From positions 248,001 through 312,000 of the forward strand of contig CDLV01000010.1 in assembly GCA_001244265.2 (NCBI GenBank): a DNA stretch of 64,000 nucleotides. Direction: 5' to 3'. Source of the DNA: Microbotryum violaceum. Lineage: Eukaryota. The notes beneath the pieces are model-generated. The model saw nothing but the letters and a program-made list of their open reading frames with translations, did not search any database and had not been told where the DNA came from. Made by a program: the position numbers and the translations under genes. Each line of letters starts with the position of its first letter. Position 1 is the stretch's first letter. Positions 1-64,000 of the stretch are shown in pieces.

Positions 1-18
1 ACCTCCATCCAACGCACC

Positions 19-1926
19 ATGGCACCCAAACGATTGGCAGATATCGCCGCCCCCGCGCCCGAGGTCGTGGCTGAACCAGTAGCCGAGATCAAGAAGGAGT
101 CGGCCAAGCAGCGCGCCAGGATCGACAAAGGGCTCGCAGAGACTCGCGTCGAGAGCGTGACCGTCGATGGACTGGTACGTTCCTACCACTAGGTGCCTAC
201 GGTGGGCTATTGGACATGCAGGACGATGCAAAGTATATGAGGGTGTCTGCGATGCGGTGCTTGGGTTGCCGTGGGCTGGCCCAGCGTCGTTGTGCTGGCT
301 GCTTCGTGCATGCGCGACCATCGCTGCAGGCTGTCCGCGAAGCTGTTGGCGGTGAGCGTGAGCGGTGCGACACTCGTCACCCGCACAAACACCAAACACA
401 CCAGCGCATGCCTAGTCCGAACCTCTTGCATCACCTCCACCAGTCTAGACGATCCAGATCTGTTGGCCTTGGTTTCCAGAATGCTGACACCCATGCTCCA
501 TCGTACAACTCCTGCGCTCGTCCCCGAATGCGCACCCTACCCACGTCACAGACCTTGATGAAGATCATCAAGCACGCCCGAGAGGCCCACCAGGTCATCC
601 CCGCTCCCCAGGGTACCTCGAACGCGACCGTTTCCTTTTCCCCCGCGGTCGGCCAATTGCTCGGCATCGATTCCGAAGGCTCGCTCCGGGTCAGCAACGC
701 GTTCGCCCTTCCCGCAGGTGCTCTCGGTGGTTCTTCGTCTGACTCGGAGGGTGAGAACCGGGGTTTAAAAGCTGGTCAGTACGAAAAATTTCTCTAGGCG
801 GAATATCCCAGCGTACTAAATAGAACTACTCGACCATGGCTACTCTCAGCGACCAAGTACTCCGCGGCCGTGCTCAGCCGGATGATTGATCTCAACGCCG
901 ACGGATCGATCGTCGGGTTCTACACCTCCACCAACAACGGCCAGACCCTCGCCATCTCCGGCTTCGTCGAGGCCCTCATTGGCGCCCAGATGACCGGTGG
1001 TGGTGTGGGTTCCGGTCTCGGCAAGGCGACGCCCGTCGGACGTGCCGCCGCGACCAAGACGAATCTCGTACCGGGTCAGGGTGCCAAGAACGGGAAGGGA
1101 ATCGCTTTGGTTTACGGTGAGACGCTTTTGAGTAAGCCGGTTGATTCAATTTCCGAAGGCTGATCTTTGTGAACCGCAATTGTCAACAGATGTCGCGAGT
1201 GCCGCACAGGGTCACGTCGGCTTGAAGGCTTACCGATTATCCGCTGCTTTCGTCGAGGCATACCGAGCGGGCAAATTCGACACACAGAGGTGAGCAGCCC
1301 AAGAGTTTACCTGGAATTGATTTTTGAGGATCCTGACCATCTTTTCTTCTCCCCCGTTCGTACTTTGCAGCCTCATCGACCATAAGCTAGTCCCTTCCAA
1401 CATCCTCGAAGAGGTACCCGTGACTGTGCACTCTTCGTCGCTCTTGACCGCCTTCCTATCGACTCTCGTGACTCCTTCCTCCTCCTCAGCGAATGGCGCA
1501 AGTCAATCGTCCTCCGTGCCGCTGGACCCACTGACGACCTACTCGCAACTGTCACTGCCGACCTCTTCCACCTCTTCGAATCCTTCGCCTCTGACGACAC
1601 CTCTGACAGCTTTACTCTCGGCCCTCGAAACGCACCAAGCGCACCTCTCTACGCTCTCGTTCCAATCCCGTCAACTAGGACGCGATCGAGCTCGCTTAGA
1701 ATCGAACCCTGCCGTCGTTCGTCGTCGAATCGAAAACGAACAACGCGCCAAGGAAGGTTTACCCGCTTTAGCTTTATTACCGGAGGAATTGGCTTTACAG
1801 GAACCGAGTAGGTTGGAAACGATGTGCGCTTTGAACGCCGTACAAGGTGCGGTTAAGGTTTTGAATCAGGCGACCGGAACGGGTTTGGTTAGGAGTTATG
1901 GTGCCAAGGCTGGAACGGTGGGTTGA
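19..1926 (+). CDS. EIF3H: Translation initiation factor eIF3 subunit H-like (MPN domain), spliced
   Basis: ATG at 19. The spliced reading gives ...VESVTVDGL|TLMKIIKHARE...VGQLLGID...LRVSNAFALP...IVGFYTST...GIALVYDV...GLKAYRLS...ILEEVPVTVHSSSLL...EPSRLE, which follows the eIF3h pattern. GT-AG introns at about 175-551, 775-848, 1117-1189 and 1290-1370. Confidence 0.8.
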
Positions 1927-1954
1927 GAAGCAAGTCGGGGTTTACTGAAAGGTA

Positions 1955-1957
1955 TGC

Positions 1958-1989
<32 letters not shown>

Positions 1990-1993
1990 GTGT
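1955..1993. repeat. (TG)n microsatellite
   Basis: About 19 TG units with occasional CG, just after the eIF3h stop. Confidence 0.95.
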
Positions 1994-2394
1994 AAAAGAG
2001 TTGTAGGAGGATGAGGGATAGGAGATTTTTCAGGAAGAAGAAGAAAAAACACTCTCTCTTTGATCTAGAGACAACTTATAGAAAGGGTTTTTTCTTGGTG
2101 GCATGAATATTCCTCTCCTTAAAAACTTCTACCAGACATGCATATTGCGATCATCAAAGCCTCACTCCGGCTCTTTTCATCCCAGTGGTGGACTCAAGTT
2201 TTTGAAAGGGGGGATTTAGTCGAGATATTTCATCATTCACGGCACATGAGAGGAGATTAAACCCTTGGTTCGTACAAACATAGAAAAAAAAAACTCGAAA
2301 AAAGATTAAAAGGTGAACCCGCGGTCCCAATTCCTGCGGGGGAAAAAGACAGGGAGGGAAGGGGGGAGGAGACTTCAAGGTGAAAGTGTACCGA

Positions 2395-3367
2395 TTACAA
2401 GAACTGAAGCTTGACCGTTGTCCAAGCCGCTGCACCGACGGTCAACAACCCACTAGAGATGATCATCGGTTTAACCCCAGCCGTACACCTCCACAAAGCG
2501 CCCGTCATCGCTCCCGCTGCCATCGAACCGTAAATGTCGTGCTTGCCACCTCGGTACGAATCCAGGGTCGAGTTGAAACCGTTGTAAATGAGCGCCAACA
2601 CACCGGCGTTGTTACCGGTGAAAGAACCACGACGCGTGACCTGGTTCAAGACATGGTTCCAACGTAATCGGCGCGAGATTTTGCTCGCCGGATTCGCGGT
2701 CGCAGAACCGGCGGCGGCTTCGGGAGGGACGGTGCCTTTGGGAGTGGACGAACCGGCGGCGGCTTGTTGAGCGAATGCGGTCGCTTGAGCACCGATCGAA
2801 GAGGCTGGTGGGACTCCCGCTGCTGATGTTGCTGTCGAGGTGGCGGCGGCTGCGGCAGGGTTGATGGAGCCGATAGGGATCGATTGGCCGGCCTTGGGTA
2901 AGATCGGTCGTCGAAAACCTTCGTACAATCCCCAGATTCCACCTCCGGCTAGACCTGTGCAGCCGACAAGTCAGACGATCAGATTGGAAAAGAGAAAAGA
3001 ATATCAGCATAAGCATGAGGCCACTCTCCTCCCGCGAAAGAGCGAAAGATCGCTCACCACAGAGGTAGGTCGAGCCGGTTCCGTAGCACAATTCGTCACT
3101 CCAACCTCGACTCGGCAAAACGGATTGGCCCCCTTCCACACCGGACAGTTTATCGTCGTCCAAGGCGAGGTAATCGAGGTCTTTGCTGTCGATCAAGCCA
3201 GCGAGGGGGTGCAGTGCTGCGGGGTCGATGTTGGAAGTGGCGCCGAGGATCGAGGAAGCGTTCGGTGCGTCGGCGTAGGCGTAGGCGGACGAGGACGATC
3301 CGGAAAAGGACGAGAAGCGGGCGTTGCCGAGGATGTCCCGAGAGTCGGGCGCTGTTGCTGTCGACAT
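2395..3367 (-). CDS. TIM23: Mitochondrial inner membrane translocase subunit Tim23
   Basis: LHPLAGL...LDYL...LPSRGWSDELCYGTGSTYL, then after one intron (about 2955-3058) LNQVTRRGSFTGNNAGVLALIYNGFNS...RGGKHDIYGSMAAGAMTGALWR. These are Tim17/22/23 family motifs typical of Tim23. Confidence 0.92.
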
Positions 3368-3984
3368 TCTTGGGAGCAGCCGAGGGGCGTGTGGGGAGTA
3401 CTATATGGGGTGGTTGCACAGGGGCGGCGTCCGGCCTTGGGCTTGGACTTGGACTTGGACTTGGGGGCTTTGGGACTCGGGGATTGATCGGGTTAGACTG
3501 GTTAGTCTGAGATTTAGAACGAGCCAGAGGTGGACAGCTATATGGTGTCAGTACCGGATGCTGTAATGAGAAATGGCTGGCTCCGACGGCCAAAAGTATA
3601 GCAGGTGACTCGGACGCAGTGGCCGACACTTTTGGCAGAACCGGCCTCGACGATGCGGTGGTAGGATGCGAGGGGGGATGAGCAGCTACTACTGACCTTG
3701 AAGTATACAAGTGCGGGTGCGAGCTGCGAGCTGCGGGTCAGAAGCCTGCGGTGTGCGGTGGTTTGGTGGCAGGCGAGCGACTCTACGGTGCGACTGTGTG
3801 CGGCGAGCTGCGGCGGGCGCTTGCGAAGCCGCCCAAAGCACTCCCAAAGCGGTGAGCCTGCGCTGGCCTGCGCTGGCTCGAAACGCACGGGCCTCTTTTG
3901 GCTCCCGGCCACCGTTTCCCCGCCAGTCCAGTCCGGTGCGCGATTCACGATCGACTGGACCCGACCGCAGTGGGACCGGTCATC

Positions 3985-6095
3985 ATGTTGGCCGTTGGAT
4001 CAGCCATGTCGGTGCTGCACTCGTTCACACCAGCAGTATCGTCGTCACAGCAGCCGTCGTCGTCGTCGTCGCACCACTCGGGTCCATCTCTCCTCTCGCA
4101 CCCACACCAGGACCAGGCAACAATCTCCTCCCGTACAGCGATCATCACCACCGATACCGAAATCCAACACCATGCCCCAGTGGCTTCCACCTCCACCTCG
4201 TACCTCCAAGCAGACCGAATCACTACATCGACCTTGGCCTCGACCTCGACCGCGACACCGAGCAAGCCACTGCTGATAGTCGGTGGTAAAGTAGTCGCTT
4301 CCCCCACCTCGTTCGGTACGAGTGGTGGTCGGCTCAAAAAGTTCATTTGCCCCGAATGCGGTCAAGGCTACACGAGGCCGACCCGATTGCAGGAGCATCA
4401 ACGCGTCCACTCGGGCGAGGTCAGTCTTCCGAGAGCTGTCAAAGAGGCCGCCGTCATGTCGCTAAGCCCTCCGTTTGTATATCCAGCGACCTTTCAGGTG
4501 CGCAGAATGCCCCTCGACCTTCACTCGCGATTCCCACCTCAGGGCACACGCTCGCATCCATGTCTCCGAGCAGGAGAAGCGCTACGATTGCAACGAGTGC
4601 CACAAAAAATTCTGGACCCATCAGCACCTCAAAAAGCACATCCAGAGCATCCACAAAGGCAAGACCTATGACGTAAGTGAGACGTCCTTGACAAAGCGAA
4701 AACGTTGCTGACGAGTTCTCGCGAACAGTGCTCCCAATGCGACCAATCGTTCCGCAAACATCATCTACTCAGAACGCATATCGCCGAAGTGCATTCACCA
4801 CCGGGTACTTTCCCCTTCATTTGCGATGCCGAAGGATGCGACAAGTCATTCAAGCAAAAGACCCATCTCACCGCTCATCGCAAGACCCACGATCGTGAGT
4901 CCTTTTTTTTACTCGTGCGATCGCCGTGCAGTCATGGGAACGAGCTGATGATCGAAACGACTCGTTTAGCTTCGAGGTATCTCTGTATTCATCGTGATTG
5001 CTCGTCACTAAGTCTGAGTCAACGTCAACACACGACATGGTCGGCACTCCAAAAGCATACCAAGACCGTTCACCCTCCGAGATGTCATTATCCAGAGTGC
5101 GACAACAAGACCTTCACCACCAATCGAGGATTGAGGAATCATATCGCCTCCATTCATGAAGGTTCAACGAGCGCCGAAGATACAGATGCTCCCCACAAGA
5201 CGACCACGTCGAGGTCAAGGAGGAAACGTAAGCGCCGCTCCGGCCGAAAACGGGGCAGCGATGAAGAAGAGCTCGAGGCGCAAGAGACGGAAACGGACGC
5301 CAACGACGGGAACGTGACGAGTGAATGGGAGCAGAGTGAATGGGATCGAGAAGACGATGAACGTGAGGAGAGGATGCTGCTAGATTTCGCAGCCGGTGGA
5401 AAGAAGAAAAGGAGGATCGTACTCGCGCCTGAAGCGGTGTGGAAGTGTACCCATGGAGCATGCAAGAGGCCCTTCAAATCGGTCAGTTTGGGTCCAAGCC
5501 GCTTGCTGCGCTTCTCGCGCAAATGCTGATACTGCCAGATTTCGTCCGTTCTTCTCAGTCCGATGCCTTGGGTCGACACGTCAAGGCGCTTCACTCTATC
5601 GAGCGCTTGGTGCCTATCGTCGAGGTACCTGTACACCGGCCTCGCTCCCAGTCTCGTGGGACCTCGATGGGGCCAGCACCGCCGAAGGAGGACGACTTGG
5701 ATTTCGCACAAGACTCGACGGATCTAGAAGCACTACCTCCTCTTCCCCCTCTTCCCAAGCGAAAGCGCGCGCCCAAGTCTCCGACCGCGATGTCGCTCAT
5801 CGAGTCCATCACCGGATATGGATACGCCCCTGCGGACGAGGACGAGCGTTCGCAAGCCGCTTCGAAGCGCCAGTTCCCTTGCCCTTGGCCCGACATCGCT
5901 AAGCTCGATCACCGAATCATCGTCGACGACATCCTCTGTAGTCCTAACGGCCACATCGTACAGACCGGTAGCTGCGAGTATTGGTTCTCGCGCGTTTATG
6001 ACGTCGAACGACATCTCAGGGGTGCGCACCAGGTCGTGGTCGAGCGAGAGGAATTGGAACAATGGTTCGATGCCGAGTCGGAGGAGGACGGCTGA
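3985..6095 (+). CDS. C2H2 multi-zinc-finger protein, TFIIIA-like
   Basis: Nine C2H2 fingers across spliced exons (CPEC..HQRVH, CAEC..HARIH, CNEC..HIQSIH, CSQC..HIAEVH, CDAEGC..HRKTH, CIHRDC..HTKTVH, CHYPEC..HIASIH, CTHGAC..HVKALH, CPWP...C..HLRGAH), plus a basic NLS-like run and an acidic spacer. Finger content (YTRPTRLQEH, FWTHQHL, TWSALQKH) resembles fungal TFIIIA. Start could be 3985 or 4006. Confidence 0.75.
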
Positions 6096-6488
6096 GATGA
6101 CGAGCAGCTATGCATTGAAGGCGTGATATGGGTTGGATTTCCTTGATGTCGGACTGAAGCTTGAATGGAATGTACCACCGTACCTATTAGTAGGAAGAGT
6201 TGTCGTTCGCTTGCAAGCTCGCTTTCGCTTTCAATTTTTTGCGCCGCCTAGACAGCTAGCTGCTTACCTCGAGCTGAATGCCAACACTTCAAAGTAGCGA
6301 CTATCTGGAGTCTGGAGCCGGTATGCGCTTGAGAGCTCGGACAAATCCCTGAAGCTCGTTAGAGCTGAAGGCTCGTTTCGAAAAAGGGGGGGGGGGGGGG
6401 GGGGTCCAGCCTCGAAAATGATGCTATTCTGAGATTTATTGGACGAAATGGCCGAAATACCCCGCACGTGCGTGGCGGTTAAAGTCCC

Positions 6489-6633
6489 ATAGGAGAGCCC
6501 GATTTCAGCGCCGATTGGTGCGAACAATGCTACCCCGGATAGGAGGACCCTGCCTAAGAGCGCAATAGGGGAGCCCGATTTCAGCGCCGATCGGTTAGAA
6601 CATTGCCCCCGGATAGGAGGACCCCGCCTAAGC
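6489..6633 (+). repeat. Two-copy ~76-bp tandem repeat near the Helitron 5' region
   Basis: ATAGG(A/G)GAGCCCGATTTCAGCGCCGAT...CCCCGGATAGGAGGACCC(T/C)GCCTAAG starts at 6489 and again at 6565. A long G homopolymer lies upstream at about 6386-6404. Confidence 0.9.
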
Positions 6634-9600
6634 GCCCCGATCATTAATTCCCCATGGCCACTGGCCAGTGGCCACCAGCCCGGTTGCTAACCTGCCGCGT
6701 CGGCACACTCAGCACACAGCTTGGACGTCATCAGCCTCCCCGAGTCCCCGCGCCAGAGCCCACTACTAGCGCAGACAAGCGCAAGCTAGCGCACTCAGGC
6801 TGGCCTCCGCTGGCAAGTTGCCACCGCCCGGCCCTCTCCATTCCGTCTCTCTGTACTGCCTTGTTCTAACTTGGGCCGAGTTTCCTCGCATCTCTAAGAC
6901 AGGCTATCACACAACCGCCGTCATGTCACTGCTTTCTGATCTTGTACACCTCCGAGTCCGCACCATCGCCGAGGTCAGCCCACTGCAGTGCACAACGCTC
7001 GAATCTCAGCAACTCAGCAACGTGTTAAGCCTCGCGTCCACCACTAGCGACAGCCGATCCTCCCGCCGCACCGATCAAGCACAGTATGTGTATCCCGGTC
7101 CGCTCTTACGCAACATTCCAGTGTCAGCACTCGATGGTGTGGTTGACAAATGCAGTCTTGGGCAGCTCGTGCGCAGCAGCATCAACTTCAGCATGGATCT
7201 CCTGAAGGAGCTTTTTCGGGCGCATCACGTGGAAGGATACTCCTGGAGGAACCCGCTTGCGAAAGAGCTATCCCTACAAGCGCTCCTTTGGTCGTGCGAT
7301 CCCAACTGTAATGCTTGTTTGAATGGGTATGTTTTCAGAAGGCAACAAGCGGCGAGTCCCGTGACTCCGCCACGTCGTCATTGCTTCTCCGACCACAGAG
7401 CATACGCATCAAGACCTGTTGACGTGCTTCGAGCCTGACTGAACGAGCAAGTCCAGAAGAATCGCGAGAACGTCTCAGCGACTGACTCTAAAGAAACGCT
7501 GCACAGATGTCCACCACTGCATCCCGAACCCGAACAAGAAGATCCCGGTAAAGTGACATCGCATTTTGCGCCAGCATCCGATCAGTTCAAGACCGAGAAC
7601 CGTTCCGAATGAAATGATTACTTCACCGACGCTCGTTCCCGTCTCTTCTGCTGCCTGATGTGTTCCGAGAGAGTCTTTGGGCATAACGTACGATGGGTGC
7701 ATGAAGACGACATCAAGCGTGAGGAATCAGGGATTTGGAGGGAATTAACCAACTCTACACTACGAACGGACCTCCGACTTGCGATTGCAGTGTACAGCTT
7801 GACGGGATGCACTCATCCATCCCCGACGTCTCCGTCGACCGAGCGATTCAATCGATCAGATCGCGTACTCGCCCACGAACAACACGCTTCAGTGCTCACT
7901 CTGCCCAGACTGCTTCAAACGGTCGTTCCTACCACAGGGCCACCGACTAAGCCCCCTCGGTCGTTGAGCAACGGATTTTATCGCGCACTGGATCACGTCT
8001 CCGCTGATGTCCGAGATTGCTTCTCCAACACGAGTCAGCTTGAGCACCTGGTCACTGCAGTGCATGCGCCAGAGCCTACAAGATCGTGTACAAGCGAACT
8101 CGTTTCGATATCCCGAAGGCTCAACAAGAACTTACGCGCGGAAACACCCTCATCTCAAACCAAAACACCGCTTCGTTCACGGATGCACTGCCCATGTCAT
8201 TCGAGGAACTCGCTGACAGTGTGTGCATTCTGCGGAGGGAGCCCCAATCTTGCGAAGCTGGACAAGTGTCGACCCATGATCGTGAAGCAGAGTCGAATCC
8301 AAAAGATGCTCAGATGGTTGATCAACGAAAGCAAGAATTCGGCGCACTCTGCCGTCTCCTTTGATGGCGATTGCACAGCTCGTTCGACGCACTGGTTCCG
8401 GCCCGGGTGCGCTCAACCCGACCTCTCCAGCTTCTACGGCGGTTTCAGCTTCCACTTCGACTTCGGCTTCCGTCTGGGTTGCTCGCCAAGTATCGGATTG
8501 AAAATTCGCGGATGGAGACTGTCTCGTGCCCGACGTAGTTTTGGCGAATTCGGTGACCGCAGAGACAGTGGAAGCAACCTCATCGCTCTTTGAAGGCTAC
8601 GCAGCAACGCACTGCATAACGACTCTGATGAACCAGTATTCGAACACGTCCATGTGCCGCCACCCCCTACCGACGAACCAATTCACTCATGGCTTCTCTT
8701 TAAGAAAGCTCTCCGTTATCTCAACCAGGACAAGCCCACCTATGTCATTCCGACAGGCGACGCCCCTTTGTGGGAACCCTCGGACGAGCTCATGCTCTCA
8801 AAGCTGTGGCCACTGCACACCTCGATCCCAAAGAGAAAGAGGCTCGAATCGCAGCAACGCTGCTCGAAATCGACCCGGATGTTGTGTCTGAAATGATTGA
8901 AGAAATCCAAGGACACGAAAATGTACAGAGCAACAACAGAAGCAGAGAAGCATATCAACCGCATTATGGCGGAATTGCAAAGTCAGAGACAAAATTCACG
9001 GCACAACTGCGCAGATGCTCGACATGAGGAATGAGATCCGCGGATACGTCAACGCGTTCGGTATGTACACCCTCTTCGTCACCGTCAACCCGGCAGATTT
9101 ACACTCACCGTTGCGATGACGAGGTATCTCACAGCCTTAGGCGCATCAAGGACAAGTTTCTGGACCAAGATGATACCGTTTAGGCCAACGACAAAAAGTC
9201 ATCTAATCGTGGGTTGTAACGCTCTTCCCACTGTGAAAGATCGGTGGGGGAATACCGACACTCCATGCCATTTGATTCCCATGTCTCTCAGCGGTGGACA
9301 CGTTCACCACGCCTAGCCACGCCGTCTCGCGCCCAAGTCGCTCCCGGAAGTCCCGAACTCTCAACGTCAACTGAAACCACTTCTTATAGCTGACTTCGGT
9401 GAACGCGCGATGTGAGTCCCTAACGCTGACGACCACATGCAGTGCGAACACAAACTCGTCCAGACGCGGACTGTGACATGGGCGATGTCGAGTGATCTCA
9501 ACTTATGCATTTACACCCCCCGGCTCTGGCTCGATCTCGTTGTCTGCAATGTTCATTAACGTTTGGCACAATTACATGCCTCATTCATGTGAAACGTTCC

Positions 9601-9636
9601 TAGTAATACTAGCCGCTGTCAGGGGTGACTTAATTT

Positions 9637-9737
9637 TTCTGCCAGTGTGCGTAACAGCATTCCCTCCGACTTTTCCGAAGATTTCTAGGTATTAATATAA
9701 TTATGCTGTTAATGAAGTTTACCAAATAAATAAAAAA
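9637..9737 (+). mobile_element. 5'-truncated ~100-bp 3' stub of the same LINE family, with A-rich tail
   Basis: Matches 14868-14972 with 3 transitions before the tail, and ends in AAATAAATAAAAAA. Confidence 0.9.
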
Positions 9738-9803
9738 TAGTCCATCTCAGTTTAGTGACTTGATTTTTAAACCACACCGACGTAACGAAGTAACTCCTAT
9801 TGG

Positions 9804-11237
9804 ATGGACAACAACAACAACACCAACAACGCCAGGCATGCTGCTATACCACCTCTTCGCCCTGACCCTCCCGATCCTCCCGGCCAAGCCCCCGCCACCA
9901 CCACCAAATCATACTCCGCCGCGGTCGGCGCCCGCTCCGCTGCGAAGCACGGAAACGCCACCGCCAACGTCTCGACTGCCGTCGCCGCCCATCCACTGAT
10001 GCACAACATCGAGAATTGTGTCATCATCAACACCCCACCCTCAACCTCGGTCGAGCAAGTCCTCCTCGCGCTTGACAAATACTACCCTGGCCTTACCGGC
10101 GCAATGCCATGCGTCATCAAGGGTCAGCGCGGCCTCCGCTTTCCCAAGGCCGCCGATCTCGACACCCTGGAGGCCAACGGCCTCACTGTTGGCAAGACTC
10201 TGTGCAAAGTCGAGAAGCTGTACAGCTCTACTAGAGGAGGTGTTGTACAATGCACCCTTACGGGCTTTTTCTCCGACCCCGAGGGCCTCTGCCTATTCGA
10301 TGAGCAGATCGCTGCCTATGGCACGGTCCTCCGTCGTCGCACCCAGTACATTGGAAAGACGAAACACATCTCTGGGGTGTACGACTTTATCCTTGCCCTT
10401 AAGGATGTAGATGTTCTGCCCCCTGCCTCACTTTCTATTGCTTGTGACGGCGTCACTGAGCGAATCCCACTGAGGATCACCGGTGGCATGCGCCACTGCG
10501 TCTTCTGCCGTTCCGCGGCTCACGTCCGTAAGGATTGCCCCGTCGCCCCGGCGTGCAAGTCCTGCGCGAGCACCTCGCACGCCACCCAGCACTGCCCGGC
10601 CCGTCATGCGTCGAGCCCCCAGGGACCCCCCACGTCACGTGCCCCGCAAGCCTCCACCGTTACCACCGCCGCCCCCGCCGCCGTGTCCAAGTCGATCTCC
10701 CCGACCTCCGCCCACGACCGCACGACCAAAAAACGTCGAGTGGATCAGGATCTGGCTGCCCAGACTGAAGATCTGTCCAACAGAGCTTAGCCCGACTCTC
10801 TGTCGAAGAATGCCCGCCCCGAGTTCTCCTTCAATTTCCCTTGCAAAACTGCCACTCCTCCTGCCCCCCAGCCTGCCTCCAATCAGGGAATTGCCTACTC
10901 CCTCGTTGAAAAATCCTCCGAGTCCCCCAGCTCAGAGACCACCTCTCCATCCCCAAGCCCTCCTCCGGCCACGCCAAAGTCGATCATAACTCGATCCAAG
11001 TCGATTGCCGCCCTCTCCAAGCCAGCCACTCGTGAAGCCCCTCCCACTGCGCCTGCCCTCGAAGCCTCCGAGCCGAGCCCCGAGCCGTCTTCGCCCACGC
11101 CGTTGCCCTCAGCCGCGCCCAAAGCCCGACCCGATGACGCCGACACCGACGACGAGGCCGACGAAGAAGCCGAAGACCAAGAAGCACCTCCTAAGGACGT
11201 GGAAGACGCTATGGACCAAGATGATGAGCACAACTAA
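9804..11237 (+). pseudogene. LINE ORF1 (gag-like, two CX2CX4HX4C zinc knuckles) with one in-frame TAG
   Basis: CVFCRSAAHVRKDC and CKSCASTSHATQHC. A TAG at 10788-10790 interrupts the frame, which stays open through a Pro/Ser-rich then acidic tail to TAA at 11235-11237, overlapping the ORF2 ATG. Confidence 0.85.
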
Positions 11238-14200
11238 AATCCCAAACGTGTCTTTTGTTGCTGCCAACGTGCAGTCAATCAATGAAGACCGTAAGCGTGC
11301 CTCTCTTTTCTCCAATCTCCGCTCCCATAACGCCGACGTCTTTCTCCTGAGCGAAACTGGCCGACCTTCCCCCGAAAGGGTGGCCCAGTGGACTCAGGAG
11401 TGCCAAGACTTAAAGCTCTCCGCTCTTTTCACTCCTTTCAACAACACTGCCATACTTTGGAAGAGCGACTCCGTGGTCATTACTTTTGATCCCGAGTCGC
11501 CTCCAAACACTCTTCGTGCCTCTTTCTCTTTCCCGGACCGAGTCACCGACGCCACCTTTTGTGTGGGTGATTCAAAAGTCCGGGTTGTATCAATATACGC
11601 GCCTTCCTCCGACAAGCCAGACAAAAAACGCTTCCTCTCACACCTCAGCACCGCCCTCCGACAAGTTGTACGTGACGAACCCTCGCCGCCTGCGCTCCTA
11701 GTCGGGGGGGACTGGAATTGTGTTGAGTCCCAGCCCCTCGATTCGGAGGACCAAAACGGAACCAATTATGGGGGTCAGGAGATGCGCGACCTTGCCACGG
11801 CCAACAATCTTTTCGACGCCTATCGGCTCCATCATCCCAAAGGACGAGCCACGACGAATCGCTCAGCGCTCGGCACGTGCCGTCGCCTTGACCGCATCTA
11901 TGTCTCGCCTGATTGGGTCGACCTCTTCCATGATCACAAAATTTGGGCTCCTGTCCTCAAATCGACGCACTCAATGGTTGTGGCACGGTTCCAAGTGCCG
12001 GGCGCAATCGACATCGGTCCGGGCAAATTCAAGCTGGGTTTGCACGTGATCGAGGGCGACGCGACCTGCAAGTACCTCACCTCCATTGTCCGCACCCTTT
12101 ACAACAAAGCCCTCCTCCAGACGCCCAACGATCCACCAGCAGCTTGGACGTCCACCAAACACCGCCTGCTGCCCGAGCTGCAGGCTCTGGCCCGGACTTT
12201 CGCTCGGTTCCGTCGTGGCGGGTCGGAGCAAGAGAGGGCTGACCACTCGCGCTACGGCGGCGCGGCCCTGCGGTCCCGCCTCGACCCATCTCTGGCGGGT
12301 CCCTCTTCCATCTTCATCCGCCTGCGCAAAGTGCGAGCATCCGACCTGATCCCTTCGCTCACGGTCAACGATGTTGTTCATTCCGACCCTGATTCGATGC
12401 TTGGAGCGGCCAGCGACTACTTCGAGCGGGTCTATGAGGACCGCCCCATCGATGACGCGGCCCTGAAGGCGATCATCGACGGCCTCGCTTCAACTCGCCT
12501 CTCCCCCGCGGACTCACTCAAGCTCGAGGAAGCGTACCCGTTGGAGGAGATGACAAAGGCTCGAGAGGCGTGTAAGTCGAACTCTTCGCCAGGGCCTGAC
12601 GGCCTCCCGGTTGAGTTTTATCGCGCTACGTGGCCGGCCACTGGCCCGATTCTTCGAGACGTCATCAACTCGATCCCCACCGAGGCCCGTCAGCCTGGAC
12701 CTCTTCCCCGCAACACCACCCACATCCATCTCATCCACAAACGCGGCGAGAGGGATCAGCTTTCGAACAAACGCCCCATATCGCTCATCAATGCGGACGA
12801 GCGCATCATCTCGCAAGCCCACAACCAGCGCCTCGCTCCCTTGCTCGAGTCCCTGATCGGCCCAACCCAACGTGGCTTTATTCCGAACCGTTGGATCGGC
12901 ACGAACATCGCTGAGGTCCAATGTCTCATGGACCCTGGACTTCCGGGCTCAACACCCGTGTCTGGCATGCTAGCGGTGATGGACTTTGAAAAGGCTTACG
13001 ATCGTCTTTCCCACCCGTACCTTGATGCAGTCCTCTGCGCCGTTGGCCTCGGCCCCAAAGCCCGCCAATGGTACCGAGCGACCTACACCAACCAATCTGC
13101 CTCGATCTTCCTCAACGGTTGGCTCTCTGCCACTTTCGACATCCTGTCGGGCGTTCGGCAAGGTGATCCTTTGGCTCCGTCTCTCTTCGTCCTGGCGATC
13201 GAAGGTTTTGCCTGTCAGATTCGATTGAGAGTCAAGGGCATCGATATTGCGGGCCTCCAAAACGTTCGCGAACTCCTTTTTGCCGACGACGCTTGCTGCG
13301 CACTCCACAACCTCTCGGACCTCGACCACCTCAATCGGGCGATCGAGCTTTACGAACGGGCAAGTGCCAGCAAGCTCAGCAACGTCAAATCTTTCCTCTA
13401 TCCCCTTGGAGCTTTTCGGGATCGGTCGATCGCCCCAGATCTCGGGACCCGGCGTCTCAGCGATTCGCAGGTTCGCTACCTTGGTATTCAGGTCGGGGTG
13501 GAGATCGCCGAGGATGCGGGCTGGGAAGATGTCAAGGCCTCGACCATCGCTCGGATACGCTCAGTTCCGATGTACGATCTCCCATATGCAGCCAAGTGTT
13601 CGATCATCAACATCTACTGCTACACAAAGATCTTGTACTACAGCCGATTCCTTCCCGCCCCAAGAGCGTCGTCAAGGAGATCGAGGAGGCTGCCATGCTC
13701 GCCTTTCACGGTCGAGCTTCGGATGGTACTCAGCGACGTCCGAAGGTCTCCCGGTCGCGCCTCTGCACCCCTCTCGATCACGGCGGCCTCGGTTTGATTG
13801 ATCTGCCTCGGCGTCTAGCAATCGATCACGCGAAGTGGGTCTTCCAGCTACGGGCCCCGGACGGCTGCTTCACACGCCACCTCTTCGACATCCGCATCCG
13901 CCTCCAGGCACCAAACGAACCAACCCCTTTCACCTTGTCCAGACCGGCCCCCAACCAGCATCGTTGCCCTTGGATTTGGATCTGGTGGGCATACTTTTGC
14001 CATCCTCCCCCAAAGTGGGACCATGCGGTGAGAAAAACGACAAAACTTCTTCCTGCTCGTTGGGTCCGATACTTCGAAGCCTGGGCGTTGGTGACCACGC
14101 TCAATCCCCCGGAACTCTCCAAGAGCCAGAACCTAGAGCAATGGGCGACGCACGTACTCTATTTCCCAGCGGGCCACGGAATACAACTCTCGGTAAACCC

Positions 14201-14798
14201 GACGCTTTTTCGAGGGCCCGATGGCGAGGTGATGACCCCGTCTTCGTTTGTGAACGCGTCCAAACGCCACCAAGTCTTCATCTTTCCCCCTATCTTCCCC
14301 AAGGGACACCAGAAGGTATTCGATCTGCCTGAGCAACGCTGGAACGCTTGGTGGAAGGCTTTGCGCAAGGTTCGCCGGGTTCACTCGGACGCCGAGGATA
14401 CCAGCCACCTTCTCTCCCTGGGGTCCCTCCATCCGGGAAGCCAAGTCGCCTCCCCAACCAGCCCACATCCCAACAATCGATCTACCTCCTGTGTGATGTG
14501 CCTCTCGGAAGCACCCGAGTGCCTGGTTCACCTCGCGGTCGGCTGCCCATTTGCCCGGCGCCTCTGGTCTGCTCTGTCCCCGACCCCCCACCCAGTCTTT
14601 GTGGACTTTGTATGCCCGGTCGTGTCTCGCTCGGAACGTCGACTTGTCGAACTACGAGTCCTCTTCTTTCACTCGATCTGGAAGCTGTGTCGCCGTCGTC
14701 GATTCTCGTCGGATCTTTTGGAACCGATCACCGAAACGGAGTTCGAGGGGCTTCGAGCCTCTATCCAGGAGTCCAAGGGTCGCCTAGTGTCTCTGTAA
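11221..14798 (+). pseudogene. LINE ORF2: AP-like endonuclease, reverse transcriptase and C-terminal CCHC, with one frameshift
   Basis: APE motifs ANVQSIN, FLLSET, SIYAP, GGDWN, RLDRIY, STH. RT motifs PGPDG, RPISLIN, QRGF, DFEKAYD, GVRQGDPLAP, LFADD, YLGI. A frameshift at the C-run 13658-13661 leads into GGLGL...CVMC...ECLVHLAVGCPFARRLW. Confidence 0.92.
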
Positions 14799-15819
14799 GA
14801 CATCAAAGGGGGTTTTAGTGGGTATGGTTGATCCTGGTTCAGGGTCAATGAGTCTTACACTACTGGCTTCTGCCAGTGTGCGTAACAGCATTCCCTCCGA
14901 CTTTTCCGAAGATTTCTAGGTATCAATATAATTATGCTGTTAATGAAGTCTATCAAATAAAAAATAAAAAAACAGTCGGTGTTACTCCGTCAGAGGTTCA
15001 GGGACCCGTCGCCCCCGGAGGGGGTCGCGTTAATATCTCCAGACTAGTCTCTAGATACTGGCAAGCTGGTGTTCCCATACAACCCACCGTCTTTTACAAG
15101 CAGGATCGCTGCTCAGGAAACAATTCAAACGACGCACACACCTGAAACCCCGAGAGCACTCCAACTTGCAAGCGAACTCGGTTTCGTGACCCAATCAACG
15201 GATCGTTCAATAGCTGGCGGCGATCTTTTCATGCTCGAGCGATTCCACGGCTCGAAGCGGACCCGAACAAACATGGAGACGACGCGCATTGAAGAGGGAG
15301 GGGAGGGGAGAGGATGTGCTTGATTCTGAACCCGGATCGTCCGTTGCCCGCGCGGCACCTTTTCTTTTTTCCAACAAGGCCCGGGCGCTCTCTTCGCTGC
15401 GTCGAACATTTTCGCTTCGGGGCAATTCTGACATCACTCAGGCACGGTGGATGCACAAAGACACCCTTCTCGGAGGTTACATGTGCCCATTGGTGACCCC
15501 AGTTCCCTCGAGCCCGACGGCCTGACGGGTCGCCTGGGAGGTGAAAGAGGGAAAACCATCGACTCGGACCTGAGGGCGAGGCAAGGACTCCTGTTTAGCC
15601 AAGGAACCACTCGCTGGCTTAGGTCAGCAGTAGCTTCCTTAGCTCCGCTTCGTTTGATGAGCTCAAAATGAACTGAGTCTAGCTTCGTTTTCGCTATGGG
15701 CAGCTTGAAGGCGTCCAAAGTTGCCTGCCGCAGTCGAGCGCCTGCTTGGGTTGCCCTAGAGGCTAGCGGAGACAAGTTCTGAGACATTCCCCGAAGATCC
15801 GTGTTCCGTCGGAAGGTGG

Positions 15820-15970
15820 ATCACCACAGAAGGTCGTGCTCAACGGCTCAACATTCCAAGGGCTTTAAAGACTTTCACGGTGCCTTTTCCTTCGCTACGT
15901 ATGTTCTTCAGGGTTTGAAACATGGCTTTGATGTAAAGACTTTGCTGTACGGGAATCGTTGGCTCTAGAG
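15820..15970 (+). pseudogene. Possible relic of a tyrosine-recombinase (DIRS/Ngaro-like) retroelement pre-RT region
   Basis: A frameshifted peptide VVLNGSTFQ/..KDFHGAFSFATYVLQGLKHGFD resembles the 'L.GL..GF' segment that precedes the RT in such elements. This is a weak match from memory only. Confidence 0.25.
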
Positions 15971-17633
15971 AACGCGGCCCATCGAAGCGCGCTCCCGGCG
16001 ATCAGGTACACATCGACGTCGCAAAAAAGTCCGAGAGGCGACGTCACCCCAGTCCGCACTGCCGCCCTGCACTAAAACAATACAAATGAGTGCTCCCAGT
16101 GACAACAAATAAAGTTAGGAAGTTAGTACAGGTGAAATGTCCGGAGATGCAGATGCACTCAAGTTCAAAGCGACTACGGACCGTCCGCAATCGTAGTCAA
16201 CGTTCTGCCATATTCGAATCGATCGACTTGAAACTCGGCCTGCCCGCCGGCCGACCGGCTCAGTCGTCGAAGAGCGCATTGTTTCACGTTCGTGCTTTCG
16301 AGGTCGTGCCTGTCGTGTTGACTGAGACCCAATTTCAAAGTGCCGAGACGTGGGCTCAACTTAACCTGCTCTCAGTTGAACCCAGCACGGATCTGATTTG
16401 CTCTCGGATCAAAAGACAGCTCAGCGGGCGCCGGCAAAGACGTTCCTCGCAACCGTGTCGAACTTCGAACTTTTTTCTGGTTTTTTCCTCGCGTTGCCTG
16501 ATAATACGTGTGGTACAGCTCTCTTCATACCCACCTATCCCTTCCAGTCCCTCGCACGCATACCGTCTGTTTGGTTCGCACCACCCGATACGGTCTGCAC
16601 CATCTGCTCTCCGAACCTCAGGGCAACCACGACTCTACCCACTCGAGACCCTCGTCTCAGCCTGACTCGAGCGCTAGGAGGAGTCTCACGGCACGGTAAC
16701 TCGAGCACGGCCAACGCGAGACGCGGCCTAACGCCTGCCCACCTTAGACGACAGTGGAGCGAGGCCCCTGGTCGGCTTTGTCGCCCTTAAGGAACAAAAT
16801 TGAAAAATTGAAAGCCCGATTACATCACATCCGAGTGCTGACAGATTAGTGCTCAGAAAATTCTGGTTTCAGTGTCGGCTCAGCGCGCTCTGCTAGTTGA
16901 GCGAGTGACGAGTTTTCAGCGTACGTCCAAGGAGTCGCTGGCGACAAAGACGCAATCTCGCCTGTGGACGCGACTCACTTGAATGCGTCTCACTCACCGT
17001 TGCTTGGTTTCGCAGGCCAGCTCATTGTAAGACGCTCCTGGGCTGTGAACAGCAACAGGGACATCGCGTGTCGCACGTGAAGGAACTTATCCTGAGGCGC
17101 TCCTTAATTTCGATCACAAGGTCACTCAGCTCTCAGAAGTCCAACTTCCTCGGTCCGGCTGTCAGATCTTAACGGGTGCGTCCTTCCTGGTTTTCGATCT
17201 CCATTCTTGGAAGCACATATTTCGCTCGGACCCGTTCTAAAAATTGCCCTAAACCGCGATCGATCGGATCGGGTCCCACGGAGAGGACGCTGACCGTTGG
17301 CCGGCGGGCGGCGTCAGCGCTCTCGGACAGTCTCCTGTCTTGAGCAGCCACGCGAGTAAGACAGGAGCGGGCTGCACCACGCTAAGCGCTCCTGTAGGAT
17401 ACTCGTTTCCAAACCGCGTCGCTTTTGGAGTACACCTGCTGACCTCGCTTGGACGTATTAGCGAGGTCGTTTCGACCCGACCCCGCGACCTGTCTCACCA
17501 CGCTTCCAATCTCGCAACGCTAATGATGTTCTGATCCCGCTCCTTCATGTACAGCTGTCTTGTTGTCTTGCAGCTGCACAAGCTTCTCTGGGCCTCGAAT
17601 CGGCTCTGGTACCTCCTGGTGACCTTTGCGACC

Positions 17634-19271
17634 ATGACTGGACCCTTCCACGAGCCGAGAAGCACTAGCACTGACACCGACACCGTGGTCTCATCTCCGG
17701 ACATCACCACGCGCGAGCTTGCGAGACCACCTTCCGTGCCGCCGCCGACTCCACCACCAACTTTAGCACCCGATGAAGCCAGGCCATCTACAACGACAGA
17801 AGTTGATGCGAGTGGGGACAGTAATATGAAGGGGCCTATATCGCCGCAAGTAGCCGCTAGCGTTCATGGAACCGACGGGTCATCACCGCCCCGACTAGAC
17901 GACAGCCGCCCGGCCGTTGCTCCGCTCGCCGTTCTCGCCGAGGCAGCTTGGCAGGAGGGGTTACTCAACGTACCCTCCCCGCTAGCCAACGTCGAAGAGT
18001 GAGTTGGTACCCATTTTACGGTATCGTGTTGCCATTTCCTATCCCGACGGTGTCGGTTCGAATAGGGGAAGGCCGTCGGTCGGGCGGGCGAGGATCGAGG
18101 CGAATCTAGAGCGGAGCACCGAACGTTGTCTAGCGCTTTCCCCATCCCCGAGCCGTCCCCTCCGACCCTCCTTTTCGACGACCGCAAGCTGACCTCGCGT
18201 CGTCCTACCTCGCCTTTAGGTCTTTTGAGCTCAAGATTATTCAGCAACCGGGGATCGGAGCCGAGGCTGGATTCGGCAAGATGACGCTTGGGCGAGTGAG
18301 TTCCGCCGCTTAGCAATCTTTCAGGCGCTTTCTCCTTTTTCGGCGCACTTCGGCCTCGTTCGCGTTCTAGAGAGCTGACCACGCCTCGTCTTCCTAAACA
18401 TGTATTTGCGTGTACTGATGCGCATGATACCCCAATTTTTGTTTCCCTTCATCACTGTCAGCTTCCCGTGGTACCTGCGCCTGTAGTACAAGTCTTGGCC
18501 AAAGACACCCGAGGACGACACATGTCAGTACTCCCCCACCGTCTCGTCTTCGGCAAAGAGTCATGATTCATTCGGCGTGCCCTACACTGCTATGCTAAGG
18601 TCTTGACCACCGATTTGGCCTTACCTAAACAGAGATCGGGAGTTTCCTTACCTGTTTTGCTCGTGTGCACTCAAGGCGAAAGACGGGACCTCGCCCATCG
18701 ACTCGGTCCAAGCCTCGACTCCTTTCGACACCGCTCTGCCGCCAATTCCGTCAACCTCTTCCGCTGTACTCCCGTCTCAAATCGAGCCCGAGTTCAGCGC
18801 TCTTGTCGGAAATTTGGTCAGCAACAGTCAACGTGCGACCAACCTCGACGGCGATCTAGGGAACTACTTTGTATTTGAAGACCTAGCCGTGCGGGAGAAG
18901 GGCACGTACAAGCTCGAGTTTCGATTGGGCAAGATGTGAGTCGTCGGAGGTTTCGGTGCGCGTGTTGATTCGGGGAAAGGAGAGACTGATCGTCATGTGC
19001 GCCTGTGCTCGACACTTCAGACAACGTCCTTCATCGCCCAAGCTGGCATCGGTCGTCTCTGACGCCTTCGACGTTGTTGACTGGCGTGATTATCCGGGGA
19101 GGCCAGCAGAAAGTGAGCCCTGCGCGGTGGCACCCATATTTGTGCTAGCTGACCCGCTCTCGTGAGGTCGTTCGAGCAGGAGTTCTCACCAATTTATCCA
19201 GACACTTGGCGAACCAAGGGGTCCCGATGTACATCCCCCCGCTGCATCAGCTGCCGGCGCTTCCCGAGTGA
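17634..19271 (+). CDS. Velvet-domain regulatory protein (spliced, about 6 exons)
   Basis: Exons read SFELKIIQQPGIGAEAGFGKMTLGR | LPVVPAPVVQV | FPYLFCSCAL...LVGNLVSNSQRATNLDGDLGNYFVFEDLAVREKGTYKLEFRL | PKLASVVSDAFDVVDWRDYPG | LTNLSRHLANQGVPMYIP. This follows the velvet consensus (QQP; F.F.DLSVR.EG...L.F; S.PF.V; LS..FA.QG). Confidence 0.85.
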
Positions 19272-19421
19272 TTCGTGGCGTTATGGAACTTCTCCGCACG
19301 CGTCCCGCCAATCTCCGAGTCGGATACGGGGATAAGCGCCCGGCCGCCTTTATGCTATCACCGACCCTCGATATCTGTTCATTTGTGCCACTATTAATCA
19401 CCCTGTGTCGTTCTATATCCC

Positions 19422-19453
19422 TCTCGGTCTCGGTCTCGGTCTCGGTCTCCGTC

Positions 19454-19491
<38 letters not shown>
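19422..19491. repeat. (CTCGGT)4 followed by (CT)n microsatellite
   Basis: Directly visible downstream of the velvet gene. Confidence 0.9.
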
Positions 19492-19495
<4 letters not shown>

Positions 19496-19895
19496 CTTGT
19501 TTGTGCCCTTATTGTTCTGATCGTCTAACCAGTAGCACGTATTTTTCTACTTTCCGCCGCTGCCGCCTGCCAAGTGCCTTTGCTTGTTCGCATCGTGATG
19601 CTTACTAGACTTGCTCCCGCAAATGGACACATTCATCAATTTTGTCTGACATTGGACTGATATGGCCAGCAAGGATAGAGCGAGCTTTCGACGGTCCTTG
19701 GCCGGCGTGATGACTATCATGACTTGAACTTCCGACGGTGACTCGATCGGCGAGACGTCGGGTGCTTGTGGCTCCCAGGGGTAGAGGTCAAAGCGCAGCC
19801 CAGCCTAGCCCAGCGCAATCTCATTCGTGGCCGCCCGTGGCCGCTGCGAACTCGAGCCTGTCTATCTGCAACACCGACTGTTCAAGACCGACGCC

Positions 19896-20792
19896 ATGGC
19901 CGACGAGAAAAGCACACCAACTCAGGTTCGTTACGATACCCTCCATCGATTCGTGACAAGGCGTCCTCGCGGCGATTCCGGGCGGGGCTTCTCTCCTCGC
20001 GTCGCGTCAGCGTCACGTCGTCGTGTTGGCTCAACCTGACGCTGCTGGCTCGCCTCGACTCGCTGGCGAGACAATCGCCCACCAACGATGCGGAAGAGCT
20101 GACCCGGTCTTATCTTACTCTATCTACTCATCTTGTAGGCGACGATCAAGTCTGCCGACATGGCGGACGAGGTCAGTTCCCGCCTCTCGCTCGAACGCGG
20201 GGCAAGCACCGTCGCCAGCTTACTGATTGGACCTTCTGCACGCCGCACATGAATGCGACATCACATCAGATGCAGAAAGTCGCCATTCAAACCGCAATCG
20301 ATGCATTGGAGAAGCACGAGATTGAAAAGGATGTAGGTTGACCTCTGTCCTCGCTCTCAACAGCCACGGCCACGGCCCGCCGGCGGTTGGCTCGCTTTCG
20401 TTTTGTAAATATCGTTCCACGACCGAGGTAGTGACAGCGTCCCACATTCCTGGATCCACTCTTCTGGTAGATTGCGGCTTATATCAAGCGGGATTTCGAC
20501 AAGCGATATGGCCCAACCTGGCACGTCGTCGTCGGCAAGTCGTTCGGATCGTTCTGCACTCACGTGAGTTGACCCATTCGAAAAGGCCTTGTCGCCATGG
20601 TGGTGCCGAGCTGACCCTACCGTTCCTATTTTGGTCTTGATAGGAATCGGGTCACTTTGTCTATTTCTACCTGGGGTCGATCGCCATCGTAGGTCCCTGC
20701 AGGGGCTTCGGCTAGGCTCACGCTCAGACCAGTCGTAGGAACCTGACCATTTCCTCGTCCCGAAACAACAGCTGCTGTTCAAGGCCGGTTGA
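19896..20792 (+). CDS. DYN2: Dynein light chain LC8 (6 short exons)
   Basis: [94 protein letters not shown]. Confidence 0.95.
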
Positions 20793-21219
20793 GTCTCGTG
20801 GTCAGGTTGTCTTTGGAAGGGGTTCAACGAGTGCGGTCTGAACAGCGATGTCTTTTTTTCGATTTTTCTCTATTTCCTTACAATGACGCTCTCGAGTTCC
20901 CGCTTTTGCAATGGCCGACTTTTCGCAACCTTGGACTTCGAATCGACAAACACAGTGTATGCATGCTCATTTTCAGCAGCATGTCTCTTCTGAATCCATA
21001 GACAGGTATCGACGTTCCTGGTGATCGTTGCAGTCACCTCCGTATGTCGGAAGCTTCATCGGCAGCGCGTCGCCTTCGAATTTCAAATAGGCCCTCGCTC
21101 GGACCGACTTCAGCCGACAGCTCGATAAGATAGTTCATGCCCATCGTTGACTCTAGCTGCCTAGCCCCGCCCCACACCCGCTTCACTCGTTGGTGAATTA
21201 CGATACTGCACAGCACAGT

Positions 21220-23122
21220 ATGAGATCTCTCGTCGACGAATTTGGTCTACGCCATGTCAGTTCGTCGCATTCGGTGCGCGACGTACTGCTCCTGTTCACC
21301 TCGCGCTTCGTGCGCATGCTCGCCTTTGGGGCCGTGTCCCCCATCCTGGTGCTACACCTACGACTGATCGGATTGTCTGATACCCGAGTCGGATCTTTCC
21401 TCTCTTTGACGCTATTAGGGGATGTGCTCTTGTCCCTCGTCGTGACGTGGACCGCCGATACGCTGGGTCGAAGGCGGGTGCTCGCGCTCGGCGCCTTCTT
21501 GATGGCCGCCAGCGGTGTAGTATTCCACTACTCCGGTTCGTACGTGCCTCTGCTCCTCGCTGCCATTATTGGAATTATATCGCGTAAGCACCTCCTACGC
21601 CCGCTGTCTTTTTCTACTCCTCCCAAGGTCCTGTCAAGCTGACCCAGTCGCCTCTTCCTCCGTTGGACGGCACGGTGGGGCCCATCTTTGGCTCGCAGCC
21701 ACGGGCAATGAGGTCGGACCCTTCTCTGCGGTCGAGACAGGCATGTTGTCACAACTCGTCGAACCAGAAGCCCGGGTTTACGTGTTGATGTGGTATCAGG
21801 TGCGCCCAGATACCCCGAACGATTGTCGCTAATTAAAGTACTCGTGGGAGACAAATCTGCGCCAACTGTATTGACCGTCGCTGTCGCTGTGCTTCTACTA
21901 CAGTTCTTGGGCTTTGTCGGCACCTCTGTTGGTAGCGTGTGCTCAGGAGCGCTTGTGACCTCCCTCGAGCGATCTGGAAGGTCGCTCGTGACGGCATACC
22001 GTGCGGTCTTTTACCTCTATACGGCGACGGCGTTGCTCAAGATCGTGCTCTCCCTCGCGCTGACGTCCTATACCGAGGTGGACCACCCCCCTATCACCGC
22101 CCGATCAAGCACCTCGGCCGTCACATCAACGACCACGAGAATCGCCGGGGATGGCGCCATAGACCCGGAAAGGCAGCCCCTCCTCAGCGAGCAAGCTTCA
22201 CCTTCGGTCGTGACGGCAGTTCTTGACCCACCCCCGCAAGCCGAGATCAAAGCCCGACTTCCGATCGTGCGACTCGCTCTGCTCTCGATCCTCTTCTCCA
22301 TCGACTCTTTCGCTTCCTCTTTGGCTCCACTTTCATTCACCTCGTACTACCTTAGATTAGCCTACGACGCGCCACTGTCGACAATTACTTCGACATTTTC
22401 GGCAGGCTCCATGATTGCCGGCTTCTCCCAGCTCGCTGCAGGATCGATCGCACGACGACTGGGAATCATCTTGACCATGGTCGGAACGCACAGTAAGCTC
22501 GTGTCCGAGTTCAGACCATGGGATACATTTCCCGTACCAGCGCGGCATCCACTTACCCGGGTCTCCTTATCGATCCCAGTTCCTGCGCAAATCTTGACGA
22601 TCGCACTAGCCTTCGCACCAACGCTCAAAGCGGCGATCGTGATCTTCTTGGGTAGAGCAGCAACTGCGTCGATGGATTCTGGTGTTCGTGGTGCTTTCTT
22701 ATCAGCCATCATCCCCAAGGATTCGCGCACTCGATACCTGGGCAGTGAGTCTCGGTATTGCAGCGGTCGTCATCGATTTTCAACAAAGTAGGCAGCTTAC
22801 CGGCTTTGCCTATAACCTTTTATCCTGTTGTGGCAAAAAATCAATAACCCCCACAGTCATCAATGTTTGCAAGACGCTTGCCTCAGCCCCGGGCCCGACT
22901 GTGTCGGGTCATTTGGCTGCTCGAGGAGCGCAAGGTTTGCGTTGGAGCTTTGTCCTTTGCGGAGGTCTCAAAATCCTATGTAAGTACTGGTGGCTTTCCG
23001 ATTTGGCTCACAAAGGTTCGGCGAAAATGGGGTTCCTGACAGCAATTCGACGATCTTCTCGGAACCCAACAGACGATTTGGGATTATTGGTTAGCTTCTG
23101 GGCCTACAAAATGGAGCATTAG
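21220..23122 (+). CDS. Major facilitator superfamily transporter
   Basis: Multiple hydrophobic segments, motif A-like ADTLGRRRVL, GNEVGPFSAVE, and IARRLG in the second half. Spliced. Confidence 0.85.
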
Positions 23123-23365
23123 CCATACACATACTACGAGGACCTCTATAAAAGTCGGCACCAGTAGTAAAGCGCCGGCTCTGTAGCTACTCCCATATCA
23201 TAGGTCGTTGCGTTGTTTGATATTTGCTATTGCATTCCAATATTTCTTGTCCTTAAAGCTAGGACAATAGGTTTTTTTCCATACGGGTAGCGTCGGTATT
23301 TCACTGAGAAATGTGGGCCGTCACCCATGCCCATGTCCAGGGATCCAGGGAGTTGCCGGCGAAGC

Positions 23366-23485
23366 GGAAAAAGAAAAAGAAAAAGAAAAGAAGGAAAGGA
23401 AGGAAAAAAGAGAAGAAAAGAGAAGAAAAGAGAAGAAAAGGGAGGAAATAAGGAAAAGATGAGGGAAGAAAGGGGAAGAAGGAAA
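23366..23485 (+). repeat. Polypurine (G/A) low-complexity tract
   Basis: About 120 bp of almost pure G/A, including GAAAAA and AAAAGAGAAG repeats. Confidence 0.9.
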
Positions 23486-24399
23486 CATGACCACATGATG
23501 TACATGGTCACAGTACTCTCTTGTTGCATAACTTTCCCGAATTCGGTATCTTTACACCAACACAAGGCACACGTAAAGATGGTATGCTTAAGCTTGAGAA
23601 ACACGCTTACATTCCCGCTCGCAGCCGCCTCACTTACAGCCTTTTCAGGGCTCGGACAGCAGTGTAAAGAGCAATGAAAAAAGCAGGCTTTGAACACGTG
23701 GATTACCAGAAAAATGCTTTGCTTTACCAGAAATGCCTTCCACAGAAACTATGCGAACATCTCACCATGTTTGGAGTTCCAATGGCTAGAGTAAGGCACC
23801 GACCGGTCAACTGAGATCGCGGATTCGGCGAGGCCAATCCAAGCTACCAACGAGCCTCGAGTCCGAGTCACCCTTCTTTAGGACCGTTTTGTTGCGCTCG
23901 TATCCGTCAGAGCACATCCTGAATGGTGGAATAAGTCGTAAATCGAAGGTCGATAAAATATCAAGATACCGAGGATGACCATGTAAAAAGCGCAGGGAAG
24001 GATGCCGATCGATACCGATGCCGATAATGATCAAGCGAGGTCATAAGATCTTGTCATATGGTCCGCCACTCATGCCAGTCCTTCTTCTTGAGAGCTTCGA
24101 TAGAAAGGTCGTTGGTAGCGCGAAGTGAAGGCACGCTGGATGGCAAGTCGTGGAGCCAATCTGCGTCCTCCTTGTGTTCCGATCTTAGTGGTTGGCATCG
24201 GTCACCATTTCGTCCCGCCGCAGTTCCAAAGCACATCTCGTGCTCAACCGCCGAGGGAGCACAAGACCCGACACTCTTGCCGTCTGATGCTTGTAAGTTG
24301 TGTTCGGTTCTTCTTGGTAAGAATTGACTTTGTTGGTTGCTCTGCTTACTTGAAAGACGGCATCCATTCGGATCTCCGACCATGCGGACCAGGTGGGCT

Positions 24400-24950
24400 C
24401 GGTAGAACTAAAGTCGAAGCGAAGGGTAGCTCGAAGTCACCTATAGATGCGTTGAACGAGTCGCACTTGGTATCGGAACATGAATAAAATTATTTCCGGT
24501 CACTTCTCTGGGAACGGCGGACAAAGAAACGCCGACTTCAGTACACGAGATGGAGCGGCACGGCGAACGCGCTTACGGTCGGGCGACATCTCACGGTACC
24601 TTTGTTCGAAGGGCTCTATTTCATGCCAGATGTTGTAACGATGGATGTCAGCATAGCAAAGGTGATCACAGAGACGATCGTTAGTATTCGAGCTGCTACC
24701 ATTGAGCTGCGCTCGTTGTGTAGTCCAATGATCATGGTCGACCAACGTCGGCTCTGACCTGATCCTTATCGGCGACTCCTGAACTTGCCTTATTCGAAGG
24801 TATCGCTCAGCCTGTATTCAAGTTTCGCTACTTGCTTCCTTATCGGTCTGATCGTCTTCGAGAAAGCTTTGGGGCGTTGTAGGCGGTTGAAGGCGGTGGA
24901 CGGCGGAACTCGGGAGCCTGACGTCGGTGCGCTCGTGATGCTAGATTGAT
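24400..24950 (-). pseudogene. Possible degenerate CorA-like membrane protein fragment
   Basis: Minus strand 24735-24616 reads MIIGLHNERSSMVAARILTIVSVITFAMLTSIVTTSGMK*, loosely like CorA TM1 with the GMN motif. Stops and frameshifts surround it. Confidence 0.3.
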
Positions 24951-25654
24951 GGCTGTCTTGCTCATCGATGGCTCATGTAAGTTGATGAGCATTGGATTAC
25001 AGCCCAACTCCGCGCCTTCATCGGCCTAAAGTGTGAGATGTGCTAGTTCACGTGTCTCGCCCCGGCATGCTGTACGAGTCAAATCGTCTCGATCGGCTTT
25101 GCTGAACGACATCGGATGGGAGTAACGATTGAGAGCAAGTCTTGCGGTGACGCGGCAAAACCTATTGTGTTGGTTCGAAGGCCGAAGAAGTGCGGGCGTT
25201 GGGCATAACTCAAGACAGGTTGGGGGCTAAGAAAGAGCTCGATGCGATTGTCGCGCCGCGAGCAACACGTGACTTCTGCTAACTTCCCCTCTGCCAACTC
25301 TGCCAAATTCGCCAACTTCATTACCTAAGCGGGCCGCACGCGGCGCGCGCTTGAAGTTGGCGAAGTTGGCACTCCCTCGACACCGCCAGCGCCCCGTTTC
25401 TCAGAAATGGGCCGGCAGCTGCTCGCCGCATTTAAGCGCTTAAGCTGCAAGGAACCGCACCGAGGCAGTCCTGCGGACTATATAGCCGACTCGCGCCCGC
25501 CTACGGGCGCCGGACTAGACCCGACTCGTCGTTTCTTGGGCTCGACTCAGCTCGGCGTCCCGCCGGCAATCACGAAGTCCCGTCATCCCCTCTTTGGCTC
25601 AAGCTCGCCATTTCAATCATCTGCTCCCCTCAGCGTCGTTCCATTATAACAGCT

Positions 25655-27209
25655 ATGAGAACAGCCAAAATCGTCGCCGTTGACGAGTGAGTGAAGTCTC
25701 GGCCCCCGATGGTCAACACCCTCGCCCACGGGGTCAAGGCTGCCCCACTTCAAGTCGCGCGACAGGTCGCCATGGACAACCGAACACAGCCCGACTGAAA
25801 CATCTTTGACATTGTTCTTCTACTCCCCTTTGCAACAGCATTACTTTCCAACTCGATAAGGTACCCTTCTCGCTCCCGGTCGCGGCTTAATCGCGCTGCT
25901 GTCGTTCCATCGCCAGCGGCAGATTCTCGGACCCCAGCTTCGATTCTTGGACCACGTCCGATCGACGCGATGGCTCAAATGGTTCCTCGCGTTCGTCGTC
26001 ATCAAGTCCGCGAATAGATTCTTGGGTCGCATGGCGAGGAATAATGGCTATTATGCCGCGGATCCTCCCCGATGGAGTCGAGTCAAGGTGCGTGGGCGAA
26101 CTGGCCTTTCTCGACGACAGAGTTCGAAGGGGCCGATAACTGACCGTGCCGGGTATATCTGTGGGCGCATTTATCACCTCTGATACAGGGAAAGGGGGAC
26201 GTGGTTTTGATCACCGGCGGATCGACAGGAATCGGCAAAGAAGTCGTCGAACTGCTCGTCAAACAGACCAACAAGATTGTCGTCTTTGACATGGCAGAAC
26301 CGACATACAACGCCGCGTCGGGCGTCCACTTCTTCAAGGTCGACATTACAGACCCCGAAGCGATCGCTGTGGCCGCTCAAAAGGTTCGGGCCGAAGTGGG
26401 CCACCCTACCATCATCGTAAGCTAACATAAAACTTTATCGGATCTTCTTGAGCCGGGTTCTGAGCTCGCTGTGGCTGAGTTGCTGACCACGATCTTGCCC
26501 GTACAGGTCAATAACGCTGGCATCATCCATGTAGCCCCTCTTCTCAAGGCGACACCGGCCTCAATGAAGAAGGTGTTTGCTGTCAACGTCATGGGTGCTC
26601 ACAATATCTTGCGCGAGTTCCTGCCCCACCTGATCGCAATCAACCATGGCCACGTCCTGACGACCGCCTCCTCCGCGGCGTACGCGAGTGTGTGTGAATT
26701 CGCTGCGTACTCGTGCTCGAAAGCGGCGGTCCTCGCTCTTCACGAGACGACACAGGCCGAGTTAGTTCATCGGTACAAGGCACCCAAAGTGCGCGTCTCG
26801 ATCATCTGCCCGACCAAAGTCGCGACAACTCTGGGCGAATTCTTGGAGGATAAGTCGCTGCAATTGTGAGTCGACGACTCGTGGTGCCAGCCAAATCATC
26901 AGAAAGCTCGGCTGACTCATGGACTGCTGGCACACTGTTTGCGTTACTTCCAGCCTGTTCCCGACAATCTCACCCAAGTGGCTCGCAGACAAAATGACGA
27001 CCACCATCGAGTCGGGTCTTTCGGAGCATCTCGTTCTCCCCCACTACGCCTCGCTACTGCCTGGCCTTCGCTTCTTCCCCGAATGGTTTCGGTGGGTCTT
27101 TGAGAATGCCGGTAGTGTGCATAGCATGACGTCCGAAGCTCGTACGGCCAACACTTCGAGCAAGATCTACACGTTCGCAAAGACGAACTTTGATGACCGA
27201 ACGGAGTGA
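25655..27209 (+). CDS. Short-chain dehydrogenase/reductase with N-terminal membrane segment
   Basis: VVLITGGSTGIG (Rossmann fold), VNNAGI, VNVMG, TTASSA, catalytic YSCSK. The 5' exon structure is uncertain. Confidence 0.88.
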
Positions 27210-28126
27210 GGCTGCCACTGCGCCTTGCGTGTCGTGATTGCAAGAGGATGCGCTGCAATGAAGGTATTTCGTCGCATGAAGCACCCTCGACATCGAGATG
27301 CTGGATCGGCATCCCCTGGACTAACCCCGCTCCACCACTGTTCTGATGTGCCACGGTGGTGCCCTACGTAGCGTGAATTTGGACGAAGGAAGGCAACGGA
27401 TATGTAATTGCAGGCCCAAACCCTCCGTTCTGGCCGCCAGGGACGGGCCTCGATCGCTTCTGAGGCACGCCCGGGAGTTTTGATCTGTGCGCCCATGTGC
27501 GAGCGAGCGACGCGCCGCAAGTGGGCAAGCCTGGAACGCAGTGCCCAGGCTGGTTGGTGCCTTCTAAGTTTTTGGCACGGGGCATTCCATGGCGTAAAAG
27601 GAGAGAGAGAGATGCATCATTCGAGAAGGCCCTCCGTGGGTTGTGACCAGGGAAATTGTGGCTAGGTCGGTGCTTACGACCACGTCTCAAAGAGTTGTCA
27701 AGAGACATGTGCAAAATTGGCCCGGTCCAGGGGCTGCCCGGGAGCCGGAGGAGCCGGAGGAGGCGCAAGGCGACCGCGTGCCGAGTGATCGCCGCGCTAG
27801 TAGCGGCAGGGCGGATCCCCGTGGGTCAAAAAGAGAACTGGCCAGCCTTGGCCACCATATTGATGGTGGCCAAGGACGCGCAGACGCGTGAACATTCGCG
27901 CAGACTGTGGATGGAAAATTTGGCTCCAAACGGGAACATGCTTCGGCCCAGGGTTTTTGCCTTTTTTGTCCAATTACGGAGCGTTTCAGAGAGTTTCGGC
28001 CCCCACACGCTTCAACATGCTCCATACTCGGATCCTTTTCACTTCCCTTCCCACAATCCTGCCCTTTGCCCTCGCTCGCTTTATACCGCTTCTCTCTTTC
28101 AACCCAGTACATAAGCACTCACTACC

Positions 28127-29086
28127 ATGGTCCGCTTCGCCGCCGCTGTTGCCTTGGCCTCGGCCGGTGCCTTAGTTTCTGCTCAGTCGACCGCCGTGAG
28201 TTCTGGGCCCCCTCGCTGGTGGCGTTTTGGGTCAACCTCGAACCTGGCCGGCGGTCGAGGAGCCCCGGACGCTAGGCTTGTGATCACCCTCACCAGCCCC
28301 ATCTCTAGTGTTGACTGACAGCTTGCACGCGTCCTTTGGCCTGTGTCACCTACAGCTTCCTTCTTGCGTCCTCCCCTGCTTCTCCTCTTCCGTCTCGGCT
28401 TCGGGCTCTACCTGCACTGTAAGCATACACGAAACAGTTCAGGCGCCACTCGCGGTCCGGACTCGAGTAGCGACCCGTCACGAAACGGATCTCTGTTGAT
28501 TGCTTACATGGTGTGCGTCTATCCATGCAGATCACCGACATTTCTTGCTTGTGCAAGGATACCAAATTCCAAATCGCCACCGTCCAGTGCTTCAAGAGCA
28601 GCTGTCCCGCCAGTGACCTTGCCGCCGCGGAGGGCTTCGGAACCTCGTCTTGCTCTGCCGTCGGCGTTACCATCGATCAGGGTGCCATCTCCGCCGCCGC
28701 CGCTGCAGGAACCGGAAGTGCTTCGGCTGACGCTGCTTCGTCGACCGCTGCCCCCACTTCTTCGGCCGGTTCGGCCGCCACCTCTGCTGCCGCTGTACGT
28801 TGGTCTCCTCCGGATCTTGCTACATCGTTTTTTGTAGAGATGCTGATGCAGCCTTGTTCTGCGTGCCATTTCCTTGAACCCACAGGCCGTCACGAGTGCC
28901 GCTGCAGGTACGTTTTGCGGATCTTAGCCCCAAAAATGTTTTCGGCTTGCTGTTGCTGACGCTGACCACTTTGGCGTGACCAAACAACCTGCAGCTGCCA
29001 CTTCGAAGGCTACCTCGTCCGCCGATAAGGTCGCTGTTACCGGCGTGCTCGGCTTTGTTGCCGGTCTCGTCGCTCTCCTTGCCTAG
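28127..29086 (+). CDS. Secreted, probably GPI-anchored CFEM-domain protein (paralog 1)
   Basis: Signal peptide MVRFAAAVALASAGALVSA, 8-Cys CFEM LPSCVLPC...CT|ITDISCLC...VQCFKSSC...SSC, Ser/Thr/Ala stalk, hydrophobic C-terminus VAVTGVLGFVAGLVALLA*. Confidence 0.9.
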
Positions 29087-30009
29087 ACGTGTGCCGATTT
29101 CTCCACCGTCTCGACAGGGGGAGTCGAGCTTGATCGGGGTTTTAACACGGACGTTGCGACACGGCCTAGGGTCTGCGGCTTTGAATAATTATATCTTGTT
29201 GCGGAAAGTGGGAGCGATGAAAAATCGTGATTATGCAATGTATCGCCATCCAGTTGAACCACGTGTGCCAAGCTTCGAAATTGTTCGAGACAGCCCAAAC
29301 CCTCCGACTTGTGCAGTCTCGTTCACGTGCCGTGACCGGGATCCCAATGGCTCGCAAAACCAGGACATGGTCGTACAGCATTACACTTACTGACAAAATG
29401 CTCGCTCTAAAGCAATGTGGGGCCCGCCGCGTCCGACGTTCCGGAGTGCGAGCGCTAGAAGGTTGTAGTGACGTAGCTTAGGACCGCTCCGCCCGACACG
29501 TTCTTCGAGGGCAGAGCAGTTTCCGCCTTGGCAGAGGGAGGGAGGAATATGTAGTGTCGCATTTGAAGCGATATGCTTTACATTCCTATCTCTGCGCGAA
29601 GGTGTGGATAACTTTGATTGTGGCGTAGGCCCAGCTGAGCGTAAGCGGGATCCAAAAGCACGATAGTGGCTTCGGCACTCAAAGGACTTTGTGAAAAACG
29701 GTTGTACTTTCTCTTATACACACCGCTAGTCTTTGGGCTAAGCTCCCTCCCCAGAGACTCTGGACAAGCACAAACTTTAGGCCGTTGGCGTTGCCAAGCC
29801 CAGTCGGCATCGCTGTCGGCTTCGCTCGCTCTTCGGCTCACGGCTGGCTGAAGGCTCCTTTCGTCGTTGTTCCTACGTCGGCCCGACCCCGCCGCTACCG
29901 GATGACCTTTTCCTCCGCTCTCTTTCCTTCCCTTTCTCCTCCTCTTCACAACTATTCTTATACTCTCATTCATTGACTATCCACTTCGTTCAACGACCGA
30001 CTAGTCATC

Positions 30010-30965
30010 ATGATGTATGTCGTCTACAATACTGCCGCCGTTCTGTTTGTCTCTGCCGTTGCTTTGGTTTCGGCCCAATCAGCGGTACGGTCCCATCCTC
30101 GTTGATTGGTGTATTCAGAGTGTCGGGAACAAGCTCTACCCTAATTTCCATCGTTTCTCTGACCCCAAAATTCATCCACCAGACCCCCCGCCTGTCTAAC
30201 GCTGTGCTACTCCTCGGCGGTCGCTGCTTCGGGCTCCTCCTGTGAAGTGGGTGCACCCCGATTGCCCATCTGTACTCGCGAGTGCAGGCAAAGGCTTAGG
30301 CACCTTTCTTCTCACTCTTTCAGACTACCAACATGACACGCCTGTGCCAAGACTTCAATTTTCGAGTCGCGGCTGTCAAGTGTTTCAAAGAAAAATGTTC
30401 CGACCTGACCGAAACCGTGAATGCGGAGAATCTCGGAAGCGACATGCCCCAGCGTTGGGATCACTCTGGACCAGAACGCGATCCAAGCCGCCGTAACATC
30501 GTCTATCGGGGTTTCCGCTACGTCTACGGGAGCGTCGGCGACCGGATCAGTTGCGGCAACTACTACCGCTTCCCCGACTGCGGCTCCAACAAGTACCTCG
30601 ATTACCTCAGCGGCTTCGGCAGTGAGTATATTTACAAAGAAAATGGGAAAAAGAGAGAGAAAAAGTGGACATTCTTTGTGTCCAGGGCGACATATGATGT
30701 TTAGACCAAACTGACCCCTATTGGTGGTCTTTTTCTCTGCTCCCGCGCTATAAGGCCACTAGTGGTGTACCCGTAGGTGAGTAATACCCTGGAGGCTATG
30801 AAGAGGTCTGATTCTCGGATCTCTGCTGAAGCCAGTTGATCGCGTTGCACCCGTGGACCGCATCCATCCTCAGCAGCCACCTCGAGTGCTGCTTCTTCAG
30901 CCAATAAGCTCGCCGTCACAGGCTTACTGGGGTTCATTTATTCCTTTGTTGCTGTTGCCGGTTGA
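30010..30965 (+). pseudogene. CFEM paralog 2, probably pseudogenised
   Basis: Same exon layout as the flanking paralogs, but with +1 C at 30184-30189, a second frameshift near 30439, and D..CLC changed to N..RLC. Confidence 0.75.
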
Positions 30966-32295
30966 TCACCTTGTGGCTATTGCAGTTCGTACCCCGCCAT
31001 CAGAAGTTGGTTGAACTCGGCCGTGGAAGTTCTGCGGCTGGCAGCGTTTTCGTTCATCTGATGCGGGTAGAATATTGTACATGATAACTTATCAGTACCG
31101 CGATCAAGATCTGGAGTATACCAAAGAGACCATGCGGCACCCTGTTATCACTCTGCAGCTGGTAAAGCAATGAACGGTAGAAGTTCCGGGCGGCGTGCTT
31201 CCCCGCCCGGGCAATAGCCTTCCTGGGAGCCCGGGGGCAGTGCACTGATAGGTACACTAGCTGACAAGCTCCGGCAGGTACAGCGAATGTGTGAGTGACC
31301 AGGCTGTGTATACATCTCTTGTGCAAATTTTAGAATGTAGACGATGCGACAGCTCCAGTCCATCGCTGAATTCAGACTTGGATTCCACACCGGATGCCTT
31401 GGAGGACGCCGGCGAATTGCCTCAGCCAGCCAGCCCGTCCAGTCGCCCGCGGGGCTCCTGTGCAAGATAAGGAACAGCAGTACAGCACCACACAGCTTTT
31501 CGCGAAGATCTAAGATGGTGTGACTGCTCCTGATTGACGGGACACATTACTAAGGCGCCTGCTACCGTGGATCGAGTTGGCCTCAGCGATTGAGTCGGCC
31601 AATTGGAACAAATCCCTCCCTAAACAGGAAGCGGGCGCAGCCTCACCGCGGCGGTCCGCTTTGCATGGGCAAGCGATTCGGTCGGCCGTGGCAGTGATTG
31701 GTCGCACTGCTGACCTGAGGCGCCCCTTACCCGCTGCAAGTTCTACAGACAAATGGGGCTTGCAATGGAAACGTGAGCGACAGAATGGAGACAGTGCTTT
31801 ATGGAAGCGACTTTGGTCCCTGCCAATTTCACGAGTTTGCGTTGGCCCGCTGAGCCGGGGTCCGAGTCGTCGTTGAAGACAGGGGCAAGTTGTGACCGAT
31901 TCCTTGTCTTGCATTTGTCGACGGCCGAGGATCGTCCAAAAACGATGAGGGATTATTCAATTAAAGGGGATTATTCAATTAAAGGATCATTTAGGAAGTT
32001 TCAGCGCAATGGCAGCTTCTCTACAAAGAGCGCGCCCCGGAGTGGCACTGCCGAGGCACTGCTTGGCATCGCTCGCCGCTTTTGGCCCAATCCAGCAGGT
32101 GCTGGGCTCCTCTTTTTCGCGCCAGCGCAACCGCGTCTGCAAACCTCGCCGACGTTTCGGGATCCTTCTCTTTCTCTCTCTCTTTTACTCACATCGCTAC
32201 CTCCATCCCTCCATCGCATCAATCTCATCGCTTCACCACTACCACATCCTTACAGCACTCTTTCCCGTCCAACTCACCGCCTCTGCACTTCAGTC

Positions 32296-33286
32296 ATGGT
32301 TCGTCTGGGCACTGCTGCAATTCTCGCTTCGACCGTCGCGCTCGTCACCGCCCAATACGCTGTAAGCCATCCATCATCGACCCATCTGGCGGCTTACTCC
32401 TAGCTTTCCGTCAGACAGCTGACAACAAGCACATCATCTGCACCCTGCACCACTCAACCCCTGCAGACCCCTGCGTGTTTGATGCCCTGCTACGCCTTTT
32501 CGCTCACCGCCTCGGGCACCACATGTTGGGTAAGGACCTGACCCGGCCGTCCCGGTTCTTCCGCTCTGATGGCTGATGCTATTTCTTTCGACGGAAACTG
32601 TTCTGCTCTTTCAGTCCAGCGACATCAAGTGCTTGTGCCAAGACTTTGGGTATCAAGTCGCGACCGCGCGATGCTTCAAGGACAAATGCGCCAACTTGAC
32701 CGACACCGAGACTGCATCGAGCATCGGACTCATGTCGTGCGCTAGCGCCGGTATTATCGTCAATCAGGCAGCGCTATCATCCGCCTTGGCTTCCTCCATT
32801 GCGGCCTCTTCCACGACTGCGGCATCCAAGACTGAAACATCAGCGGCCAGCACCACCGCCGCTGCGACTTCGGGGGCCGTCTCGAGTGCTGCCTCGGCGG
32901 CCACTTCCTCCGCCGCTTCACTAGCTACTTCCACTGCAGTGTCTACTACTGCCGTCGCTTCGGTAAGCTGAGCAGTGACCGAACTCGGTGTGGGGTAGAC
33001 GCCGAGATGATCCTGCGCACCCATCCGAGTCGATGCTAACCCAAGCCCTTCAACTCTTATCTGTCGCTGCTCCCCACGACCACAGGTGATCACGAGTGCC
33101 GCAGCTTGTAAGCTCACTGTACCCACCATAAGCTACGTATAATGTCACAGCACGCTCACAAAGCATCTTCTCCTCTTCTCTTCAATTTCAGCTGCCACGT
33201 CGACGCGAGCTGCTTCGTCTGTCGACAAGGTAGTTGTTACCGGCGCCCTTGGCTTCGTCGCCGGTCTACTGGCGCTCTTGGGATGA
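32296..33286 (+). CDS. Secreted, probably GPI-anchored CFEM-domain protein (paralog 3)
   Basis: MVRLGTAAILASTVALVTAQYA|TPACLMPCYAFSLTASGTTCW|SSDIKCLCQD...RCFKDKC...MSC, Ser/Thr/Ala stalk, C-terminus VVVTGALGFVAGLLALLG*. Confidence 0.9.
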
Positions 33287-33767
33287 TCGTCTTGTGGAAT
33301 TCTGTCCCGCACCTCGGGGAAAAGACCTCGGAGAAAGGAGAGCCGTTCCACCGGGCGCTGAGGCGCTGGAACTTAGTAGCATTCATCCTATACCCCAATT
33401 TCGAGCGAGCCCGCGTTAATAGTAGAGCTGGTCTTCATTCAGTCTCAGTCTCGTTTCCCTGCAATACATTCTAGACCTAGCAACATGTGACTGCTCAGAA
33501 CACATACACAGATACACCTGTTTGCACGTGCCACCGTGTAGCAATCCTTACGCAATCGTTGATTTCGCTTTAAAAGCTTGACCGATGGCTTTTGCTGTTC
33601 GCGCCAGGGAGCAAACAAAGCTTTCGGAGAGGGCAGCATTATCAAATGTGGTGCTCATTGAAACACGGAGTAGCATGTGATATTACAGACAGGCGGTATA
33701 CAGCGGGTGGCAAAACAAGCTTCTATCGATCGGGACAGCGCTCTGAATGGGGACAGGATTTGCAGGT

Positions 33768-36072
33768 TCATGCTCCGATGTATTTGAAATCGGCTCTCTT
33801 CGGGAAGGAAGCGTTCCACCAGAAGTGGATCTGCGAGAAGGGGTACAAAGCCGTGCACAAGCCGGTATCTTTGTTGACATACCACGACACGCCACCGTCT
33901 TTCTCCCAGACCTGTTTCGGATGAGCACGGAGAAACCAGTTCGTAAGTCGCTGGACCACTTTCTGACGCATGTGAAAAATTTGCTCAACTGACCTTCTTC
34001 TTCATCTCGTTACGAATTTTCTTATTGTACTGCTCCTGAGCTGCGGGCGTGACCTCGACCGTCGGCGCAGGCTCGCCGTTCGTGCTTGACTTCAGTTGCG
34101 ACAGGATGGGCTTGATGAGTTTTCGCATCATGCTACAGGTCGTAACGGCACGAAACGCCGGCGATTCAGTCTCGATTGCTATACTCTGGAGGGGACAACC
34201 ACGACACATAGCAAGAAGAACTCACGTGATCTGAGCCTCGGAGGTGAAGATAACCGAACTGTGACCCGTGGCGGTGTTGGGGCCCATGAGCCAGAACAAA
34301 TTTGGGAAGTCGGCGACGCAGGTTCCCTGGTAGACCGAGACCTTGTTGTCGCGCAAGCGGTCTTGCAGCGACACACCCTCAGAGTTATAGATCTTGACAG
34401 GGAAAAGATAATCGTGGACCTTAAAGCCGGTGCAGAGCACAATGACGTCGGCTTTGAATTTGCGACCGTTCTTGGTCGTAACCGTGTCGCCCTTGACGCT
34501 TTCGAGCGCATCGTCCTGAACAAGGTCAACCTTGGGGTTGTTAAGTGCGGCATAGTAACCCGAGTCGAATACTCGACGCTTAGCGGCGATATCAAAATCG
34601 GCTGTGGGAGCAAAAGAGGCGCCTGGGTCAGCTCTACTCCAATAAGACGCTGATACGAAAACTCGGATCAAGGCGACTCACGTTCGAGGGCGTCCCAGTA
34701 CTTCTCGGGGGCGACCTCACGAATGTACTTCTTGGTGTCCTTGAGCAAGGAGTCGCGATCCTTGGCGCCGCGCTTCACATCCGAAACCCTGAACATGCGC
34801 TCCATGATGAGGAAGATGATGGTTCGCAAGACCCAAGCGAACCCGGGAATGTACTTCTTGGCCCAATGAACGAGGGTATTGTCGGGTGCGAGAGGGCGAC
34901 GGATGATCGATTGCCTTGAACGGGCGATCTGAGTCAGACTTTTGACCTCGTCGGCGATTTCGGGTACGATCTTCAAAAATCCACCGGTCAGGATAGATCA
35001 GTTGGGGTGAAGCTGTACGAGACGAGCAGATTGGAAGGTTCACCTGAGCGGCGGAGCAACCGTTTCCGACCATGACAACGTCCTTGTTCTTCAGGGAAAC
35101 GTCAAAATTCCACTGAGCCGAGTGGAAAACATCTCCGTTGAAGTCGCGCACGTCGAAACTGGGGTCGTTGGGGTTCGCAAGACCTCCGAGGGCCGAAATG
35201 AGAATGTTGCACGTCCGTATCTTGGTCTCGCCCGTCTTGAGATCCTTGACTTGGATGGTCCACAGCCCAGTCTGGCGAGAGTGGCGTGCTTCGAGAACCA
35301 TGTGGTAGAAAGCGATGTTGTTAACCTCGAACTTCTTCTGCACCGAGTGCAAGTCTGGGAGGATGGGATTGGTAAGGAGATCAGTACGATGGGGGCACAC
35401 ATGTAGAATGTCAACGAGCCAGTTCGCAGAACTCACATTCGAGAATTTGAGGCTGGGCCGCCCATTGCGTCCACACATCCTCCGGTGCTGCGAACGAGAA
35501 GGAGTAAAGGGACAGAGGAATATCTGTATGCACAAATTTGGGGCCGTGTGACATATATACACAAGTCAGCTGAGATTCTCCGAAACTCGGCCCTCGAGTG
35601 AATCGCATCGCCGGCCGATCGGAAATCTCCGTCGTCATCGAGACACGGTCGTCCCGAATCTCGAATTATGAACCTCCCACACCAGGGGGCTGCACGCGAA
35701 AAAACGAGCTCAAAAGGACCTACCACATGCAGCACCAGGGTATCGGTTATGATTCCAGGTTCCACCGATATCGGCTGATTTTTCATAGCAAAATACGTCG
35801 GTAAAGCCGAGCTTGCGCTTAAGCTGAATATTGGCGGCTAAGGATGAAAGGAGGGGTTAGCTATGATGAACATTGGGTGCAAGGCTTCAATTGACTCACC
35901 TAATCCAGAAAGTCCGGCACCCAAGATGATGCTGTTGTTTGCGAGCAGATGAAGGCAAACTTAGTAATTGGCAACGATTGAGTGCGAGCACCACGGTTAC
36001 GACGTACGCTCCGTAGTGGGACTTGGTATCACGAGCCGAGACCTGGGGTAAAGTGTTAGGGGCAGAAGACAT
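33768..36072 (-). CDS. Flavin-containing monooxygenase, type I Baeyer-Villiger-like
   Basis: IILGAGLSGL, GGTWNHNRYPGAACDIP, fingerprint FNGDVFHSAQW (FxGxxxHxxxW), VGNGCSAAQ, LCTGF, FPNLFWLMGPNT, SWY. Confidence 0.92.
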
Positions 36073-36965
36073 GTTGGGAGAGACGGACGAAAGTCGAAAT
36101 GTGGCAAGAGGGAGAAAGAAAGACGAAGAGAGCTGGGCGATCGGTGCAACGCTCTTTAAGTTAAAAGCTTAAGCGCCGGGATTGCGAGTAGTGAAGCGGA
36201 TTCCCGCTGCTGCCGGACGCGGGCGCCGGGCGTGTGAACATGCGAGCAAGCTTTCCCTCGGAGTTGGAATCGGCGACCTCAGGTGGCCGGCCGTCGACTT
36301 CGCGCGTGCGGCCGGGCAACGGCCAATTGACACTCACGTGATCTGCCAGGTCGGTGACCCAGTATCCCATTCGTTCCGGCACTCGGCTTCTTTTAAGCAC
36401 GAGCTCGCTTGTCAAGCAGCCTTCGACTCACCTAGACGATGCCCTTTCAGGAGCTGTCTGTTTTGCCCCCCCCCTGCACTAATATCGCCGTGGGGCCACC
36501 GGCGGAGCCGGCCTCCGGGGCTCAGACTGAAACAGCATCAATACCATTGACGTTCTTTGACTCGACAGTTGATTTTAGTAGATAGGGGATATCAGGGACG
36601 TGGAGACAAGCGCTCTTTCAGCTAATTAAACCTCCCAAGATCAGAGTGGGATATTTATTTTTGGCACGACTTTGCAGGCGTTCGGGCCGCCTGCCCAGCC
36701 TGCCCAGCGCGCAGGCGGCCATCACGGGCAGGGGCGCACAAGTGTTTCCTGACTTTCGAGCTGACTTTCCGGCTGTCCAGCCGCTTGGCCGAATTCTGGG
36801 CAAGCCCGGGCAAGCGGTCCGTGCCCCTGCACCCCGCCCATTGAGCCCGCGCGAACTCGAGAATACACACGACTCACTGCACCACCAGCTGCAGCACCCA
36901 TCGAACCGGGAATCCTTGCCTTGTCGCTGTTCTCCACCCCGACAACAACCAGGCAAAAGAGGATC

Positions 36966-38615
36966 ATGGCTGACGCCAGCACGCGACGCTCGGCGGTCGG
37001 TACGACGTCATCATCCGATGCTACTACTGGAACGCGGCGGGCATCACTCCGAGCTTCCACGATGTCAAACTCGTCCACGTCTGCATCAGAGAAATGTTCT
37101 AAGCAAGACGGACCCGATCTGAGGCCGACCAAGCCTGACTCCATCCGAGCCCATCATCTTCATTCCGTCAAGAGCGGGCCTGCCACGAAAAGTAGTTGTA
37201 CCGGATCGAGTTTCAAAGGCTCGTCGAAGCGAAAGCGTGTCAAGCATGGAGACGATCCCACGAAGACATCACCAGAGCGGACCAAATCAAGAAGAGAAGC
37301 GAAAAGGGACACTGCGGGCGGCCAGCGACCGCGATCGCCCGATCAGGAGACAAGTGGGGCAGCATCCTCCTCGGCGTGTGCGTTCACCTCAGGGAAAGCC
37401 CACAGCGGAGGCGGAAGGCATGCTCACATCGGCGAGAAATTTCAGCCTGGCGATGGTCAGAGGGACTATGAGCTCAGTAAGCCACTGCTCACTCCATTCA
37501 CCGACATTGAGCAAATGCTAATGGCACTCGGGACAATGTCACGTGCAGCTGAGCCCGAACCATGGCGTGATGACGAAAACTGCTTGCACTTCGACGACCA
37601 GCCTACCTTCCTACCGACGCTTTGTCCAGAGTTAATCCAGCTTTTTCGTATCTCACTTCGCGGGCGGTTCTGAACTAATCCTCTTCGGTCTCTGATCCAT
37701 GGTGCGAGCAGAGAAATTCTCCGACAAGGCTCCTTCTGTGGTGGTTACTTTCGTCCGATCAAGTCCAAGAAGTCGGGCCGCTCCTACAAGAATGATTGGA
37801 AAGACCTACCCGCAGGTATACACCTCGCGTTCTGGGAGGTTTGATTATCTCCCGTTGGCCTGATCCGCAAGTTGTTCATCCCCCCGTAGAATGGTACGCT
37901 GGTCTCGATCTTGGAACAGTGAGTTCTCCTTTGCGCGGTGTCGCTCAAAGCCCGAGTCCAACGCGAGACTCACTCTCGCACACTCAAATCCTAGCACTTA
38001 ACACACCCTGATCCACCAATACCAAGCCTGAACCGATGGAAGACCAAAGTCGGACAGACTTACGAAGCCTGGGAAGATCAAGGTTGGATCGAACGTGGGT
38101 CTCGCCGGCTGCTGAGAATCGCTCGGTCCAAGTGCTGAGTTACCGCCCGGTTCCGACACAGCCGAACATGACTGTAGAGGCTGGTTTCAATGGTATTGTC
38201 GGTTCTTTCGTGGTCGACGCTGCGCCGATGATGATCGTCAGATTGGGCGATGGGAGCGATTGGCGGGCGAGAAAGGTGGGAGGTGGCGACGGATCTATTA
38301 CGGGAAGCACCACAAGGCCGGCGCGAGTGAGCCGCCTTTTAGGTGTGAAATCTTGGATAATCACACGTTGAGCTATATCACCGTACTTTCATCGGCAGAC
38401 GAGATTGAACCAGCTGAAGAAACCATTTCCAAGGGGATTAGGCAGACTCTTAACCATTGGGTACGCACTTATACCCTCGGATCGTCAGAAGGGGATGACT
38501 GACTTTCCAGAGTTCAACCCAATAGGCATATGAACCTAGTACAGATCATCTTATGCGATACTTGGAGGAGAAGGGGGAAGATGTGGCCAACAATGAGGGC
38601 GATCTAGCGCAATGA
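36966..38615 (+). CDS. Conserved hypothetical Trp/Arg-rich protein with disordered N-terminus
   Basis: Spliced reading: FLPTLCP|EEILRQGSFCGGYFRPI...DWKDLP|EWYAGLD...NRWKTKVGQTYEAWEDQGWI...DCRGWFQWYCRFFRGRRCADDDRQIGRW...IRQTLNHW|AYE. Confidence 0.75.
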
Positions 38616-38714
38616 CAGAGAGTAGCTCGGCAGCTGGCGAGGGAATACGGAGAGCGGTGCGGTGTGTCCGCCTCCTCAAGAGCAAAGCATCTCTCGCGCA
38701 GGTATTCTGTCCTG

Positions 38715-39797
38715 TCATTTCAACTCGATCAAATCGACAGCCTTTGACTTGCACGCGGCTTCTAAGCGAGTCCACCCTTGTCTCCTTCTGATACAAATCT
38801 TGCGGAATTGCGTGCGTGGCCACCCCACTTCGAGCACAAAGGCCATGACTCTCGGATCGAATCCGTCCTCTTCGCCCATTGAGGTATCCGCCAATTCGAC
38901 CGGTGGCTTCTGGAGGTTGCCCAAGAGCTCGATAACATCGACCGCGACTCCTGTGGCATTGATCTCTAGCCTCTCCAGCGAAGGCAAATTATGGGCAAAG
39001 CCTTCGATAACCCCTTTGGCGGAGGTGGTTAGACGCAGGCTCCGTACGGGCCATCCTAGCCAGGCTACTGGTCTCAACGGGGCTGCACGAGGATGTGGGT
39101 ATTCAAAGTCGAGCACGCGAAGCGAGTCGGCGTACATCGTCGAGGCGAAGAGCCAATAGTAGTGTTCGGCCATGAAAGACGGGCAGTCTCGAACGGAGAT
39201 GGAGACAAGTTTGAATGACGGAATTCTACCCATGGTTGCATTTGGTGTTGGTGTAGATGCTCGGATGTGACGCATGACGAGTGTAGATAAGTTGGGAAGA
39301 CACGGGAGGATGGACGCGAGTGCGTGTAACTGGAATTGGTCCTCGATTGCGGGTCGACCGATGACGGTCAGAGTTTGCAAGTTCGAGCTTGAAAGCAATG
39401 GTATGAGTTGGGTGAGGTGTTGTCGACGAAAGGAAGTGAAGGCGAGTTCGCCGAGGTGCAAGTGTTTGAGGGTCGGGCCAAGCTTTTGGAGGAGCGTGAT
39501 CAAGTGTTGCTCCGTCACGAAATCCGCGGTCCTGGGTGGTGCGGTTGTTCGACCTTTCTTTGGGTCGCTCGGGCTCTTGAGGGCTGCTGGGCTCCGAGAT
39601 GTTTCCGCTTGTGCACGTGTGAGGGTTATAGAACGAACCGGTGTTATTCCGTATGCTTCTGGTTGGCTCTTCCCGCGCGATGTAAAGTCCGAGTTCAAAG
39701 TCACGTGATGAATTGGGTCTTGTGCCGGGAGCTCGGCGCGGCGTAGCAAGTCGTCAATCAAGATGAAAGCCTCAAAGGGGAGCATGGTTCCCAGCAT
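38715..39797 (-). CDS. Hypothetical protein with LRR/RNI-like repeats, apparently single exon
   Basis: Long open frame with repeated LxxLxL patterns (LKHLHL, LQTLTV, LPNLSTLVM, LRVLDF, LPSLERLEI). Start could be 39797 or 39785. Confidence 0.7.
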   Translation of the reverse strand: MLGTMLPFEAFILIDDLLRRAELPAQDPIHHVTLNSDFTSRGKSQPEAYGITPVRSITLTRAQAETSRSPAALKSPSDPKKGRTTAPPRTADFVTEQHLITLLQKLGPTLKHLHLGELAFTSFRRQHLTQLIPLLSSSNLQTLTVIGRPAIEDQFQLHALASILPCLPNLSTLVMRHIRASTPTPNATMGRIPSFKLVSISVRDCPSFMAEHYYWLFASTMYADSLRVLDFEYPHPRAAPLRPVAWLGWPVRSLRLTTSAKGVIEGFAHNLPSLERLEINATGVAVDVIELLGNLQKPPVELADTSMGEEDGFDPRVMAFVLEVGWPRTQFRKICIRRRQGWTRLEAACKSKAVDLIELK

Positions 39798-39815
39798 GAA
39801 TGCGCGGGAGGGACA

Positions 39816-42076
39816 ATGGGAGTGGTAGATGGTTGGATCTCGAGGAACGAGGTAGAACGAGGTCAAGAGGTAAGCCAGGAAGGTCCACTCAACCTGGTCC
39901 CTATTCTTCCCTACCGCCTCTTGCCGCCGCGGGGAGCGACGCGCACTCACGCGCATTCGTCTCGACTCGACCTCGCGCTTGCCCCCACCGCCCCCACCTG
40001 TCCGGACGACGGACTTCACCCTTCCTGACTTGAGCCCGACCGCTGGAGTTTGGAAGCGCATTAGAACGCTCAAGCTGGCCCAGCTGTCGAAGGACCGGCG
40101 TTGGCAGCTGCTCGTCGTGCTGCGGCTGCTCGTCGCGCTGAGCTCGCAGTCGGTGATCCATCCGGATGAGCACTTTCAGAACCCCGAACTAGCCGCTGCC
40201 TGGGTCTTTGACTACTCCAACACGGGCCAAGGTCCCCTCAAGACGTGGGAATGGCTCGATCAGGATCCAGTTCGGAGTGTCTTCCCTGTAGCGGCCTCAA
40301 CCGGCGTCGCTTTCCAGCTGCTACGACTCGTCCTGGGTCCGCGTCAGTCTGAGCTCGTCTGTCTGCCCGAGGCGTGATTATTTTTTTTGGCCGCAACTGA
40401 CCCAGTTGAGGTCTAAACCACAGATCCATCTGGATATGCCCTTTTTCTCGCTCAAAGATTCTTCCTGTTCCTGCTCAGCGTCATCATCGGTCAGTTATTC
40501 GCTCATGTGCGAGGAAGGTCTCGGCCGACTACGAAAGCCACTCTGAGCGAGCGAAATCTTCACTGGATAGACATATGCCTGCAGTCGATCGCACGGTCCA
40601 ACACGCCCGCACTCGTGTTTGCTACTTCGCCCATCGTATTTGCCTTCCTCGTGCGGCCATTCTCGAACTCGCTCGAAGCCATCTTGCTTGCACTGGCCAT
40701 CTTCGTCGCCCACGGCATCCTCACCCAACCCCCAAGCAAGCTTCATTACGCGACCTATGCCTTGGTGACGTCCCTGGGCGTGTTTACGCGAATCTCGTTC
40801 CTCTTCTTTACCCTGCCGCCGGTATTGGCCATACTATGTCGAGAATTGCTCTCGCGATCCTCGACACTTGTTCGGACAGCGACTCGAGGCGCACCTGCCG
40901 TCCTTGCTTTGGGCCTCCTCTCGACTGTGCTCGTTTCGATCGACACCTACTACTACAGAGGAACGCTTTTGTCTAAGCATTGGGTCCTGGCGCCTCTCAA
41001 TCTCCTCCGGTACAACATCGCGACCACGAACCTGGAGACGCATGGCTTGCACCCGAGATATCTGCACATCGTCCTCAACTGGCCGATGTTGTTCGGAGCC
41101 GGGCTGTGGCCAGCCACTGCGGCCGTTTTGGTTTGCAAAGCTGCTCCAGTCAGCGGGCCAAAAGTTGTCACAAAGGGAAAGAAGAAGGGAAAGGCCAAAG
41201 TGGAGGCGATACCGGCTAAGAACTTGACCGGTCTCGATGGAGGTAAGCTCTCTCCGGGCCTGCTATTGGAACGACTTCGAGAGCTGACTCGGTAAAATCC
41301 CTACGCCAGTCCTGCTCCCTGCAGCGTGCTTCGTCGTTCCAACGCTCCTTCTATCGCTGCAACCTCATCAGGAGCCCCGGTTTCTTGTCCCTCTGATCGT
41401 CCCTCTGAGCCTGCTTATCTCCAAGGCATCCTTCCTAACAATCGGCATCAGCGCTGCTCGAAGAAATCGCCGAATATTCTGGGTAAGTGGATGAGTCGTC
41501 ACGTCACTCAGTCCTTGTTGACGTTTCCTCCCCTTCTCAGTCGTTATGGTGCCTTCACACGATCCTCTTCACTCTCATCTTTGGCTATCTACATCAAGGC
41601 GGCCTTCTCCCCACCCTTATTCGACTTAATGAGAGTCTACGCTCGAACGCCTTCGACTCGGCTCAGAACGTCGATATCATATTTTGGAGGACGTTTATGC
41701 CCCCGAGGCACCTGTTGGTCCCGCTGAGAAGTGAGTCTGTTGATGATTTCCTTTATCTCTTGGAAAGAGTTTACTCAAATCATTTAAACCCCTTCTTATC
41801 TCAGCCACTCCACTCCAAGTCACGATCAAGGACGTCGCCGGCGCACCCCTTTCCGAATTGCTGACGATCATTCACAACTCGAACTCGTCTCGAACTTTGC
41901 TCGTCACACCGGCTTACGCCTATGATGCGTTGCTTTCGGGCAAAGTTGACTTCGCGCGACCCCTATATGGTTCTCGATCGTTCGGAATTCACCTCGACAT
42001 GGACCGTTTACAGGACATGGTCGGTGTCGACTGGCGTCGACTCGGCATGGGCGTTTGGGAAGTCGGCCATACATGA
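39816..42076 (+). CDS. SMP3: GPI mannosyltransferase 4 (SMP3/PIG-Z, GT22 family)
   Basis: IHPDEHFQNPE, TWEW...PVRS, RPFSNSLE, GVFTRISF, PLNLLRYN...NLETHGLHPRYLH, PHQEPRFL, FGYLHQGG, FWRTFMPPRHLL, HLDMD. Start codon uncertain. Confidence 0.88.
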
Positions 42077-42218
42077 GCCATTCTTTTTAGTGTCAATACG
42101 TAGCAAGGCAGTGTTACAAGCACAGACAAAAAGTGTATCTCAATTAGGAATGTTAGCACCTTAAGAAGATACGTCCTCAACAGCTTCTTGCAGAGGTTGT
42201 GCTCCCACGCGATGTCAA

Positions 42219-45200
42219 TCAAAGAGCGGCTCTCCGTGCATCGTCTTCCTCCACGTCACGCCGTAGATCCCGAGCGTCTTGGTAGGCTTCTTCGGATGCA
42301 TTTTGGGCCTGCCTCGCTCGTGCTGTGACGGCGGTCTTCCACGTCGCCGATCGATCGGGCGCGTCGGAGAAGGGGTGCATGTGGGCATGAAGATCCTGCG
42401 CGACGCCGAGCCGAAGAAATTTGTCAGTCTAGGATCGATGAGTGCCTGGAAAAAGAAAGCCTCGACGTACCATCTTGGTAAGGATCCCTCGCAAGGCCCC
42501 CTGCTTTGTGAGAAGCACACATCGCAAGCCCAATCGCCCGAACATCTGCACGACCACTTCCATCGGCGTATCCTGATTCATCATGATCGGGATCTGTGCG
42601 CCGTGCGAGGAATTGCCAAAAGCGAAACCGAACCAACACTCAGCACGTGTAATTTTCCGTACCTTCTCCTCCGAAACCAAAACCAACTGAAACTGACCTC
42701 GTCGACCCAAGCAGCTAAACTGATCCAACATGCTTCATCCTCATTCTCCTCCACCCCTTCTCTTCTTAGCTTCCTCGCACCCTCCTCCTCAAAAGGTGCA
42801 TTCGGTCCAACCTGCCTTCCTTCCTTATTAGGTTTCCTCAAAAAATAACACTTCGTCGTCCCTTTGATATTTGGTTCGAGGGCGATTTGTTCAAGAGCGG
42901 AGATAAGTTCGAGTCGAGTGATATGACCGATCACGATGCGATCTCGGAGGGTTCGAACGATCGGGAATCCTCGATAACCCTCGGTAGCTAACATCGATTC
43001 TGCGATTGGGGTGTCCGAACATTTTTTTCTAGTCTGGTCATGCACCGCAAGTTGAACGCGATTCTTTCCGTGGGGTGTGACTTACCCAATTGATCGATGG
43101 TCCACCCTTCGTCGCTGACGTAAACGATGTTCTGAATCTGGGTCATGACATCCCGTGCCGTGATCGTATCCTGCCGGTATTCGACCTTGTTGTTCAAGAA
43201 AGGGTAATTGCGAAGGATGATCCAAGCTGCACGGAGATCTCTCATTAAGCCTGAATAATCTGCTGAGATAATTCGAAGACGGGGTAAAGGACTGACTCTC
43301 ATAGATCCCATCTTTGGAGAAGAAGTCGCCTGTGAACTTGGCCACCATGACGGCCAACATGACTTGAAGGACGAGCTCGATCGCACCCGTCAACTCGAAG
43401 AGGATGACAACCTGCACGAGCAAGGCAAGGAGGCCGGCATATCAGTTCTGTGAGTCTCTCATTCTTGAACCGTTTTCGGTTACCGTGCGCACTAAGCTGA
43501 TGGTCATCCTCGTCACTCCGCCAAGCGCACTCGCCGCGCCGATGACGGCGTACACCGGAGGCGAGATACAAGGTCCATCAGGCGGGCAGCTGGAGAAGAG
43601 CCACGTGCCCGCATTCGCACGTTGAATTGAAGCCATGATCAAACCAACGGCACGACCGACGCAAGCGCCTATGGTTAGCGACGGCATGAAGATCCCGGCC
43701 GGTAAGGAGGCGCCGAAGGTGACGGCCGTGAGAAGCGTTTTGGAGAAGGCGGTGACGAGTAGGAGAAAAACGAGTGAGGGGGTGTTGGAGATGCTGCGAA
43801 CGTTCAGCGAAACTTGTGTCAGTACGACAGGAGCAATTTGAAGCCATTGTTCGGTGAACTCACTCGCAGAGACCATAGTCGTCGGGTCCACTGCAATCTT
43901 GAAAAAGGTTGACGACAAGTTCGGCGTTGGGAATACGCATAAAGATGAGCAGGTAGCTGACGATAGCGGTGAAGAGAGCGAGAACGGCGACTTCCGAGAC
44001 GGGCCACTTGTACAGCCCCGTTGCTCGCCGCATCCGCTCCCACTCCTCGTTCAATCGAATGAGCCAAGCACCCCATAGACCTCCGAATACGCCAAGACCC
44101 AACCAAGGGATAAGCTCGAAACCCCTCCACACTTGCGACGAGGTGACTTGAAAGAGCACAAGCTTGCCGGTGTTGAAAGGATCAATGTATTGAAGGGTGA
44201 TTGCGGCGACGACTGCGCAGACAAAGGATTGCCAAAGAGTCGAGCCGGGGAAGAAGGTCGAAATCTCTTCTGTGCTCGGCAACGGAAGTCGACGATCCAT
44301 TAGCCACGAACAGAGAGCTAGCGGACCGCCGTAATTCATCGTCACGTACCCAAGGAGAATAGTACGCCTCCCAACGGTGCTCCGAAAGCCACAGAAACAC
44401 CCGCAGCAGCTGCCGCCGACAATATCTCACGGGACCGGGCTATCGAATAGTGGCGCGGTCAGCTATCATTGCCGGCCAAGCAGAGGGTAGATCGGACAAA
44501 CCCTCATTCTGCCTCAGTTTCCGAAACGGTCTTAGCATCAGGTCGCCGATTGAACAGCTGACATGCACAAGTGGTCCTTCCTAGTCCCGGACAGAGACAA
44601 TCGATCCCAGAAGATCAGTTCCTGAATTCGCTCGATTGGACGCTCGGAGGACTCACTTTGCCGAGCTGCAAGCCGGATGCTACAGCGAGAGGTAGTCCGA
44701 GCGACTTGACAAGCAGGACCATTGGTGACAAAAAACCCTTGAGGATGTAACCGCCAAGGATTGCCTTGATTTCGGGTATCCCGGTGTGAAAGGCGTAGGG
44801 AGCGTACACTTGTACAAAGAACGAAGCCACCACCGCGAAAGCAACCTGATTTTGCCGCCCCGAGGAACGAGAGTTCTGATCAGGGCCCCAAGCCAGATGC
44901 GTAATCTCAGTCGGTCATCATCTCACCGCAAGGACCATGTAGACGCTGTATTGGGTTACTGCTTTCAAGACGACCCGCTGTCCTGGTTCGTTGCCGCCTG
45001 CGATCTGTGCCCATGTACGCCAAGAGTTGCAAGTGTCGGTCGCTGCAAGAGTGTAGGAAGTAAGCAGGAGCGCGGGTGCAGAGAACGAGAGGAATGAGAC
45101 CTACGATCCAGTCCAGTACAGCAAGCCGCTTCAGACAACCACCACGCGTCGGAGCATTTGCCGGTGCGCAGATCGGACAACCAAGCACTGAGAATGTCGA

Positions 45201-45824
45201 GACACGAAGCGACGAGTCCGGTGGCCAGTCCGGTGGCGACGATGACGATCCATGGTATTGTCGCGTCCCAGATGCGGGTCAAGATACCTCTGTTGTACAT
45301 GGCAGGTAATCACCTTTAGCGCGTTGTCGACCTTGCGCGATGGGGACTGCGAACGGGGTCGGCGTGTGGGGCTCCTGCTCTGCTGGCTCACCTGACTCCG
45401 AGCACTTGCTGCAGCGCCTGCTTGCGTATGCGTTCCTTTGCATACTCGTGGCTCCAGTCAATCGAGCTGTGATCCTCTCCCTTGATCCTACTCCTTCGCG
45501 AGTAAAGAGACGATGGTGATGAGCCTCCTGTTCCCGCAGCAGCTGCAGTGGCTGCATCCGTGCTCGTGCGAAGGCCGTTCGGAATCGGGCTCAGGTTGAA
45601 GTGTACCCGACTGCCTTTGCGCGTCCGATCAGGTGACGATTGTGCCGATGGTCTGCTACGATTGGTGAACAGGTCAGCACGTCTGTACCTCAGCTATTCG
45701 AGACTCGGATAGGCTGGGAAACTGACGGTAGCGACGAGCCGGGCGTGTCGGGCCAGTTGCCAGGTTCGGAGCTGAGCGAGTCCTGCACCGAATGCTGCGG
45801 ACGATAGGCGTAGGCCCCGCTCAT
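42219..45824 (-). CDS. CLC-family chloride channel/transporter with CBS domains
   Basis: [63 protein letters not shown], then CBS segments (YRGFPIV, LRGILTK). Many introns; 5' end uncertain. Confidence 0.9.
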
Positions 45825-46490
45825 TATCGAGCCGACCGCGCCGTGGACCTGCCTCGTAGGACGAGGCGTTACACTGGCGCTATGCTTACGTGGGAGCGCA
45901 GAGTGGAGAGTGGGGGAATGGGGAAGGGTGCAGGAGGCTCCAGCAGATCCGACCAGACACGATGTTGGCGAACGTCCGTCATGATACGATCCCGGTCTGC
46001 AGAACCGCGTTTCCGACGAGCGGTGCAGTGTGACCTCATGCCCGACCACCTTTCAAGGCAATTAGGTCGGCTTCATGTATGAAATGGTGTAACCGAAAAA
46101 TATGATCTTCTCAGGCCATGGGGAGCGAGACAAGAGGCTTGACGAAAATTACCGAAAAAAGGCGGCGCAATCGTGACTACTCGACTTGGGACTGACACAT
46201 CGTAGAAATTGCAGCGATTGCGCTGGTCTAGCAGGACGATGTCGTTTAGGGAAACGTCAGATGAGATCCTTGAATGCCATCATCATGCAGAGGCAGCTCT
46301 CGGGTTCCACAGGTGAAAGGCAGCAGAAGAGTGGGGGATGCGGTGCGCGGCAGCGCGAAAAGATGGAATGATTACACAGTAGGGAGTGAAATACGAAAGT
46401 AGGAGATGAAGAACAACAATGTGATCGCGCCGCAACAGACAAGCCACAAAGCCCATTCGAGAGGAAAAGGGGGAGACAGGAGTCGAGGGT

Positions 46491-47045
<555 letters not shown>

Positions 47046-47078
47046 TCAGCAGCGCCGGTCCGTTGTTTATCGGCCTCA

Positions 47079-47217
47079 ACCTCGACCTAGGCTGGGCACG
47101 GCCTCGATTAGTAGGCCTTCGAACGAGCGTAACGGGGAGACGCCTCGACCTAGGCCTGCGCCGCCTAACTCGAGGCCATCGTCAGCGCGCGCGGCCAGGG
47201 CATGCCTCGAGTTAGGG
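47079..47217. promoter_or_regulatory. Repeated GCCTCGAnnTAGG motif in the bidirectional H4/H3 promoter
   Basis: Five copies at 47079, 47101 (longer spacer), 47142, 47163 (reverse orientation) and 47204. Confidence 0.6.
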
Positions 47218-47337
47218 CCCGGCCTGCAAACAACACGCTTGCCGAGGCGCGCGACTACGATTCAACCAACTCGGTTGCCCTTTGCCTTCTCTTTTCTCAC
47301 ATCCACACTTCAACGTCTACTTGTCAATCTTATCTAA

Positions 47338-47883
<546 letters not shown>

Positions 47884-48365
47884 GCGCTTCTCCTGTTCGA
47901 TGGAAGGATGATGGAAGGAAGGACGTTGCCGTTTCGTATTTCAGTTGGAGCGAGGAGAAAAGGTTCAATGGGAAGCCACTCTTTGATGGCCGTCTCTTTC
48001 GCCTTGTTTGTAGTTTGCTTTCTTTAGCTCGGTTGGCTAGCCGCTGTTGTAAACCCATCTTACGCATCATGCCACCGCACTCTCCGTCTCCCGTCCCTCA
48101 AGTGAAAGCAATCGTAGCCTGTAAAGTATCGCATTATCTACGCTGCGAAGCCCTGCCCGCTTAGCTGGGCGACTGCTGCGCACATGATTCCTGTGCACTC
48201 GTGCCTTCCAGAGGCTTCTCGCGCTGTGTTCAAGCTTATGTAGGCGGATGTATTTGCAGTGGAAAAGACTGAGTAACGATCTTTGTTTCAAACAGTGTAC
48301 AAGCATCTATGGCCTTCCGCTCAAGTCTTTATAAGGCAAGCCTTTCCGTTCTTCTGCGCACAAGT

Positions 48366-51300
48366 TCACCGCAACGCATCAACGGCCAACACCCCATTAA
48401 ACATTTGCCATGCCCAGCCCTGGTCGCTCAAGAATTCGCAGCAAGCCTGTTCCAACCTCAATCTCCCCGCCGCTTCCCTCGCGTCGCCTGCGTTCTTCCC
48501 CGAATGCCTCCCTTGTCCAATGACGTAAAATGAGATACCTTGGAACCTCTCCCGTTCGAGAGCCATCAACGAATCGCCCAAGAAAGAGATGGCCTCGTCG
48601 GTGTGCAAGCCATGCAGATCGAGCGCGACCTCCGTTCGTTCCTCGGATCGAAGATCATGAATGTCCCCACCCGAGTTGTGCCGAGGTACGGACAGTTGCG
48701 CCACGACGCCTAGGCAAATCGTTCCGCCCATCTCTCGACCGCGCACGCGACGATCGGCAGCGTCTTCCGTCGAACCACGCGTCCCACCTTCCAGTATCGC
48801 CTCTTTCAACAGCCTCTTACGCTCGGCCAAGATGCGAGCAGCTGCATCCCTACCTTCGATCGAGACTTGTCGGCCCCAGTCCTGCGCTTCTCGACTAAAC
48901 TTGCGCGCGCCGGCGCCATCGCCCTTCTTGAAGCACTCTGAAGCCCGTGCCAAGCACTTGTTGCGCTTGGCACCGAGTTCGAGGAACGAGGACCTGTAGC
49001 GCAAGTACAAAGCCGCAAGTGCAGGACCTGTTGGTAAAGTCGGTAAGAGAGCGGGGGGTCGCAGGGGGATGCGTGCCGACGGCCTCGGGCGAGGTAGATT
49101 GTCGCGCGAGTGTATACCGCCCGCCATCGTCGGCGGACCGGATGGACGAGATGGTTGCCCCATCGCCGAGGGCAAGTATTTGGGCCCCATTTTGACGGCA
49201 CCGCTGAAACGAGTTCTAGCCGGGTCGAGTACGACCGTTGCTCGACCGCCGATGATTCCAGGCATCCCACGTCGATTGTTTTGCATCTCGCCGAGGGCGG
49301 GAAAGTCGAGGTCGGGCCCATCGTCCCGTGCCATGTGTTCAGCCTCGTCATACCCGCCTTGGTCTCTTCGTCTAGCTCGAGCTTCAAAGTCGGCTCGCAT
49401 AATCTAGAGTGACGGTCCATATCGATGAGCTTGTGGTACAGAGCCAAGCCATTGGGCAATCCAACTTACCGGGGGAATCGAATGCAAAAAGTCGCAGCGT
49501 CCGTCACCCTTAAGGCAATGGCCCCGCAGCCAGAATCTGTGTGCGGAAGATCCACCCGATCAGGAAAAAGCTCGTCACCAAAAGACCATGCAGACGGTAG
49601 CACTGAAACTTACTTGCAAACCGCCTTGCCCACATCATGAGAGAATTTGCAATCGCTCCGCAAGCAATTGCCAGCGAGGTAGTATCGACAAACCCTGCCG
49701 CCTACACCCCTCCCACTATCCTGCATCGACGGGTTGGGGCCTCGCATACCTCCGTGTTGCCCAGGCCATCTCTGTTGCTGAGCACCTCCGAAACCTCCGC
49801 CCCGACCAGTTAGGTAAGCCTCGTACGAATCACGCGACATGATGACAGGTCTTGAACCACTCGCAGCGACCGTCGTCCTGACCTCGTTCACCGGCGCGAC
49901 TTCGACGCCGGGCAGCAGTCCGACCCCACTTCCCTCTCCTCCGGAGCCATTCATCAACTGCGGGTTCTCGATCAGATACTCGATCGCTTGATCGACGTCG
50001 TACCCCGTCTGTGCCAAAACATCCTCGACCAGTTCAGGCGAGATGTTCGAGCTCGCAAAGATGGAGTACAGGTGATCGAAAGGGGTCATACTGTAGGCGC
50101 CCATAGCTCCTAACCCTGACGCGCCGACGAGCGAATTGGCGAATTCGATCGAAGACGCGTCACCTGGGTTCATCATCTCGGGTAACATTATGCCCGATCC
50201 ATCTTCGAGAGTCGGAGTCGAAGGATCGGCAAAGCCCTCGTCGTCGATAAAGTCCCATCCGCCCTGTACGGTTCGGCCTTGATGCTGCGGGTCCCAGGCC
50301 GGCGATTGACCTCGAGGTACGAACGTTGGAGGTCCACTGACGAAACGTCGCTGACCTTCGCCCATCACCTGTCGATCCCACATTGGCCCACCAGCATACC
50401 CGCTTGGTCCACCAGGACCGGGGGTATAGAGCTGCCCCGGACCGCCAGGAGGCTCATCGTAATTCTTCGGTTCTTCTGGATTCTCGTCATCGTCGTCATC
50501 TTGCTGCCAAGGCAGTCGAACAGGTTTGGCCAGTTTCGAATGCAATGTCTGTAGGGGTAGATTTCGAGGGAAGTAACTCGGTGACGACACGTTCGATCCT
50601 TCGCCGTTGCTCGGAGGCGCAGTCCCAAGCTTGGGCGTCCCTAGGGGCGAGTTGGCTAGGGCCCAGTTCGCCTGCGCCAGTTGAGCACGATCGGGCGTAC
50701 CAGGGATGAGAGGTGACGAAGCACCGGGAAGACTGAACGAACTTGTCGCTCCACCGGGTCTGAACTCGGTCGCACCGGCGGAGAACTTGAACTCGGGAGC
50801 GTTGGCGCTCATCGCGAGTGACAGTGTCATCGGACGGGGCGACGACCATGGCGAATGCGAAGGCGTGTGACGGGCCGAGCTGCCCAGGCTGGGGCTTGCC
50901 GTCTGGAAGGGACTTGTGGGAGCGCTTCGGGATGATGTCGAGCTAGCACTCGATGACAGCGCGATTGAAGCCGCAGTGGGGTTCGAAGGACCACGTGAGC
51001 TCGCGACACCCGATTGACCGCTCGGTAGGTTTCGCCGAAAGGACGACGAGCGAGAGACACTAGGACGTGAAGAGGGGGTCGTTGAGCCATGGTTCGGTAA
51101 AGGGGGTAACGGATTACCAGACGGATGCAAGTCCTCGCGGTAGCGGTGCAAAAGCGAGAGAATGATCGGATCCAGATTCGGAAGCGCCTGCTCAGCAAGT
51201 GGGGGTTGATCGAGTGCGCAAGGGTCAGCGAAAAGACAGAACTTTAAAGGAGATGAATGATGGGCTTACGGAGTCGTTAGGAGCCACGAGTGAAGATAAA

Positions 51301-51966
51301 AGCAAGCGCTTGATTTCTTCGGGTTTGTCATCTTCGTCTATCGAATCGTTGCCCAACAAATGAATGACGCGCTTGACTCGGCTGAGGAAGCATCCAAAGA
51401 CACGACGTCAGATCCCATTTTCCCGGTCGCGGTACGCTCGAAGCAGCTCACTTTTCTTGTTCTTCGATAGGGTCGATCTCATTTCGGCCACTTGGAGTCG
51501 TATTCCCATCGTCCATAACCGCGGCGGCAGCGGAAGGGACGGCGGCCTCGTTCGTAGTACTTGGCTCATCATCTTGCGATTCGCGCTGGGAGTCATCGTC
51601 GTCGCCGTTGTCGTCATCGTCCTCTTCCGAGGCACTGGCGTTGCTGGTCCCACTGTTGGAGTTGGAGCTGGCACTATTGACCTGGGAATGAGCTCGACTC
51701 TGGGCCAAGGCCAAGCGTCGGACGGACAATTCGAGCTGCTGCGTCGACGAGCTCGTCAACGAGAGGAACGCCGGCGCGGACGACGACGACGTCGAGCTAG
51801 AGGGCGGACTTGAGCTTGACGCCAAGCCAGGCTTGTTCGGATTGGAGGGCGAGGTCGAATAGGTCGGAAAGAGGTAGGAAAGGAGGGCACGGGTATGGGT
51901 GTAAGGGTTGTTGCTGGTGGTAGTGGTAGTGGTAGTGGTAGTGGTAGTGGTGTCGGGCGTGGACAT
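48366..51966 (-). CDS. PAM2-like / CUE-like / CCCH zinc finger / Smr-domain protein (putative RNA endonuclease)
   Basis: MSANAPEFKF and SAGATEFRP (PAM2-like), VEDVLAQTGYDVDQAIEYL (CUE/UBA-like), CRYYLAGNCLRSDCKFSHD plus a second CCCH, a helical pre-Smr region (RNKCLARASECFKKGDGAGARKFS), and Smr LDLHGLH...VIGQGRHS. The N-terminal poly-Thr comes from an (ACTACC)n repeat. Confidence 0.85.
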
Positions 51967-52955
51967 GGTGTGCAGTGGTGTGCAGTGGCGACTAGGGCCA
52001 GCGCGGACGGAAATCGGGCGAGGCACGTATGACGCTGGGGGCTCAAGGCGGCGAAGGCGATGGGCGACACTGCAGCGTGTGGAGTTCCGTCGGCGTCGGG
52101 CGAGATCGTCGGCTGGAAAGTCACAGCACTGAGAGCAAGAGGAGGGGATGTCACGAGAGGAAGGAGACCTGGTCTTGGCCAAGTGGCGATGTCGCACGTT
52201 TGTGTCGAAAAGGGGTGTCCGGAGGCACGTGTGCGACCCCACGCAGCCGTGTTAGGCCAAGACTAAGCCACCCAAGTGAGTCGGCGCACCGAGCTGATCG
52301 TGGTGATAACCCCAGTAGATGAGGTTGCTCTGCTTTTGAGATGACGTAGTCTCAAGTGTCTCTGGTCTGGGGCACGCGAATGCCGAGGAGAGACCGCTTC
52401 GGTGGCGGCAGTGAAGGTGGAAATCGGGCGAGCGAGAGGGACCGTGTGGGGGTCGCTCGCTCCAGGCCGGGGTGTACGGCTGCAGACGGCTGCGTGATAT
52501 CTCGCGCGTGGCGTGGCGTCAGCCCACTTTACTCCCTGCTTGTACTACTACGTCGATCTCGCCTGAAAGACACAGGAACTGAGAGTCTGAGATTGCCATT
52601 GGCAGATGCCGAAGCTTTACCCGAACCCCGCCGTACCAGATTGATAACGGAGAAGTACATAAAGTTGGCGTACCAGTGCCTCAAAGCACTGTCTTCCAGT
52701 CCAACTTCTGAACGGCGGCAATGAATACTTGGTGATTATTATGAGCCGCAACGGCAGCGCTCCTCAGGCCGGTGCGATTCGGCGACTCGGGAAATCGGGA
52801 CATCCAGAAAGGGGCTTCATTCGCGATGACTTGCATTTGCCATTGAGTTGAGGGGAAGGACAGCATTGAGATTCACTTGGGAAAAGCTATCTCCTCCGAA
52901 TTGTGGGACAATAGATCTCCTAGATCCCCCCCCCCCCCTGCATAAATCGAGCGCT

Positions 52956-55700
52956 TCACAAATGCGCTTCCCATAACCGCCGATACCTCCCCTTCATCGG
53001 ATCGATTTTCAGCAACTCTGCATGACTCCCTTGTTCGACCAATCGACCACCCTCGAAAACGAGGACTCGATCGACTTTGGTGCAAATGTTGAGACGGTGG
53101 GTCGTGAAGATGATAGTGGACTGCCAGGTAGTTTCGCGACAATATCGGAGGGATGTTAGTATATGATAGCGTCCTGGGTTCGCCATACATTTGAGGTTCT
53201 AGACTCACTTTACCCTTCTTGGAAAGCATTTCGTCATATAAACGCGCTTCGGCATGAGGATCCAGTGCGGCCGTGGGTTCGTCCCATACGAGGAGATCGG
53301 GGCATGGGTTCATCAACGACCGAGCTAAAGTGATGCGCTGCCACTGCAGAACCCGAGTAAGAATTGCGGAGTCAGAACCTCTTTCGTTGAACATTGATAT
53401 GCCTTTTGCCAAACCAACCTGACCGCCCGATAGAACACACGTTTCGGGCGAATGATTCGGGAAATGCACCGTCGCTTCCACTCCCTCCACCATAATCGGA
53501 TACGCCGTCGTTCCCACACGAACAGTCTTTTTGGTATCCTCCTTCAAGGACCCCAAAGAATCGACCATCGTCGTCCCACTCGACAGCATTGTGAAGCTCG
53601 TCACCTCCTCGGCACCATCGAGGCTCAAGTCCGTAGCATTCCTCTCGACCGGGTCCAAGAGCTCGAAAGTAGGTGGCGGAAGCGGGCGCTGAACAACCGC
53701 AGCAAGTTTCCAATCCGACGTCGAAAGGGAAGAGCCCATCATCCCACTGGCGTATGATTCCCATCCATCAGTGAGCGAGTCGGCGGTTTGATCCGCAGTC
53801 GAAGCTTGGAGTGCTCGCTTGATCTGTTCTGGCTGATGAGCGTGAGCGACCGATCCGAGCGAGACATATTCTCGAATGGTCATGGGAAGGACAGCTAAAA
53901 ATCGAGAAGGCATTTCGTCAGCTCAGTGCATAGATGCAGAGTAATCACTGACTCTGGGCGAGGCTCACGAGAGTTCTGCGTCGTAAAGGTCGAAACGGAT
54001 GCCAGATCCTTCGGGGCATACTCGTGCACGTCATGACCATTGATGAGTATTCGGCCAGAGGTCGGTCGTTCAGACCTGAGAAAACAAGATGCGAGACTCG
54101 ACGTCAGAACGTATCCGAAGAAACCCTCGGTCGGGGACGTACCGGGTCAGAAGAGAGACGAGGCTCGTCTTGCCCGATCCGTTGTGCCCGACGATGGCTC
54201 TACCAAATTGTGAAGGCACAGCCGTTCAGTTGAGGTTTTTCTCGGTGACGGTTATTTTGGGACTTACACGAGCTCTCCCGCTTCTACAACAAAGCTGACA
54301 TGGTCCAACGCCCTGTTGGTGGACCCCTGATACCTCAACCCAACCTCCTGAAACTCGATCTTCATACCTCTTCGGCCGTCTGCAATAACAGACTCGTACC
54401 GCCTGACCACTTTCTTCCTCTTGGACGTGAGATCCTCATCTTCAGTAGCATACCATGCTTGAATCCGATCGGCGCCGGACTTGAGATCCTTCAAATCGCT
54501 CGAGAGTCGACCGCATCGAACTCGGAGGTCCCAAACGGCCGCTTCGAGAATCGACATTTCCGCAAACGAAGTGAGCGCCGTCGTGCCATTCTTCAGCAAC
54601 TGAGCATCGTTGTACAACGCTGTATGAATGATGAAGATACCCATCGAAAGTGGTCGCGAAAGGCGGGTAATGATCAATGTCCATCGCAGTGAAGAGTTTG
54701 TTGAAGGTATCACGGTCGAGGTCGACCCGAGTTCTCGGAGCGACGTAGCGGCCTGATCGGAGAGATACGATTCGAGGCCGAGCATTCGGATCTCGTTTCT
54801 TAACGATCTCGATGTCCCCATCTTGAAGAGGGCTTGAAAGCGGAGGTAGGCGTCGTTCGAGATATCGTAGTGCTCGATCGTTGGGGTGGCCTGGCCGAAC
54901 CAGCGGTCCCATTCCTCAATGACCATGAACGTCGTCGACACGCCGAGGTAGAATGTATTCCTCGAGTTGAGCTGAGAATAGAGCATCCCACCACTGAAAA
55001 AGAGCGAGAGGATCGCATTGGCGACCGAGAGAAACCCCAATGGGTCGAATATTCGTCGATAAATGTCGGAGCCTCCGAGCTCCTTTAGAAGTTGAAGTTG
55101 ACGCTGCGTGGACGGCAGAGCCAGCTCTTCGTGCGTCAATGATAAGTTGAGTCGTAATATGGATTGTTGTATCCTAAGTGAGAAGGTCGAGTGAAGACGT
55201 TGCTCGTAAGAAGTGCTCCATCGGTGAATGAGGCGGGACGTGATCGTAGTCGTCAAGCTGCCGAGAAAGGCGAGGCCGAATGTTCTCCAGTTCAGGGGGA
55301 CGCCTATCCCCACGGAGTACGCCAATTCAATCATGCGTCTTGATAGGTACAGCTCGGCGGCGGGTAGTGCGGCTTGAGCGAGATTAAGGGCCACGATCGA
55401 GGCGAAAATCTTGCGGTCCGATCGAGCGAGATCTCGGGCAAACCTGATGAGCAGGGGTAGCCTTGCGCCATAATCCTTGACATTCGACCACCATGACGAT
55501 GGGTCGGGGAGTATAGCTGAGACCTTATTATTCCGCTTGGCTCTCGTTGGCGGTGCGAGCGCGGCGACCCATTTGGTGTGAATGCCGACGGTCGAGGTCG
55601 AGAACTCGCTCGGCTGGAGGGGTCGACGCCAACAGCCCGAGGTCCTGGGACTGGGCGGGAACATAGACGAAGAAGAGGCATGTAAGCCCACACACGACAT
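52956..55700 (-). CDS. ABC half-transporter-like protein (TM region plus one ATPase domain)
   Basis: Walker A GHNGSGKTSL, signature LSGGQ|WQR, Walker B LLVWDEPTAALD, H-loop TTHRL, and a hydrophobic N-terminal half. Start could be 55700 or 55664. Confidence 0.88.
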
Positions 55701-56573
55701 CTCAGGTGAGATGAGAGCTATGAAAGACGGGTAGAGCTACAGGGTACAGCTTAATCGAGCGGGACGAGTTACTACAAGCTCGACAAGGCTGAGCCTCGGA
55801 GACGCTTCGCAGGGCACGCCGAGTCCAAGGTCGAGTCCAGAGTGGTCCGAGTGAACCGCGTGCACGCTGGTGGTGAATCAGCGAGGGGTAGAGAGGTGTG
55901 AAGCACAAGGAGAACGTTACCGATGTTGTCGGATCATTTACAACTCTTAACGACGTGTCCTTGGGTGGGGTAAGCTTGGCGGAATGCTTCAAGCAACGAG
56001 TCGTCGTCTGAGCTCGAAGTCGGTTCGACTCGGTCGTACAAGGTCGGTCGCACCCGCTTCACCGGGCCGAAACTCACGAGGGACACAAATTTATCGCCGT
56101 CAGCTCTGGACAGCAAAACTCTGATGATCGCTCGAAAGAGAGATTTTACACGGTGAGAGAACAAGTCCAATGACCCACCAAAGACCCCTCTCTGCGATCT
56201 GGGCTCATTATTATTATCTGTTTCGGGTCCTTTCGGAATCCGGATTTTTAGGCCGAGGCCGAGGACGTAGAGAATGCCATGTGTGGGTATCTTGAAGATT
56301 TCACGGGACAGGATAACTTCTTTAAAATGTTTCCCAGTCCAGCCTGGTGAAGGAGGAGAGCATGAAATTAGTTTTCACAATATTTGATCTCGGTGCGACC
56401 TCATTCGCCCGTGTGGCCCTCCGCCTGAGCCGATGCGCCTCAAGGCCTCCAGGGTAGTTTGGCTTGAAGCCGGCTTGTGGCAACCAAGCACGCCAGCAAC
56501 GGCCCGCGGTGGGTTCGTCGCTGCCCACGATCCGATTCTGCCACGCCCGCGTCCACGGTCAACGCAACGCACC

Positions 56574-58469
56574 ATGTCCTCGCTCGCCGGCCTCCGCACC
56601 AGTCTCAGGACGATCGCCTCGCCGTTACGTCAAGGCGCACGCAGCCAGTCGACTTCGTCCGCGGCGCAGCAGGTGAGTGGCTCTTTGGCGGGCATACCCG
56701 ATCGCGATGGACGGGGGGAGGGGACATTCGCGGCGGAGCAGCGCGGGAGTCATCGCTCGGAACGTGTAGCACTCGACCGCTACGACCGATGACTGCGACA
56801 GTTTGGTGTAGAAACGTGGCTGGTGGTTAGAGCTGGACGGTCGTGGCTCGGTCGTACTCGGTACCCTCTGTCGATGCTCGGAAACTGACCCGGTTTGCTG
56901 CTCTCCCACTCCGCTCACGACGAATCGCTGCAATCGCTCAATCGCTTACTGGCTCACTTCACTCTCCCTCTGCCGTCCTCTCCCGCTCGCTCACCCCACG
57001 CCTGACCTTGTCTCCGCCATCTCTCGCACATCGCGCACAACACAACATCGCTCACCGAAACACTTCATTCGAATGGACTTGCTTCCACTCACTGCGCCCA
57101 TGCTACCAGACCATCTTTGGCGCCTCGCCCAAGGCCGCGAATGCCGCCGCCGCCTCGCTCGCCTTACTCTCGGTCGGCACCACGGCGTGGTACATGCACC
57201 TCTACGGCAATCCCTTGATCCAAGAGGTCAAGGCTGAATCTGCTGCCGATCACGGTCTCCACCCCGCCTCGTACCCTTGGTCCCACAACGGCCCTTTCAA
57301 CACCTTCGACCACGCTTCGTGAGTCGGCGTAGCTATGCACATTTACATATACCCGCAAGTGCTCATGCACAACATGCTCGTCGAACACGTTCTTCCAATA
57401 GTATCCGACGCGGATACCAGGTGTACCGCGAAGTGTGCTCAACATGCCATTCGCTTGACCGAGTCGCCTGGCGCAATCTCGTCGGTGTCTCCCACACCGT
57501 CAACGAGGTCAAGGCCATGGCCGAGGCCATCGAGTACGAGGACGGACCCGACAGCAACGGCGACATGTTCCAACGACCAGGCAAGCTTGCCGACTACTTC
57601 CCCCCTCCTTACGCCAACGAGGAGGCCGCCCGCGCCGGTAACGCCGGTGCCTTGCCCCCTGATCTTTCGCTCATCACCAAGGCCCGACATGGTGGATCTG
57701 TAAGCGCACACAAGAGAGTTTGTGAGACGAGAAGAAAAGAAGAAGGACTGACACATGCATACATCACGCAGGACTACGTTCACGCCCTTTTGACCGGTTA
57801 CGTCGACCCCCCCGCCGGTGTCGAGATCCGTGAGGGCTTGAACTACAGTAAGCCACTCGACTACCTGCCCGCGAGAGAGAGAGAGAGGGAACGAGAAGAG
57901 CAGCTACTGATTACCTCGGTTCTCGCCTGTAGACCCTTACTTCCCCGGTGGTGCCATTGGTATGGCCCGTGTCCTGTACGATGGTCTCGTTGAATACGAG
58001 GATGCAAGTCCCCTTTCGCTGCCACGGTCCGCCGTCAATGTTCAACGAGCTAACCTCCCCTTGACCGCTGTGATGATCCACAGGGTACCCCCGCCACAAC
58101 TTCGCAAATGTCCAAGGACGTTGTCACCTTCTTGTCATGGGCCTCGGAGCCGGAGCACGACGAGCGAAAGCGAATGGGTCTGCAGGCAGTTTGTGAGTAT
58201 TCCCCTACGCGAAGAGGACCGTGAATCAGTGGGCCCAGGAGACTGATGCGTTCTCGTGTTTTCGTCCGCAGCGGTTCTTGCTGCTTTGCTCGCATTGTCT
58301 ATCGTGGTCAAGAAACAAAAGTGGGCTGGTATCAAGGTCAGTCTCACTGGGGCTTCTCAATGGGCCATTGCGTACCGTGTGATTCGGGAGTGCTCACCAT
58401 CTTTGCCCTCTTCCCACTGAAATACAGACGCGCAAGATCACCTACAACCCTCCTTCCGTCAAACACTAG
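56574..58469 (+). CDS. CYT1: Cytochrome c1, mitochondrial
   Basis: [31 protein letters not shown] (CxxCH), [44 protein letters not shown]. Confidence 0.96.
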
Positions 58470-59199
58470 ATGTGTAACTGGGTTCCGTTTCTGAACGAAC
58501 GAGGGGAGTAGGGTGGGTTTTTTGGTGGTAGGGAGGGGGAGATTCTGGAGAAGATCGGATAGGAATGGAGAAAAGTCGATAGGTTCGAGAGCGCAGAGAG
58601 GAGAACGGGATCTTATCCCACCTTCTTGCCCACTATTTTTTCACTTATTGTGGGGCCCTCGATTCTACCTTTCATTCTCGAAACCGCTGCAACAATATGT
58701 TTTCTACACAAAGCGAACAACCACGCGCGAGGATCGGGCCCCCAGATACTACATACTAGAGACCGACACTCCTATAGTCAGTCAATGAATTCGCAAAATC
58801 GTACGTTGAGCTTGCGGGTGATGTTCCTCGTCCGAGAAAAGTGCTTCTAAGCCCTGATCGACCACACCTCGCTTGAAAACGATGCTCATCGCATCAGTTT
58901 CGTCATAGGCGGGGCCCACGCACTTGTCGATCTCGCCGCTCGGGTACCAAAACCTGCGCAAATTCGTATGATCTTGAGATGAGGGATTGATTTGTCTCGA
59001 ATAAGGCTAAAGATCGCAAACACTCCCATAATAGATGGGTCTGACCCAGCTCAGCGACTCAGGGGCCACCGTGGGGTCGCAGGCGCAGCAGCCAATCAGA
59101 GCCGATCGAGATGATCGACGACCCCACGCGAGCGCGGCGGCACCCCTGATCATTGAGCTTCTAACGCTTCCTCAAGTCCGAAAGCTGGGAAGAGGTGCA

Positions 59200-60306
59200 A
59201 TGCCACCCAAACTACCCAAATGTGCCATCTGCCAGACTGCTGCTGCGGGAAAGTACAGGTGTCCGATCGATGATGTAGACTAGTACGTCCCCACACCACT
59301 CAAACCGGCGAGGCTGACGCTAGTGCGCAAGTGCTCGAACGCTATCTGATCTTTTCCCGACTGTTTGTGGTGCAGTTGCACGGTCAAATGTTTCAAGAAG
59401 CATAAAGAGGAAGGATGCACTGGATCCACCAAAGCGGCGATGACTCAAGACGCGATCAAGGACGACGGTGCGAAGGCCGACCTGACGTCGACTGGCACGG
59501 GTAGGTCCCGTCCCGTGTATGTATCGATGTCACTTGGGTCAAGAGCTGACCTTCACTCCCTCGGATCCGCTCCAAAAGCCACTGCCAAAGTAGAACAAGA
59601 CAAAACGGAACCGGTGCCAGATCCCACACCCCAACAACGGGTCAAGCACACCCTCCACCTCGAATCGGACGATCGACCCCGGAAGAAGCTCAAGGACCTT
59701 CATTGGCCTCCCGAACCGGATGCATCGATCTTTTTGGACCCCTTAGCAAGGGACGATGTCAAACCTTTACGAAGGAAAGAATATGAAGCCATTGGTACGC
59801 TCTGCAAAGTCTCCAAATCAATCCGATAGACAACCGACAAAGCTAAGGGAGTTTTTTTTTCATATCTCGTCGCAGCCACCTCTCCTACGATCCGACGACT
59901 TCTTCTCACCCAACCTTCTCTCATCCCAACACTATCTCGTCTTCTAGCCATCCCCGCCGAACCTTTCAATTCATCCTATCACAACCAGTCTTCGCACTCC
60001 TTACGAGCCCCACCCCCACCAAGTGCACGCGAGACCTCCCTCCGTCTACTCCTCGATCTTCCCGTAAATTCAGCACCGACGTATTACCGTCCTTCAGGAA
60101 GAACGGTCGGAAGTGAGTATAGGACCGGATCGCATGTCTCGCAGCAAGGGAGGAAAGGGAATGGATTGGAAAGAGGGGATCTGTTGGGGGGTGGTCGGGC
60201 GACGGCTTTGGTTTATTCGACGCCGGAGGAGAGAAAGGAAGTGCAGACTTTCGTTGATGAGGTCGAGAAGCTGTTGAATGATGCGAGGAAGGATGGAGGG
60301 TTTTAA
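59200..60306 (+). CDS. zf-HIT zinc finger protein (Hit1/ZNHIT3-like)
   Basis: CAIC......KYRCP....Y|CTVKCFKKHK, LKDLHWP, and a C-terminal helical region (IATSPTIRRLL). Spliced. Confidence 0.8.
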
Positions 60307-60564
60307 TAAGACTTGGCGGTGAGGATGACTACTCTTGAGAGTGAAGGGGTCGGCTTTTCGTGCCGAGAGGGACTTGGGTAGATGAATGTGTCAGATTGTT
60401 GTAATATTCGTCATCAAAAGTCGGCTGCGAGACAATGCTTCTCGCGTAGAGAGCATGAACTGTCTGCCCAATTCAGCGGCGGTTTAGACATGACTTCTTG
60501 AAGGTCTCACGTCCGTACGCGCTAACCTCGAGAGCCTGGTCACCACGATAACCTCTAGGATATT

Positions 60565-60631
60565 GCAAACACAACCTCTCAACATGAAGCAAGCACAACC
60601 TCTCAACATGAAGCAAGCACAACCTCTCAAC
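60565..60631. repeat. 24-bp tandem repeat, about 2.8 copies
   Basis: GCAAGCACAACCTCTCAACATGAA repeated between two convergent genes. Confidence 0.9.
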
Positions 60632-60698
60632 CTGGATTTCCAAAACACCACACATGACATAGACCCCCCTTCTCTCTCTCTTCTTGACCCCACCCTCC

Positions 60699-63600
60699 CT
60701 ATGACCCCGGAATACAATGCTCCGTATCGACCCTCGAATTGCCCCACCACTCGGAGAAAGTCGACCACCCAAAAACGTAGATCATTAAAGCGTTGATGCT
60801 CGTTCCTGCGTCGAGGGCGGAGGAGAGGACGTAAACGCTAAGAAGAAAGGAGGAACGAATTTGATAAGTAATGGGACGAAGGGACTGAGGGGCATGGTCG
60901 GGGGCCATGAGGCTTACTATTTCTCGAACCATCGAGGTCGGTAGCGCAAAGCGTAGAATTGCGATGCGAACGAGACCAAGAAGCCTGCGCGTTTCCGTAC
61001 CGAATAAACCCCATCAGCAACTCTTCCCCCCCCCCCCCCCCCCCCTCCCCTCCTACCGCTGAGATCAGTGAGCTTACCAGGTAGAATGACGTTCGTCGGC
61101 ATCTGCGGCGGCGCGATCGATCCATGCAAGATGAGAGGGATCGAAATCCTCTTCCAGAACCGATTGTTGGTTCGCTTGTACAAGATCCAAGGGATGATCG
61201 GCAGGAGCGCGCCGACGAGGAAACCCTGCAGGAGAAATACAGACAGGGTTTTGAGCATCAATATCACGTTCCTGAAAGCTTAAAGAAAGGTCTAGTCTTC
61301 CACCTACCCAATACAAAGGTGAGTATTGACCCGCAAAGAATCGCCTAGGAGCAATCAAACCCCAAATAACCGAAGCGCTCTGTTCGATTGTTCCTTCGCA
61401 TCGAATGTTAAAACTCGGAAACCAGAGTAAGGATTATCTGTAGCGCGAACGGACCATGAAAATCTCAGGTTTGCGACCAGACCATTGTCCGGTTGGATCG
61501 ACGAGGGTGCCGTCTAAATAAGGCCGTTTGGAGTTGATCACACCTCGGATGACTGAAGGGTTTTTAAAATCAAGGTCAACCTACAGGACCTCTTAAGCCT
61601 TCCAAGATAGGATGTTACTTACGGGAGTAGTTAACGACCGATCCCAATGCTGTTCCGTAGACTTGGCAGATGAAGAGATGGCGCGGCGGGATCTTGCAGT
61701 ACCTGAAGCGTGGGCACGACGGATATGTTCAGTACTGGTGCCCTCTCCACCGTTCAAGGGCAGTGAGCTCACAATCCAAGTTTCATGTCCGCCGTCAAGT
61801 CGATCGATTGGACCATCGTCATGTACCTATGGAAGAAACGAACGAGGGTCAGCTCCTCCATCCCTTCCATCTCCCGGAGGATCAGTATCTCTAGTCCTCA
61901 CCCCTGATCAGATTCAAAGTGTCCGCCGAGAAGATCGCCTACATCAGTCCTCTTTCCCGATACTCTTCTCTCGCTACACTCATTGACTGACGTATACTTT
62001 AAACACGATGTTCGCGATCGGTCGTCCGGGGAAAAGGTAACCCGCTACGAACTCGGCTGTCAGATGAGGGGTGGGATCAGTCTCGGCAGCTAAAACGCGG
62101 TCCGGAAAGGGATCTGAAGGTTGCATACTGATTACGTTCAGGCCGAGAGTTGTATTCGCTGGAGTGCGATTGGGCAAAGCCTTTGGTTAGCTGAAGCGAC
62201 GACTCGTCAGGAGCAAAGCTCGAAAGCTCACTGATTGCAGCGATGATCTAATTCCCATCCATCAAACCAAGGTAAAGAAGGTTATGTCAACACCAAGCCA
62301 CCGTCAAGGCCCATAACACTCACCCCAACAGGGACCAAGAATGCCACGGCCATTAAGATGCTCAACAACAGACCCCAGACGGGTAACTGCATGGGGTAGA
62401 ACGTGATGAGTGCGATGGCAGCGAGGATCATGGAGAAGAACTGCAGAGCCAATCGATCAGGAGTCAGTTCCGCACCATGACGATACGAGTGATGAACCCA
62501 GTTCCGAAGACCGCAGTTACAACTGAGAAGTAATACCGATTTGGAATAGGATCATATGACCTCTCCAACATCTCGACATGAATATCCGCGACCGCATCCT
62601 TCCTCGTGGTGAACGCCGCCTTGATATCGTTCATATGCCAAAGCAAGACCGTCGTAATCGCCGAAGTCAAAACCGCGAAGGAGACGCCGTAACAGAGCGC
62701 AAAGTAGGGGGTAAGTAGGATGGGTTGGACCTCGGCGTAGCGCGTTTCGTTGAGCGATAGATCAGGGTTGAGGATCTCCAGGACGTCGAGACGGCCAAAG
62801 GTGGAGTTGTAAAGATGGGCGGCGAGGGGTGAGTCGAACGAACGCGCGTTCCAGAAGTTGCCAAAGTAGAGGAGAGGGGTGATGACCCACATGTTCTGTA
62901 GGGCGCAAAAGGCTCGTTCAGAGATGGTGAATGATGAGACTGGTAAAAAGCGCATTGACTCACAAAGGCAAGTCCGAAAAAGTACGAAGCTTGGGCAAAG
63001 AAGGGCGTGTAAAGCGCTCCCGTTCCGCCAATGACGGACCAATCAAGCGACTATGGTGAACAATATCAGTCCACAGCCCTTGCTTCATCCGATAAATAGA
63101 GCGAAGACAGGGACCCACGAAGCAAAGAAAACCAAAGCCATCATAGCCCGACCCAAGTGTGCGCATGATGAGACTCTGATTGTTCATGATGCACAACACC
63201 GCGATCGATGTAAGGGTTGGGAATACGAGTGCGGGCAAGAACTGCCATGAAAAGATGCCGAGAAAGCTGTGGAAACCCATGTCAGTTCGACAAGCTAATG
63301 CAGGACGAAGGCATCACCACTTACTTGTAGGTGAAGAATTTCATCCTGTCCTTGGTCTCCTTGATACTCTCCTTTGCTCCACCATGCAATGTCTCAAACA
63401 ATGTGACATAGACCAGAGTCGAGGGCCACAACATCGCTGTGGGCCTCACCAACAACCGATACGTCAACCCAGAGAAGGCGAACCCGATCAATTGCGTCGA
63501 CAGCAGGAGCAGCAAACCGCCAATCGCTCCTAGATCGGTCTTGTAGTAGAGGTCTTGGACGGAGATGATTTCACCTGCGTAGGCTGCTGAAGCTCCACTG

Positions 63601-64000
63601 CCTGCTAGTACGCCGATGAGGAGGTGTTCCTTTTTGTTGAATTCGCCGGAGGAAAGAGATTCGGGTAGTATCGAGGTCATCCAATGCCCCAGGGGGAAGG
63701 CGATGAGGATGACGAAGAAGCTCGAGAAGGAAGGCGCGTTGGATTTGAAAAAGAAGAGTTGCGAAACGGCGGCTGCGAGGTCGATTGGAGGGTCAGTTCA
63801 GTTCTGTGCCGGCGATTTAGGCCGAGCAAAAGTGCCGAGGAGTACTGACCTCCGAGGATGCAGAGTATTGTACCGAGGATAAAGACTCGGAACGTAAGCG
63901 CCGGTAATGTAGGATCATCACTCTCGGGTACGATCTGCGCAGTATTGGGTGTTAGATGAGTTGTGAATTTCTAAAGCTCATCAACGAAAAGCCTTTTCAA
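60699..64000 (-). CDS. OPT-family oligopeptide transporter, 5' end outside the window
   Basis: FNKKEHLLI, STQLIGFAFSG, PTAMLWP, WQFLP..VFP, DIHVEML, EFVAGYLFPGRPIANIVFK, WGLIAPRRFF, YVLSSALDAG, WWGN. Confidence 0.92.

Follow-up and report, generated by a model that had tools for sequence, protein, structure and literature searches.

Two copies of one LINE family lie 31 bp apart near the 3′ end of a Helitron in a 64-kb stretch of Microbotryum DNA (the whole stretch analysed, hereafter the window), and the question raised by this locus is whether the LINE recognizes a target there. The initial annotation had proposed that it homes to Helitron repeats. Here, we read the layout of the window (Table 1) and used contigs from four public runs (X1-X4) for copies outside it. 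The pair of copies was confirmed by BLAST: the stub is 95% identical to the 3′ end of the full element (96/101 positions, without gaps), and, with TTC shared by stub and flank, its start can be placed only to within 2-3 nt. No further LINE copy was found by BLAST elsewhere in the 64 kb, and the only tandem arrays that TRF detected around the junctions were the tail and a triplet repeat in ORF1. The remainder of the window consists of ordinary genes.

Table 1. Coordinates of the Helitron host sequence and the LINE copies in the 64-kb window
Feature	Position	Strand	Basis
Degenerate 5′ part of Helitron RepHel gene, ending abruptly at 9116	7613..9116	+	DUF6570, Helitron_like_N; frames broken
Host repeat: non-coding 3′ part, same Helitron repeat family	9117..9609	+	depth; ORFs without Pfam match
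Unit 1 (U1): host sequence with GTGACTTAATTTTT (9625-9638) as its end; stub adjoins	9610..9638	+	direct reading
Stub: 5′-truncated copy of the LINE's last 101 nt with A-rich tail	9637..9737	+	96/101 identical to 14868-14968
Unit 2: 31-nt spacer, begins TAGTCC, ends GTGACTTGATTTTT (9755-9768)	9738..9768	+	direct reading; shuffle test
23 nt at LINE 5′ junction: extra nucleotides or variable 5′ end	9769..9791	+	differs in another full-length copy
LINE body (ORF1, ORF2, 3′ UTR, A-rich tail)	9792..14972	+	domains, contig matches
LINE ORF1	9804-10790	+	two zinc knuckles
LINE ORF2	about 11221-13653, then other frame 13659-14798	+	tblastn frame switch
LINE A-rich tail	14955-14972	+	direct reading; TRF
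Host repeat resumes, to probable 3′ end; begins CAGTCGGTG	14973..15047	+	LINE-free contigs match from 14973
G+C hairpin CCCCCGGAGGGGG in host repeat	15012-15024	+	fold prediction
CTAG, then T: candidate host-repeat terminus	15044-15047	+	direct reading

The full LINE (5.2 kb, 9769/9792-14972, plus strand) is an APE-type non-LTR retrotransposon, with endonuclease and then reverse transcriptase in one ORF. In the 935-aa ORF2 frame, Exo_endo_phos (residues 92-311, E 6e-9) and RVT_1 (residues 582-835, E 1e-21) were both matched above the Pfam cut-off, and the hallmarks of LINEs are present: no terminal repeats, an A-rich 3′ tail and 5′-truncated copies. The translation of ORF1 carries two CX2CX4HX4C knuckles, and its ATG (9804) is preceded by a 5′ UTR of at most 12-35 nt. 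A frame switch in ORF2 was located between 13653 and 13659 by tblastn with Microbotryum homologues; compared with the window copy, all contigs in 4/4 runs have an extra C after 13657, indicating that the window's LINE copy is frameshifted in ORF2. With this 1-nt deletion in ORF2, the full copy in the window is dead. The best solved relatives of the reverse transcriptase region (residues 462-849) are human L1 ORF2p structures (8uw3, 9k6g, 8sxt and others; E 5e-37), with R2 structures far behind (E 2e-12), in agreement with the earlier description of an L1-like LINE with an APE endonuclease. Named relatives outside Microbotryum in the protein search were plant L1-type proteins with zf-RVT, 25-29% identical. 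In the C-terminal 543-aa frame of ORF2, neither RNase H nor any other Pfam family was matched; its translation contains a CX2CX10HX4C pattern, and an alignment of 13 relatives has invariant C, C, H and C columns. The absence of RNase H together with a Cys/His motif at the ORF2 C-terminus is a trait of the L1 group. Overall, sequence comparison supports an L1-like ORF2 protein, and no named Tx1 sequence was among the protein-search and HMMER matches listed.

The evidence supports the identification of the host sequence as a Helitron remnant that is repeated in the genome. Helitron_like_N was matched in 8901-9116 with 32.8 bits (cut-off 28.9; E 1e-7; profile positions 71-127 of 191); DUF6570 was matched in 7613-8590 at an E value of 6e-4, below the Pfam cut-off. 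The helicase part is missing from the repeat, indicating that the host is a deletion derivative of a Helitron. The depth of the host repeat was about 7-17 times that of the single-copy flank in 4/4 runs and equal on both sides of 9116, which corresponds roughly to 8-17 copies in the Microbotryum genome, contig depth, here and in all figures below, not being a copy number. The 3′ end of a Helitron has a G+C hairpin a few bases before the terminal CTRR, and insertion occurs before a T. The end of the host repeat is bracketed by an exact repeat to at least 15024 and by a single-copy contig that starts at 14995 in 4/4 runs; the whole stretch that holds the hairpin was not significant in folding (z -0.48). 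The LINE site lies about 50-75 bp from the probable Helitron end, in the Helitron sense orientation.

Both 5′ junctions come directly after GTGACTTRATTTTT, and direct reading confirmed that the 14-mers in front of them, GTGACTTAATTTTT and GTGACTTGATTTTT, are nearly the same (13/14 positions identical). On both strands of the 64 kb, GTGACTTRATTTTT with at most 2 mismatches had only these 2 matches; shuffled sequences gave a mean of 0.48 matches, and at least 2 matches anywhere in 7/100 shuffles. Given that both copies of the motif end exactly at a 5′ junction, the pair is non-random by position, not by count. Local alignment of the two upstream flanks, in a slice without the last two T, gave a score that was reached by 11/5000 shuffles. 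YAGTC follows both A-rich tails, as TAGTC at 9738 (stub) and CAGTC at 14973 (full LINE), just as first described. A long target duplication of the full LINE was not found when the spacer was compared with the downstream flank, 2324/5000 shuffles scoring equal or better, and the initial statement that none is clearly visible was thus borne out. The degenerate tandem of units that had been proposed for this site stands only as far as the 14-mer: outside it the units resemble each other little, comparison of the third "unit", CAGTCGGTGTTA..., with the other two gave no significant similarity (1017 and 2324 of 5000 shuffles), and the LINE-free copies shown have a single unit. Three CAG...GTG...ACT stretches were also considered as target duplications and rejected, the copies being too different by eye and in shuffles. 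It might be imagined, as a thought only, that ATTTTT at the 5′ junctions was copied from the A-rich tail at insertion by minimal twin priming.

LINE-free copies of the host were present among the contigs. Three contigs each in X1, X2 and X4 (3/4 runs) match the host from 14973 on and carry ...CTTAGTAATACTAGC...TGT before this junction. Their join falls exactly on the LINE 3′ junction; on that side, no target sequence is duplicated or lost. The earlier expectation that LINE-free copies would read contiguously into AGTC was therefore correct in that the host resumes exactly at 14973, but not in the form ...GTGACTTRATTTTT|YAGTC: the copies shown read ...TAGCTGACGTTGT or ...TAGCTCACACTGT (also TGACGTTGT / TCACACTGT) before CAGTCGG. 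The first part of U1 (TAGC...TGTCAG) is common to the window and the LINE-free copies, and the copies shown have just one stretch that resembles a unit and lack both the 31-bp tandem and the T-run (ATTTTT), which means that the unoccupied form of the proposed target was not observed. Other contigs at single-copy depth join 9569/9570 to 14985 (4/4 runs) and 9593 to 14983 (3/4 runs).

A third, full-length LINE copy elsewhere also comes after U1-type sequence (contigs in X1 and X4, 2/4 runs, at about single-copy depth). In this copy, 15-16 unrelated letters take the place of 9640-9791 before the match begins at 9792, and its host is probably the Helitron repeat. The initial annotation had weighed whether the stub might be a constant part of the element; it is not, as another full-length LINE copy without the stub is present among the contigs. 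The LINE body has a depth of about 21-30 times single copy and the last 220 nt of about 156-308 times, a roughly tenfold rise towards the 3′ end in 4/4 runs, indicating a typical 5′-truncating family. If the whole of the excess depth in bin 14967-15187 is given to 14973-14994, this flank can by our own arithmetic follow no more than 7-23% of LINE 3′ ends, and most copies of the family therefore, judging from depth, seem to lie in sequence other than this Helitron. One LINE copy broken at 14620 has ...CGATCGTTTATCGTTTTTTGA upstream, with the T-run present and GTGACTT absent, and at another break, at 14690, the motif is absent. The motif was thus present in 3/5 visible upstream flanks at LINE 5′ junctions or breaks, a tiny and non-random sample, since only 24/366 loose ends were shown.

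Taken together, that the LINE landed at least three times beside the same short sequence near the Helitron end points to a preferred target. We put at roughly 55% the probability that an L1-group LINE of this Microbotryum anther-smut fungus prefers a site within the 3′ subterminal region of a Helitron family that is truncated and non-autonomous. Three different sequences follow the last T of the motif, namely LINE from about 14870 (stub), the 23 nt (full copy) and the 15-16 letters (third copy), and this shared left side with a variable right side argues that the motif belongs to the target and not to the element. By our own arithmetic, if the LINE has a few hundred copies and the genome spans tens of Mb, chance would not be expected to place three insertions in one stretch of about 30 bp in about 10 repeat copies. 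The proposal of homing to Helitron repeats is sustained to the extent that three junctions follow one motif; exclusive homing is not supported, and the sequence of LINE-free copies, the depth and the flank of the 14620 break indicate a site preference rather than strict homing. Under a preferred site, reverse transcription would be primed at a bottom-strand nick that the endonuclease makes just 5′ of ...GACTR (YAGTC in complement), and the top strand would be cleaved after the T-run, at this position or beside it. Insertions would then be blunt or almost so, with extra nucleotides that vary between 5′ junctions, and the two occupied sites would be neighbouring stretches of this Helitron copy that resemble each other.

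The tandem arrangement might instead stem from one event, in which stub, spacer and full LINE were copied jointly from a read-through transcript of a tandem source locus, 5′-truncated at 9637, so that the window holds a single insertion between ...ATTTTT and CAGTCGG. The LINE-free host, with its single unit-like stretch before CAGTCGG, agrees with this, as a second unit need not pre-exist; spacer and downstream flank show no significant similarity, and a 5′ UTR of no more than 12-35 nt makes transcription from upstream sequence plausible. However, the problem is merely moved, since the source needs two LINE copies parted by a motif-bearing unit, and read-through past the A-rich tail is required. 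The stub and the full copy differ at 5/101 positions and are thus not recent sister copies (though a source tandem could hold old copies), and no other stub-spacer-LINE arrangement was found among the contigs listed; we regard one joint event as unlikely. It is quite improbable that GTGACTTRATTTTT, with some preceding bases, is the LINE's own 5′ terminus, the stub being internally deleted and no target specificity existing. The motif does precede 3/3 junctions at which the LINE 5′ side is seen beside it, and its T-run is absent from LINE-free host copies. Yet a true 5′ terminus should precede homologous sequence, and in two full-length copies unrelated segments of 23 and 15-16 nt lie between motif and LINE body (9792), which speaks against it. 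The internal deletion of the stub would need the very same nucleotide as its start, TAGC...TGTCAG in front of the motif recurs in LINE-free host copies, and by rough arithmetic of our own a motif with LINE-like copy number is hard to fit into the depth of bin 9442-9662.

A preferred site would be kept, and the pre-existing tandem dropped, if the 29-31-nt units were a diverged target duplication of the stub and the full LINE entered later at the end of the second copy. The target duplication of Xenopus Tx1L is about 23 bp long. LINE-free host copies with one unit only, and the two units flanking the stub in direct orientation, are what such a history predicts; but the units differ at about 9/31 positions by eye, mostly by transversions and indels, while the stub itself is still 95% identical to the full copy. 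Clear similarity is moreover limited to the 14-mer, and the differences are not of the C-to-T type described for Microbotryum repeats in PMC4469406, which leaves this history quite unlikely. That two unrelated LINE insertions clustered by chance in a transposon-rich spot is extremely improbable: transposons often nest, and in a Microbotryum intermedium gene model (P0121) LINE ORF1 and Helitron helicase domains are fused in reverse order, so that the two kinds of element are seen to meet in other arrangements too, but the 14-mer, identical at 13/14, ends exactly at both junctions, a third LINE copy has the same left side, and the window otherwise holds ordinary genes and no other LINE copy. P0121 was the only one of 18 long ORF1 relatives with such a fusion (Helitron_like_N + PIF1); its ORF1 is N-terminal, opposite to the window order, and it is thus not the same junction.

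A preferred site inside a transposon has precedents among animal LINEs. Tx1L of Xenopus laevis is inserted in the piggyBac-type DNA transposon Tx1D (Kojima 2015, PMC4494074), and, as in that account, an APE-type LINE, probably of the L1/Tx1 group, occupies one place inside a DNA transposon family here, presumably through a sequence-specific endonuclease. In contrast to Tx1L, the host here is a Helitron and not a cut-and-paste transposon, the organism is a fungus, the preference looks partial, and the full copy has no visible long target duplication; the Tx1 clade is described in the same source as found in animals. Crocodilian Tx1-Mar families target Mariner-N4_AMi, and for Tx1-9_AMi the target is in Harbinger transposons, about 300 bp away from their 5′ end; the threshold set there for a target-specific family is the sequence in more than 20% of flanks, and dependence on transcription from the flanking transposon is discussed (PMC4494074). 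The LINE studied here shares with them a preference, not an absolute one, for a fixed position in a transposon family, although three junctions here stand against hundreds of flanks, and target class and kingdom differ. R2 and R1, LINEs that insert site-specifically into rDNA, also have variable 5′ junctions and are transcribed together with their target, a style that the scant 5′ UTR here fits (PMC3747384, PMC4494074). Unlike this element, R2 relies on a restriction-like endonuclease and on a target of single-copy type inside a gene array according to the same sources, and L1 ORF2p is a far better match than R2 proteins to the ORF2 described here. Human L1 provides the closest solved reverse transcriptase relatives and has in common with our element the APE endonuclease, the A-rich tail and frequent 5′ truncation. 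Target duplications of L1 begin with A's next to the tail. L1 is described as nicking at TTTTT/AA (PMC8565326), whereas the tail here abuts YAGTC and the T-run sits on the 5′ side.

In open-access article text, we found no description of a LINE that targets Helitrons; the transposon-targeting LINEs found there were animal Tx1 elements in cut-and-paste and LTR transposons. Target-specific LINEs show how an APE endonuclease can be retuned to a long recognition site and are studied as natural tools for site-directed gene insertion, and a LINE that targets a Helitron in a fungus would extend the known range of such elements in both taxa and targets. A site of about 20 bp would also be compact and testable in endonuclease assays. 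A further reading, which we hold tentatively and consider unlikely, is that a fungal L1/Tx1-group LINE that has lost its own 5′ UTR and promoter homes in sense orientation to a defined site just inside Helitron 3′ ends and is transcribed by Helitron read-through. It would then be a retrotransposon parasitic on a rolling-circle transposon; no earlier target-specific APE-type LINE would be known from fungi, nor any earlier one with a Helitron as target. The build-up of transposons on the mating-type chromosomes of Microbotryum is an active subject, and if a LINE follows Helitrons, the dynamics of two transposon classes would become linked in this genus.

Relatives of the LINE proteins were also sought more widely. 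A HMMER search of representative proteins with the LINE protein returned 44,501 matches at E <=0.001, the names of 10 out of 150 listed matches being of no help in assigning a clade, and the ESM Atlas gave generic endonuclease/RT clusters only. Viral contigs searched with ORF2 gave 5 pattern matches and 0 true relatives, and metagenome contigs searched with a 42-nt piece of the LINE 3′ end gave 0 matches. The 13-protein alignment retrieved 41 loci from metagenome contigs, which at 23-35% identity are too distant to inform on the flanks of this LINE family; by their contig names, several of these loci come from ocean surveys.

The initial annotation had noted two neighbouring copies of one LINE family, and this observation was borne out by our analysis. 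A 101-nt stub (9637-9737) with its own A-rich tail is a copy of the last 101 nt of the LINE, to which it is identical at 96 of 101 positions, and it lies 31 bp upstream of the full element. A 14-mer motif, GTGACTTAATTTTT or GTGACTTGATTTTT, stands immediately before each 5′ junction, and each A-rich tail is directly followed by TAGTC or CAGTC. When up to two mismatches were allowed, the motif pattern had only these two matches within the 64-kb window. The flanks had also been read as three tandem units; this picture rests almost wholly on the 14-mer. The similarity between the spacer separating stub and LINE (9738-9768) and the downstream flank was equalled by 2324 of 5000 shuffles, and by this comparison the full LINE carries no target duplication.

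Logan contigs from four public sequencing runs (X1, X2, X4 and X8) were overlaid on window positions 9000-15600. A third LINE copy was found in X1 and X4, on a contig of approximately single-copy depth that matches the window to 9639, continues with 15 other letters (ATCCTGGAAAAAGGA) and resumes at 9792, where the conserved body of the element begins. This copy is full-length, follows sequence of the type found upstream of the stub (9610-9638) without stub or spacer, and has a different short segment in place of window 9769-9791. Since a full-length copy exists without the stub, the stub is not a constant part of the LINE's own 5′ end, as the initial annotation had allowed. After the last T of the motif, the stub, the full LINE and the third copy each continue differently; this variable sequence looks like a boundary between target and insert, and it argues that the motif belongs to the target, not to the element. 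Chance is not a reasonable explanation for finding three junctions at a single motif in a repeat that has about ten copies. Given these junctions and the variable sequence after the motif, we think that the LINE family has a preferred insertion site, ...GTGACTTR(ATTTTT)/YAGTC(G)G (slash, insertion point). At such a site, the first strand would be nicked at the tail-side boundary and the second strand would be cut at or beside the same position; the insertions would then be blunt, and the nucleotides added at their 5′ side would be untemplated or come from a template switch.

LINE-free copies of the Helitron that hosts the LINE were represented by three contigs each in X1, X2 and X4, all matching from 14973 on. 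Before this position they read CACGTTCTTAGTAATACTAGCTGACGTTGT (X1) or a variant with the end TCACACTGT (X2, X4), and the first 21 letters of these sequences correspond to window 9594-9614. Contigs of single-copy depth join 9569/9570 to 14985 in all four runs and 9593 to 14983 in three of the four. Taken together, the LINE-free and the joining contigs indicate that the LINE 3′ junction is a clean breakpoint in the Helitron. The expectation that LINE-free copies would read contiguously was thus supported by the join at 14973 but not upstream of it, where they carry a single unit and TGACGTTGT in place of the TGACTTRATTTTT of occupied copies; an unoccupied motif-bearing target was not seen among the LINE-free host contigs of X1, X2 and X4. 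This difference fits three explanations: motif-bearing Helitron variants may be those that are hit, insertion may itself add the T-run, or the second unit may have arrived with the LINE.

The single unit and the TGACGTTGT of the LINE-free copies also leave room for one event of read-through at a source locus with LINEs in tandem, for a motif that is the LINE's own 5′ end, and for a long, diverged target duplication. A motif belonging to the 5′ end of the LINE is opposed by the three different sequences that follow its last T, and targeting would still be required under both the read-through and the long-duplication explanations.

The site preference is not exclusive to the window's Helitron. 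The LINE body had a depth of about 21-30x single copy and the last 220 nt about 156-308x; LINE 3′ ends far outnumber copies of the window's Helitron, contig depth not being equal to copy number. By our own arithmetic on contig depth rather than copy number, in which all excess depth of bin 14967-15187 was assigned to 14973-14994, at most 7-23% of LINE 3′ ends can adjoin the window's downstream flank. Among the 24 of 366 loose contig ends shown, one LINE copy with a break at 14620 has ...CGATCGTTTATCGTTTTTTGA ahead of it, a sequence with only the T-run in common with the motif, and a second, with its break at 14690, lacks the motif there. Of the earlier proposal of homing to a Helitron site, a preference is favoured by the three junctions at one motif, but this ceiling and the breaks without the motif argue against exclusive homing.

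One LINE variant (X1, X2, X8 and partly X4) continues past 14695 into AGAAATATCTTTTTTTCCTAG, and another contig has TTTTCCTAGTCGGTCAAAGATTCACAGGGT ahead of 14690. If these ends represent one locus, a short insert would lie between them, within the end of ORF2 and flanked by a duplication of 6 nt; this putative insert at 14690-14695 shows a T-run and then TAGTCGGT, resembling an unoccupied copy of the LINE-flanking motif. In several contigs the match to the LINE ends at about 14732-14736, and the next 56-163 nt are related to it but not the same, indicating LINE subfamilies that differ in the ORF2 end and the 3′ UTR. It is the window's subfamily that has the roughly tenfold surplus of LINE 3′ ends.

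A preference for a set position in a transposon is shared with Tx1L, Tx1-Mar and Tx1-9_AMi, which, according to passages in PMC4494074, prefer fixed places in the piggyBac-type Tx1D, in Mariner-N4_AMi and in Harbinger elements, respectively. The Microbotryum LINE differs from them in its kingdom, in having a Helitron as target class, and in a full copy without target duplication. In the open-access full-text literature, we found neither a description of a Helitron-targeting LINE nor a target-specific LINE in Microbotryum. LINEs favouring a fixed DNA-transposon site are already known, and the Helitron target and the fungal host would be the new part.

The proteins closest to the LINE are Microbotryum silenes-dioicae gene models (97-98% identity), with M. 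intermedium and M. saponariae also near; as the nearest proteins are all from Microbotryum, the window is anther-smut fungus DNA. Outside the genus, the relatives are unnamed proteins (38-53% identity) and next plant L1-type proteins (25-29%). Human L1 ORF2p was by far the best match among solved structures (E 5e-37; R2, 2e-12). From these sequence affinities we would file the LINE in the L1 group; passages in Kojima 2015 (PMC4494074) describe the Tx1 clade as occurring in animals.

Features of the LINE and its Helitron host in the window
Feature	Position	Strand	Basis or remark
Non-LTR retrotransposon	9769-14972	+	read directly in sequence
LINE ORF1	9804-10790	+	two CX2CX4HX4C zinc knuckles
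Broken frames with weak DUF6570 match and Helitron_like_N match	7613-9116		upstream of LINE; Pfam

No Pfam family matched LINE ORF1, and Exo_endo_phos and RVT_1 both lie in the next frame, that of ORF2 (Pfam). ORF2 then shifts frame and stops at 14796-14798; a Cys/His motif lies close to its end. Alignments of Microbotryum homologues with ORF2 stay in frame 1 until 13653 and take up frame 3 at 13659, and all contigs of the four runs have an extra C after 13657 relative to the window LINE, indicating that this copy is broken. Across the 6.6 kb examined, about 120 differences (40 listed and 81 more) separate the window from the overlaid contigs. The 430 nt between the ORF1 stop and the likely ORF2 start (10791-11220; MMSTTK at 11221) are open in the ORF2 frame and proline-rich, with short 12-15-nt tandem repeats. 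With a 5′ UTR of 12-35 nt, we speculate that transcription of the LINE may depend on sequence upstream; such dependence is discussed for R2 and Tx1-Mar/SINEU in part of PMC4494074.

In the host, the Helitron_like_N match exceeds the Pfam cut-off and ends at profile position 127 of 191 (window 9116). Contig depth was about 8-17x that of the single-copy flank over 9000-9441 and 7-13x over 9442-9662 in all four runs, and equal on either side of 9116. The stop of the match at 9116, together with the same depth on both sides, indicates that the amplified unit is a Helitron deletion derivative. On the other side of the LINE, all four runs have the single-copy contig starting at 14995, which with 31-letter words means that the exact repeat reaches at least 15024. 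A G+C hairpin (15012-15024), followed by CTAG and T at 15044-15048, would fit a Helitron 3′ end, the exact end being bracketed only. The LINE therefore lies about 50-75 bp inward of the Helitron 3′ end, in the same orientation as the Helitron. For M. lychnidis-dioicae, Perlin et al. 2015 give, in a passage of PMC4469406, 392 LINE and 373 Helitron copies.

The Helitron-LINE pair lies within a gene-rich region, and the sampled parts of the window (1321-5526 and 34720-51265) resemble ordinary genes, with a weak match to the eIF3h C-terminal region and matches to C2H2 zinc fingers, an Alg9-like mannosyltransferase, a lysine/ornithine monooxygenase-like stretch and DUF1771. Two adjacent copies of a stretch of about 70 nt, 88.6% identical, occupy 6489-6632, some 1 kb before the Helitron remnant begins. 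The M. intermedium gene model P0121 (765 aa) has an N-terminal LINE ORF1, 57% identical to the window ORF1, fused to Helitron_like_N and PIF1 helicase; its order, a LINE 5′ part upstream of Helitron coding sequence, is opposite to that of the window.
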